A stretch of DNA of 35,882 nt from NCBI GenBank assembly GCA_016840085.1, contig JAEOTA010000068.1, positions 1 to 35,882 on the forward strand. The letters are read 5' to 3'. This stretch comes from Promethearchaeota archaeon (GTDB lineage Archaea > Asgardarchaeota > Lokiarchaeia > Sigyniarchaeales > SOKP01). This document shows positions 1 through 35,882 of the stretch, piece after piece; position 1 is the first letter of the stretch, and each line of letters begins with the position of its first letter. Under the pieces are notes generated by a model that worked only from the letters and a program-made list of their open reading frames with translations, was not told the origin of the DNA and did no database searches. The position numbers were made by a program, and so were the translations under genes.

Positions 1-2768
1 AGACTATATCGGGCATACTTGATCGTCCATTCGGACTCTCCTTCAATATGAGAATCTCGATTTCGTTGCTGCCATGTGATATACAGGTCAGTCTCGCTTA
101 TCGCAAGTGAGGGTGCTAATTGATAGATATTATCATCACCAGGATCATAAATCCTTGTTGGTGTTGAAAATTCTCCATCTGGTCGGAGTGCATGAGTCAT
201 ATAAATTTTCCATTGATCATCCACACTATATCGTCCTGCAAATACAATTATAATATATCTGTCATTTGAAACCACCTTTGGTACTACAAATCTTTGCCGA
301 ATATTCTCTAATGAACTGTCTGAATCCCCTACACTCGCAAATTCATCATAAATCACGCTTTGGAAGATATCAGATACGTTTACTGGAGGGTTTAAAGCAA
401 ATAAATCAAATACTGCCATCTCATCGCTCCATGTCGGACCAAGATTTAAGGCATCGTTCCTCTCAAATTCTATTCCTTGGCTATCAGAGAATAAGCCAGA
501 ATATGAAGCCCACGATTCGTCTATCCTAAAGTCTTCATCAAAATAATTATTTGTACTAAGTCCAGGATAATTTGCATAAGCTAAAATATCATTACCTAAA
601 TTAACAGGATGATTGATATCCCAATATAATGGTTCGCTTGTGCCCATAAGAGGGGACGCGAATTGATTGAACCCATCTTTGAAATCAAACCACCGAGCAT
701 ACGTTGGGGCGTAAAACGCTTCTAAGGTAGCCCAATCAAACCTAATGGAGATATCATTTGTATATTCGGGATCAAACTCAAATTCCGCTTGAATTCGAAT
801 CTGAAACATTTGCCCTATTTCAGTAAAAAAGTCGGTTACATCGTGATAGATTGTCTGGTAATTTGAGCCTTTGGTATTATAAAATCCCTCATAATCTACT
901 TGTTCAAACACGAGTTTATCATCTCTAAAAATCTGAGAGGTGAGCGTTACATAAATATCATCGCTGTCAGGGGTTCCATAATTAAAGAGCTCATACCGAT
1001 AGGAAAAGGACGCAATATCAGCTACCGTGCCAATATATCCCAAAATGGGGCTTTCAATATAAGTGGTTAAATCATCACTCACATCCAAATAGATGATGTC
1101 AGGGGGTCCATTTTGGTAATTATAGGTAGGATCTTTAGTCCATTGGAGCTCATTGACATTAAATTCGGTATGATAATATAAATGAGTGGTTATTTTAAAC
1201 TCATTTTGATTATAATCCTCCCAACTTGTCCCGTTATAGGTATATTCATCTCTATCTGGATATGTAGTAGTATGAAAGAATTTATTTTGAGCCACTTCGC
1301 AATCTTCCCAGTGAATTGTATCCTTTAAAAAGAGGCTTTGACTTCCGTTATAGAAAATCTTCCCTCTCATATATTCTTTGAAATGAGTGCGTGTGGTGTT
1401 CATAAAGGAGATGATCCCATTTGTACCGGTGATATAATCGGTTAATTTTTTGTATTTAATCGTATTATAATCTCTTTGAGTCAAATATAAGGAGAAACTC
1501 CCCTCTACCGGTCTTCCTAATGAATCCGAAGCAACTGTCTGAAAGTAATTATCCCAGCCCAAAATCTCACTATTATAAAGGGAATAGATGCTCCCTCGCC
1601 TCGACGTGCGTAAGGCATCTTCAGTATAATAGGGAGTAAAGTATACTCTATCTTTTTCTATAGTAACATTATAGGAAAGTGTCCGTGATCTTCTGGTGAA
1701 AATACCCCATTCCCGTGCCGAAGAATATACTTCAAGCCGATATTCTCCAGGAAGCACAGGAGTCTCTTTTTTATCTAAATTAATTTTAAAAAATATATCT
1801 TTAGCTTTAAAAGGCCCTTTATATTGGATAGTACTGAATTCATGAGTCTTTTGTAACCTCTTCGATTCCTCATGTAGCGTGCCGTTAACTAACACATCTA
1901 CAGGCACGAGTCGCGCATTTATTCTTACAATTTTCGTTCCTTTTGCTTTCAAATTAAATTTCATAACAAACATAGAGTTAAACGTAATTTCATCAAGATC
2001 TTCAATATCCTCGACATAGTCTAATTCATTAAAATTATATTCAATGCCGTACTTTCGCGAATCTTGGGGAACAAGCCCAAACATAGGGTCTGGAATCTCT
2101 TCAGTTAACATTGAAGGTAGAACCCAACCTAAAATCGTTGAGAAAAGGATACAGGGAAATAATAATGCCAATGCCTTAATTTTTAGAGGTTTGTCATGCT
2201 TGATAGTGATTTTATTTTTGAAATTTTGAAATCTTAGCCGCAGATTTTTATGATAGTTTTTTGTGGAAATAGTAGGCAATTTACACTCTTCAGAAAAGGA
2301 TTTGGTATTCTGCTTCGGGGAATTTGGTACGAAAATAACTAATAAGAGAAACATGACACCAAACGTGGCTAAACCTATCCATATCAAATTCAGCACAAAA
2401 ATTTGGATCGCTAAGACAAGACTAAAGACCACGAAGATGATAGAGAAAATAAAAGTATAGAGAGTAACTCGTGGTTTCTGAAAAAGTCTTCTTATTTGAT
2501 ATCTACAACGTAAGGTATCAATGTCATGCTGGGTGACACCTTCCCTTTTTTCTGTAAAAAGATATACGAAAAAGAGAATAATACCTACCATTGTTGCGTA
2601 TAATGTGATCGCGATACCAATTGGAAGTCCTATGAAGAAGCTAAAATTAGCTAACGGCACAAAAATACATAACACGGAAGCCAAAATAAGAATCTTAATA
2701 AGTCTAGGCACATCTTCACAATTCCGCTTCCGATCCTGACACCAACCTGATATTTTTTCCCATATCAT
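1..2768 (-). CDS. Large membrane-anchored surface protein, >=922 aa, runs off the left edge (absent from the ORF track)
   Basis: The ATG at 2768 overlaps the upstream stop (ATGA). I translated MIWEKISGWCQDRKRNCEDVPRLIKILILASVLCIFVPL... It has about 5 hydrophobic segments in the first ~220 aa, then a long Tyr/Asp/Asn/Thr-rich region. No stop was found in the parts read; its absence from the track fits an ORF with no stop inside the window. Confidence 0.85.
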   Translation of the reverse strand, partial: MIWEKISGWCQDRKRNCEDVPRLIKILILASVLCIFVPLANFSFFIGLPIGIAITLYATMVGIILFFVYLFTEKREGVTQHDIDTLRCRYQIRRLFQKPRVTLYTFIFSIIFVVFSLVLAIQIFVLNLIWIGLATFGVMFLLLVIFVPNSPKQNTKSFSEECKLPTISTKNYHKNLRLRFQNFKNKITIKHDKPLKIKALALLFPCILFSTILGWVLPSMLTEEIPDPMFGLVPQDSRKYGIEYNFNELDYVEDIEDLDEITFNSMFVMKFNLKAKGTKIVRINARLVPVDVLVNGTLHEESKRLQKTHEFSTIQYKGPFKAKDIFFKINLDKKETPVLPGEYRLEVYSSAREWGIFTRRSRTLSYNVTIEKDRVYFTPYYTEDALRTSRRGSIYSLYNSEILGWDNYFQTVASDSLGRPVEGSFSLYLTQRDYNTIKYKKLTDYITGTNGIISFMNTTRTHFKEYMRGKIFYNGSQSLFLKDTIHWEDCEVAQNKFFHTTTYPDRDEYTYNGTSWEDYNQNEFKITTHLYYHTEFNVNELQWTKDPTYNYQNGPPDIIYLDVSDDLTTYIESPILGYIGTVADIASFSYRYELFNYGTPDSDDIYVTLTSQIFRDDKLVFEQVDYEGFYNTKGSNYQTIYHDVTDFFTEIGQMFQIRIQAEFEFDPEYTNDISIRFDWATLEAFYAPTYARWFDFKDGFNQFASPLMGTSEPLYWDINHPVNLGNDILAYANYPGLSTNNYFDEDFRIDESWASYSGLFSDSQGIEFERNDALNLGPTWSDEMAVFDLFALNPPVNVSDIFQSVIYDEFASVGDSDSSLENIRQRFVVPKVVSNDRYIIIVFAGRYSVDDQWKIYMTHALRPDGEFSTPTRIYDPGDDNIYQLAPSLAISETDLYITWQQRNRDSHIEGESEWTIKYARYS

Positions 2769-3055
2769 TTTACCTTACCTCTTTCATACAAAATTACTTT
2801 TTTTATTTCGTGGAGATAATATTGAGTTAAAGAGCGTTTTTCAGGATGAAAGATCATCCTCTTCTTAAGTGAATTAATTTGAAGTAAAGCGGTACTATAT
2901 CTTTTTTTATCCATCCCAGAAGATATCTGCTTAAAAAGAGAAATAAGCTTTTCCACATCATGCTCCTGCTTTATTTCAACATCGATATCCTCTTCAGACT
3001 TCCATGATGTGATATAATTTATTACAGTCTTCTTATCTATAGCCATAATTCTCAA
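2765..3055 (-). CDS. Small hypothetical protein; likely true start is ATG 3046 (MAIDKK)
   Basis: 96-aa ORF whose stop overlaps the start of the downstream large gene, suggesting translational coupling. Confidence 0.65.
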   Translation of the reverse strand: MRIMAIDKKTVINYITSWKSEEDIDVEIKQEHDVEKLISLFKQISSGMDKKRYSTALLQINSLKKRMIFHPEKRSLTQYYLHEIKKVILYERGKVK

Positions 3056-3208
3056 CCATACTTATAACTGATTTTTTTAAAAAATAAATTAAATTTAGAA
3101 CTTTTAGACAAAAAAAAATCATATAACTTAGTAGTGAACTCTTGAAATTTGGGGCTCTAAGCCTGCCTACCTTCCAAATGCAAGATGTTAAAAGTAACAC
3201 CCTTTTGA

Positions 3209-3293
3209 TAAAGTCTTTACTTTTTTTCGATATAATATATACTTCAGCACAGTATTTAAATATTTCTGCATTTTATCGAGGAAAAAGACTTTA
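3209..3293. promoter_or_regulatory. Imperfect inverted repeat flanking a TATA-like box in a divergent promoter region
   Basis: taaagtcttt...tcgata (3209-3232) pairs with tatcga...aaagacttta (3274-3293), with tatttaaata between them. Confidence 0.4.
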
Positions 3294-3501
3294 GGTAACT
3301 ATTAGGTCTTGGATATTACTATATAAAAACATTCTATTACATACAATGATGGATTTGTGGTCAAATTCTATCTAAAGCGACAAATTTTTGGTAAAGTCTC
3401 TTCGAAGAGAAAATATTTTGTACATAATTGACAGTGTGATTTTTTCTTTAAATATAACTAGTAATAATGGCAAGTAAAGACGTTCTAAGGTGATTTTTTA
3501 G

Positions 3502-3954
3502 ATGATCTTTCAAAAAATAAAAGTAAAATTAAATAAGTTACTCATGTTTAAGTATCTTCAGTGTAGCTTTCTCAAATATGAGATATTCGAGTATATCATA
3601 TTAGTAAATGAGTGTACCATCAATGAAATAGCGGAAAGATTTGATATAAACCAAAAGACCTACTATAAAAAAGCGAAATGGTGGGACAAAATGCGACTTA
3701 TTGATAGAGATAGGAGTAAAGAAAAGCAGAGAAATGGATCACATTTTATTATTATCGCTAGACCGGAATTGAAGGTGGTGCTTGATAAATTCAGAAAAAA
3801 AGTCTCTAATTTCCTTGCCCATTCAACCGAACTTAGCATACTTTTTGATAACAAACCCTCCGCACTTATTGAAGAAAATGAAGATTTTGGGAGCAAAAAA
3901 TCAGAGCTGAAAAAAATTCTCTCTGAAGAGAATTTACTTATTAGCGAAGAGTAA
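3502..3954 (+). CDS. Winged helix-turn-helix DNA-binding protein
   Basis: YEIFEYIILVNECTINEIAERFDINQKTYYKKAKWWDKMRLIDR fits a wHTH pattern. Confidence 0.65.
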   Translation: MIFQKIKVKLNKLLMFKYLQCSFLKYEIFEYIILVNECTINEIAERFDINQKTYYKKAKWWDKMRLIDRDRSKEKQRNGSHFIIIARPELKVVLDKFRKKVSNFLAHSTELSILFDNKPSALIEENEDFGSKKSELKKILSEENLLISEE

Positions 3955-3998
3955 TAAATTTTAAATAGTGGTCTAATAAAAAAATATATAGGGTCTAG

Positions 3999-6044
3999 AT
4001 GAGTAAGGCTTTATTTAATTTGGCGCAAAAATACAAGAATGAGTATAGTGAATTAATTCTTTCAGGATCATCTTTGGCCGACAAAAAGGAATTCTTAAAC
4101 TACTTATATGAAAAGGCTCATATCTTAGAAGGTTCTAAAAATGAACAACGCAAAACTGAATTTAGACAAAATCGAGAGAAATTAAATACTCTTATTACTA
4201 CTCGTAGAAAATTTATTCGTCTACTTGACAAATCAGAGCAAATATATAGTAAAATACCTTTTGTTAGGACAACTCAAAGCACTCTCAATAGATTAGAACA
4301 TAAGAAAAAATTCCTTAAAACCTATTTAGAAGAATTTGACGAGAAAAAGGAATTAGAAAAACTCGATTCCTATACAAGTTTAACAAGGCAAGAACGAATC
4401 GGCAGAATTAAGAGTCAAAAAGAGGCAGTAAAAAAAGAATATTCCCAGATAAAGGCAGAGATAGCGCAGTATATCGATCCTGCGGTAATACAAAATGAAA
4501 AACTACGACACGAATTTATTGCTTCCCAATGGAGTTCATATGAACCTTTCTTCTCTGAGAATCCTGAGTTTGAAGATATGATACGTTCCATTCTTTATGA
4601 ATATTTTACCAATGAGCTTCAATATACCAAAGAAGAGGTAAAGCAAATGTCTCACGATCTCAAGAATAATCTAATTACTTTCCTTTTTATTCGAAAACAA
4701 ATTAATAAGAAATTGAAAAATAAAGAAAAAGAAATCCAGAAAAATCTAAATCAGAGCAAAAAAATGAACTCACAAAGAATCTCGTTTTATAATATTTTTG
4801 CCTATATCTTAACTCAGTCAGATTTTAAGGTAAAAGAGGATAAATCTGCCCTTATTTTGTCATTTAACTTACAGAAGTTATATAAGAATTTCTTTGACAC
4901 ACTTTCTCACTATTCAAAACGAAGATTTCCTCTTCACGGTAAGCTTCAAATAGATAGTAATCATTTTCTCCTAACTGATTTTTCAAGAACTCTGTTAAAA
5001 CAAGTTAACACGGAATTAAAGCGGTTTAATGATAATATTCTCATCTACGAGCACAGGGGGGACAGGATGGGTGTAAAATTAAACCTCCAGCAGATATTAG
5101 AACCGCTTATGGAAGACTTTTCTCATCAACTCCCATCAAGACTTCTTAAAAGAACAATACAAGGGAAAGCTAAAAAGCGTAATATTGGGGAGCGATATCA
5201 TTTAAAAATAGCTGTTCCTGTAGTAATATTTCTAATACTAAGCATTGCATTTTTTGCAATATTTTCTGTTCCAGATGAAGACAAATATTTTGTTCAGAAA
5301 TATGATTCTGTGCAAATAGACTATACTGCATGGGTATCAAATCGATCAAAAGACTATGATGTATTAAATCCTATCGTCGATATAGTATTATGGATCGAAA
5401 TGATCCCTATTATCGAGAATGATACCACCGGACTCATGCTAGGATTATATAATAACTTGCTTGGAAGAGAACTCTATTACGAAAGTGAGTTAATATGGCT
5501 AGACAGGTGTATTGATGAAAATAGAGATGGGATTGATGATCTCACTAATGAAACTGCATTGACGTATGGAAACAGCACCGACCAATATTTTAACACACCG
5601 TTAATGATTAAATTCACGATTCTGGATATTGAAAAGGCGCCTAAGATAGATGAATTTCCTTTTAATAGAGAAGATATGTTCGGATTTATATTAAATATTT
5701 TTCAAATGGTATGGACTATCACTCTCCCTATACTGCTTATACTTATACCAATCGTTATCACCCTAATAATAGATTTTATTTCTCGACATCCAATAGATAT
5801 TCGAAAAATAAATATCCGAAAGACTTTTCTTTTATTTTTAAAATATGGGATATTAATAGGCATTTTAGTATCTATTCCTTATATTGTGTTTGGAATTATT
5901 AGGTTGAGATACTCGCCATCGCTTCTTAAAATTATGTGGATGAAATATCCAGGAGAAATTATTTTTATCATCACCGCAATTAGCATTCCATTGAGTATAG
6001 CAACTGCAATTATGTATTTCTTGCTCTATAAAAAAATAAGGTAA
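3999..6044 (+). CDS. Membrane protein: coiled-coil N-terminus, TM helix, FKBP-like domain, three C-terminal TM helices
   Basis: Charged helical N-terminal half, then TM IAVPVVIFLILSIAFFAIF. VQKYDSVQIDYT...GLMLGLYNNLLG...PLMIKFTILDI resembles the FKBP fold and carries a DENRDG insert. Confidence 0.7.
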   Translation: MSKALFNLAQKYKNEYSELILSGSSLADKKEFLNYLYEKAHILEGSKNEQRKTEFRQNREKLNTLITTRRKFIRLLDKSEQIYSKIPFVRTTQSTLNRLEHKKKFLKTYLEEFDEKKELEKLDSYTSLTRQERIGRIKSQKEAVKKEYSQIKAEIAQYIDPAVIQNEKLRHEFIASQWSSYEPFFSENPEFEDMIRSILYEYFTNELQYTKEEVKQMSHDLKNNLITFLFIRKQINKKLKNKEKEIQKNLNQSKKMNSQRISFYNIFAYILTQSDFKVKEDKSALILSFNLQKLYKNFFDTLSHYSKRRFPLHGKLQIDSNHFLLTDFSRTLLKQVNTELKRFNDNILIYEHRGDRMGVKLNLQQILEPLMEDFSHQLPSRLLKRTIQGKAKKRNIGERYHLKIAVPVVIFLILSIAFFAIFSVPDEDKYFVQKYDSVQIDYTAWVSNRSKDYDVLNPIVDIVLWIEMIPIIENDTTGLMLGLYNNLLGRELYYESELIWLDRCIDENRDGIDDLTNETALTYGNSTDQYFNTPLMIKFTILDIEKAPKIDEFPFNREDMFGFILNIFQMVWTITLPILLILIPIVITLIIDFISRHPIDIRKINIRKTFLLFLKYGILIGILVSIPYIVFGIIRLRYSPSLLKIMWMKYPGEIIFIITAISIPLSIATAIMYFLLYKKIR

Positions 6045-6054
6045 AAAAAAAAAG
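6045..6054 (-). terminator. Oligo-T terminator candidate for the transglutaminase-like gene
   Basis: A-run on the + strand (T-run on -) just past the stop at 6059, between convergent genes. Confidence 0.4.
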
Positions 6055-6058
6055 AATA

Positions 6059-7105
6059 TTATATTATTGCTCCAGTCACATCACAGAACGCTATAGTAAA
6101 TATATCTGAACTCAATGAGGAATAGTCTTGTAACCATGAAGGTTCAGTGCCAAAAGATATATCCCAAGTAGGATCGAGGACACACCACGTAAAATCGGGG
6201 TAATAAGGATCAGACGTGCCAAATTGCCATAATCTGCATGTTGGGTAGCTTAAAGAGAACGCACTTATATCTTCAATATGGATAAGGCATACTCCGTGAT
6301 AAAATGCTCCTAAAGTCGGATGGCTTGGGTCATGAAATAATGCTAGTGCAGTATCAAACCCGCATGATTCCAAGTATGCCGCATCTAAAATTGCCTGATC
6401 TTCACAATCCCCCATTGCCCGAAATGCAGTCTCCACAGAGAATTTTGCATAATCCAACTCAAAATATTCTTGTCCTACTGTAATATTTTCATCAAATTCA
6501 TAGTCAATCTCATCTACACACCATTGATGTATTGTATCTATATCAGTGAGTTCGTTTCCAGTTAAGTCTTTTCCTAGCCAATTCAATAACCAATCATCAA
6601 ATGTATAATTCATGATATATTGGCATAAAAGCATTGTGTCATCGCCATATTTTAACGCGTCTGAGAATGCATTAGAGACATTCGTAAAATAATTATGGTG
6701 CCCACTCTCATGAAGAATAATATCACGATAAAACCACGTAACCTCTTCCCAGTATGCTTTACTCATAGCTGAAGCAACATAGATAGGCATATAGTATCGT
6801 CGTACTGCTTCAGCAAATAATCCATACTGCACAGGTAAAATCTGCTTTTTAATGTAGGAACATACTGAGGAATATTGACTAAGGAGTGTTTGGTAATCGT
6901 CGAACGTGGAATTATACTCTCCGGTTAAGATTTGGTAATCCTGCAATAATTGGTCATATTCTTCTGATAAGTTGCTATACTTTTTTTGTAGTTGAGGAAC
7001 TATGGTGAAATAAGTTATGCTGAAAGTACCAATATTCGTACCAATTAAAGCTATTAATATATATACCAGCACTTTTCTTGAAATCTTATTTTCAGTTTCA
7101 TTCAT
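6059..7105 (-). CDS. Membrane-anchored transglutaminase-like cysteine protease-fold protein
   Basis: N-terminal TM, short coiled coil, and a Cys-His-Asp triad in GDCEDQAIL...YHGVCLI...WCVLDPT. Confidence 0.8.
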   Translation of the reverse strand: MNETENKISRKVLVYILIALIGTNIGTFSITYFTIVPQLQKKYSNLSEEYDQLLQDYQILTGEYNSTFDDYQTLLSQYSSVCSYIKKQILPVQYGLFAEAVRRYYMPIYVASAMSKAYWEEVTWFYRDIILHESGHHNYFTNVSNAFSDALKYGDDTMLLCQYIMNYTFDDWLLNWLGKDLTGNELTDIDTIHQWCVDEIDYEFDENITVGQEYFELDYAKFSVETAFRAMGDCEDQAILDAAYLESCGFDTALALFHDPSHPTLGAFYHGVCLIHIEDISAFSLSYPTCRLWQFGTSDPYYPDFTWCVLDPTWDISFGTEPSWLQDYSSLSSDIFTIAFCDVTGAII

Positions 7106-7110
7106 TTATA

Positions 7111-7275
7111 TCACAATTTTATCGTCTTTCCTTCGTTTTTAGAAGGTTTTTCCCAAGAGCCGTCAGATTTTCTCTTAATACACCGTAGAAACATATAAGG
7201 TTCGGTTTTTGAGCTGGTTTGAATGAACAGTCCGGTATTTTTTCCAAAAAAGGGTTGGTTATGTGCATCTACCAT
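7111..7275 (-). CDS. 54-aa ORF with PC4/Whirly-like sequence, possibly a truncated gene (below the ORF-track cutoff)
   Basis: MVDAHNQPFFGKNTGLFIQTSSKTEPYMFLRCIKRKSDGSWEKPSKNEGKTIKL*. AAGGT lies upstream, and the stop is 5 bp before the next ATG. Confidence 0.55.
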   Translation of the reverse strand: MVDAHNQPFFGKNTGLFIQTSSKTEPYMFLRCIKRKSDGSWEKPSKNEGKTIKL

Positions 7276-7455
7276 ACTAATTTACCTTGGTACTACTTAG
7301 TTATTACCTATAATTTACAGGGATTTATAAAGAAAAAGAGAATATAAAATGTATTTAATCCCGGATTGATAACTATTAAGAAAGATGAAGACAAGACTTA
7401 AATATCAAATCTACATTTAAAAATAGTAATCCAATTCTAAAAGAAGTAATAGTTT

Positions 7456-8730
7456 ATGAAAAATAAAAAATACTATTTGTTAGCCTTAATCTCAATTCTA
7501 TTTTTTAATTTCTTGTTGTATAACAATATTATTTTTTTCAGCAACAACATAGATAAACCCAATAGAGATTTTAAAATTAATTTGTCTACGAATATTTCTT
7601 ACGCATTTGAATGGAATCGTACATGGGGTAGAAAATGTTATTATTGCATGGATTTTAGCGATGATGTAGCTGTAGATTCCTCAGATAATATCTATGTGAC
7701 AGGAGACTCACCAAGTTTGTCGGGAGGAGGAACAGATGTGTTCATTTTGAAATATACAAGTTCTGGGATACTAGAATGGAATTCTACTTGGGGAAATATG
7801 ACTTCATCTAATGATTATGGCTATGGAGTGGCAACAGATTCGTCTGATGATGTCTATATTGTAGGAACTACAATTAGAGATTATATTGCTAAAGATATTA
7901 TTCTGTTAAAATATGATACTTCTGGAGTATTTAAATGGAGTCGCACACTAGGAGATATAATTCATGATGAAGGCGTGAGTATAGTTGTAGATTCGTTGGA
8001 CAATATTTATTTTACGGGAATTTGGAATAGAGGTTGGCATAAGCAAAAGCATGATATCATTCTGGCGAAATATGATCAGTCTGGTACGCAGCAATGGAAT
8101 CGCACTTGGGGTGGAAGCGATTTTGATCGTGTTTCTAATGTTGTGGTGGATTCATTAGATAACATATATGTTACGGGAATTATTAGTCAAGTCGGATTTC
8201 TTGTGAAGTATGATGGTGATGGGGTGGTTAAGTGGAATGTTACTAATCCACATAACGGGGGAAAACTAGCAATTGATTCATCAGATAATGTTTATATATC
8301 GGGTGGCGGATATCTTATCAAATATAGTAGTTCTGGTGTGTTACAATGGGAAACAATTATTTCAACTGGATCTGATATAGTATTAGATTCACTAGGCAAC
8401 TTCTATTTCGTAGGAACGTCAGACGACGATATTTTTCTGATGCAATGTAATAGTTCAGGTGTAAAACAATGGACTATCACTCTGGCTTCGGACTATTATG
8501 AAGATGGTAAGGCAATAGCAATAGATTCTTTAGATAATATCTATCTTGCTGGAGATACTTCATTTGAGTATGATACAATTCTAGTAAAATTTAATCCAGT
8601 GGAAGAAGAAGAGGAAGAAGAAGGGAAGGATGGAGGAGGGACAAAAATTATTCGAGGGTATCCATTATTACTATTTCTTAGCACTATCGGTTTACTTACG
8701 GTATTTTCTTTAAAGAAAAAATTTAACTAA
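7456..8730 (+). CDS. Secreted SBBP-repeat beta-propeller surface protein with Loki-CTERM-like sorting tail
   Basis: Signal peptide and about 7 repeats like VAVDSSDNIYVTG...ILKY...G..WN.TWG. The C-terminus is an acidic/Gly linker, IRGY, a TM helix and basic KKK. Confidence 0.85.
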   Translation: MKNKKYYLLALISILFFNFLLYNNIIFFSNNIDKPNRDFKINLSTNISYAFEWNRTWGRKCYYCMDFSDDVAVDSSDNIYVTGDSPSLSGGGTDVFILKYTSSGILEWNSTWGNMTSSNDYGYGVATDSSDDVYIVGTTIRDYIAKDIILLKYDTSGVFKWSRTLGDIIHDEGVSIVVDSLDNIYFTGIWNRGWHKQKHDIILAKYDQSGTQQWNRTWGGSDFDRVSNVVVDSLDNIYVTGIISQVGFLVKYDGDGVVKWNVTNPHNGGKLAIDSSDNVYISGGGYLIKYSSSGVLQWETIISTGSDIVLDSLGNFYFVGTSDDDIFLMQCNSSGVKQWTITLASDYYEDGKAIAIDSLDNIYLAGDTSFEYDTILVKFNPVEEEEEEEGKDGGGTKIIRGYPLLLFLSTIGLLTVFSLKKKFN

Positions 8731-8756
8731 TATTTTATTTTTTTTTAATTTTTTTC
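8731..8756 (+). terminator. Oligo-T terminator candidate
   Basis: Several long T-runs directly after the stop at 8730. Confidence 0.45.
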
Positions 8757-8828
8757 CTTCTAATTTGTTATTCGATTCCAAATTGAAATCTGATATTTAA
8801 AAAGAAAATTAATAATTTTAATTCAAAA

Positions 8829-9386
8829 ATGGAAGATCTACAAGATGCTATAATAAAAAATCTTAAGCCTATTGTATTTAGTTTAAAAAATAAAAAAGGC
8901 AAACATAAATACTTTCAAGAGAGTTTAGTTTATTTTTTTCGAGAACTTGGATTCAATACATGGTATGAATATAAACTCAGTTGTCTATGGAGACCTCGTC
9001 GGAAAGTAGACCCTGAGGAACTTTATAAATTAAGGACTGGAAGAATTGATGTGTATACACAATACAAAAATAATTTTGAAATAGCGATTGAATTTGATCC
9101 AGGAAGACATGTGAAAATGAAGAGCTTAGAAAAATTATATCAATGTAATGCTAAATTATGTATAGCTATAATTTTTGACGAAAAAGAGATTACTGAATCA
9201 ATAAAAAAGGAGAATATCAAAAACAATGTTAGAAGGTTCAAACAAATATTCCATGAATTAAAGAACTATTTTGAAGAAAAGAATGATCTACAAAAAATCC
9301 ATTTATTAGGATCAAAACAGATGTGGTTAGGTATTATTAATTATCACATTTTGGATAAGATTAAAAATCTCAATTCTCCCGATTAG
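8829..9386 (+). CDS. PD-(D/E)xK-superfamily nuclease-like protein
   Basis: LGFNTWYEY...GRIDVY...IAIEFD matches the restriction-like E..D..ExD pattern. Confidence 0.65.
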   Translation: MEDLQDAIIKNLKPIVFSLKNKKGKHKYFQESLVYFFRELGFNTWYEYKLSCLWRPRRKVDPEELYKLRTGRIDVYTQYKNNFEIAIEFDPGRHVKMKSLEKLYQCNAKLCIAIIFDEKEITESIKKENIKNNVRRFKQIFHELKNYFEEKNDLQKIHLLGSKQMWLGIINYHILDKIKNLNSPD

Positions 9387-9408
9387 ATCGAATAATATGT
9401 AAATTCTA

Positions 9409-9597
9409 TTATGACTTTTCTTTTTTGAATAAAAAAAGTCCTGTATATTGACTATCTTCTATTTTTAGTGTCTTTACTACGATATTTATCTCATCTTTAT
9501 GTTCCCAATTTAACATTTTTGCTACTCGTTTGGGAATAGTAACATTTGAAGAAGTTGAGCTTTTATAATCATAAAATTTAGTTGTATCTCCACTCAT
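9409..9597 (-). CDS. AbrB/MazE/SpoVT-family DNA-binding protein
   Basis: SSNVTIPKRVAKMLNWEHKDEINI matches the swapped-hairpin VTIPK motif; AAGGT lies upstream. Confidence 0.8.
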   Translation of the reverse strand: MSGDTTKFYDYKSSTSSNVTIPKRVAKMLNWEHKDEINIVVKTLKIEDSQYTGLFLFKKEKS

Positions 9598-9618
9598 TTT
9601 ATTTTACCTTGAAAAAGT

Positions 9619-9715
9619 TTATAATTATAACTATAGTTAAAACTATAATATTTAAATATTTATATTGATACTATAATAATAAATATAATGATAACTATAT
9701 TTAAGACTATAGTCT
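9619..9715. promoter_or_regulatory. Divergent AbrB/TFB promoter with repeated ACTATA motifs and palindromes
   Basis: ACTATA at 9630, 9642, 9670, 9694 and 9706. Perfect palindromes TAACTATAGTTA (9628-9639), AATATTTAAATATT (9647-9660) and AGACTATAGTCT (9704-9715). Confidence 0.55.
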
Positions 9716-9724
9716 GATAATAAA

Positions 9725-10648
9725 ATGAGTATCGAATCCAATAGTAGTAGGAATAGATGTCCTGAATGTGGGGGATTTTCAATAATTTCAAGGCAGGAAC
9801 GGGGTGAGAAGGTGTGTAGAATTTGTGGTCTGGTGATCGAAGAGCGAATAATCGATACATCTGTCTCCGGTCAACGATATTTTACTCAAGAGGAGAGGAA
9901 TAAGAAAAAACACACTGGACCACTTATTTCTACTTATTCGTCTTCTTTGGAATTATCACCGAAAATAAACTTATCTGAAGCACGAAATTGGGATCAAAGA
10001 AGGATTTTAGCTAAGAATCCAAGAGTTAAAGATTACAAGAATAGACATTTATCAGATGCTTTTTCACATTTAACCAGAATATGCAATAGTTTAAGATTAA
10101 AGAAAATAATAATAGAGCAAACTAAGGGATTATATCTCCAAGCAAAACATCTTGCACAAGGACGAACGGTTTTAGGATTAGTATGTGCCTGTCTTTTCTA
10201 TATTTGTAAAATAAATAACATTCCAATAACATTTAAGGAGCTTGCGGAAAACATTACAGGGTTGATTGAAAATCCCTTAAAAAAAGTAAAGAAATGCTAT
10301 TTAATTCTCTTCAAGGAATTAAATCTACCATCTCCTAGAGTAAGTCCATATAGTTTTATTTCATGTTTTATTTCAGATTTAGGACAAACAAACATAATTG
10401 GATTTACGACACAATTAATAACACTATATCTTTCTAAAGTGGGTTGTAAAGGTACTGATCCAAAGGGTATTTGCGCAGCGGGAATATATTTAGCATGCAT
10501 AAGACTTAACATAAAGTGTACTCAAAGAGAGATTTCAAAAATAGCACAGATCAGTGAGGTTACTCTGCGATCAAGGTTAAAAAAATTTCAGAAAGTTATA
10601 AAAGAAAGTGAATTTCTCAAAATTTCGAATGAGCACAAAAATCTCTAA
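9725..10648 (+). CDS. tfb: Transcription initiation factor IIB (TFB), divergent paralog
   Basis: Zn ribbon CPECG...GEKVCRICGLVIEE and two cyclin repeats (GRTVLGLVCACLFYIC; GTDPKGICAAGIYLAC...TQREISKIAQISEVTLRSR). Confidence 0.92.
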   Translation: MSIESNSSRNRCPECGGFSIISRQERGEKVCRICGLVIEERIIDTSVSGQRYFTQEERNKKKHTGPLISTYSSSLELSPKINLSEARNWDQRRILAKNPRVKDYKNRHLSDAFSHLTRICNSLRLKKIIIEQTKGLYLQAKHLAQGRTVLGLVCACLFYICKINNIPITFKELAENITGLIENPLKKVKKCYLILFKELNLPSPRVSPYSFISCFISDLGQTNIIGFTTQLITLYLSKVGCKGTDPKGICAAGIYLACIRLNIKCTQREISKIAQISEVTLRSRLKKFQKVIKESEFLKISNEHKNL

Positions 10649-10650
10649 GG

Positions 10651-11718
10651 GTGTTTTTAAACTTGATTTCAGATAATATTGTAATGGAGGATAGTAATAA
10701 ATTATATTCTGCGTTCTGTCCTACTTTAGATAAAGAATACTCCATTGATAACTTACCTGATAAGTATGAACATTTTAAGTGGAAATGTCCCGAATGTGGG
10801 AGAAAAGCATATTTTGAAGAGAGTTTAGGATATTTCCAGCATAAGGGTGTTCCTCGATGTGGGAGAGAAGCGGAGTCAATTGAGCATAAGGTTATGAAAG
10901 CTTATTGGTATCTTATGATTCCTAAATTTAATCAGGTAAAGACAAAAGAAATTGAGTATAAAATAGAAGGCCACGAAATAGATGTGTATTTCGAATTTGA
11001 AAATGGGAAAAAAGTTGCAATTGAGTGTCAGAATTCTATCATGAGTAAAGATAAGTTAAGAAGACGTACTAGAGATTATGCTAAAAAAGATATCTATACC
11101 TTATGGATTTTTAACGGGCATGGATCTTTTGTAGGAGATAAGAAAAACCCCCAAAACCAAGAAGAATTAGCAGTTCGGAAGGCTGAATTGGCGGCTCACA
11201 GTATCTATAAGGGAAGGGTGTATTATATGAATGTTGAGGGAAAAAAGATTATTAGTCCCCCTTTCGCGCTTCATATTGCCTCGACTCTTGAGCATAAGAC
11301 TTCAGATCTTAACCCCCTCGGGTATGATAAATTTACTAAGAGTAAATACAGTGTGACGATAGGGAAAATACCTTCTTATGAGATTGTCTTTGAATCAAGC
11401 AAATTTTATAAGATAACTCGATTCAATGATAAGAATATAGGTTCATCATGTAATGAGAAGATTACTAAATTCATTACTGAATATTGTGATACCCAGTTAA
11501 AGAAAAAGACCAACAAACGAATAGTAAAGATCCCTATAAAGGAAATAACTTCCTCATTAGAACCGCGTTTTGGATACAATTTAGTGTATCGAAAATTAAA
11601 AAAAGCTAATCATATAAAAAAGATAAAAACTCAGCAGAAATTTGATGATACGGGTAATTTACATGATTATATCGTCATTAGAATTACTGATTATATTAAA
11701 AAGGAGCATTTTTTCTAA
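10651..11718 (+). CDS. CoiA-like nuclease (Zn ribbon plus PD-(D/E)xK domain)
   Basis: CPECG...YFQH...ESIEHKVMK...IDVY...VAIECQNS...LRRRTRDY...LWIF. It starts 2 bp after the tfb stop; ATG 10684 is an alternative start. Confidence 0.75.
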   Translation: MFLNLISDNIVMEDSNKLYSAFCPTLDKEYSIDNLPDKYEHFKWKCPECGRKAYFEESLGYFQHKGVPRCGREAESIEHKVMKAYWYLMIPKFNQVKTKEIEYKIEGHEIDVYFEFENGKKVAIECQNSIMSKDKLRRRTRDYAKKDIYTLWIFNGHGSFVGDKKNPQNQEELAVRKAELAAHSIYKGRVYYMNVEGKKIISPPFALHIASTLEHKTSDLNPLGYDKFTKSKYSVTIGKIPSYEIVFESSKFYKITRFNDKNIGSSCNEKITKFITEYCDTQLKKKTNKRIVKIPIKEITSSLEPRFGYNLVYRKLKKANHIKKIKTQQKFDDTGNLHDYIVIRITDYIKKEHFF

Positions 11719-11744
11719 TTTTTTCACGTTTTCTTTTCTATGTT

Positions 11745-11897
11745 GTGAAAGTTCATACGAAATTTTGGCAAAAATTAGATATTAGTCAAAATAAACAAGT
11801 TGAAATTGAATTTGAAGTAAATTTTTGTCCATATTGTGGAAATTTTGTTTCAAAAATAGATCTAATTTGTAACGAATGTGGAGCGAATTTAAAATAA
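11745..11897 (+). CDS. 50-aa zinc-ribbon microprotein or gene remnant (not in the ORF track)
   Basis: GTG start, VKVHTKFWQKLDISQNKQVEIEFEVNFCPYCGNFVSKIDLICNECGANLK*, with a CxxC-x10-CxxC motif. Confidence 0.5.
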   Translation: MKVHTKFWQKLDISQNKQVEIEFEVNFCPYCGNFVSKIDLICNECGANLK

Positions 11898-11919
11898 TAA
11901 ATATTTGGGATAATGTAAG

Positions 11920-12282
11920 CTAGCTTTTAATAAATTCGAGTGTCCATTTATTTTGACGCTTCCAATTCATATACTTTCTTTTGAATGATTTTTGAGCCAC
12001 CTTATTCTTTTTAAAGGAAATATTATTTAATTTAAGTTCTTTTTCACAGTTTCTACACCAATATCTCTTTTTTAAAAATAATCTTCTTGAATAGACACAA
12101 TCATCACATACAATTATCCCACACACCCTACAAATTCGAAACCTTTTCTTTGAACCACCTTTAAAAATTAAATCCTGACAAGATTGACACATCACTACTT
12201 GTCCAGCACTTATTATATTTAATGGAAAATTTAAGCACCTTATTCCTATAATTATTTTATCTCTGAGTCCAATTCTAAACAA
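11920..12282 (-). CDS. FYVE-like 8-Cys zinc finger, probably the frameshifted C-terminus of the Mrr gene
   Basis: CQSC...RFRICRVCGIIVCDDC...WCRNC. Weak TTG start overlapping the Mrr stop by 8 bp. Confidence 0.6.
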   Translation of the reverse strand: MFRIGLRDKIIIGIRCLNFPLNIISAGQVVMCQSCQDLIFKGGSKKRFRICRVCGIIVCDDCVYSRRLFLKKRYWCRNCEKELKLNNISFKKNKVAQKSFKRKYMNWKRQNKWTLEFIKS

Positions 12283-13201
12283 AATAATTATTGGTAAGGG
12301 TTAAATCTATGCCTGTATACAATTTCCAGTAGTTATTAATGGATTTAATAGAAATATTTCTTGAACTTGGTTGACACGTAATAGAATACTCTTGATTATT
12401 ACGACCAATATAAGTTTTAACTACTGTGGTCACTTTTTGAATAAAGGATTTTATTTCTTCTATACTATAATTAGAGTATTTATTTTTAATGAACGGGATT
12501 TTATACTTACCTAATTTTTGCTTTATAGAGCTTAAGTCTTCAAAATCTTTATAATCAAATTTTGGAATTAATTCTGCAAGACCATTAGGAGAAATATAGA
12601 GATCTTGATCTTGGTAAGACATTGTCCATCGCCAACTACCTGTAGAATTTTGAAATTCGTGATTCAAAGAGAACTTTATCCAAAAAAATCTTACATAATT
12701 AAATGGAAGCATTTCTCTTTTTTTAATAAATCTTGAAGGCGGAAGAGGGTAACTAAAAATACTGTTATTTAGAACTGATTCACTTTGAGTTAATATGGTT
12801 TCTATATCTACTGATGTACAAAGAGAAGTCGATCGTGGTCGTTCTTCAATTAAAAAAATATTTACTTTTAGGGCATATGCAATTGCTTGTGGCGTAAAAT
12901 CAGAAGTAGTAATTACTATACCTTTCTCAACGTTTTGAGAAACCATTATTGAATGGAGTTTCTGTATAACTGGACGTCCAATTTTACCTTGATGTTTCTT
13001 AACTTCTACATAAATTTTTCTTCCTTTTCGATCAAATCCAATTATGTCTCGTCCTTTATCACCAGATGGTTGAGTTACTTGAACATTTGACCATCCTTTA
13101 CATCTATACATTTCTGCAACCATTTCTTCAAACTCATAGGGACTCAGATTGTCAATATTTTTTAGATAAGATTTAAGTAATGAAATATTTCGACTACTCA
13201 T
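12275..13201 (-). CDS. Mrr-family restriction endonuclease domain protein
   Basis: LSPYEFEEMVAEMY...TQPSGDKGRDII...VEVKKH...IGRPVIQKL...GIVITTSDFTPQA is the Mrr catalytic-domain pattern. Confidence 0.85.
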   Translation of the reverse strand: MSSRNISLLKSYLKNIDNLSPYEFEEMVAEMYRCKGWSNVQVTQPSGDKGRDIIGFDRKGRKIYVEVKKHQGKIGRPVIQKLHSIMVSQNVEKGIVITTSDFTPQAIAYALKVNIFLIEERPRSTSLCTSVDIETILTQSESVLNNSIFSYPLPPSRFIKKREMLPFNYVRFFWIKFSLNHEFQNSTGSWRWTMSYQDQDLYISPNGLAELIPKFDYKDFEDLSSIKQKLGKYKIPFIKNKYSNYSIEEIKSFIQKVTTVVKTYIGRNNQEYSITCQPSSRNISIKSINNYWKLYTGIDLTLTNNYFV

Positions 13202-13324
13202 TTTACAATTTTGTAATAATTACTTTGGTATATAAATATTTATCTTTAATCTTTTAATTTATATCGAAATACGCAATAGAATAATATTTTCTAACACAAT
13301 AGAAGTATATTTTAAGAAAATTAA

Positions 13325-13960
13325 TCAATCTTTTTTGCAAACTACTTCTATTGCATTTTTTAAATATGTCCGGATTTCATTTTCTGGAAAATACTTGTTG
13401 TAATTTGCTTTTAAGTGATATTTTGTGCGACTGCAGGAAAAATTAATCATCCTCTCCATGAATTGATATGAAGGTAGATTCTTATTTTCATTTAAAGGAC
13501 GATATAATTCTGGGTCTAATTGAAAGCCTAATCGAATACGGTAAAATCTACCGTCTTTAATAGAACATGATTTAATGCCCATTTTCATATGATTACGTAA
13601 AATATTTTTAGGTATTATTGGTTTTGAATTTTCTACAAATTCCACTTCAATAGAATTTATAATTTCATCCAATACCTCCAGTTGCTTCTGATTTAGAGTC
13701 AATTGTTGATTAGGAGGTTTCTCAATATCTCTAGAAGGTAAATCCTCTATTAAAATATAATCATCACTTTCAGGCATTAGAGGTACATTTTTATCAATCC
13801 ATTCATCAAGTTCTTTTATAGTTGATTCGAATGTGGATGTTAATGTCTTTTTTATTAGTGTACTTAGTTCTTCTTTTAGCATTTGTAGCTCTTTTGCCAT
13901 TTGTCTTAATTTCTCTTTTGTAATAGATATCTCGACTCTATTTTTATAGTTATATATCAT
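13325..13960 (-). CDS. Hypothetical protein
   Basis: 211-aa ORF with a coiled-coil N-terminus; no family recognised. Confidence 0.6.
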   Translation of the reverse strand: MIYNYKNRVEISITKEKLRQMAKELQMLKEELSTLIKKTLTSTFESTIKELDEWIDKNVPLMPESDDYILIEDLPSRDIEKPPNQQLTLNQKQLEVLDEIINSIEVEFVENSKPIIPKNILRNHMKMGIKSCSIKDGRFYRIRLGFQLDPELYRPLNENKNLPSYQFMERMINFSCSRTKYHLKANYNKYFPENEIRTYLKNAIEVVCKKD

Positions 13961-14047
13961 TTTTTTCTATTTTTTACTATTATCTAATTAATTTTTCATT
14001 CCATCTATTGTGTTAATTAAACTAAATCCCCATTTTATTAAATATCG

Positions 14048-14464
14048 TCACTTAAAATTAATATCTTCCCCCTTATATCTACGCCCTAATTGATAAATAC
14101 GGAATTCTCTAGAATTATCCTTTATTTTGGTGAAGAAAGAGACTATATCAACCTTTATAATTCTTTCTGTATCTTTCATTCCTTTAAGAGTCGGTATCAT
14201 TTCTCCATTTCGAAAGATTGGTTCTCCTAATATAGGCTCTTTATCCTTATAAGAAAAAATAATATCTTTACGCGTTCCTTCCATTATATTTCTAAAATTA
14301 ATAGGAAAAGATTTCAGCTTATAATCTATGAAAGGCCATATACGATTGATATTAACTAATAATTGTCCTATATCTTCAATAGTAATTTTAGGAAGTGAAT
14401 CTACTGAGCTAATATTTTGATAAGTATATTTATATAACAGTGATTTGGTAACCATCTTTTTCAA
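14048..14464 (-). CDS. Hypothetical protein
   Basis: 138-aa ORF co-oriented with its neighbours; likely start ATG 14455. Confidence 0.55.
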   Translation of the reverse strand: MKKMVTKSLLYKYTYQNISSVDSLPKITIEDIGQLLVNINRIWPFIDYKLKSFPINFRNIMEGTRKDIIFSYKDKEPILGEPIFRNGEMIPTLKGMKDTERIIKVDIVSFFTKIKDNSREFRIYQLGRRYKGEDINFK

Positions 14465-14511
14465 ACCTTTGCTGAAAAAATTTTTGATGATAATTTAAAC
14501 ACAATTATTTA

Positions 14512-17049
14512 CTATTTATTTATTTGAAGATCTACATCGCAATTATAACATTTAATCGATTCACCACTAATATATTTTTGAACTAATTCATGTGAAATGT
14601 AGGAATAACAATATGGGCAGATATTTGAGAGTATTGATACTCTCAAGTCGTAAAATTTATCCTCTGTAGCTATTACATTACTTTGGATTAATTGTTGTCT
14701 TATTTTATCACCCATTTCCGCAAGAAAGGCAGTTATTTGCTCTTCATCATTTCCAGAAACCTCTACTTTTAGAGTCCGATTTTCACCATCCAATAGGACA
14801 TATGTGATGACTTGGTTTTTTTTAACCTTGGTAATTCCAAAATACCAAGCTTCTCCAAGTCTATCTTCCTCAGAAAAATCTTTAAAGATTAATTTTATAT
14901 CAAATTTGCCTAGGACTGATATAACAGAAGAAAAGACCGAAGAGCTATATGTATTATCCACAATTGGAAATATCCTTTTATCTTGATGTGTAAGCCTGCG
15001 TCGAAGACTTTTAACTCTAGCTAAATTTGCGTCAGTTTCAGTAAAGAATATTGGACATGTAATTGAAACCATTTTAGGTTCCATGGGTATGGCTCTTGGT
15101 TTATCTTTCACATTATAAAAGCTAACTGTAGCATTGACAGGGCTTTCCATACAATTAATCGGTTCTAAATAAAGAGAGACTGCCTTTTTTTCTTTTGCTC
15201 CCAATTTAGCAATTAATATACTATCTCCTTTCCGTTCGTAATCAGGTTCGTGTAAGATCCACTTTAATGCTTTTGGAATGTCAAATGTAATTTTAAAATT
15301 GGTTAATGAGTATTGTGTATTATTTTTTACTCCGACTTTAAATCTAATTTGCCCACCAATAAATTCATATTCTCTCATAATTGTTACAAGTTTTTTTGCC
15401 TGCTCTTCCTTTATTATTGGTGGAATTTCATGTGATATTATGTCATCAACTTTAATTTTTGCCTTAGCTGTTATTGGAGTTATACCAATCAATTTATCCA
15501 TTTTCTCTTGTAGGTCTGATTGAAATGCTCTAGCTTCAATTATTCTTTCTTGTAATTTTTCTACAATATCTTGAAATTCGTTATATTTCAATGCTTTTTC
15601 TTTTGCTTGAGAATATCTGAAAATAATATCATTGACAAGTTTTATTGTTCCTGTAAGGTCTTTTTTTTGAAAATTATGGGCATACTTTAGATCTTTGTCA
15701 GAATCTAGATATGTTTTTTCGATCTCGAGCCGCTTAATATTCATTTGAATTGAACTTATGCTATTTTTAAGATCACTGTAAGATTTACTTACTTTTTTAG
15801 TTTTTATTAACTCCATAGCTAATTGTATGTTATCGATGGCTGAATGCCATTCATCTTTTGCTTCTTGTAGGTTCCATTTTTTATATCTTTCTTTTCCTTT
15901 TACCGTGTGAACTCTAGCATTTTCTATGTAGGCATTATATATGCTTTCTATGAGAATTTTTAAGTTGTGTTTAATTCTCTCCTTTTCTATAGCTTTTTTC
16001 AACAATTCTTCATAGTAGGAAATGGCTTCCTTCCATTTTTCAATAGCAACATCAAATAATTTTTTTGAGTAATTTTTTTTACCTTCATTCACCGAATCTC
16101 TTGCTCTTCTTAAAAGAAGTTCAAATTCATTTAGTAGAAGTTCTTCTTCTTGTGTTTTGATACTAATATGGTACTCTTTTTTACTTGATAAAAGAAAATT
16201 GAAAAGAATTATAAAGGAAATAGCACTAATTGAGCCCAAAATACTGGATATACCCAAAAACATTCCATTAATTAAGAGAATTAATATTAAAAATATAGCT
16301 TCAAATCTTTCGAAAAAATCAATAATCTTTGTTGATAATTTTCTTGGAATTTGTATCTCCTTAGACTTTCTTGTTGGTACTAGGCGGCTTTCTTGATGCT
16401 TGACTTGATCGAAATTATATTCAAGCCTAAGAAGTACTAAAGCAATGGCATAAATCGATCCTAAAGCTACCCAGACACCGAAAATGATTTGCCACGTAAG
16501 CCATCCATTAAAATATGTAGATTCTCCTATAATACATAGATGGATACAGATTCCAAGCCAAAATGGGTAGAATAATATCAATGATTTTATTACCCTTCTA
16601 TAACGTTCAAAATTAACTGTTCCAAAATAATATATTACAATAGACCATGAATAAATTCCAAAAAAATATGATGAAAAGGTATTAGTGATAATAAGGTATT
16701 CATCAGTTAATGTTGGCCATTCATATATCCATACATCCCATTCAATTTCAAGATCTATTAAATGAGATATTGCTGTCCCTATATCAATCCACCATAAAAT
16801 AAAGAATGTTAATATAGGTAGAAATAAGCTAATTTTTCTTAATTTTTTTATAATTAGAATTCCTACACATGATAATATAATATCTATGAGAATGGTCCAT
16901 GCAATTATTGATTGGTAAATAGGAAAGCCCCAAGGAGTAAGCTTTGGTTCTGGAAATCTGAAAACTATAGTTAAAACCGTGCCTATTATTGAAACAATTG
17001 TTATTAAGGCAAGAAATATTATTATTCTAATTTTTGTTCTATATAACAT
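14512..17049 (-). CDS. Multi-pass membrane protein with helical TPR-like region, adaptin-appendage-like domain and terminal Zn ribbon
   Basis: About 8 hydrophobic segments in aa 1-290, then helical repeats (AIEKWKEAISYYEE). A beta-rich REYEFIGGQIRFKVGVKN...VSLYLEP...VSITCP segment is followed by an alpha/beta segment and CPYC...CYNC. Confidence 0.7.
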   Translation of the reverse strand: MLYRTKIRIIIFLALITIVSIIGTVLTIVFRFPEPKLTPWGFPIYQSIIAWTILIDIILSCVGILIIKKLRKISLFLPILTFFILWWIDIGTAISHLIDLEIEWDVWIYEWPTLTDEYLIITNTFSSYFFGIYSWSIVIYYFGTVNFERYRRVIKSLILFYPFWLGICIHLCIIGESTYFNGWLTWQIIFGVWVALGSIYAIALVLLRLEYNFDQVKHQESRLVPTRKSKEIQIPRKLSTKIIDFFERFEAIFLILILLINGMFLGISSILGSISAISFIILFNFLLSSKKEYHISIKTQEEELLLNEFELLLRRARDSVNEGKKNYSKKLFDVAIEKWKEAISYYEELLKKAIEKERIKHNLKILIESIYNAYIENARVHTVKGKERYKKWNLQEAKDEWHSAIDNIQLAMELIKTKKVSKSYSDLKNSISSIQMNIKRLEIEKTYLDSDKDLKYAHNFQKKDLTGTIKLVNDIIFRYSQAKEKALKYNEFQDIVEKLQERIIEARAFQSDLQEKMDKLIGITPITAKAKIKVDDIISHEIPPIIKEEQAKKLVTIMREYEFIGGQIRFKVGVKNNTQYSLTNFKITFDIPKALKWILHEPDYERKGDSILIAKLGAKEKKAVSLYLEPINCMESPVNATVSFYNVKDKPRAIPMEPKMVSITCPIFFTETDANLARVKSLRRRLTHQDKRIFPIVDNTYSSSVFSSVISVLGKFDIKLIFKDFSEEDRLGEAWYFGITKVKKNQVITYVLLDGENRTLKVEVSGNDEEQITAFLAEMGDKIRQQLIQSNVIATEDKFYDLRVSILSNICPYCYSYISHELVQKYISGESIKCYNCDVDLQINK

Positions 17050-17059
17050 TTTTTAGTCA

Positions 17060-18037
17060 TTATTTTTTAAGTCTCTTTAATTTTTCAAAACACTCTTTAA
17101 TTGTAGAGTCATCCTCATTGAAAATTTGGAAGTAAAGTCTAGAAATCGGATTTGAAGCACAGAAAAAATCATTTTCTTTTGTTGCAATATATTTTAACTC
17201 CTCTTCATCAAGTTCATCAATAAATTTCTCATAAAAAATCAATTTAGCTAATATTATTTGTCTTAATACAGGAAAAGAATAAATTAAAACATCAGTGTCT
17301 TCTATTGTGGCACATCCTCTCTCGTTTATTAAAAGCGACAATGCTTTTGAGCATTGTAAAACATCTTTAAAAGATAATTTCGAACTTAGTTCACAATGAG
17401 TTAAAATTGTGCTTATCGTATTTTCAACTTCATATTCTTCTTCATACCCAAATCTCTCTTCATATTCTTCCAATTCTTTACGAGGAACAAGTTGAATTTC
17501 TTCAGGGAGTTTTTCTAACTCTTTTTTAGTCTTTTCAAAGTTAAATTTTTTACAAAATTTGTGTTCCATCTCTGTCTCTCTTTGAAAATATTCTAAAAAC
17601 CGATCTTTGTTAAATCGAAACCTATTTTCTTCAACCATTTCTAAAAAATCAGTCATATATCTAATTAAATTCTCATCAGAGGTTGAAAAGATCCCATTTT
17701 CAATATTCTCGGAATTTTCATCTAAGAAGCTTCCAAAATCATAATATCCTATGCGCACATGTCTACAAATGCCTTTACATAAGAATTTCTCTGGACAGTT
17801 TACAGCATTAAAAAATTTTCTAGCAACAACAGGTTCTTCGCCATTTATGGATATTGCTGTTCCTTTAAGATTTCCTACCAACTCAAATAACTTTGTCAAA
17901 TCTTTATCTTCAGGAGATTCAAAATTTATTTTATAATATCTGTCTTCTATAAATCCCCCATGTTTTTCTGCTAATCTAATAGCTTCAGGGACATTTTGTC
18001 CGCTTGATTTTGAATTAAATTTAAATTCTATTTTCAT
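17060..18037 (-). CDS. Hypothetical acidic protein with Cys/His cluster
   Basis: GAGGTGG SD-like site, 38 bp after the Mre11-Rad50 stop; contains CPEKFLCKGICRH. Confidence 0.75.
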   Translation of the reverse strand: MKIEFKFNSKSSGQNVPEAIRLAEKHGGFIEDRYYKINFESPEDKDLTKLFELVGNLKGTAISINGEEPVVARKFFNAVNCPEKFLCKGICRHVRIGYYDFGSFLDENSENIENGIFSTSDENLIRYMTDFLEMVEENRFRFNKDRFLEYFQRETEMEHKFCKKFNFEKTKKELEKLPEEIQLVPRKELEEYEERFGYEEEYEVENTISTILTHCELSSKLSFKDVLQCSKALSLLINERGCATIEDTDVLIYSFPVLRQIILAKLIFYEKFIDELDEEELKYIATKENDFFCASNPISRLYFQIFNEDDSTIKECFEKLKRLKK

Positions 18038-18075
18038 TAGACCACCTCTTCATCATCTTTCTATTTTTTTAATTT

Positions 18076-21000
18076 TTAATTAAAAATTTTTGACTTGCCT
18101 AACTCATCCCATCCAATCATGATTCGATGTGGGAATTGTTCTGCAACATCTTCTAAATGAGTGATGAGAATAATTTTCTTAAACATTGATTTCAATTCTA
18201 AAATTTTTTCTACAAAACGTTGTCGGGCTGATTCATCATCCAATGTTCCAAGATCTCCTTCATCAATAAACAGTGTGTTTGATTTTCGAAATAATGCCCC
18301 TGTCGTATCTGGAATCTCTGCGATATGCTCCATTATTGCAAATCGGATAGCCGCATTAATCTGAGTCTTTTCGCCGCCTGAAAAACTACTTGCTTCTCGG
18401 TCACGTTCACCATCAAAAACATTGATTTCAAATCCAACCCTTTTTCCCTTTAATGGTTTAAATGTAATTTGGTTAAATTTCCCATCAGTAAGATCGCTTA
18501 ATATTTGTGAAGCACTAACTGAGATAGCAGGGAGAATTTGCTCTACCGCAAACTTAGGAACTCCATTAAGATGGAAAATATCTTCTCGTAACAACTTATA
18601 TTTTTCAATGTTATCTGTAATCTCTTGTATTTCTTTTTTTATTCGCTTAATTTTACTCTCTTTTTCTTTTATCTTTTCTATATCTTTAGCAATGAAATTG
18701 ATTTCTACTTTTAATCCTTCTATTTTATTTTCCAATTCTTGGAGTTCTTGTTGTTTTTTCCCATATTTATTAGCAATCTCTAAATATTGTTGATATGAAG
18801 ATTCTAATTTTAATAATTTTTTGTTCAGTTTTCCCAATTCGCTTTCTTTTTGTGTGAGATCTTCTTCGCTTTTTTCAATCATAATGGAGAAATCTTTTAT
18901 TTCATTCAATTTACTTTCTATTCCTTCTCTTTCTTTCTCAGTATCTTCTATTCTCTTGAATCCTTCCTTAATTTTATTTAATTGTTCCTTAAATTCAGAA
19001 ATTACTCCTTTTTGTTTCATATCTTTATTTAATGTTTGAATTTTTTCTGAGAATGTAGAGATCTCAGTAATTTTCTTTTTTTCTATTCCATTATATTGAT
19101 TCATTATTGTGTCTTTATCACTCTTAATCTCATCAGCAATGAAGACTGCTTTAGTAATTTTTTTTTGCTTGGGTTTAATTTCTTCTAATTGTTTATTTGT
19201 TTGACTTTCTAATGAAGTAAATTCTTTAATACGTGTGGTATCATTATATTCTTGTGCCATGGGAATCTCAACGTTCTGGAGTCGATAGAGCCTTTCCGTT
19301 AGCATTCCATTATCTTTTAAAATATTGAACGCATCGTCTTTTGTTATAGTGACATCTAAGCTTTTAAGAGTAACATCCTTCTCATTTATTTGTGTTGATA
19401 AATTTTCTAATTGTTCATTATATTGTTTCTCAGTTTGTTGCACCAAATTCTTATTGCTACTAATTTCAGATTGAAGTAATTCAAGCTCGTGAATCACTTT
19501 TTCAATTTCTTCTTTTTTAATTTGTAATTCCTTTCTTTCTTTTTTCACATCTGGTAGATTTTGTAATTTATTTTGTAGTTTATTATATTCTTCTTGCTGT
19601 TGCTTATATTCTTTCAGCTCTGTTTTATCCTCCTCGATCTTTTCTTTTATCCCTTCGATTGATTTTTGAGTAGTTGTATAATTAAAGGCATCCGTCTGAG
19701 TGGCTTCTGTTTTTTCTTTTAAATCCTTTATAGTATTTGATAATTCAGTTTGTCGCTTTCCTTTCTCTTGGAGTCCTTCATTTATTTCTTGTAACTCTCT
19801 TTCTTTTTGAGGTAGTTCCTCAAGAAATTCCTCTAACCCGATAATCTCTCCTTCAAGAGTGGCTTTCTTACCTGTGAAATCATCAATCGTAGATTTTAAA
19901 TTTTGATATATATTGCTGAATATCTTCAATTTAAATAATTTTACAAGCCTTTGTTGCCTTTTTTCTGTTGTTAGAGTAGAAAAGATCTGAAGTTCTTGTT
20001 GTCGTATGAAAAAAGAAGATGTAAAACCTTCATAATCATACCCAATGATATCTTCCAATTTTTTCTCTTTTTCTGGAACGCTAAGTCCAGAAAATAAGGG
20101 ATCTCCATTATACTTTATTTGTAATTTTGGAGATGTCTGACTCCTCTTTACTGATAAGTTCTTATCTCCAATCAATAATTCTAAGGAGACATATCCACCT
20201 TTGTATAGGATCTCATCTAACGTAAGACCCACATCTTTTCGAGAATTTCTTTTAAATACTGCAAAAGTAATAGCATCTAAAATGGAAGATTTACCTGAAC
20301 CTGTAGGTCCTTTAATAACATATAGATCTTCATCGAAACTTATTTTATTTGGCCCTTTTCCATATTTATTAAAATTTTGCATATCAATCGATTTAATAGA
20401 TAATGAACCTTTTGCGGTAAGATCTACTAGCGATAATTCTCTATCTAGCAATTCTAATCCGATATTTTTTAGATCCTTATAATAGTTATGAGTAGCATAT
20501 TTTTGTTCTAGAAAATCTTTAAATAAGCTTTTGGGATCTAAGTTAACTTCTCTTAATTTTGGACTTTCTTTAAAAGCTTTCTCTATGTAAGTTAGATCAA
20601 CATTATAAGAAGACTTGAAATAGTTATCTAATTGATATTTATCAAGGCTAGTCTCTTTCCCTTGAGGATAGTGTATTTGGATTTTACATACAGCTTCTTT
20701 AATTTTTTCTTTTTCTGGTAAATGGTTTAAGGAATATTCGGTTAGGTCTTCAGCATCATCAGGTATTTCAATCTCATGCTGTAATAATTTTCTACACTCA
20801 ATTTTTCGAAATTCTATATCATTATTTTCTACATCATATACGCAATAAAATTTATCAGAATTTCTCTCTCCCATATCAATTCTATCTATTGAACCAGGAA
20901 TAATTATTCGATCATCATTCCACATGGTTTGCTTTAAATGAATATGTCCAAATATAACGAGATCAAAGTATTCTTTTTGAACCATTCCTTTATTGAAATG

Positions 21001-21681
21001 AAATTCTCCATAAATCATAGATGGATTGTTAGTTTCCCTGATTTTTGCCCCTTCCAAATAATAATGACCTAAGAGAATTCTTTTATCACATTCTTTTAGT
21101 TTATTTTCACAGGTCTGTTTTATAAAGGTTCTAAAGATATGTTGCGTAATTATATAATTATCTTTGTCTTTAAGAAAGTCTTCACTTATTATTCTCTTTT
21201 CCTTAAAGATGTTCACTAATACATCAAAGTGAAGATAGGGTAAAAATATAAATCCAATCTTACTCCCATTAGTCTCTATTACTTTCGATCTTATACTCGT
21301 ATATACCTCAACATTTGAAAAATTAGCTAACTCTTGAATATCCACCCCTCGTTGTGGATTTCTTGTTGAATCATGATTACCTCCTAGAATAATTGTGTTA
21401 ATATTACTCTGATTTAGGGGAAGGAAAATTTTTTCTCGTACTATTTTTCTAATGGTAGGGGAAATACTTTTTCTGTGGTATAGATCTCCTAAGAAAATTA
21501 CAAAATCAGCCTTGTCTTTAATGGCTTCATTTATGATTTTTTCACAGTTATTAATGACATCCAAACTTCTTTCAGAAATATTAAGTTCATAATTTTTCCG
21601 GTAAGGATACGTCTTTCCAAAATGAGTGTCCCCAACAAAATAAATTTTTGTCATATTCTTTTCAACTTTATTTATTTTCAA
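18076..21681 (-). CDS. mre11-rad50: Mre11/SbcD nuclease fused to Rad50/SbcC ATPase; likely start ATG 21654
   Basis: Phosphoesterase motifs GDTHFG, GDLYH, GNHD, LGH, GHIH, PGSIDRIDMGE. From aa ~427: Walker A GPTGSGKSS, Q-loop FIRQQE, coiled coil, signature FSGGE, Walker B FIDEGDLGTLD, H-loop ITH. Confidence 0.95.
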   Translation of the reverse strand: MKINKVEKNMTKIYFVGDTHFGKTYPYRKNYELNISERSLDVINNCEKIINEAIKDKADFVIFLGDLYHRKSISPTIRKIVREKIFLPLNQSNINTIILGGNHDSTRNPQRGVDIQELANFSNVEVYTSIRSKVIETNGSKIGFIFLPYLHFDVLVNIFKEKRIISEDFLKDKDNYIITQHIFRTFIKQTCENKLKECDKRILLGHYYLEGAKIRETNNPSMIYGEFHFNKGMVQKEYFDLVIFGHIHLKQTMWNDDRIIIPGSIDRIDMGERNSDKFYCVYDVENNDIEFRKIECRKLLQHEIEIPDDAEDLTEYSLNHLPEKEKIKEAVCKIQIHYPQGKETSLDKYQLDNYFKSSYNVDLTYIEKAFKESPKLREVNLDPKSLFKDFLEQKYATHNYYKDLKNIGLELLDRELSLVDLTAKGSLSIKSIDMQNFNKYGKGPNKISFDEDLYVIKGPTGSGKSSILDAITFAVFKRNSRKDVGLTLDEILYKGGYVSLELLIGDKNLSVKRSQTSPKLQIKYNGDPLFSGLSVPEKEKKLEDIIGYDYEGFTSSFFIRQQELQIFSTLTTEKRQQRLVKLFKLKIFSNIYQNLKSTIDDFTGKKATLEGEIIGLEEFLEELPQKERELQEINEGLQEKGKRQTELSNTIKDLKEKTEATQTDAFNYTTTQKSIEGIKEKIEEDKTELKEYKQQQEEYNKLQNKLQNLPDVKKERKELQIKKEEIEKVIHELELLQSEISSNKNLVQQTEKQYNEQLENLSTQINEKDVTLKSLDVTITKDDAFNILKDNGMLTERLYRLQNVEIPMAQEYNDTTRIKEFTSLESQTNKQLEEIKPKQKKITKAVFIADEIKSDKDTIMNQYNGIEKKKITEISTFSEKIQTLNKDMKQKGVISEFKEQLNKIKEGFKRIEDTEKEREGIESKLNEIKDFSIMIEKSEEDLTQKESELGKLNKKLLKLESSYQQYLEIANKYGKKQQELQELENKIEGLKVEINFIAKDIEKIKEKESKIKRIKKEIQEITDNIEKYKLLREDIFHLNGVPKFAVEQILPAISVSASQILSDLTDGKFNQITFKPLKGKRVGFEINVFDGERDREASSFSGGEKTQINAAIRFAIMEHIAEIPDTTGALFRKSNTLFIDEGDLGTLDDESARQRFVEKILELKSMFKKIILITHLEDVAEQFPHRIMIGWDELGKSKIFN

Positions 21682-21701
21682 TTACTATTAAAGAGTTATT
21701 T

Positions 21702-23378
21702 TTAGTCATCTTCTAATGTCGTTAAATCTGATTCTTCAATAGCTTTAAGAGTTGCTGAAATTGGTACTGTTATTTCTAATTTTTCCTTTAACTTTACTTC
21801 ATCCTTATAATTTAGTACTTCAACTATAGAAGGTACAGCCACAGCATCCCCTCTTACGAAACATTCCCTTTTTTGAAGTCCAGAAATCACCCCACGCCAT
21901 TTTTTTGCATCCGGTAGAGTTTGTACTACCCGTTTTATATCTTTATCATCAGTCATATGCATTACAAAAGTATTTGCGATTTGGGAATACACTTCTTCAT
22001 CAATTTGAGAGGGTCTCTGGTCAACAAAAGCTAGTGTTAATTGGAATTTTCTTGTTTCTCTAGCTATACTATCAAAGATTGTATGTTGAATAACACTTGG
22101 TTTTAGAAATTTATGTGCTTCTTCAACCACTACGACTAATGGGGGCAATTTGCTTTCATCTTCTTTTTGAGAGTACATAGTATATAATCTTCTCGTAATC
22201 ATGTTTGCCACAAATAGATATAAGTGAGAATTTATGCCATATTTTCCAAAATCGATTACTATTGATTTTCCTTCTAGTAATTTATTAAACATATGTTCTA
22301 AGCTATCTTTTCTTTTACTCTCTCCTCTATCTCTTAAGAATTCATATCGTTCAAATCGAATTATTCTATTTTGTAGTGCATTTAATGTCATACTGTGTAA
22401 CCCATAATCTTCAGCCTGAATATTGTTAATCGCATCCAATAGATTATCATGTGCAAATCCTTCAGTCTGTAATAGCCCCTCGACGCGAATTAGGGCGTTT
22501 ACTGAAGCTTCTCTCAATGTCTGAGCACTTGCGATAATATCTCCCGAAGTGATAGTATCTTTATAAACAAAAAAAGGTTCTGCGCCATCTATTACTTCTT
22601 CTTCCTTCTCTATATCACTAAGCCGATAAATCTGAATTTTATCTAAAAAATAGTAAGCTAATCCTTTTGTCTTATCCGAGCGTGATATTAACCCATATTC
22701 ACCTTGCATGTCAAATAATACTAATTGAGAGACTTGGTGCTTTAAAATGAATAGACATAAAATTTTGTTTAATATTGATTTACCAATTCCTGTTCTTCCA
22801 AACAGACCATAGGGTTTTTCTACTAAAAGTTTAAAATCTATTGGTACTTCATATTTAAATCCTCGAAGGGTTCCTATTACATCTGAGTACTCGGACACTC
22901 TATAGATAAGGTTTATCTCCTCGTCAGTAACTCCTCGTCCTTTTGAAAAGATTGGCGGAATGGTATCAAATCCACGCATTAATTCTTGGTATTCTAATTC
23001 GTCTTTTGGTTTACTCGGTAATACTCGAAGACAGCTTAAATCAGCAAGTCCATAAAATTCTTTTCCTCTTACACCTTCTATTTGTGGTGGCGGTAGCAGA
23101 CCAGTAAAAGGAGTGTTCGCAAACTTTTCAGCTAATTCATTGCTAGGATAATACAATCGTGTAATTAATGTATAATACAGCAATTTATCGGTCTCTATCA
23201 CTAGTGGTTGACCAAGGCGTAAATCATCAGGACGTCTTTGGATCTTCAGAGTGATTACACTACTTGGAGGTCCTGTATCTGCGGAACAAACTTCTCCAAT
23301 TTTATTGGGTTCTTCTATTGTTTCTAATCCTTCTAATTCAATATTTAATTCATTATTTTCTTTATCTGACATTTTCAT
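21702..23378 (-). CDS. herA: HerA-family DNA translocase/helicase
   Basis: N-terminal HAS-barrel-like region, Walker A GRTGIGKS, FDMQGEY, Walker B VVVEEAHKF, arginine-finger motif ARETRKF, DQRPSQID. Confidence 0.93.
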   Translation of the reverse strand: MKMSDKENNELNIELEGLETIEEPNKIGEVCSADTGPPSSVITLKIQRRPDDLRLGQPLVIETDKLLYYTLITRLYYPSNELAEKFANTPFTGLLPPPQIEGVRGKEFYGLADLSCLRVLPSKPKDELEYQELMRGFDTIPPIFSKGRGVTDEEINLIYRVSEYSDVIGTLRGFKYEVPIDFKLLVEKPYGLFGRTGIGKSILNKILCLFILKHQVSQLVLFDMQGEYGLISRSDKTKGLAYYFLDKIQIYRLSDIEKEEEVIDGAEPFFVYKDTITSGDIIASAQTLREASVNALIRVEGLLQTEGFAHDNLLDAINNIQAEDYGLHSMTLNALQNRIIRFERYEFLRDRGESKRKDSLEHMFNKLLEGKSIVIDFGKYGINSHLYLFVANMITRRLYTMYSQKEDESKLPPLVVVVEEAHKFLKPSVIQHTIFDSIARETRKFQLTLAFVDQRPSQIDEEVYSQIANTFVMHMTDDKDIKRVVQTLPDAKKWRGVISGLQKRECFVRGDAVAVPSIVEVLNYKDEVKLKEKLEITVPISATLKAIEESDLTTLEDD

Positions 23379-23400
23379 ACCTCTTTTTAAAATAATTTTT

Positions 23401-24474
23401 TTATCTTGATATTTGATCTAAAATTTCATGAAAAGAATTAAATTCTCTTCCATCCATATCGACAGCACCATCCAAAATGTCTTCAGATCGTAATCCTAAT
23501 TTTTTGAGCTCTCTTAAGAGTTCTAATTCATAGGACTCTTTAAAATCCCTCACACTTTTTGCCAATTTATGGGCTTCTATCAGACCAATTGGATATCCTG
23601 GTAATAAATGAACCATAGAATATGCTGCAATAGAAGAAAATAATTGTTCCTTGTCTAATATATCATGGTTAATGTCTACTCGAAACCATTTCACTGCTTC
23701 TCTATGTAATTTTGCAAAATGAACATCTCCCCAATAATCGAATTTTGTCTGCTGTTCAATTACCGCTTCAGGAACATATACATAAGTTAAATCATAGAAT
23801 TGTGTATTATAAAATTTTTTCAGACAATAATCATCAGTATATTGATTCTCTAAGAAATGTGTGCTTGTTGATTTAGATACACCAGCAAATAACACATTAT
23901 TCATTCTACAATTAACTAGGATTCGTGTATAAATATCTTCTCGTTTTAATTCTTTAAAAGTGAGTAATGCTCCATCTTTTACAAGAATGCAATTTTTTCG
24001 AGTTTCCGAGATTTTCTCTAATGCTTTATCTTCGAAATAACTCATAATATTCGAAGCAAAGATTTGAGGTTTTCTTTCTTGAAATCTACTTGCAATTTCT
24101 GAGGCATTAGAAAAAATCTGTGGTTGTGAAGCTAAAACATTTTCATTAAAACTTAGTAAACTAAGATTATCATAAATCTTTGGTGGTGATTTAATGCAAT
24201 AATTTATTCTTCCCTTTCTCATTTCAATACAGTATTCTGTTACAGCAATTCTAAAAAGAACAATCCATGTCTCAGCACCTAAAAATGAAAATAAAAAGCA
24301 ATATGAACCGTCAACCGATATTAATGGTAACACTTCTTCCATGTTAGAAGGTAGAGAAAATGTTATTGCTTCAAGTTCAGGTTTCTTACCTTCTTCTCCT
24401 TCGTCTTCCTCATATTCTCCTAACTTCGCTAGTTTTAATAACTCGATAACATTTTGGATGTCTTTATCTTTCAC
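23401..24474 (-). CDS. nurA: NurA-family nuclease (GTG start)
   Basis: ISVDGS, LVKDGAL, AGVSKST and GYPIGLIEAHKLA; 22 bp upstream of herA. Confidence 0.9.
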   Translation of the reverse strand: MKDKDIQNVIELLKLAKLGEYEEDEGEEGKKPELEAITFSLPSNMEEVLPLISVDGSYCFLFSFLGAETWIVLFRIAVTEYCIEMRKGRINYCIKSPPKIYDNLSLLSFNENVLASQPQIFSNASEIASRFQERKPQIFASNIMSYFEDKALEKISETRKNCILVKDGALLTFKELKREDIYTRILVNCRMNNVLFAGVSKSTSTHFLENQYTDDYCLKKFYNTQFYDLTYVYVPEAVIEQQTKFDYWGDVHFAKLHREAVKWFRVDINHDILDKEQLFSSIAAYSMVHLLPGYPIGLIEAHKLAKSVRDFKESYELELLRELKKLGLRSEDILDGAVDMDGREFNSFHEILDQISR

Positions 24475-24568
24475 ATTAAAACCCTTATAACTTGTCTTTT
24501 ATATTTAAATATATAATAGTTTTATACTTAATTGTTAGCAAAAATATCACCCCTTTTTTTACCTCATT

Positions 24569-26848
24569 TTACCTTGGATCGTAAGGCACAATAATATCTT
24601 CCTTAGTTAATTTTGCTAAATTCTGAACAATGTGGAGTGGCAATATTGTTTTTGGCTGTTGAAATAGAGAACTCCAGTCTAAATAACGTAAATCATTAAA
24701 AATTCTCACTATCTGTTCTATGTTCATATTATTATTAATTTGATAGGTAAGATTTAGTCGCGTTGAAGAAGCAGTTCCTATTCTTGGTTTCGACGTGACA
24801 ATTATCGCATCATGTGGATTTCGGATTAACCCAGAATAATTTACTCTGTATCCATATTTTTCTTCACCATAAAATCTATGCAGTCCTCGTTTAATAGCAG
24901 CAATGACTTTAATATCAGATTCTTTTTCCATAATATGTTCTTGAAGTAACCTTTCCTTAGCCAACAGGGCCCCTTTTTGATATTCTTTTCTTTCAGAAGG
25001 ATAGATTGGCCCATCTTTAAAAAGAAAGATAGTATCAATCTTTTTATTATCTTCAATATCATCATATGTAGATGTTGCCAAGTCAAAGAACCAATCACTT
25101 AAAACTTCAGCAATAATTTTCTCTCCTCGATGGGTATCTATTGAGTTTTTGTATAAGATTCTACCAAGATTATCACATACAGCAGCATATGCAGCAGCTT
25201 CTTTTCTTGTTTCTGGATTCCTTGAGACATCAAACCCCATGAAATAATTATTTTGATTTGGGTTTAGACCACCTGCTGGGCTTTTTAAATGCCAGATTGC
25301 TTCACCGCAACCTAAATATCTTCCATACGCTTTGAGAGCGATATTATAATTCGAAAAAGAGAATCCGCCTTTAAGACTAGCACTTAATAATTCGTTATAG
25401 GTTTTCCATTGAATCATTTCACTTTTTACCAAATGCCTTCCTAGACCTCTCTTCGCAGCAAAATATGTTTTCATAAGATTACTTTTTGGCAATAGTACAA
25501 TGGCAATTTGATCTGTTATTTCTTGTCCAAACTTCTGACATATCCGCATATATCTATCAGGATGAATTCTATCAACCGGAAACAAATTACTTAGTTTAAA
25601 TTCTCCTAAATGTAATTTTTTTGTGTGTTTATTCAAGTAATTATGAAATTGTTTCAAGTGTTCAATTTCACTTTCGGGGGCTACATAACTTATTGGAATC
25701 GAACCCTTTACGTCCACAGGTCCATATTGAAACATAGCATTTTTAATATCTGGATCTGACCAAGGTTTATCAGGTCTACATATGCCACCATTACCAAATT
25801 GAAGGATTGGGGCATTAAGATAGATCTGACTACCGAAATTCACACTCTTATCATTAAGATTAAATAATTTCCTTTCAAATACAAGTTCAGTATTGCCTAA
25901 CTTTAAACCATCTCCTAATATTAAATCAAAAAGTTTGAAAGTCTCTTGTATACGGATTTTTGGTGATAAAGATTTTTTTTCTAAAAATACATTATCAGGA
26001 ATAATCGGATCTAATAAATCAATAACAATTTCTAACACCGATGGGGGATAAGGGAGTGGTTTAGTATTTTTCGAAATTTCAAGTAATAAGGTTGGTTTGT
26101 CATTGGGATTTAATGTTACATGATTTCTCTGAAGCCATCTTCTATGAGGTTCGCTTGTTGTCCAATATTTATACACTGAAGTAGGCTCTCCATCTTGTCC
26201 TTCGAATTTATATTCTTGAATAGAAATATCTATGATATCAACAATTTTGGCAGTAAAAGACCTGTATTTTGATACACTTGGATATTTTACTTTCTTTTTT
26301 AATAAATAGATATTTAACGCACTGAAATTATTATTTTTTGCCCAGGTAAGAAATGAGCTCATTTTAAATTTCCATTTGGTAGTAGGATCTAACCAGACAC
26401 CCACCTTCCCATCTTGTAAGACTTCTACCTCTGAGTAGAATGCATTATAAAATGAAAAGAAATCTTCTTTATAAGATTTCTTATTGTGATATTTCTGACC
26501 TTCAGAACGGGCAAATCCAATAGAAAAAGCTTTTTGTTTAATTAGACTGTTAACGAGATGATTAAGAATCGTATTATGTTCTTTAGTATTTAGAATAATA
26601 TTTTGATCTAATAAAATAAATTTATAATTATTGATCTCAAACTTTTTAAGTGGACTTGTTCCATTTTCTACAAAATAGATTTTATCTCCGTATGAGGTAG
26701 TTGGAAAATTATTATTAAAGAGCTTCCATTCAGCTCCCTTTATTATTCGATAATAATCATCGGGAGGTATTGTACTATCGGATGAATATACTTTCACAGG
26801 TAGTTTTCTCAATGGTTCATCTCGGGTGACAAACATATTAATATTCAT
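24569..26848 (-). CDS. ago: Long prokaryotic Argonaute (N-L1-PAZ-L2-MID-PIWI)
   Basis: L1 VGVWLDP; PAZ TSVYKYW...DKPTLL...PYPPSVL; L2 LSPKIRI...LNAPILQFGNG; MID TYFAAK...SEMI...NIALK; PIWI MGFDVSR (D540), RGEKI (E576), FKDGP (D612), IKRGLHRFY, LPLHIVQNL. Confidence 0.93.
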   Translation of the reverse strand: MNINMFVTRDEPLRKLPVKVYSSDSTIPPDDYYRIIKGAEWKLFNNNFPTTSYGDKIYFVENGTSPLKKFEINNYKFILLDQNIILNTKEHNTILNHLVNSLIKQKAFSIGFARSEGQKYHNKKSYKEDFFSFYNAFYSEVEVLQDGKVGVWLDPTTKWKFKMSSFLTWAKNNNFSALNIYLLKKKVKYPSVSKYRSFTAKIVDIIDISIQEYKFEGQDGEPTSVYKYWTTSEPHRRWLQRNHVTLNPNDKPTLLLEISKNTKPLPYPPSVLEIVIDLLDPIIPDNVFLEKKSLSPKIRIQETFKLFDLILGDGLKLGNTELVFERKLFNLNDKSVNFGSQIYLNAPILQFGNGGICRPDKPWSDPDIKNAMFQYGPVDVKGSIPISYVAPESEIEHLKQFHNYLNKHTKKLHLGEFKLSNLFPVDRIHPDRYMRICQKFGQEITDQIAIVLLPKSNLMKTYFAAKRGLGRHLVKSEMIQWKTYNELLSASLKGGFSFSNYNIALKAYGRYLGCGEAIWHLKSPAGGLNPNQNNYFMGFDVSRNPETRKEAAAYAAVCDNLGRILYKNSIDTHRGEKIIAEVLSDWFFDLATSTYDDIEDNKKIDTIFLFKDGPIYPSERKEYQKGALLAKERLLQEHIMEKESDIKVIAAIKRGLHRFYGEEKYGYRVNYSGLIRNPHDAIIVTSKPRIGTASSTRLNLTYQINNNMNIEQIVRIFNDLRYLDWSSLFQQPKTILPLHIVQNLAKLTKEDIIVPYDPR

Positions 26849-26910
26849 GTATATATCACAACAAGGTGTAAAATATTATATTACTCTATGTGACTAATGT
26901 TTCATCTTTC

Positions 26911-26926
26911 ATATATAAGTATTTCC
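26911..26926 (-). promoter_or_regulatory. BRE/TATA candidate for ago
   Basis: The minus strand reads GGAAATACTTATATAT about 65 bp upstream of the ago ATG. Confidence 0.5.
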
Positions 26927-26962
26927 ATTTTTGAAATTTATTCCATTAGAAATTAGTAATCT

Positions 26963-26977
26963 CAAAAAGTTTATATT
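26963..26977 (+). promoter_or_regulatory. BRE/TATA candidate for the ATPase - PIP protein - RM operon
   Basis: CAAAAAG-TTTATATT about 60 bp upstream of ATG 27034. Confidence 0.55.
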
Positions 26978-27033
26978 CTTAAATAACCAATGTTTATAAT
27001 GTAGATTAATTTATTAAAAAATATTATTAATCC

Positions 27034-28158
27034 ATGAATAAAGAAAATAACCATCTTAAAGAGTTAGTAATTACATCTGTGAAAGATGGCATAGAACACG
27101 AGGAAGTTCTAGCTGATGTATCACCTTTTTGGTTTCGATACTTTTTTTATTCTAAGGATCCTCTTGGTGGTCTTAATCCTGAAAATGAATTTATCCCTGA
27201 TTTGATTAAATTATTTGTGAATCGTGAAGCCGAAATTAAAGTTATCGCTGGATATTTTGGAAAAGCAAAAAATCTACCCTATAACCTTCATATTGCTATT
27301 ATCGGTTCTAAAGGTTCTGGAAAACATACAACGTTTAAAATTATAACTAAGTTTATAAGTGAATCGTTTCCAGATATTAAGTGCGAATTTTATAATATAG
27401 AGTTTTCTTTTGATTACAAGGCTAATGAATCTTTGTCACAAAAAGAAGTAGATAGTTTCGATAATCAAAAACTTGATATCAGGATTATTTCATGTTCAGG
27501 AAAAAATAAATATCTTTTTTTGAAAAGAATAAAAGATTACAAAGAAAACACTAAATTAACTTTTTCAATTTGGCATACAAGAGACTATCCATTTGAGAAT
27601 GATATGCTTGTTAATAAAGAGATCTACTTTAATAATTTCACTTATAATGATATAATCGAGATTTTTAAAAGAAGGATGGATAAATTCCTAGAAAATTCTA
27701 AGGATTCACAACACTATTATAATACCACGATTAATGAGTTATTACCAAGAATTGGAAAATCATTTCAAGGTAATCTAAATGTATGCTTTCTCTTTTTTAA
27801 AGAGATCCATCAGCAAACGAGGGTTATGAATTTAAAAGTAATATCACCACAACTTATAGAAAATGTAATACCAAAATATTTAAGTATAAAAAACCAAAAA
27901 ATCACAACCAAAGAGCAAGAAATAATTGACTACTATTTACGATTAGACAACAGAATTTATATTACAACCTCAGATTTAAAAGATGACTTAGATTTTGATA
28001 GAACGGTTGCCTGGAAATATTTAGAAAATTTGACCAGAAAGCATGCGCTTAAGAAAATAAAATACGGAAATCCTTCTCGGTATCAAATCAATGAAATATT
28101 TTTAAGTTTTTATGAAGATAAATTAAGAAAAGACTATATATTCAAAGAAAAAGGTTAA
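27034..28158 (+). CDS. Orc1/Cdc6-like architecture: P-loop ATPase plus C-terminal winged helix, with degenerate Walker B
   Basis: FVNREAEI...IAIIGSKGSGKHT, and wHTH ITTSDLKDDLDFDRTVAWKYLENLTRKHALKK...YQIN. No hhhhDE motif is evident. Confidence 0.75.
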   Translation: MNKENNHLKELVITSVKDGIEHEEVLADVSPFWFRYFFYSKDPLGGLNPENEFIPDLIKLFVNREAEIKVIAGYFGKAKNLPYNLHIAIIGSKGSGKHTTFKIITKFISESFPDIKCEFYNIEFSFDYKANESLSQKEVDSFDNQKLDIRIISCSGKNKYLFLKRIKDYKENTKLTFSIWHTRDYPFENDMLVNKEIYFNNFTYNDIIEIFKRRMDKFLENSKDSQHYYNTTINELLPRIGKSFQGNLNVCFLFFKEIHQQTRVMNLKVISPQLIENVIPKYLSIKNQKITTKEQEIIDYYLRLDNRIYITTSDLKDDLDFDRTVAWKYLENLTRKHALKKIKYGNPSRYQINEIFLSFYEDKLRKDYIFKEKG

Positions 28159-28161
28159 GAC

Positions 28162-28959
28162 ATGCCATCATTAAGAATATATTTTGATGCTGCGGTAAAG
28201 GATACTATGGATATAATTAGACAACAAATTTTAATGGACTCTAATCATTCAGCAATATTTGATAAAAATTCAAATATTCTTCAGGCAGGATTCTACAAGA
28301 ATATATTAGAACTTGTAAATGAAAATTATTATATTTCTGATTATTTTGAAATTGGTGTAAAAAACATACCTACTCTTGAGACTGAATTATCTTATTTTAA
28401 TTATGCTGAGATTCCAAGTTTAAGTGAGAAAAGACAATATCCAATTTTAATAAAAATCATTTTCAACCCCAGAAAAAGAGTATTATGTTTTTATACTAGA
28501 GCTAAGATATCGAATAAATTAAGCGATGATCTTCTTAATAAGCTAAATACGCAATATTATTTTGTCTATAGATATCAACCCCTTTTGTTTCAATATAAAA
28601 GGGATCAGTTAGATGCCCTTGTTAATGCTTTAGGTATAAAAGACTTTACAGCAATTTCCTGTTGGGATGGCGATAACAAAGTAATCATTAAAAATCCAAA
28701 AAAGATAACTGAGACAAAAAAGTATTTGGAAATTGCCAAGGAGCAATCAAGAGGGAATTGGACTCATTTAAAGGTACCCTTTGATGAGTTAAATATAGAA
28801 TTGCGGATAAATAATAAAACACAGAATTTTATTACTTTTGAGAATAAATATATTGATGATACTCACTTAGTTAATGGTGTAGATTTTTTAATTAACAAGA
28901 TTATTGAGGTTGAAGAATTTAGCGGAAAAAAGCAGACGTATATAAATTCCTTTTATTAA
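28162..28959 (+). CDS. Hypothetical protein with C-terminal PIP box
   Basis: Lies 3 bp after the ATPase gene and 4 bp before the RM gene; ends KKQTYINSFY (Q-x-x-I-x-x-F-Y). Confidence 0.75.
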   Translation: MPSLRIYFDAAVKDTMDIIRQQILMDSNHSAIFDKNSNILQAGFYKNILELVNENYYISDYFEIGVKNIPTLETELSYFNYAEIPSLSEKRQYPILIKIIFNPRKRVLCFYTRAKISNKLSDDLLNKLNTQYYFVYRYQPLLFQYKRDQLDALVNALGIKDFTAISCWDGDNKVIIKNPKKITETKKYLEIAKEQSRGNWTHLKVPFDELNIELRINNKTQNFITFENKYIDDTHLVNGVDFLINKIIEVEEFSGKKQTYINSFY

Positions 28960-28963
28960 TGAG

Positions 28964-31900
28964 ATGGGTAAGAAATTTATGGATCTAAATAAAATATCCA
29001 AAGAAATTCTAACATTAATTAGATCTCAAACTAATATCATTAATCCAACTCAAACATTTCGTCAATATGTAGCAAAATGCCAAAGAAAAGGAATACACAA
29101 CGAAGAAAATGTGGTTCAACCTTTCACTATTTCATTTTTGAAGATTTTAAATTATATTAATCAACATAATTTAACAATTGAAGAAGTTCAAAAAGGAAAT
29201 AAGCCGGATTTTCACACGGATATCTTTATTTTAGAATGTAAATCTACAAGATATCAAAGTTTTTCAGAAAAATACGGAAGAGAAGAATCACCTAAAGAAC
29301 AATTGAAAAGATATCTGGAATCACCTGAATTTTCACGAGAATATGGTATTATTTTTTCTTTAGATCGACTGCAGGTATATAAATTAGTTGACGGAGAATT
29401 AAAAATAGTTGAGAGGTTGTCATTTTCCTTAGTTGATTTTTTTGAAAATAGAAGTTCAGATATTGACAAATTTATTTCTAAATTTTACGTAAAACCAATC
29501 ACGATTGATGAAAAGGTTCAGATAATTGCAAATACACAGAGAGAGGAATTAATTCCTATTTATCATAAAAGTTTTAATACTGTGTTAAAATCATTAATAA
29601 AAGAAATTTCTCTTGAATTGGAGACAACTTTTGTTGGATTAGATAATAAAAATGATGATACAAGACTTATAAGAGATAAGATATGCCAAATTAAGAAACA
29701 AATAGATTTAAAAACGACAATTGAAGCTGAGACTGAATATATCTCTCAGACATCTTATATAATATTAGCACGGATTATTTTAACTAAATGTTGGGAAGAT
29801 TTGGAATTAATTGACCCCCCAAATACGTATAATGGTGGGTTCAAGAAATATATCCAGGATTATCATGAAAGAATTGTAGATGTATACAAAAGGGCATTAG
29901 ACTATTCGCAAGAGATTTATTTTTTATTCAATCCAAATAACCCTTATCTACTTTTACCATTATCAGAGGAAATAATTGTTGATATATTATTTCAGGTTTG
30001 TAAATATGATTTTAATACTTTAGATTATGACATTTTAGGGTATATTTATGAAGATTATCTTGATCTGGAACATAGAAGAAAATTTGGTCAGTATTATACT
30101 CCCCCATATATAGTAAACTTAATTTTAGATAGAATTGGATATAAACCACTCCCAAATAAATTATTAGATGGATCCATTTTAGATCCTGCATCCGGTTCTG
30201 GAACTTTTCTGTTAAATACAGTGCGAAGAGTTCTTCAATCTAAACAGGATGGTCGTGATCATGCTTTAGAATATAAGGAAATTATTGAAAATAATCTCTT
30301 TGGCTCAGAGTTAATGCTTTTTCCATACCTCATCTCTGAAATTAATATTCTCATCCAATTTTCTCAAGAATTGAAAAAGATTATTCAGAAGGAAAAAAAA
30401 CTAAATGTCTTTCATGTATTTCCTAATAATTCTTTTAACTTAATAGATAAAAAAATTACTACAAGGTTATTTGGAATTCCTGAAGATGATATTAAAGGAG
30501 ATAAGATTATTGACTCTGCTATTATCAAACGGAAGGAAGATAAATTACGATTTTTACAATATAAAGCTGATTTTGATTATGTTGTAGGCAACCCCCCATA
30601 TGTGGCAAATGATACAAATCCTGACTTATTTCGAGAAATGAGAGAATTATTTACTTTTTGTAATGAGACCTATCATAATAAGATGGATCTCTTTTATTGG
30701 TTCATCATCCTAGGTATTTTAAAATTAAAGCCAAGCGGTAAATTAAGTTATATAACAACTAGGTATTGGTTAGATAAAGGAGAAAAAACAGGAGTAGAGA
30801 CTCTTAAAAAATTTATATTAGATTATTGTTACATTCGGGAAGTTATTGACCTTCGGAATGTAACAGTATTTCTTAGCGCAACTGGACAAGAAAATGTGAT
30901 TTTCTTACTACAACGAAAAGGAGATAAAATAGAGGACCAAAATATCCATATTTTTCGAATTCAACCAAGACCAAGCAAAGGCACATGTCTCTTAAATACC
31001 TGTATTTTTGAACGCGGGTATTGTATTAATGATCAGGAATATTTAGAATGTTTATGCAAGCAGGAATCTCATTGGGATAAATTATTTGATGAAGATGAAC
31101 TTCCACTTTCTAATTATATTCATGCCTTTCAATCTGCAAAAATAACAGCAGATTTAAAACCAGATAGATCTTGGGATATATTTTATCCTGCAAAAGGCAT
31201 AATAAAAGAAATTATGGATTCAATAATAAAAAGTTGTACTCGAACCATCGAAAAAATTGATAGTTTTGGGAATAAATATGTAGAAAAAAATGTTGTAAAA
31301 TACGTAAAAGATTTTTTTATTCTTCGAGTTGGGGTATTGACTACCATTGATGAGGTATTTATTTTATCTCTAGGGCTACTCAAGACTGAAGACGATAAAT
31401 GTTTGCTAAAGATTGAAAGTTCGATTAATCTCAAGAGAAGTGAAAAGCAAAAATTAGCTAATACATATCAAGGAGAGATTGACGACTCTGGTTATGTTTG
31501 GTTAGAACTATCTGAATATGAGCAACATAGATTGATGAATTTATATAAGACACCAAGTGTATATCGTCATGGATTGGATATATCAAAAATAGCTGGTAAA
31601 TTGATATTTTTCGAAGATGAGAAAGCTTATAATGATTGTCCCGTGTTAATTCTATATCTTACTCAATTTAAAAAAGAGATTGTTAAAAAATTAGATGAGT
31701 ATGAAGAACTGACTCCAACAAGACCTAATAAATGGATTACATTAAGACGAAGTGCTAATATCACCTTACCAGATAGAGCTAAACGCCCCCTTTTTGAATA
31801 TTACCGTAAAAGGCCTAAGATCTTTTATAACTACCGTGTAGGAAATAATAATATCTTTGGCTATACTAATAAACATATGGTTGCCGCAACCGATATGTAT

Positions 31901-32746
31901 TTTTTTCATAAATTTGGTGAAAATATAAATACTTATTATATGTTAGCGTATCTAAATTCCAAACTTATGACATTTTATTTTAAAGAACGACCTATAGAAC
32001 TCCAAAGACAAAAATCTAATGTAGAAAATGATATTCCAATATTTCTTCCTAGAAATGAGAATGAAGAAGTATTACAGAAATTAATCATTAGAAAAGAAAG
32101 AACTCTTACTCAAAAATTACAGAAACTGGAGAATCATTATCGAGGTAAAGGCTTTCATTTTGATTTAAGTTATACAAGTGAAGATCAAATTGAGATTGAT
32201 ATTGAGACATTCTTAGAAGGTATAGATTTGCCTACAATTAAAGATATATCTTATAACATTAAAGGGGAACTTGATATATACACAATAGACAGGAGGGATT
32301 TTCCAATTCTAATTTTAGACCAATATAAAATAAGAAAGATTGGTCGGTTTAGTGAAATGGCATCGGGCTCCGATGTTCATTTCCAATTTAAATCTTTGAA
32401 AATCGTGGTTGACCAAAATATTTATGAAAAGATAAAATTAGTTATTGAAAGTTATATTACTTTTACAGACAGTCCAAATTTCGAAAAACTCTTACAGTTA
32501 AAAATTCCTTCAAATAGAGTAATGGATGTTATAAGAATTAAGAAGACACGTCTATTTCAAAAAATATCAGGTCTTAATTCTGAAGAAAAGCTCCAAATAG
32601 AAAATGTTGTCGATAATATTTTATCTGCTCAAAAACTAGAAGAAGTTGAGCCTATCAAATATATTAGCCAAATATTATATTTCAATGACATTTCGTTTAT
32701 AAAAATGATATGCCCAGAATTTAAAGACGAAATATTAGCTTATTGA
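28964..32746 (+). CDS. Type IIG restriction-modification enzyme (nuclease, N6-adenine MTase and target-recognition domain in one chain)
   Basis: KPDF...ILECKS...QLKRYL nuclease motif; GQYYTP, ILDPASGSGTFL and VVGNPPY MTase motifs; C-terminal YMLAYLNSKLMTFYF in a TRD-like region. Confidence 0.9.
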   Translation: MGKKFMDLNKISKEILTLIRSQTNIINPTQTFRQYVAKCQRKGIHNEENVVQPFTISFLKILNYINQHNLTIEEVQKGNKPDFHTDIFILECKSTRYQSFSEKYGREESPKEQLKRYLESPEFSREYGIIFSLDRLQVYKLVDGELKIVERLSFSLVDFFENRSSDIDKFISKFYVKPITIDEKVQIIANTQREELIPIYHKSFNTVLKSLIKEISLELETTFVGLDNKNDDTRLIRDKICQIKKQIDLKTTIEAETEYISQTSYIILARIILTKCWEDLELIDPPNTYNGGFKKYIQDYHERIVDVYKRALDYSQEIYFLFNPNNPYLLLPLSEEIIVDILFQVCKYDFNTLDYDILGYIYEDYLDLEHRRKFGQYYTPPYIVNLILDRIGYKPLPNKLLDGSILDPASGSGTFLLNTVRRVLQSKQDGRDHALEYKEIIENNLFGSELMLFPYLISEINILIQFSQELKKIIQKEKKLNVFHVFPNNSFNLIDKKITTRLFGIPEDDIKGDKIIDSAIIKRKEDKLRFLQYKADFDYVVGNPPYVANDTNPDLFREMRELFTFCNETYHNKMDLFYWFIILGILKLKPSGKLSYITTRYWLDKGEKTGVETLKKFILDYCYIREVIDLRNVTVFLSATGQENVIFLLQRKGDKIEDQNIHIFRIQPRPSKGTCLLNTCIFERGYCINDQEYLECLCKQESHWDKLFDEDELPLSNYIHAFQSAKITADLKPDRSWDIFYPAKGIIKEIMDSIIKSCTRTIEKIDSFGNKYVEKNVVKYVKDFFILRVGVLTTIDEVFILSLGLLKTEDDKCLLKIESSINLKRSEKQKLANTYQGEIDDSGYVWLELSEYEQHRLMNLYKTPSVYRHGLDISKIAGKLIFFEDEKAYNDCPVLILYLTQFKKEIVKKLDEYEELTPTRPNKWITLRRSANITLPDRAKRPLFEYYRKRPKIFYNYRVGNNNIFGYTNKHMVAATDMYFFHKFGENINTYYMLAYLNSKLMTFYFKERPIELQRQKSNVENDIPIFLPRNENEEVLQKLIIRKERTLTQKLQKLENHYRGKGFHFDLSYTSEDQIEIDIETFLEGIDLPTIKDISYNIKGELDIYTIDRRDFPILILDQYKIRKIGRFSEMASGSDVHFQFKSLKIVVDQNIYEKIKLVIESYITFTDSPNFEKLLQLKIPSNRVMDVIRIKKTRLFQKISGLNSEEKLQIENVVDNILSAQKLEEVEPIKYISQILYFNDISFIKMICPEFKDEILAY

Positions 32747-32843
32747 GTGTGTCTATTATTTAACTATTAAAAAAATCATTATTTATAAATAATATTCATT
32801 TAAGTTAATTTATAAGTTCAAAAATTGGTTTAATCTGCTCATA

Positions 32844-35321
32844 ATGGTTAAATTACCTAAAGGTCTACAGAAGAAAAATAAGAATAAAGGGAAAAGAGAA
32901 GAAATAAAAAATTTGAGAGATAATAATTTACAAGATTATTTTCTTTTGAATAAAGATCCACAGCAACGTAATGAATCAGACTTAAAATTACTAGAAGAGA
33001 GATTAAAAACAGTAAGATATACAAATGAGAGAAAGACGCAATTTGGTTTATTGTTAGAAATCGGTGAGACTTACAAATTTTTAGGACCGATGGAAAAAGC
33101 AGTCGAAGCGTTTAAACAAGCAATCATAATTGCTAATGAACTAGAAAATACTCATCAGAAATTTTTTGCTCTCTTTCAACTAGGAAATGCTTACATAATG
33201 CAAGGATTTTACAATGAAGCATTGTATTATACCCAAAAAGCCTATGAGTGTCTTGAGATGGATAAGAATTTAGGATTATTTGAATCTACTATTTTAGATG
33301 CCCTAGGAGAGATATACTCATGTTTAGGTAATAATAAAAAAGCAATTGACATTTATAATAAAGCATTATCATTAGTAAAAAAGAATAAAGAAGGAGAACA
33401 CTCTAAAGGTTTAACTTTAATGTCAATAGCAAAGGTTAAAAGTAAAATGGGTTTGTTCTCAGATTCTATTAGTCTTTACCAACAAGCACTTAATATAATT
33501 CGAAAATTAGGGGATAAGCGTATTGAAGCCTCCATATTATTAGAGCTTTGTACTAATTACGACTACTTGGGAGAGATTAAGAAAGCTATCGAATATGCTC
33601 AAAAAAGCAGAAAGATCTATATTAATTTAAGTCTTAAAATTGGTATTGGAACAAGCTCATATCATATTGGAGGAATGCTATTCCATTATGGTGATGAAGG
33701 AAAGGCTTTAGAGTATCTATCGCAATCATTAAAAATATTCAAGGAAATAAATAATCCATTATGGAGTGCAAGGACTCTCTGGTACCTTAAAGAAATTTAT
33801 TTAAATCAAGGATCTGTTGAAAAGTTTAAAAAAGCTCAGGATGAAGCACTATCATTAATGCAGAAGACTAAAAGTTCTTTGGATCTTGGTCAATTTTTAA
33901 TTGATGTAACTTCAGAAATGACATCGAGGGACTATAGAATTGAAGATGAGAATGAGAAAGTGGAATTATTAAAGATATCATTAGATCTCCAAAAAAAATG
34001 TTTAGATACATTTCAAAATACTGATTCTCCACAATTGATCGGAAAAGCTTTGACAGGAATTGGTTATACTTATGTTAAACTTAAAAATTATTCAGAAGCA
34101 TTGAAATTTTATAGCGCTGCCGTTGCGACATATAACAGTTCAGGAACTATTAATTTCTTAGCAATTACATATACAAGAATAGGAGAATTATATCGGAAGC
34201 AAGATAATCCAACAAAAGCTCTAGAATATTATAGAAAGTCATTAAAAATTTATCAAAAAATGTTAGAGAAGCTGGAGGGTACAAATTTATATTTGAATTT
34301 TAAATCTCTCTTTAGTTTTCTCCCAATGTTAATTGAAGATATAAAAGAAACTATTTATAAGTCTTGTTTCATGGAGAATCAGTCTGAAATAATTGAAAAT
34401 ACAAAAATTTTAGCAATTGATGTATGTAAGAAGGCAGTGGATGCAAATTTAAAACAGATCATACCAGAAATTGGAAAAAATTCTGAAGCGATTAGAGAAA
34501 TTATAAATATTGCCAAAAAACGTAAAGAAGAAATAAAAGATTTGCAAGCTGAAATTACAGTCATAAAGAATAACCACTATAAGAACAAGGATCACCCTGA
34601 ATATTATGAGACTATTACAAAAAAGATAATCACAATATTAAAAGACGAGACTCCACATCTTGAGTTTTGGCAAGAAAGACTGAATAATAATAATTTTAAT
34701 CAATTATATGGAGAAAGTAAAGAAGATCTCATTGCTATTCGTATTTTGATGAACTATTTAGATGATTATTTGGAAATCTGCTTATTCCAAATTGCTAAAA
34801 TTATTGAAAGAGAAATTCAACATAAAATATTCGAAAAATTTCGTAACATTACACAAGATCTTAACCAATTTACTTTTAATCTAAAAGGTTCGACTTTTTC
34901 GGGTAAAATAATAAAAAAAATAGAACATTCCCATAGAAGATTACTTAGTTTTTTAAATAGGAAAGTAAAACTTACTTTAGGTGATTTTGGGCTTATATTG
35001 GAGCATGTACTTTTATTACAGGAACAATCAATTAAAGTAAAATTATTTGATGAATTAGGCAATTTCATAATTAATTCAATTTCTAATAAAGAGCAGGGAG
35101 CTTTAGTAGATTTTTTGGTGAGACCCTTTAAATTTTTAAATATCCCAGATTCACGATTTAAAGATACACGTTTTAATGATTTGAGAAATTATGTTGCTCA
35201 TCCAAAAGATTCCACTTCAAGACTTCAACTTAAAATAAATAAAGCATTTATTAACCGACTTATTGATATAATAACTGATAGAGCCCCATTTATTCTACCC
35301 ACAATTTGTAAATTCTACTAA
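32844..35321 (+). CDS. TPR-repeat protein with C-terminal HEPN-like domain
   Basis: About 10 TPRs (e.g. LGEIYSCLGNNKKAIDIYNKAL) and a coiled coil, then AKIIEREI...LTLGDF...LRNYVAHP (R781-x4-H786). Confidence 0.8.
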   Translation: MVKLPKGLQKKNKNKGKREEIKNLRDNNLQDYFLLNKDPQQRNESDLKLLEERLKTVRYTNERKTQFGLLLEIGETYKFLGPMEKAVEAFKQAIIIANELENTHQKFFALFQLGNAYIMQGFYNEALYYTQKAYECLEMDKNLGLFESTILDALGEIYSCLGNNKKAIDIYNKALSLVKKNKEGEHSKGLTLMSIAKVKSKMGLFSDSISLYQQALNIIRKLGDKRIEASILLELCTNYDYLGEIKKAIEYAQKSRKIYINLSLKIGIGTSSYHIGGMLFHYGDEGKALEYLSQSLKIFKEINNPLWSARTLWYLKEIYLNQGSVEKFKKAQDEALSLMQKTKSSLDLGQFLIDVTSEMTSRDYRIEDENEKVELLKISLDLQKKCLDTFQNTDSPQLIGKALTGIGYTYVKLKNYSEALKFYSAAVATYNSSGTINFLAITYTRIGELYRKQDNPTKALEYYRKSLKIYQKMLEKLEGTNLYLNFKSLFSFLPMLIEDIKETIYKSCFMENQSEIIENTKILAIDVCKKAVDANLKQIIPEIGKNSEAIREIINIAKKRKEEIKDLQAEITVIKNNHYKNKDHPEYYETITKKIITILKDETPHLEFWQERLNNNNFNQLYGESKEDLIAIRILMNYLDDYLEICLFQIAKIIEREIQHKIFEKFRNITQDLNQFTFNLKGSTFSGKIIKKIEHSHRRLLSFLNRKVKLTLGDFGLILEHVLLLQEQSIKVKLFDELGNFIINSISNKEQGALVDFLVRPFKFLNIPDSRFKDTRFNDLRNYVAHPKDSTSRLQLKINKAFINRLIDIITDRAPFILPTICKFY

Positions 35322-35882
35322 ATTTTTTTCTAAGAATTGAAAGATTCGCGAAATTCAAGGAAGAAGTCTGTTCAATTAAAATTTACTCGAAGTCTTAACA
35401 CTCTTAAACCTTCAGAGAAAATTAGCGATAAGAAGGAGGTAAAAAAGGAGAGATTTAAAAGATTTTAACTTTTAACTATAGATACCTGGAATACTATTGA
35501 AAAATTGTGTATCAAGAAATGAGATTTTGCGTGTAATAATTGGTATCTTTATAATTATTCTTATTATAGATCCTAATCGAAATGTAGTGAAAATGCTTCT
35601 TCAAACAAAATTAATAGCATTACCTAAAATCATGATAGCGTAGAAATATCCACTAAAATATAGCATTATGTACTAAATAAGAATCTAACATCTTTTTCGC
35701 TCTATGGTAGATTAATATCAGGATGAAAATGATTTTTAATCCGATAAAATTTAAATTATAGTATTTTGTTATAATTATTTTTAATTATATATATCCAGAT
35801 ATCACACCCTTTTCTAAATAAAAATGGGGATAATATCTCCATGTTACCCCTCAAAGTCATCCCTCACCTGAAAAGAGAAGAG

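Follow-up and report, generated by a model that had tools for sequence, protein, structure and literature searches.

The gene of a long prokaryotic Argonaute (pAgo) stands, in a lokiarchaeal genome, immediately upstream of an operon encoding a NurA-HerA-Mre11-Rad50 end-resection machine. Such pairings are found in more than 10 assemblies, the Ago gene being always upstream and co-oriented, and the partners have been exchanged reciprocally between Agos and operons. This recurrent pairing suggests an undescribed route to DNA guides for archaeal Argonautes. In the reading preferred here (probability of about 0.55), the resectosome would generate guides for Ago from free DNA ends and degrade the breaks made by Ago, the pair being an in-cis archaeal equivalent of CbAgo-RecBCD and APACE1. 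The Ago and an accessory end-resection machine would thereby form, behind one divergent regulator, a modular system against invader DNA, coupled via DNA products and not by fixed protein contact. It is about an even bet that the pairing represents an archaeal immune module that is widespread and has not been described. Its engine, for making guides and for destroying targets, would be a dedicated resectosome, here with a hookless single-chain Mre11-Rad50, serving interchangeable Agos that include a clade with a D-E-D-Q active site.

Guide acquisition by pAgos in hosts devoid of RecBCD or AddAB is presented as unresolved (PMC12094033), and the NurA proteins characterised so far include none from Asgard archaea (PMC13748450). 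The locus provides a concrete, expressible four-gene candidate for such a guide source. If the preferred reading is true, Asgard archaea, the closest archaeal relatives of eukaryotes, would on several occasions have co-opted for Argonaute immunity the archaeal break-repair machine that is ancestral to eukaryotic Mre11-Rad50. Furthermore, two objects stand on their own, the D-E-D-Q Argonaute clade as an active-site variant and a natural hookless Mre11-Rad50 fusion. Neither the pairing of an Ago with NurA-HerA-Mre11-Rad50 nor a DEDQ site together with an Argonaute was found in the literature searched, most subscription papers lying outside it.

Organization of the Argonaute-led locus

The window is the whole stretch analysed, i.e. 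the 35,882 nucleotides of contig JAEOTA010000068.1 (positions 1-35,882, assembly GCA_016840085.1) from Promethearchaeota archaeon (Lokiarchaeia; Sigyniarchaeales; SOKP01). On its minus strand, ago, nurA, herA and the mre11-rad50 fusion follow one another with gaps of 94, 22 and 20 bp, the ORF coordinates agreeing with the co-orientation and spacing announced by the sequence-only reading (Table 1). Two further co-oriented genes follow the fusion, with gaps of 38 and 10 bp. As most homologues of the fusion start at the ATG at 21654, this is probably its true start, which would give a herA-fusion gap of 47 bp. The terminator scan detected no hairpin terminator in the ago-nurA spacer or between the other genes. 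The TATA-like box before nurA is not conserved among homologues and no conserved internal promoter was found there; a sigma-70 promoter scan is ill-suited to archaea. In nine other loci, direct ago-nurA gaps range from 71 to 192 bp.

Table 1. Features of the Argonaute-led locus and its surroundings (positions in the window)
Feature	Position	Strand	Basis or remark
Membrane-anchored protein, 845 aa	14512..17049	-	
325-aa gene	17060..18037	-	38 bp after fusion; no Pfam match
Natural single-chain Mre11-Rad50 fusion, 1201 aa	18076..21681	-	Metallophos and Rad50/SMC; solved Rad50 and Mre11/SbcD matches
HerA ATPase/translocase, 558 aa	21702..23378	-	DUF87 E 6e-16; both Walker motifs (A, B) and the arginine motif are intact
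NurA-family nuclease, fusion-type (F) lineage, 357 aa	23401..24474	-	Pfam, homology, conserved residues
ago-nurA spacer, 94 bp	24475..24568	-	T5 run and TATA-like box 35 nt before nurA
Long pAgo, 759 aa, N-PAZ-MID-PIWI fold	24569..26848	-	Pfam, PADLOC, structure model, Foldseek
Head gene 1, AAA-type ATPase, C-terminal winged helix, 374 aa	27034..28158	+	
Head gene 2, 265 aa, RdgC/RexA/CENP-N-like fold, C-terminal PIP-box-like QTYINSFY	28162..28959	+	
Type IIG-like restriction-modification enzyme	28964..32746	+	Pfam/PADLOC; marks defence-island setting

The Ago is recognised by Pfam (Piwi, E 4e-10) and PADLOC (pAgo), and its structure model (pLDDT 81) displays a full-length Argonaute fold, with the predicted long-pAgo architecture N-L1-PAZ-L2-MID-PIWI over about 750 aa. 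In Foldseek, CpAgo, CbAgo and PliAgo match its structure over the full length (E 1e-30 to 1e-28; TM about 0.6 for CpAgo/CbAgo), whereas the sequence profile finds no solved pAgo. The tetrad, mapped by column onto D585/E623/D655/H792 of HrAgo1, is D540-E576-D612-Q742. Three of its four residues are canonical, and it lies outside the canonical DEDX, where X is D, H, K or N (PMC12865457); slicing by this Ago is therefore uncertain. D-E-D-Q is invariant in the clade alignment, the Q being conserved across the deep clade, and sequence comparison makes the Ago a member of this divergent archaeal clade. In the MID pocket, compared with [Y/K/R/H]-K-Q-K, Y462 and K466 are kept, the third position is E477 (Q in most of the clade) and the fourth is insecurely aligned. 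The gene next to the Ago is not a Cas4-family ACE gene, the trait of APACE1 and APACE2, its neighbours being nurA and the head pair. With its 759 aa, the Ago also differs from short pAgos (MID-PIWI only, with an APAZ-effector gene; SPARTA/SPARSA/SPARDA type), and it displays neither the DEDH tetrad nor the RNase III and helicase neighbours of HrAgo1/PIWI-like proteins.

All four resectosome components are clustered, and the NurA residues and the HerA, Mre11 and Rad50 motifs read from their sequences bear out the earlier claim that the resection active sites are intact. NurA is the weakest identification of the four (Pfam E 0.014); it is homologous to the NurA encoded on contig C6 of the same genome, which clears the Pfam cut-off, and it keeps D55, E148, D167-G168, G198-x-S200-K201 and H302. 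Its F type has 46 further homologues. HerA carries GRTGIGKS (Walker A), VVEEAH (Walker B), RETRKF and DQRPS, and the fusion carries the Mre11 motifs DTH, GDLYH, GNHD and GHIH and the Rad50 motifs GPTGSGKS, FSGGE, IDEG and ITHL. The fusion departs from the usual resectosome in being a single ORF instead of separate chains, with a length of about 1190-1200 aa in all F-type loci. The CxxC zinc hook is absent from the fused Rad50 in all eight F-type copies checked and present in C6-type and T3-type Rad50. The sequence-only reading had the gene set right but overlooked the D-E-D-Q site, the absence of the zinc hook and the divergent head pair (27034-28959).

Head gene 1, a probable regulator, is present at all close DEDQ-Ago loci examined and also ahead of other cargo. 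The model of head gene 2 (pLDDT 72) aligns with RdgC (VIA-align Z 10.6, rmsd 5.4, 221 aligned), and its Q258 is invariant. The 325-aa gene is a variable accessory, whose homologues lie behind the fusion in G003 and are oriented towards it on contig C8 of the host. Relatives of the 845-aa protein fill the slot upstream of nurA in locus L121 and on C8; this protein is a passenger, not core. Neighbours include R-M, Mrr, OLD and Gabija-like genes. No element-end repeats or tRNA genes occur within the window, and the viral contigs searched yielded no relatives of Ago or HerA.

Recurrence and exchange of partners

The neighbourhoods of Ago homologues, the survey that the earlier reading had called for, link them to resection operons elsewhere, repeatedly and with swapped partners. 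Three unrelated Ago types (DEDQ long, DEDD long-A and short pAgo-APAZ) are found upstream of operons of three deeply divergent types, and 6 of the 9 possible combinations occur. For example, L031 and L034 share NurA (81% identity) and HerA (85%) with unrelated Agos (23% over 196 aa), whereas L031 and L026 share the Ago (82%) with unrelated NurA/HerA (24%). On the NurA tree, the Ago label needs at least five changes on well-supported branches; for HerA, only a quick tree was built. In Lokiarchaeia, all five full-length Agos of the two long clades lead a resection operon, and 6 of about 18 Ago loci precede one, against an expectation of 0.002, or 0.1 if all were confined to islands, a rough guide that assumes 3,500 genes per genome and ignores kinship. 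These Ago counts are lower bounds, since Pfam Piwi missed the host's own Ago in the genome search. Seen from the operon side, an Ago lies upstream of each of the six closest F-type nurA homologues on contigs >16 kb, intact in four and as a remnant in two. Behind more distant DEDQ Agos stand genes for UvrD-PD-(D/E)xK (AddA/AdnA-like), Cas4-like, Exo5-like, RmuC or RNase-H-like exonuclease proteins, Cas4-like partners occurring only with these distant members; at L038, L044 and L137-L139, DEDQ Agos have no recognised end-processing neighbour.

Chance insertion or an assembly artefact is extremely improbable: contamination of the source bin reaches 7.6%, but the GC content of the window is close to the genome value (29.5%), a 90-96% identical island is present in an independent sample (L121), and the recurrence of the arrangement refutes this explanation. 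Another alternative, unlikely but far from negligible, is a shared cassette slot without coupling, in which a mobile operon and its regulator sit in defence islands that Agos, NERD helicases, OLD nucleases and membrane proteins enter solely for co-regulation and co-transfer. Within the class, other cargo lies behind the divergent head in half of its loci: the head pair precedes a NERD helicase and an operon without Ago in L106 and L108, an Ago without operon in L043 and L068, and unrelated cargo in L128-L131. Ago remnants are common as well, and about 90% of the operons have no Ago. Nevertheless, the same gene order is reached with two different heads (ATPase-wHTH pair; CARF-HTH) and with three Ago types, the six nearest F-type operons all are or were Ago-led, and the end-processing enzymes that accompany distant DEDQ Agos are often similar in function.

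It is quite unlikely that the Ago is mainly a targeting module, binding guide-matched DNA without efficient slicing and leaving the effector role to the resectosome, as DdmD is the effector for DdmE. The conserved non-canonical fourth residue and the catalytically dead short pAgo of APAZ-effector form that precedes the operon in G061 agree with such a role, but HerA-NurA requires a DNA end, and a specific recruiting interface is made less likely by the free exchange between unrelated partners. Furthermore, D-E-D is invariant, Agos with canonical DEDD sites (e.g. in G073) occupy the same slot, and activity can survive a single substitution at the fourth position (DEDN, PMC12865457).

Other resection operons of the host and of its class

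The host genome contains two more nurA-herA-mre11/rad50 operons, three in total, with separate genes on C6 and a second fusion-type copy on C8; the proposed check for another repair locus therefore shows that the Ago-linked one is not alone. The fusion type occurs in 8 of 161 class genomes, a patchiness that does not fit a single-copy, genus-wide housekeeping locus. The C6 operon was dropped as a candidate for universal housekeeping, operon-type NurA being detected in only about 55 of the 161 genomes (a lower bound). The sole match of an AddA-like query in the host is the helicase part of the C6 UvrD gene.

The idea of a self-contained system is not supported by the comparison of operons. An Ago is upstream in only 6 of the 55 class resection operons examined and in none of the other 49 (about 90%); the operon is intact beside a decayed Ago in L121 and L124, and probably also in C84/C8; and four relatives (G065, G096, G064 and G061) yielded no resection operon other than the Ago-led one. 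OLD nucleases are roughly as frequent as Ago beside resection operons, where UvrD and NERD helicases recur too. The rarity of Ago beside these operons, its decay, the OLD frequency, the other cargo of the head, the fourth residue Q and the DEDQ Agos lacking an end-processing neighbour were all counted against the preferred reading.

The four relatives with a sole, Ago-led operon would suit a role in genome maintenance rather than defence, in which Ago would assist the operon in repairing breaks, completing replication or recombining incoming DNA. The RdgC-like fold and PIP-like tail of a head protein point the same way, as does the ability of pAgos to aid replication and recombination (PMC11217426). 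This role is nonetheless very unlikely, given the patchy distribution and fast turnover, the defence-type neighbours listed above and the resident C6 operon, present in the host and in G073.

Predicted mechanism and known systems

In the guide-making reading, Mre11-Rad50 would bind and open free dsDNA ends, from which HerA-NurA would unwind and degrade DNA, activities established for archaeal homologues (PMC13748450). Short 5'-phosphorylated ssDNA pieces would then be loaded into Ago as guides, by analogy with CbAgo-RecBCD (10.1101/2020.03.01.971358) and APACE1 (PMC12094033). The guide-loaded Ago would find more invader copies and nick or mark them, slicing by the D-E-D-Q site being putative. 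The new breaks would feed the resectosome, leading to destruction of the target and to more guides. One difficulty is that the pieces released by NurA can be very short and might not reach guide length.

In DdmDE and long-B pAgo effector systems, the Ago is co-encoded with a helicase-nuclease or nuclease effector; these Agos have no catalytic site and fixed partners, whereas here D-E-D is invariant and partners swap. CbAgo with RecBCD/AddAB (10.1101/2020.03.01.971358) shares with the locus a long pAgo, a break-resection machine as likely guide source and, as predicted here, amplification at breaks. However, its machine is a host housekeeping complex acting in trans, whereas here an accessory NurA-HerA-Mre11-Rad50 is encoded in cis with a D-E-D-Q Ago. 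APACE1, a long-A pAgo with the Cas4-family ACE1, also has a co-encoded nuclease, with a presumed role in producing or trimming guides where the host is devoid of RecBCD/AddAB (PMC12094033); ACE1 is a single ssDNA endonuclease that associates with its Ago, in contrast to a four-activity machine exchangeable between unrelated Agos. The archaeal nurA-herA-mre11-rad50 repair operon (PMC13748450) has the same four activities, intact motifs and clustering, but the operon studied here encodes Mre11-Rad50 as one chain without zinc hook and is patchy, mobile, present as an extra copy and Argonaute-led.

HerA is used outside repair, as here, in SIR2-HerA (PMC11472057), DUF4297-HerA (PMC11291478) and TdpAB (PDB 8wet). 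Unlike the present locus, these HerA defence complexes have no guide-binding subunit; the NurA-like partner of TdpAB is a weak match (E 0.007), and no phosphorothioation gene was seen at the locus. Nor are they known to include Mre11-Rad50. Finally, HrAgo1 and HrAgo2 (PMC11217426) share with this Ago an Asgard host and operons encoding accessory enzymes with a proposed role in making guides. HrAgo1 is PIWI-like, guided by RNA and endowed with a DEDH tetrad, and its gene neighbours encode RNase III and a helicase; HrAgo2 is a short Ago, and the Ago described here belongs to another clade.

The four-gene run and its Argonaute

The ago, nurA, herA and mre11-rad50 ORFs were recovered in the order and with the gaps described in the sequence-only reading, and NurA, HerA, Mre11 and Rad50 all proved to have intact catalytic motifs, as it had proposed. 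The run departs from textbook examples in two respects, the form of Mre11-Rad50 and the Ago tetrad. In all fusion-type copies checked, Mre11 and Rad50 form a single chain devoid of zinc hook. By structure, the window Ago is a full-length long pAgo, whose tetrad, mapped onto the published residues of HrAgo1, is D540-E576-D612-Q742. The clade profile gave 119 matches and, in the alignment of the leading matches, this glutamine is retained across a deep clade, with an occasional H or D. Therefore, Q at the fourth site is a clade trait and not a sign of decay. No description of this D-E-D-Q (DEDQ) long pAgo clade, which includes the window Ago and P0014-P0070, was found in the literature searched.

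The window is an entire contig (C64) of a 4.68-Mb genome bin (29.5% GC; completeness 98.8%, contamination 7.6%), and the nearest homologues of its Ago, NurA and head genes are labelled Promethearchaeota or Lokiarchaeota, which makes the host an Asgard archaeon of Lokiarchaeia type. It also encodes a Type IIG-like R-M enzyme, an Mrr nuclease, a CoiA nuclease and a TFB, a gene content that looks like that of a defence island. Within this island, AT-rich repeated, palindromic motifs of 28-39 nt lie upstream of the TFB gene, and another stretch of the window is paralogous to part of C8, a contig of the same genome.

Recurrence of the linkage and exchange of partners

The linkage of ago to resection genes, which the sequence-only reading proposed to seek in other Ago neighbourhoods, is found there too: the resection operon or its start lies behind Ago in six of the seven close homologue loci (window included; 47-69% identity). 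Three lineages with deep splits between them are represented among these operons: fusion-type, C6-like (resembling the operon on contig C6 of this genome) and third-type.

Loci and features of the window and of related genomes
Feature	Position or locus	Strand	Detail
DEDQ long pAgo gene	window 24569-26848	-	
Two-gene head	window 27034-28959	+	AAA-ATPase-wHTH; RdgC/RexA-fold protein with PIP-box-like tail
Fusion-type operon behind DEDQ Ago	window, L031, L042		
C6-like operon behind DEDQ Ago	L028, L032		
Third-type operon (long hooked Rad50) behind DEDQ Ago	L026		1388-aa insert between
Seventh close Ago locus	L043		leads NYN and PD-(D/E)xK nucleases instead
Palindromic motifs	window 9620-9722		
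Paralogous stretch	window ~4.8-7.1 kb; C8 1.6-4.0 kb		
Short hybrid ORF	L048:639-1136		
HATPase/SACS-NOV gene	L121:11104-13602		
Stand-alone NurA-family gene	C4 79469-80749		~430 aa
Decayed ago fragments	C84 2270-2407; C71 41981-42219		93% and 79% nucleotide identity to window ago

More distant DEDQ Agos, from Heimdall-, Bathy- and Micrarchaeota records, stand ahead of UvrD-PD-(D/E)xK fusions, Cas4-/Exo5-like nucleases, RmuC or RNase-H-like exonucleases, and some have no such end-processing neighbour at the loci examined. At three Bathyarchaeota/Micrarchaeota loci (L039, L040, L041), the partner is a single-chain UvrD-PD-(D/E)xK (AddA/AdnA-like) protein. At four other loci (L063, L064, L072, L139), a long Ago of 745 aa with a degenerate catalytic site stands in tandem with a second gene (~632 aa) that is weakly Ago-like.

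The exchange is reciprocal, unrelated Agos being found on near-identical operons and unrelated operons behind near-identical Agos. An unrelated DEDD long-A-like Ago leads the orthologous fusion operon in one relative (G073), and this Ago type leads a C6-like operon in another (G065). In G061, a third-type operon is preceded by a short pAgo and its REase-APAZ partner. The six best fusion-type nurA homologues on long contigs were also chosen blind to Ago. A DEDD Ago is present at three of them, and the other three show, one each, a DEDQ Ago, a truncated DEDQ Ago and a small DEDD Ago remnant. The Ago label has to change five times or more across the NurA tree, counting well-supported branches. 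Furthermore, six of about 18 Ago loci in the 161 Lokiarchaeia genomes lead a resection operon, far above the rough chance figure, and a fortuitous association appears highly improbable.

The short hybrid ORF of L048 has a start resembling the DEDD Ago, while its final 117 aa correspond to the DEDQ Ago, which suggests recombination between the two Ago types within one slot. In the mosaic operon of L042/L126, NurA is nearest to the C8 copy (83%) and HerA to the window copy (78%), a sign that fusion-type operons have recombined with one another. Short pAgos with an archaeal REase-APAZ partner occur under either head type (L070 in G061, L068, L069), with a resection operon behind only in G061.

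That unrelated partners are exchanged so freely argues for a coupling through DNA. The model that fits best, with a probability of about 0.55, would be the CbAgo-RecBCD logic moved in cis, as in APACE1. Anatomy and recurrence are observed, and we infer every biochemical step of this guide-feeding model: guides would be produced as the resectosome breaks down free DNA ends, whether the DNA is invading or broken; Ago would then nick or mark additional copies, and the ends so created would re-enter the resectosome. An Ago serving as a pure targeting module is an improbable alternative. The guide-supply logic would be that of CbAgo-RecBCD (10.1101/2020.03.01.971358), but with the resection machine in cis; the authors of APACE1 suggest that a host lacking RecBCD/AddAB has to co-encode nucleases that make guides (PMC12094033). 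The window system resembles known pAgo-plus-nuclease systems in its proposed action, yet belongs to none of them by their defining features. We found no account of the pairing of Ago with a resection operon in the searched literature, and it goes unmentioned in the papers checked on Asgard Argonautes, archaeal defence and NurA.

Divergent heads and operons without Ago

Ago always lies behind a divergent head, either the ATPase-wHTH/RdgC-fold pair of the window or a CARF-HTH gene. The pair, present in 12 genomes of the class and often beside an R-M gene, is divergent from varied cargo, and may serve islands as a clamp-bound sensor of DNA or as a regulator. As it also heads unrelated cargo, a promoter slot collecting defence genes without any coupling could explain part of the pattern. 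The resection operon does not need Ago, since 49 of the 55 class loci examined have none, and OLD nucleases are about as frequent beside it as Ago. However, slot sharing accounts less well for unrelated Agos, under two different heads, lying so often ahead of end-processing enzymes; it is rather unlikely, and guide feeding remains the preferred reading.

Operon-type nurA was found in about 55 of the 161 Lokiarchaeia genomes (about a third), and the Ago-led operon is the only one found in four genomes. Many class genomes give weak nurA matches, consistent with a second NurA-family gene that stands alone, found here on C4. The OLD-family ATPase-TOPRIM nuclease recurs inside or beside the operon (L028, L031, L034, L059, L098, L100, L105, L121), accompanied in L028 by UvrD (a Gabija-like pair). 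A NERD nuclease-helicase gene immediately precedes C6-like nurA in one well-supported sub-lineage (L059, L103, L106, L108), with or without Ago. In L121, a sister island 90-96% identical to that of the window and with a truncated ago, a HATPase/SACS-NOV gene is inserted between nurA and herA.

Other operons and ago remnants of the same genome

The genome does have a separate repair locus, a point on which the sequence-only reading had turned: contig C6 carries nurA, herA, mre11 and rad50 as individual genes adjoining a UvrD gene, a context common to relatives. A maintenance role for the Ago-led operon seems quite improbable. A second fusion-type operon, 54-68% identical to the window copy, lies on C8, where the upstream gene runs off the contig end. 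This gene and one running off contig C84 align end to end on one homologue, in L048, where between them they cover residues 31-701 and 707-790. The C84 gene thus appears to be the missing N-terminal part of the C8 gene, and C84 probably joins C8, a join deduced from these alignments, not assembled. Just upstream of this contig-edge gene, C84 carries a 138-bp remnant of the 3' end of ago; the C8 operon was therefore probably once Ago-led. A second decayed ago fragment lies on C71.

What the first reader, a model, noticed from the sequence alone, without database searches (positions are those of the whole stretch)
18076..21681. Natural single-chain Mre11-Rad50 (SbcD-SbcC) fusion
Seen: one reading frame crosses the junction near 20403 (ELLDRELSLVDLTAKGSLSIKSIDMQNF), with Leu where a Rad50 initiator Met would sit, which argues against a read-through artefact. 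Established: the two are normally separate genes, and fusions are sporadic (e.g. Mimivirus). Inference: the fixed 1:1 link marks a specialised or mobile module.
Basis: partly seen in the sequence, partly recalled or inferred. Interest (0 to 1): 0.75.

Follow-up and report, generated by a model that had tools for sequence, protein, structure and literature searches.

The report
Single-chain Mre11-Rad50 in Asgard archaea
An Asgard (Lokiarchaeota-type) archaeon encodes the DNA-break nuclease Mre11 and its ATPase partner Rad50 as one conserved protein inside an extra, patchily inherited NurA-HerA repair cassette that often sits beside Argonaute and other defence genes; such fusions were known from viruses, bacteria and eukaryotes, but no paper found here reports one in archaea.

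Summary
Window 18076-21654 (-) is one open frame of 1192 aa (1201 from an upstream TTG). It joins a complete Mre11 (nuclease, capping domain, Rad50-binding helix-loop-helix) through a 9-residue connector to a complete Rad50. It is not an assembly artefact: the same fusion occurs in a 55%-identical paralogue in this genome, in at least 7 other genomes of the phylum, and in 37 public protein clusters, with every catalytic motif kept. It is not the genus's ordinary form: 37 of 40 genus genomes carry a split, zinc-hooked Rad50 of about 700 aa, while 3 of 54 sampled carry the fusion, each in addition to a split pair. The fusion always follows nurA and herA as a three-gene block. That block has different flanks in different genomes and is inverted between identical flanks in two relatives. 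It belongs to an archaeal Mre11-Rad50 lineage that lacks the CxxC zinc hook whether fused or split. Five of 17 loci have an Argonaute directly upstream (two unrelated types); others adjoin CRISPR-Cas, SIR2-HerA, OLD nucleases or restriction genes. Natural Mre11/Rad50 fusions were described in 2011, so this is a new archaeal variant of a known kind. A defence role is inferred, not shown. Earlier scan notes exist on this same stretch.

The parts
18076..21654 (-). Fused mre11::rad50 gene, 1192 codons plus stop (an alternative TTG start at 21681 would give 1201 aa)
20581..21654 (-). Mre11 nuclease and capping domains (residues 1-358). Phosphoesterase motif residues D9/H11 (kept in at least 90% of rows), D57, N93/H94, H197 and H237/H239 (invariant) are conserved across the 14 fused orthologues
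   Evidence: Invariant columns; Pfam Metallophos 56 bits; profile aligns to T. maritima, M. jannaschii and E. coli Mre11/SbcD chains; Foldseek TM to target 0.62-0.79
20431..20580 (-). Flexible linker (residues 359-373, low pLDDT at 361-369) and helix-loop-helix Rad50-binding domain (helices 374-386 and 392-408)
   Evidence: AF2 secondary structure; family profile positions 1-407 align to T. maritima Mre11 residues 1-377 of 379, which includes its C-terminal helix-loop-helix; P374 nearly invariant
20404..20430 (-). Nine-residue connector LVDLTAKGS (residues 409-417) joining the end of Mre11 to the first strand of Rad50; this is the fusion junction
   Evidence: The length matches the 9-12 residues estimated to span about 28 A in the T. 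maritima complex (PMC3175470)
19924..20403 (-). Rad50 N-terminal ATPase lobe (residues 418-577): first strand 418-428, Walker A GPTGSGKS (G449, G452, G454, K455), Q-loop Q552
18487..19923 (-). Antiparallel coiled coil (residues about 578-1056)
   Evidence: AF2 helices 578-1056 with short breaks; Foldseek hits to Rad50 and SMC chains
19246..19272 (-). Hook-equivalent motif VEIPMAQEY (residues 795-803). It aligns with the DCPxCGA zinc hook of phage and bacterial relatives; the proline is kept and both cysteines are absent. The helix breaks at 803-805
18079..18486 (-). Rad50 C-terminal ATPase lobe (residues 1057-1192): signature SGGE 1092-1095, Walker B D1131/E1132, D-loop, H-loop H1166
   Evidence: Invariant columns; PDB matches to Rad50 C-terminal segments
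19158..19166 (-). A9 homopolymer inside the coiled-coil coding region. The closest relative has A8 here, which splits its gene into 849 + 342 aa
21702..23378 (-). herA (558 aa), 47 bp upstream of the fusion's ATG; present at every fused locus examined
   Evidence: Pfam DUF87/HerA 59.6 bits; NCBIfam and PADLOC HerA hits; synteny
23401..24474 (-). Divergent nurA (357 aa), 22 bp upstream of herA
   Evidence: No direct Pfam hit. A profile built from its four orthologues matches neighbours of the split relatives at E 1e-43 to 1e-69, and those neighbours pass Pfam's NurA cut-off. It is 32-33% identical over 160-180 aa to the C6 NurA. The P0009 neighbour carries Pfam NurA
24569..26848 (-). Argonaute (Piwi domain, 759 aa), co-oriented, 94 bp upstream of nurA; this is context, not part of the conserved trio
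17060..18037 (-). 325-aa protein of unknown function with an invariant C-x5-C-x3-C-x-H cluster, 38 bp downstream of the fusion. Also lies next to the cassette at C8 (opposite strand), G003 and a G133 fragment
   Evidence: no family, atlas or confident fold result
14512..17049 (-). 845-aa protein of unknown function, 10 bp downstream of the 325-aa gene. A partial homologue lies directly upstream of nurA at the C8 paralogous locus

Best explanation
The gene encodes a functional single-chain Mre11-Rad50. A full Mre11 is joined end-to-start through a 9-residue connector to a full Rad50 ABC ATPase with a long coiled coil. Two such chains should form the equivalent of the usual Mre11(2)-Rad50(2) head as a homodimer, with each Mre11 tail tethered beside a Rad50 coiled-coil base. 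The gene is the third member of a fixed three-gene block, nurA-herA-mre11::rad50, which is a complete archaeal DNA-end-resection machine. The block derives from an archaeal Mre11-Rad50 lineage that has no zinc hook and that elsewhere is encoded as two overlapping genes. The fusion removed the Mre11 stop codon and a few N-terminal Rad50 residues. In the window's genus the block is an accessory second system, present alongside a split, zinc-hooked housekeeping pair, and it is inherited patchily as a discrete unit. Its most likely role is dedicated processing or degradation of DNA ends in a defence setting, for example acting with the adjacent Argonaute or restriction enzymes on invader DNA. Shown here: the gene structure, conservation, intact motifs, paralogy, distribution, and cassette and neighbourhood patterns. 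Inferred: enzymatic activity, homodimer assembly, the benefit of fusion (fixed 1:1 ratio, single-gene transfer, possibly insulation from the resident pair), and the defence role. Sub-confidences: real fused gene 0.97; accessory in this genus 0.9; active nuclease-ATPase 0.8; defence-linked role 0.45.
For: One ORF with both domains. A fused paralogue on C8 at 55% identity, and fused orthologues in G003, G053, G235, G236, G030 and G026. 37 public clusters of 1186-1200 aa. Catalytic residues of both halves conserved in 14 fused proteins. The profile aligns to full-length T. maritima Mre11 including the helix-loop-helix, and to Rad50 from residue 2-3. AF2 mean pLDDT 80.5 with a 9-residue connector. 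Foldseek hits to Mre11 and Rad50. The linker length matches the published geometry. The split relatives' Mre11 C-terminus and Rad50 N-terminus are collinear with the fused junction. A split nurA-herA-mre11-rad50 locus lies on C6. Split hooked Rad50 types are found in 37 of 40 genus genomes. The trio is intact at all loci that are complete on both sides, and the flanks vary. The cassette is inverted between collinear flanks. Both half-trees and the concatenated tree put fused groups A and B in an archaeal clade with split relatives, and a phage-borne fused group C with bacteria. Defence neighbours: pAgo at 5 of 17 loci, of two unrelated types; OLD nuclease, type I-E CRISPR-Cas, SIR2-HerA, MmeI-type restriction-modification, Schlafen-like helicases; Mrr-like and MmeI-type genes in the window.
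Against: There is no biochemical or genetic evidence. The defence link is guilt by association: 12 of 17 loci lack a pAgo, and some loci (G030/P0180, G236, P0009) sit among housekeeping genes. No integrase, transposase, tRNA, phage-family hit or terminal repeat marks the block as a mobile element. In G030 and G235/G236 no second adjacent Mre11-Rad50 pair was found, so 'accessory' may not hold outside the window's genus. The window's NurA has no direct Pfam hit. A single origin for fused groups A and B has only SH-aLRT 80-90 and is unresolved in the Rad50 tree. Read-level support was not checked. Decay does occur in relatives: a frameshifted copy and a 518-aa remnant.
Confidence: 0.6

Rival explanations
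1. It is a second DNA-repair system with no defence role: a redundant or condition-specific end-resection paralogue kept for genome maintenance, whose position next to defence genes is incidental because both accumulate in variable genome regions.
For: All four components are classical repair proteins. Several fused loci lie among housekeeping genes. In family f16 the split form of the same lineage is near-universal (19 of 22 genomes), and no hooked Rad50 was found in 5 of those genomes, so this lineage can be a primary repair system. In G030 and G235/G236 no other pair was found. The 2026 NurA review notes lineage-specific NurA duplications in Asgard archaea without invoking defence.
Against: A pAgo sits directly upstream and co-oriented at 5 of 17 loci, and it comes in two unrelated types, which points to repeated recruitment. 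Many other loci are flanked by recognised defence genes. The distribution within the genus is very patchy (3 of 54), which is unusual for a maintenance system.
Confidence: 0.3
2. It is the ordinary housekeeping Mre11-Rad50 of this lineage, which simply happens to be fused.
For: In G030 and G235/G236 no second adjacent pair was detected, and the G030 and G236 copies have housekeeping-type neighbours.
Against: In the window's genus, 37 of 40 genomes have a split hooked Rad50 of about 700 aa, while only 3 of 54 have the fusion, and all three of those also keep the split pair. The window's genome has two fused copies plus the split C6 locus. In genus g22 only 2 of 42 genomes have the fusion.
Confidence: 0.05
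3. It is an assembly or sequencing artefact (a false indel merging two adjacent genes), or a decaying pseudogene.
For: The genome is a metagenome-type assembly of 89 contigs with 7.6% estimated contamination. Reads were not inspected. Relatives do show decay: an A8/A9 frameshift and a 518-aa remnant.
Against: The same in-frame junction occurs in about 20 independently assembled loci at 27-93% identity, including a paralogue in the same genome. The junction region aligns without gaps within group A, and the connector is conserved. All catalytic residues are intact. A 1192-codon open frame in 30% GC DNA is not a chance event.
Confidence: 0.02

Closest known systems
Natural Mre11/Rad50 (SbcD/SbcC) fusion proteins: Mimivirus R555 and twelve others (Yoshida, Claverie and Ogata 2011, Virol J 8:427, PMC3175470)
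   Same: The order is N-terminal Mre11 then C-terminal Rad50 in one polypeptide. The capping and helix-loop-helix regions are retained. The linker is about 9-12 residues. Distribution is sporadic. Cellular hosts usually also keep a normal split pair. The fused proteins are distinct from the canonical sequences of their hosts.
   Different: That survey lists eukaryotes, bacteria, a phage, plasmids and giant viruses, but no archaea, and it does not mention HerA or NurA. The proteins here form an archaeal clade derived from archaeal split genes, always follow nurA-herA, lack the zinc hook and are chromosomal. Their relationship to the 13 published proteins was not tested because those sequences were not retrieved. 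No close relative was found in 50,697 phage or 72,556 plasmid records.
Archaeal herA-mre11-rad50-nurA end-resection operon (Sulfolobus and Pyrococcus type; reviewed in PMC13748450)
   Same: The same four activities are encoded side by side: HerA helicase, NurA nuclease, Mre11 nuclease and Rad50 ATPase.
   Different: The gene order is nurA-herA-mre11::rad50, Mre11 and Rad50 are one protein, and Rad50 has no CxxC hook. In this genus the block is an extra copy beside a split locus (C6), to whose proteins it is only about 24-33% identical. All NCBIfam Rad50 and HerA equivalog scores fall far below their cut-offs.
Solved Mre11-Rad50 head complexes: T. maritima 3QG5/3THO, M. jannaschii 3AV0/5DNY, E. 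coli SbcCD 6S6V/6S85
   Same: The sequence profile and the predicted fold match both subunits, including the Mre11 C-terminal helix-loop-helix that binds the Rad50 coiled-coil base.
   Different: In those complexes the subunits are separate chains. Here they are covalently joined, and the coiled-coil apex lacks the zinc-binding cysteines.
Hookless archaeal Mre11-Rad50 lineage encoded as split genes (Asgard family f16; Methanocellales, Thermoplasmata, Bathyarchaeota and Methanomassiliicoccales MAGs)
   Same: These are the nearest relatives of both halves (27-38% identity). They share the cysteine-free apex motif and the same NurA and HerA partners. Family f16 has the same order, herA-mre11-rad50, with a 4-nt stop/start overlap.
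   Different: They are two genes rather than one. In the non-Asgard archaea the order is mre11-rad50-nurA-herA. In f16 the set is near-universal and may be the main system there.
Prokaryotic Argonaute working with the host end-resection machinery (RecBCD/AddAB in bacteria).
   Same: An Argonaute is encoded directly upstream of a complete DNA-end-processing machine at 5 of 17 loci.
   Different: In bacteria the cooperation is with unlinked housekeeping enzymes. Here the resection genes are physically linked to the pAgo gene and are of the archaeal NurA-HerA-Mre11-Rad50 type. No functional data exist.
HerA-containing anti-phage systems (SIR2-HerA, DUF4297-HerA) and SMC/Rad50-like defence ATPases (Lamassu LmuB, Wadjet JetC) as represented in PADLOC
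   Same: HerA matches PADLOC HerA models (best E 6.8e-36), and the Rad50 half weakly matches LmuB and JetC models. One fused locus lies next to a SIR2-HerA pair.
   Different: No PADLOC system has this gene set. NurA, the 325-aa protein and the 845-aa protein have no PADLOC hits. The matches reflect shared ATPase folds, not membership.

Membership tests
Mre11/SbcD nuclease | Calcineurin-like phosphoesterase domain with the conserved metal-binding motifs (DxH, GD, GNH[D/E], H, GHxH) | tested here: met
   D9 and H11 are kept in at least 90% of rows; D57, N93, H94, H197, H237 and H239 are invariant across 14 fused orthologues. Pfam Metallophos scores 56 bits against a cut-off of 21.5.
Mre11/SbcD nuclease | Capping domain plus C-terminal helix-loop-helix Rad50-binding domain | tested here: met
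   The family profile aligns to T. maritima Mre11 residues 1-377 of 379. AF2 predicts helices 374-386 and 392-408. Foldseek TM to target is 0.62-0.79 for Mre11/SbcD chains.
Mre11/SbcD nuclease | Score above the curated NCBIfam sbcD subfamily cut-off (TIGR00619, 77.65 bits) | tested here: not met
   61.7 bits for the protein and 64.9 bits in the genome search. It is a divergent member. One orthologue (G235) does pass, at 79.4 bits.
Rad50/SbcC ABC ATPase | Walker A, Q-loop, signature motif, Walker B, D-loop and H-loop split between N- and C-terminal lobes | tested here: met
   G449, G452, G454, K455, Q552, S1092-E1095, D1131, E1132, D1139 and H1166 are invariant. The profile matches PDB Rad50 N- and C-terminal segments.
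Rad50/SbcC ABC ATPase | Long antiparallel coiled coil between the two lobes | tested here: met
   AF2 predicts helices spanning about 578-1056 with a mid-point break at 803-805. Foldseek hits Rad50 and SMC chains.
Rad50/SbcC ABC ATPase | CxxC zinc hook at the coiled-coil apex | tested here: not met
   The Rad50 half of the window protein has no cysteine at all. VEIPMAQEY aligns with the DCPxCGA hook of relatives. The whole archaeal clade, fused and split, lacks CxxC, whereas the C6 Rad50 of the same genome has KCSLCG.
Rad50/SbcC ABC ATPase | Score above curated NCBIfam Rad50 or SbcC cut-offs | tested here: not met
   Best is PRK03918 at 140.6 bits against a cut-off of 700; sbcC TIGR00618 scores 109.5 against 478.5.
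Natural Mre11/Rad50 fusion proteins (Yoshida et al. 2011) | Mre11-like N-terminal and Rad50-like C-terminal domains in one polypeptide, joined by a short linker compatible with the complex geometry | tested here: met
   The 9-residue connector compares with the published estimate of 9-12 residues.
Natural Mre11/Rad50 fusion proteins (Yoshida et al. 2011) | Sporadic distribution, with a normal split pair usually co-resident in cellular hosts | tested here: met
   About 9 of 400 phylum genomes carry the fusion. G000, G003 and G053 each also carry the split C6-type pair. This is inconclusive for G030 and G235/G236.
Natural Mre11/Rad50 fusion proteins (Yoshida et al. 2011) | Common descent with the 13 published fusion proteins | not tested
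   The published sequences were not retrieved. The trees here show at least two independent fusion events within this family alone, so common descent is unlikely to be a defining property.
Archaeal HerA-NurA-Mre11-Rad50 end-resection operon | All four genes adjacent and co-oriented | tested here: met
   nurA 23401-24474, herA 21702-23378 and the fusion 18076-21654, with gaps of 22 and 47 bp. The same trio is found at every locus that is complete on both sides.
Archaeal HerA-NurA-Mre11-Rad50 end-resection operon | NurA identity of the 357-aa protein | tested here: inconclusive
   There is no direct Pfam or NCBIfam hit. Support comes from transitive profile matches (E 1e-43 to 1e-69) to proteins that pass Pfam's NurA cut-off, and from 32-33% identity to the C6 NurA. 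Catalytic residues were not examined.
Known anti-phage defence systems (PADLOC-DB 2.0) | The gene set matches a described system | tested here: not met
   Only fold-level hits were found (HerA, LmuB, JetC and pAgo models). There is no system-level match, and NurA, the 325-aa protein and the 845-aa protein have no hits.
Integrative mobile element or provirus | Integrase or transposase, tRNA target, terminal repeats or viral hallmark genes | tested here: not met
   No tRNA, no PHROG hits among 10 unknown ORFs, no integrase or transposase among the Pfam hits, and no border inverted repeats.

The most novel reading that the evidence does not exclude
The four-gene string pAgo-nurA-herA-mre11::rad50 is an Argonaute-coupled invader-DNA resection system of Asgard archaea, an archaeal and physically linked counterpart of the pAgo-RecBCD cooperation seen in bacteria. 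In this reading the dedicated hookless, single-chain Mre11-Rad50 and NurA-HerA either degrade Argonaute-cut DNA or generate guides from DNA ends. Covalent fusion would keep this machine from mixing subunits with the cell's own zinc-hooked Mre11-Rad50.
Probability: 0.3. Interest if true: 0.8.

Novelty: new variant of a known kind. Interest (0 to 1): 0.55.

Why it matters
Four reasons. First, no paper in the library searched here reports an archaeal Mre11-Rad50 fusion, and public records name these proteins only as 'AAA family ATPase', 'exonuclease SbcC' or 'hypothetical'. Recognising them defines a family of at least 37 clusters in the archaeal group closest to eukaryotes. Second, a naturally single-chain, cysteine-free Mre11-Rad50 with fixed 1:1 stoichiometry is a convenient subject for structural and single-molecule work. 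It also poses a clear question: how does a Rad50 without a zinc hook hold its coiled-coil apex together or tether DNA? Third, having fused and split forms of one lineage, in genomes with and without a second pair, gives a natural experiment on why subunits fuse (dosage, transferability or insulation from paralogues). Fourth, the repeated linkage to two unrelated Argonautes and to other defence genes makes a specific idea testable: that archaeal Argonautes work together with end-resection machinery.

Tried and rejected
- **Artefact reading:** rejected because the junction is conserved across independent assemblies.
- **Housekeeping reading:** rejected for this genus.
- **Zinc-hook loss as a consequence of fusion:** rejected, because split archaeal relatives also lack it.
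- **pAgo as a fixed part of the module:** rejected, because only 5 of 17 loci have one.
- **Two-sequence Rad50 profile (A5) as a probe for other genomes:** uninformative, since it missed even the fused genes. Replaced by curated family models.
- **325-aa neighbour:** no Pfam, NCBIfam, PADLOC or PHROG hit, no atlas hit, and the AF2 model reached only pLDDT 58, so no fold search was run.
- **845-aa neighbour:** only distant PCI/DDRGK-like winged-helix relatives.
- **Annotated phages and plasmids:** no close relative.
- **Mobile-element signals:** no tRNA, no phage-family hits, no terminal inverted repeats at the cassette borders in three loci.
- **Literature:** no paper on archaeal or Asgard Mre11-Rad50 fusions or on pAgo linked to HerA/NurA.
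- **Geometry of the Mre11 tail (own chain versus partner chain):** could not be measured because the model coordinates are not exposed.
- **Slips corrected:** query over the length limit, family ids written with version numbers, a slash in a search term.

Full report
**Observation.** The minus strand carries one open frame from 21681 (TTG) or 21654 (ATG) to the stop at 18076-18078. The ATG start gives 1192 aa beginning MTKIYFVGDTHFG. It matches the N-termini of the orthologues and the gene call in the public record. Residue numbers below refer to this 1192-aa form. Pfam finds a calcineurin-like phosphoesterase at 12-248 and Rad50/SMC-type ATPase domains from 429. NCBIfam's best hits are archaeal Rad50, SbcC and SbcD, all below their curated cut-offs. 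From my recollection of P. furiosus Rad50 (M1 ... N10 F11), the Leu codon at 20403 (L418) falls where the initiator Met would sit, counting back from the invariant N427/F428. independently puts residues 2-3 of solved Rad50 chains at query 417-419.

**Anatomy.** A profile of 12 fused proteins aligns to full-length T. maritima Mre11 (residues 1-377 of 379, which includes the C-terminal helix-loop-helix that binds Rad50) over positions 1-407. It aligns to Rad50 chains from their residue 2-3 at positions 417-419. An AlphaFold2 model built on 14 sequences (mean pLDDT 80.5) gives these domains:
- nuclease and capping domains, residues 1-358;
- a low-confidence linker around 361-369;
- helices 374-386 and 392-408;
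- a 9-residue connector, 409-417;
- the first Rad50 strand, 418-428;
- a coiled coil at about 578-1056 with a break at 803-805;
- the C-terminal ATPase lobe.

Foldseek returns Rad50 and Mre11/SbcD structures. The residues of the Mre11 metal-binding motifs and the Rad50 Walker A, Q-loop, signature, Walker B, D-loop and H-loop residues are conserved in 14 fused orthologues at 20-63% identity (D9 and H11 in at least 90% of rows, the rest invariant). Yoshida et al. measured about 28 A between the Mre11 C-terminus and the Rad50 N-terminus in the T. maritima complex, equivalent to 9-12 extended residues. The connector here fits that estimate.

**Not an artefact.** The window's genome holds a second fused copy on contig C8 (1187 aa, 55% identity). 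Fused orthologues occur in G003, G053, G235, G236, G030 and G026, with a partial copy in G195. An exhaustive representative search and a word-indexed search found further full-length fused proteins. The latter gave 37 clusters of 1186-1200 aa from NCBI, JGI, ENA and Logan. Where named, they are 'AAA family ATPase', 'exonuclease SbcC' or 'hypothetical protein' of Promethearchaeota or Lokiarchaeota MAGs. A 91-93% identical relative from two other assemblies reads through the junction in frame. Reads themselves could not be inspected.

**Not the ordinary form in this genus.** Contig C6 of the same genome carries a split locus: NurA (376 aa, passes Pfam's cut-off), HerA (525 aa), Mre11 (432 aa) and Rad50 (694 aa, with a KCSLCG hook). 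Of 40 other genus genomes, 16 have this C6-type pair and 23 have a second type of about 700 aa, also hooked and 24% identical to the first. Two have both and three have neither. The fusion was found in 3 of 54 genus genomes sampled (counting G000), in 6 of 135 genomes of family f1 (likewise counting G000) and in about 9 of 400 genomes of the phylum. G000, G003 and G053 each have the fusion in addition to the split pair. Outside the genus the picture is less clear. In G030 and G235/G236 the curated SbcD and Rad50 models found the fused gene but no second adjacent pair. G195, which has only a 518-aa remnant of the fusion, has a canonical 918-aa Rad50.

**The cassette.** At every fused locus that is complete on both sides, the gene is preceded by a NurA-like gene and herA. 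At P0168 no NurA-sized gene was called upstream of herA, and at P0178 the upstream 422-aa gene has no Pfam hit and was not tested as NurA. The window's 357-aa protein has no direct Pfam hit. However, a profile built from its orthologues matches, at E 1e-43 to 1e-69, the neighbours of split relatives that do pass Pfam's NurA threshold. The flanks differ from locus to locus. In G030 and the contig carrying P0180, both flanks are collinear while the 6.3-kb trio lies in the opposite orientation. No terminal repeats, tRNA, integrase or phage-family genes were found. A contig-end fragment in a genome of another family (G133) is 63% identical to the window protein and is followed by the same 325-aa gene. 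That suggests transfer between families or a binning error.

**Origin.** All 80 loci recovered from named species-representative genomes encode the two halves separately. The nearest are archaeal: Methanocellales, Thermoplasmata, Bathyarchaeota and Methanomassiliicoccales, with the order mre11-rad50-nurA-herA. Asgard family f16 (19 of 22 genomes) has herA-mre11-rad50 with a 4-nt stop/start overlap. The results of the separate trees were:
- **Mre11 half:** fused groups A and B form one clade (SH-aLRT 90), sister to the f16 split genes and inside an archaeal clade (100).
- **Rad50 half:** the same archaeal clade appears (99), but it is unresolved inside.
- **Group C:** this fused group falls with the bacterial (mainly Chloroflexota) split genes in both trees. 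One of its members lies on a phage-like contig.
- **Concatenated alignment:** groups A and B stay together at SH-aLRT 80.

So the two halves share one history, the fusion arose at least twice in this family, and a single archaeal event is favoured but not proven. Compared with the f16 genes, the fused junction is collinear with the Mre11 C-terminus and with the Rad50 N-terminus minus a few residues.

**The hook.** The Rad50 half of the window protein has no cysteine. VEIPMAQEY (19246-19272) aligns with the DCPxCGA hook of group C and the bacterial relatives. The whole archaeal clade, fused or split, lacks CxxC, so the loss came before the fusion and marks a distinct hookless lineage.

**Neighbourhood and likely role.** The window's string pAgo-nurA-herA-fusion-325aa-845aa is co-oriented, with gaps of 94, 22, 47, 38 and 10 bp. 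The window also holds an Mrr-like nuclease, a CoiA-like nuclease and an MmeI/Eco57I-type enzyme. Of 17 fused loci with an assembled upstream flank, 5 have a Piwi protein directly upstream. Four of these pAgos are orthologous to one another (54-89% identity), and their divergence tracks that of the linked fusion proteins. The window's pAgo is unrelated to them by BLAST. Other loci adjoin an OLD-family nuclease, type I-E CRISPR-Cas, SIR2-HerA, MmeI-type restriction-modification, and Schlafen-like, NOV_C and PLD-SNF2 genes. Some loci are in housekeeping surroundings. I therefore read the trio as a self-contained end-resection machine that in this genus is accessory and probably serves defence-associated DNA processing. 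That last step is inference by association.

**Comparison with what is known.** Natural Mre11/Rad50 fusions were first described in 2011 in Mimivirus, a Bacillus phage, Clostridium and Deferribacter plasmids, other bacteria and several eukaryotes. None of them was archaeal, and the paper does not mention HerA or NurA. Searches of the held literature, a 2026 NurA review and two 2026 surveys of archaeal and Asgard defence found no report of an archaeal fusion or of pAgo linked to HerA/NurA/Mre11/Rad50. The finding is therefore a new archaeal variant of a known architecture.

**Limits.** No reads and no model coordinates were available. The trees were built with the quick method. The neighbourhood counts are small and phylogenetically non-independent. 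The 325-aa and 845-aa proteins remain uncharacterised.

Noticed in passing
window 19158-19166 (-); L153 about 10510-10520: There is an A9 run inside the coiled-coil coding region. The closest relative (91-93% identical; ENA and Logan assemblies) has A8 at this spot, which shifts the frame and splits the gene into 849 + 342 aa. It is either a homopolymer sequencing error or real slippage that switches the gene off.
   Followed up: partly
G000 contig C6 (L027 5297-11429) and L007 406-2502: The genus carries two alternative split, zinc-hooked Rad50 types of about 700 aa that are only 24% identical. They are almost mutually exclusive across 40 genomes: 16 have one type, 23 have the other, 2 have both and 3 have neither.
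   Followed up: partly
window 17060-18037 (-): A 325-aa protein with an invariant C-x5-C-x3-C-x-H cluster lies next to the fused cassette in four places (window, C8 on the opposite strand, G003, and a G133 fragment). It has no family hit, and its AF2 model reached only pLDDT 58.
   Followed up: partly
window 14512-17049 (-); L026 16707-17993: An 845-aa protein lies downstream in the window, and a partial homologue sits directly upstream of nurA at the C8 paralogous locus, in the position a pAgo occupies elsewhere. Its only distant relatives carry PCI/DDRGK-type winged-helix domains, and one 1372-aa relative has WD40 repeats.
   Followed up: partly
L138 16455-18800; L145 1797-4145; L148 1781-4147; L151 1712-4066: A second Argonaute type (781-788 aa; the copies are 54-89% identical to each other and unrelated by BLAST to the window's pAgo) sits directly upstream of nurA-herA-fusion in four relatives. 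At two of these loci (P0167, P0164), a roughly 260-aa HFX_2341_N-like gene faces away from it.
   Followed up: partly
L029 10572-16807 versus L147 4332-10555: The nurA-herA-fusion block is inverted between collinear flanks (histidine kinase on one side, F420 ligase on the other) in two related genomes. No terminal inverted repeats were found.
   Followed up: yes
L140 8573-10129 (G195): A 518-aa remnant spans the end of Mre11 and the start of Rad50, with no nurA or herA beside it. The same genome has a canonical 918-aa Rad50. It looks like a decayed copy of the fused gene.
   Followed up: partly
L141 7319-10157 (G133, family f16): A contig-end fragment is 63% identical to the window's Rad50 C-terminus and is followed by the 325-aa gene, in a genome whose own family carries the split form. 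This is either transfer between families or a binning error.
   Followed up: no
L153 3757-6255 and 11599-13578: In the closest relative, an 832-aa NOV_C/HATPase (sacsin-like) gene is inserted between nurA and herA, and an OLD-family ATPase-TOPRIM nuclease follows the fusion, as it does in G053.
   Followed up: no
L144 8001-11357: A fused SbcD-SbcC with an intact CPxCG zinc hook lies on a phage-like contig (Dam methylase, Gp3-like, VRR_NUC, DEAD helicase and many small co-oriented ORFs). It represents an independent, bacterial-side fusion in the same broad family.
   Followed up: partly
window 10651-11718 (+) and 12275-13201 (-); L151 1-177: A CoiA-like nuclease sits directly after a TFIIB gene, and an Mrr-like nuclease (PADLOC PDC-S02 / type IV restriction hits) lies nearby. 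A CoiA-like nuclease also lies near the pAgo-cassette locus of P0173.
   Followed up: no

Follow-up and report, generated by a model that had tools for sequence, protein, structure and literature searches.

The window analysed here, a stretch of 35,882 nucleotides from a Promethearchaeota (Asgard) genome, carries a defence island in which two arms of genes are read away from each other. The minus arm has the order ago-nurA-herA-mre11::rad50, and the plus arm consists of a gene for an AAA protein with a winged helix-turn-helix (AAA-wHTH), a gene for a 265-aa protein and a gene for a type IIG restriction-modification (R-M) enzyme. The annotated features are:

14512-18037, minus strand: two genes that end the minus arm (325 and 845 aa), with no Pfam, PADLOC or NCBIfam match
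18076-21681, minus strand: Mre11-Rad50 fusion, about 1190-1201 aa (Metallophos and AAA_23)
21702-23378, minus strand: HerA helicase/translocase, 558 aa (Pfam DUF87, 6e-16; PADLOC HerA, 7e-36; Walker A and B visible)
23401-24474, minus strand: NurA-like nuclease, 357 aa (assigned through homologs)
24569-26848, minus strand: full-length (long) pAgo, 759 aa (Pfam Piwi, E 3.9e-10)
27034-28158, plus strand: Cdc6/Orc1-like AAA and winged-helix protein, 374 aa, predicted repressor (weak TIGR02928 match, Atlas neighbours, motifs)
28162-28959, plus strand: RdgC/RexA-fold protein, 265 aa, predicted sensor/co-regulator (structure match and PIP box)
28933-28956, plus strand: PCNA-binding (PIP) box QTYINSFY, C-terminal in the 265-aa protein (sequence motif)
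28964-32746, plus strand: type IIG R-M enzyme, 1260 aa, exchangeable cargo (Pfam Eco57I, N6_Mtase, TaqI_C; PADLOC REase_MTase_IIG, 6.5e-22)

The ago ORF occupies 24569-26848 on the minus strand and the first plus-strand ORF begins at 27034, leaving between the divergent ORFs a spacer of 185 bp (26849-27033) with a GC content of about 18% (nine flanking bases on each side included). These coordinates bear out the preliminary description of the locus, in which two divergent arms were said to share a control region of 185 bp. The gene content that it had given for both arms was likewise recovered: the Piwi protein, HerA, the Mre11-Rad50 fusion and the type IIG enzyme were all re-identified, as was NurA through its homologs, and the wHTH reported for the first plus-strand gene was found at the C-terminus of its product, together with a Walker A motif (GSKGSGKHT). 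Family searches gave no assignment for neighbouring proteins of 730, 700, 352 and 1388 aa.

The model of the Argonaute protein matches CpAgo and CbAgo over the entire length (Foldseek E 1e-30, TM about 0.6), in keeping with the N-PAZ-MID-PIWI architecture of long pAgos. Its tetrad, positioned by alignment, reads D540-E576-D612-Q742 (DEDQ). The tetrad published for slicing long-A pAgos is DEDX, with X being D, H or K; the first three residues are present in the protein of the window, and the glutamine at the fourth position would place it outside this group. All of the 18 closest full-length sequences share this glutamine, and in a wider clade it is common. A literature search of incomplete coverage returned no relevant paper on a DEDQ tetrad, nor one on a pAgo with NurA, HerA, Mre11 or Rad50, and searching the PDB by sequence with alignments of Ago and of NurA yielded no match.

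On its own, the NurA-like protein scores under the cut-off of the Pfam NurA family (E 0.014); eight of ten aligned homologs match it (best 1.5e-12), and the DG/DG motifs (D55, D167-G168) are invariant. The minus arm thereby encodes all four activities of an archaeal HerA-NurA/Mre11-Rad50 operon (PMC13748450) with recognisable catalytic motifs. It differs from that operon in that Mre11 and Rad50 are fused, in that the fusion sequence contains no CxxC zinc hook, and in that the cassette is one of three paralogous ones and sits behind a pAgo gene; the fusion is an accessory paralog, with the two other cassettes of the genome lying on C8 and C6. Homologs (41-43%) of the 325-aa and 845-aa genes also flank the C8 cassette. 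CbAgo obtains its guides from DNA breaks via RecBCD/AddAB (bioRxiv 10.1101/2020.03.01.971358), and by analogy the long pAgo of the window could plausibly be loaded from processed double-strand breaks; in contrast to CbAgo, it is co-encoded with an accessory archaeal resection cassette, and its tetrad ends in Q. How pAgos are supplied with guides without RecBCD/AddAB is an open question (PMC12094033).

The first protein of the plus arm matches the TIGR02928 model weakly (E 3.4e-5; 22.9 bits versus a cut-off of 181.3), and its Atlas neighbours are AAA/HTH regulators. Its AWxYLE helix is invariant and its Walker A motif is intact; the acidic pair of Walker B is missing in most members of the family, the corresponding position of the window's protein reading DIRIISCSG, and an IIFDE motif survives only in one distant member. 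With a family score under the cut-off and a Walker B motif that is not intact, the protein does not qualify as an Orc1/Cdc6 initiator.

The 265-aa protein resembles RdgC (2owl; Z 11.4, rmsd 5.3, 220 residues aligned; Foldseek E 3.7e-6) and has no match to Pfam RdgC (PF04381) at E 0.01. It shares the fold of RdgC, lambda RexA and Iml3-CENP-L-N (PMC11077077; PDB 2owl, 2owy, 8twq, 4it3), from which it is set apart by an identity of about 10%, by the added PIP box and by an AAA-wHTH partner in place of RexB. RdgC itself is a ring-shaped dimer that binds DNA. The same fold is also that of kinetochore CENP-L/N. A PIP-like motif is found in 26 of 27 homologs, compared with 77 of 3581 ORFs of the genome, and the genome possesses a PCNA gene. 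Complex prediction gave the two proteins a score of 0.50 (best control, 0.00), with at least 70% of contacts agreeing between runs and a partner pLDDT of at least 79; 58 of the 80 solved pairs attain this mark, as do 2 of the 110 mismatched ones, and at values up to 0.60 only seven of the 80 solved pairs and both mismatches do so. The prediction thus lends weak support to a contact within the pair.

Four elements were located in the spacer, with start sites predicted from TATA spacing:

26888-26901, plus strand: left operator candidate, ATGTGACTAATGTT, immediately downstream of the TATA on the ago side and over the predicted ago start site
26911-26926, minus strand: BRE/TATA candidate of the ago arm, GGAAATACTTATATAT, read from 26926 to 26911
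26963-26977, plus strand: BRE/TATA candidate of the regulator arm, CAAAAAGTTTATATT, conserved in the close clade
26990-27003, plus strand: right operator candidate, ATGTTTATAATGTA, over the predicted AAA-wHTH start site

The preliminary description had argued from the back-to-back BRE/TATA candidates that the two arms are co-regulated. The candidates are indeed present, and the minus-strand core ATATATAA is kept across nine aligned spacers, but as evidence for co-regulation they must be discarded, since such arrangements are no more frequent than expected by chance: a TATA pattern on both strands occurs in 435 of the 499 divergent spacers of the same genome (87%), 107 of the 499 carry BRE together with TATA on each of the two strands, and 10% of the shuffled versions of the window's spacer yield a BRE/TATA pair. 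A sigma-70 scan revealed no excess, and the sigma-70 model is inapplicable to archaeal promoters.

Co-regulation finds support elsewhere, namely in a motif that overlies both predicted start sites and in the gap of 4 bp by which the type IIG gene is coupled to the 265-aa gene. The tandem motif ATGT-n5-ATGT, a non-random feature that the preliminary description had not noted, occurs twice in the spacer, at 26888-26900 and 26990-27002 (P for two or more in shuffles, 2e-4). With a matrix trained on other loci, the window's spacer ranks first among 499 divergent spacers (12.6 versus 7.5 bits, second-best site), a ranking that is not fully independent, as the seed pattern was first noticed in an alignment containing the window itself. 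Of 18 spacers not used for training (that of the window counted), 14 have two strong sites, which are also present in GC-richer spacers of distant members, and L114 has a single site; it should be noted that the compared loci are related to one another and that many contigs are short. Across the whole window the pattern is found twice against 0.83 expected, which is not significant; the operator signal lies in position and conservation. The sole other non-overlapping close pair of motifs in the genome (on C46) falls into coding sequence, at Cys codons.

None of the three close Ago loci with a different gene on the opposite side has the motif; in one of them the Ago is 69% identical and stands opposite a Csa3-like regulator. 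G162 lacks it too, and there the recognition helix has EHSVAW in place of DRTVAW. As judged from these sequence comparisons, the motif tracks the wHTH gene and not Ago, and wherever a typical wHTH is present it covers the two predicted start sites. Evidence to the contrary comes from L124, L106, G163 and G276, which have the AAA gene and no motif.

Of 28 distinct loci with the AAA-wHTH/RdgC-fold pair, 17 have a pAgo on the opposite side and four more a nurA-herA cassette but no Ago, and the AAA tree of these loci spans down to 23-35% identity. The facing operon is interchangeable, featuring a long pAgo, a short pAgo with a nuclease-APAZ protein, a NERD-helicase or a NYN nuclease, and it often continues with nurA-herA-mre11-rad50. 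The distribution of the pair is patchy (14 of 400 Asgard genomes), and at other Ago loci this position is held by a Csa3-like regulator. The conserved neighbour of the Ago genes is an apparently undescribed, predicted two-gene regulator with its own candidate DNA binding site.

The type IIG enzyme has the Eco57I/TaqI_C architecture, in which nuclease, m6A methyltransferase and specificity domains are joined in a single chain, and no unusual feature was found in it; with a PD-x-ECK motif at residue 81, DPASGSG at 407 and NPPY at 543, it is predicted to cleave and methylate DNA. In the window genome it is probably co-transcribed and co-induced with the regulator arm, as cargo and not as a partner that Ago requires. 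Other parts of these islands frequently carry methylation systems.

In the preliminary description, this enzyme was given a functional role: it would cut unmethylated invader DNA, NurA-HerA-Mre11-Rad50 would turn the breaks into Ago guides, and methylation would let Ago tell self from non-self. The intact IIG motifs and the coupling to the regulator arm accord with such a dedicated restriction-primed Argonaute system, as do the methylation systems that lie within about 20 kb at five of the seven intact-Ago loci for which a wide context is available (among them BREX at G184 and, at G161, an IIG/DrmMI-like gene). So does precedent: CbAgo is supplied with guides by engineered breaks, and spacer acquisition by CRISPR is primed when restriction enzymes cleave DNA (Maguin et al. 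2022, as cited in PMC12931967), although the latter parallel is conceptual only, with no conserved genetic IIG-pAgo link at the loci studied here. Also in its favour, three mutually unrelated IIG enzymes, two type I R-M systems and one BREX system occupy the slot behind the regulator across loci; otherwise the slot holds DarT, OLD or nothing. The arms nevertheless occur independently when their co-occurrence is followed across genomes, an outcome that the preliminary description itself had named as refuting its model. Orthologs of the IIG enzyme are found in G236 (70%) and G252 (67-77%), where no gene for an Ago, the AAA protein or the 265-aa protein was detected, either nearby or in the rest of the genome (these genomes are 89% and 84% complete), and none stands beside an Ago elsewhere. 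Apart from those in G236 and G252, the 99 other matches (E<=1e-40) are partial, to a widespread methyltransferase of about 650 aa, and are not orthologs; apparent IIG similarity in G182 and L129 was not significant. In most Ago loci the slot lacks an IIG: of ten intact-Ago loci with a visible slot, only two hold one there, each an unrelated enzyme, and no single IIG family is conserved with pAgo. Losses run in both directions: G184 has kept the Ago-resection arm and reduced the window-type IIG to a relic of 47 bp (42/47), the only one found behind the RdgC-like gene in 11 loci, and G182 has kept an unrelated IIG and shortened its Ago to 149 aa. Furthermore, R-M cargo is equally common at loci without an Ago opposite the regulator (G185, L116, L114), and with R-M present in 72.8% of archaeal genomes, proximity within islands is to be expected. 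A dedicated system of this kind is therefore very unlikely and is not supported by the sequence comparisons, in which the IIG enzyme behaves as a swappable passenger; breaks made by restriction may incidentally serve as a source of guides.

Two other readings concern the pair itself. It could be the replication/maintenance module of an integrated mobile element, in which a Cdc6-like initiator would bind the iteron-like repeats of an AT-rich origin and the host clamp would be recruited by the PIP protein, with defence genes hitch-hiking as cargo. The weak Orc1/Cdc6 match, the direct repeats in the 82% AT spacer beside the gene, the PIP box and the patchy spread all point this way, but Walker B is missing in most members, the repeats form no array and are two short pairs over two predicted start sites, and what is conserved beside the pair are divergent defence operons instead of an integrase, primase or replicative helicase; we regard this reading as unlikely. 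That the pair is a defence or accessory effector, for instance a RexA-like fork sensor and partner of Ago or of the resection enzymes, and that the motif is merely autoregulatory, seems quite unlikely to us. The fold in common with lambda RexA, a phage-exclusion sensor, would fit, and the PIP box suggests action at forks rather than promoters; the motif, however, reaches beyond the pair's own promoter to cover both, the genes opposite the pair are exchangeable, and at other Ago loci a Csa3-like regulator stands in its place.

We suggest instead, as a fairly probable interpretation, that the pair is a CapH/CapP-like island regulator facing interchangeable defence operons, with the IIG enzyme as cargo. 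The best reading of the 185-bp spacer, and to our mind a probable one, is that this Asgard defence island is modular and has its control hub there. CapH/CapP, CapW/BrxR and CapK/CapS are one- or two-gene regulators upstream of interchangeable defence operons (bioRxiv 10.1101/2022.04.27.489752; PMC11662680; PMC13373217). As in CapH/CapP, two genes on the opposite strand share the promoter region of varied defence operons, and a conserved site for a HTH protein, in the Asgard case a candidate one, lies there. The Asgard pair is not a member of that system, in which a HTH repressor is combined with an IrrE-like metallopeptidase and DNA damage or ssDNA lifts the repression; its partner protein has an RdgC fold with a PIP box, no peptidase, WYL or kinase domain was detected in the pair, and its promoters are of the archaeal TATA type, unlike those of the Cap regulators. 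By analogy, the pair would work in a similar manner, by repression: the wHTH would bind both ATGT-n5-ATGT candidate sites and repress both arms, its own included. The accessory resection enzymes would probably feed the pAgo with DNA guides from breaks of any origin, in analogy to RecBCD/AddAB, and the IIG enzyme, riding in the cargo slot behind the regulator, would probably be induced together with it here. More tentatively, the RdgC-fold partner, on PCNA or encircling DNA, might sense stalled or foreign replication and lift repression. The full chain, a replication-coupled Asgard switch in which a PCNA-tethered RdgC/RexA-fold sensor acts on a disarmed Cdc6-like wHTH repressor and a bidirectional operator then induces the DEDQ Ago, its private resection machine and the cargo of the other arm, is a doubtful possibility for the time being.

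The negative result counts in its own right: the IIG enzyme should, in our view, not be called part of an Argonaute system. In addition, a large pAgo clade is flagged whose DEDQ tetrad lies outside the published list. For the regulation of archaeal defence islands, the locus provides a testable regulator with a defined candidate binding site; its candidate RdgC-fold sensor would, if true, tie the induction of defence to the replication clamp.

The Argonaute arm in the window has as its conserved partner the two-gene unit that heads the plus arm, and the type IIG enzyme encoded behind this unit is cargo. The layout given in the preliminary description is correct: a 185-bp spacer, a BRE/TATA candidate for each arm and a wHTH are all present on this contig (C64) of a 4.68-Mb genome, and the two arms read as follows.

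Minus arm, in order: ago (759 aa), nurA-like gene (357 aa), herA (558 aa), mre11::rad50 (1201 aa), two further genes
Plus arm, in order: AAA-wHTH gene (374 aa), 265-aa gene, IIG gene (1260 aa), gene for a TPR protein

The intergenic gaps of the plus arm measure 3 and 4 bp; the 94-bp gap between ago and nurA (window 24475-24568) contains AT-rich TATA-like stretches, and an internal promoter is possible there. The resection cassette of the window is an accessory copy, as the genome carries two other nurA-herA-mre11-rad50 cassettes: one of the fusion type (C8:31323-39992), accompanied by homologs of the last two minus-arm genes (325 and 845 aa), and one that comes after a UvrD gene (C6:30836-39428). 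The left edge of the island carries genes for an extra TFB, a CoiA-like nuclease and an Mrr-type nuclease (window 9725-13201).

The Argonaute is a full-length pAgo with the tetrad D540-E576-D612-Q742, and its homologs stem from Promethearchaeota, Hodarchaeota and Heimdallarchaeota. All of the 18 closest full-length sequences share the glutamine, which is also frequent in a wider clade, while D, H or K are published for the fourth tetrad position; this large long-pAgo clade (window 24569-26848; homologs P0026-P0083) possesses a conserved DEDQ outside the published DEDX variants. Near-identical short ago fragments (80-98% over 29-54 aa) on two other contigs (C71:41981-42231, with stops, and C84:2275-2406) are remnants or assembly duplicates.

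Co-regulation of the Ago-resection and IIG arms had been proposed from the back-to-back promoter candidates and the wHTH; in that proposal, restriction breaks would feed guide production. The BRE/TATA candidates exist, but they are no proof of co-regulation, because every divergent gene pair requires two promoters and such patterns are common among the 499 divergent spacers of this genome (TATA on both strands in 435, BRE plus TATA in 107). The proposed partnership with the IIG enzyme is not supported, since the arms occur independently. By its sequence, the enzyme is an ordinary IIG with intact motifs; full-length orthologs are found in only two other genomes among 400, and in these (84-89% complete) Ago, the AAA gene and the 265-aa gene are absent nearby and undetected genome-wide. 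An IIG occupies the slot downstream of the pair in three of the 11 pAgo-facing loci with this slot visible; these enzymes are unrelated to one another (the other two score 30 and 46 bits against that of the window), and one of them faces an Ago truncated to 149 aa, without nurA or herA. Genome G184 combines a complete Ago-resection arm with a relic matching the 5' end of the window IIG at 42 of 47 bp (score 69, shuffle maximum 40), so that a window-type IIG was formerly present there and then lost.

L013:15793-15840 (G184): 47-bp relic of the IIG 5' end, immediately after the RdgC-like gene

Other relatives carry type I R-M, BREX, DarT, OLD, an ABC-type ATPase or nothing in the slot. At five of the seven Ago loci with wide context, a methylation system is located no more than about 20 kb away, and such systems are just as common if the regulator has no Ago opposite it; R-M systems have been reported in 72.8% of archaeal genomes. 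G184 also has a 1388-aa gene between ago and nurA, and BREX after rad50 (L014:3017-7183).

Of 400 genomes, 14 carry the AAA gene and 12 the 265-aa gene; there are 23 metagenome loci as well. The pair faces a pAgo at 17 of the 28 distinct loci with a visible facing side (nine of the window's clade, four distant Piwi proteins, four short pAgos with nuclease-APAZ); at four further loci it faces a nurA-herA cassette whose first gene is that for a NERD-helicase or an NYN nuclease, or nurA itself, and the facing arm includes a nurA-herA cassette in 12 of the 28. The facing gene switches several times across the AAA tree, and the gene order recurs at 23-35% identity in locus L128. Among 12 close Ago loci, three lie opposite a gene other than those of the pair; in two of these it is a Csa3/CARF-like regulator, which identifies the position as a regulator slot.

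L032:5474-6214: Csa3/HFX_2341-like regulator in place of the AAA pair, opposite the window's Ago clade
L033:822-1634: the same

In locus L113 the RdgC-like gene (5930-6607) is inverted relative to the AAA gene, and an Ago cut to 675 aa is followed by NYN and PD-(D/E)XK genes, like in L131.

Like the spacers aligned with it, the window spacer contains an operator candidate, ATGT-n5-ATGT, in two co-oriented copies; these are spaced by about 100-116 bp. In the window, each copy begins shortly downstream of one of the TATA boxes (10 and 12 bases), at a distance where archaeal start sites are expected. A matrix built from other loci ranks the window spacer first among the 499, with the reservation that the seed pattern was noticed in an alignment including the window and that the loci compared are kin. 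Distant pair loci, whose spacers have a GC content of 28-42%, keep the motif; it is missing from four AAA loci. Neither the three Ago loci that do not carry the AAA gene nor G162, which has a different recognition helix, contains it; it hence tracks the wHTH, not Ago. A core-promoter element is an unlikely reading, since the copies are co-oriented under diverging transcription and the motif is unique among the genome's divergent spacers.

The 374-aa protein is Cdc6-like; it retains Walker A, and Walker B is lost in the window's clade, while a distant homolog retains it (IIFDE). The 265-aa model (pLDDT 75) best matches RdgC (Z 11.4, rmsd 5.3, 220 aligned residues, Foldseek E 3.7e-6), followed by Iml3 and CENP-N; RexA ranks lower. 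[quoted passage not shown] A C-terminal PIP box recurs in 26 of 27 homologs, versus 2% of genome ORFs. The predicted complex of both proteins (0.50; best control 0.00) gives weak support for their interaction.

A literature search of incomplete coverage found no paper on the pair, pAgo-resection operons or DEDQ pAgos. CapH/CapP and CapK/CapS share the pair's design, but their components are unrelated. No genetic tie between restriction breaks and Ago was found.

The pair and its motif are conserved, and the cargo is interchangeable on both arms. The wHTH would probably repress both promoters; the clamp-binding RdgC-fold partner might, more doubtfully, relay replication stress or foreign replication. 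By analogy with CbAgo and RecBCD, the co-encoded resection enzymes would supply Ago with guides from breaks of any source, and restriction breaks could, as in CRISPR priming, be one such source in the window genome.
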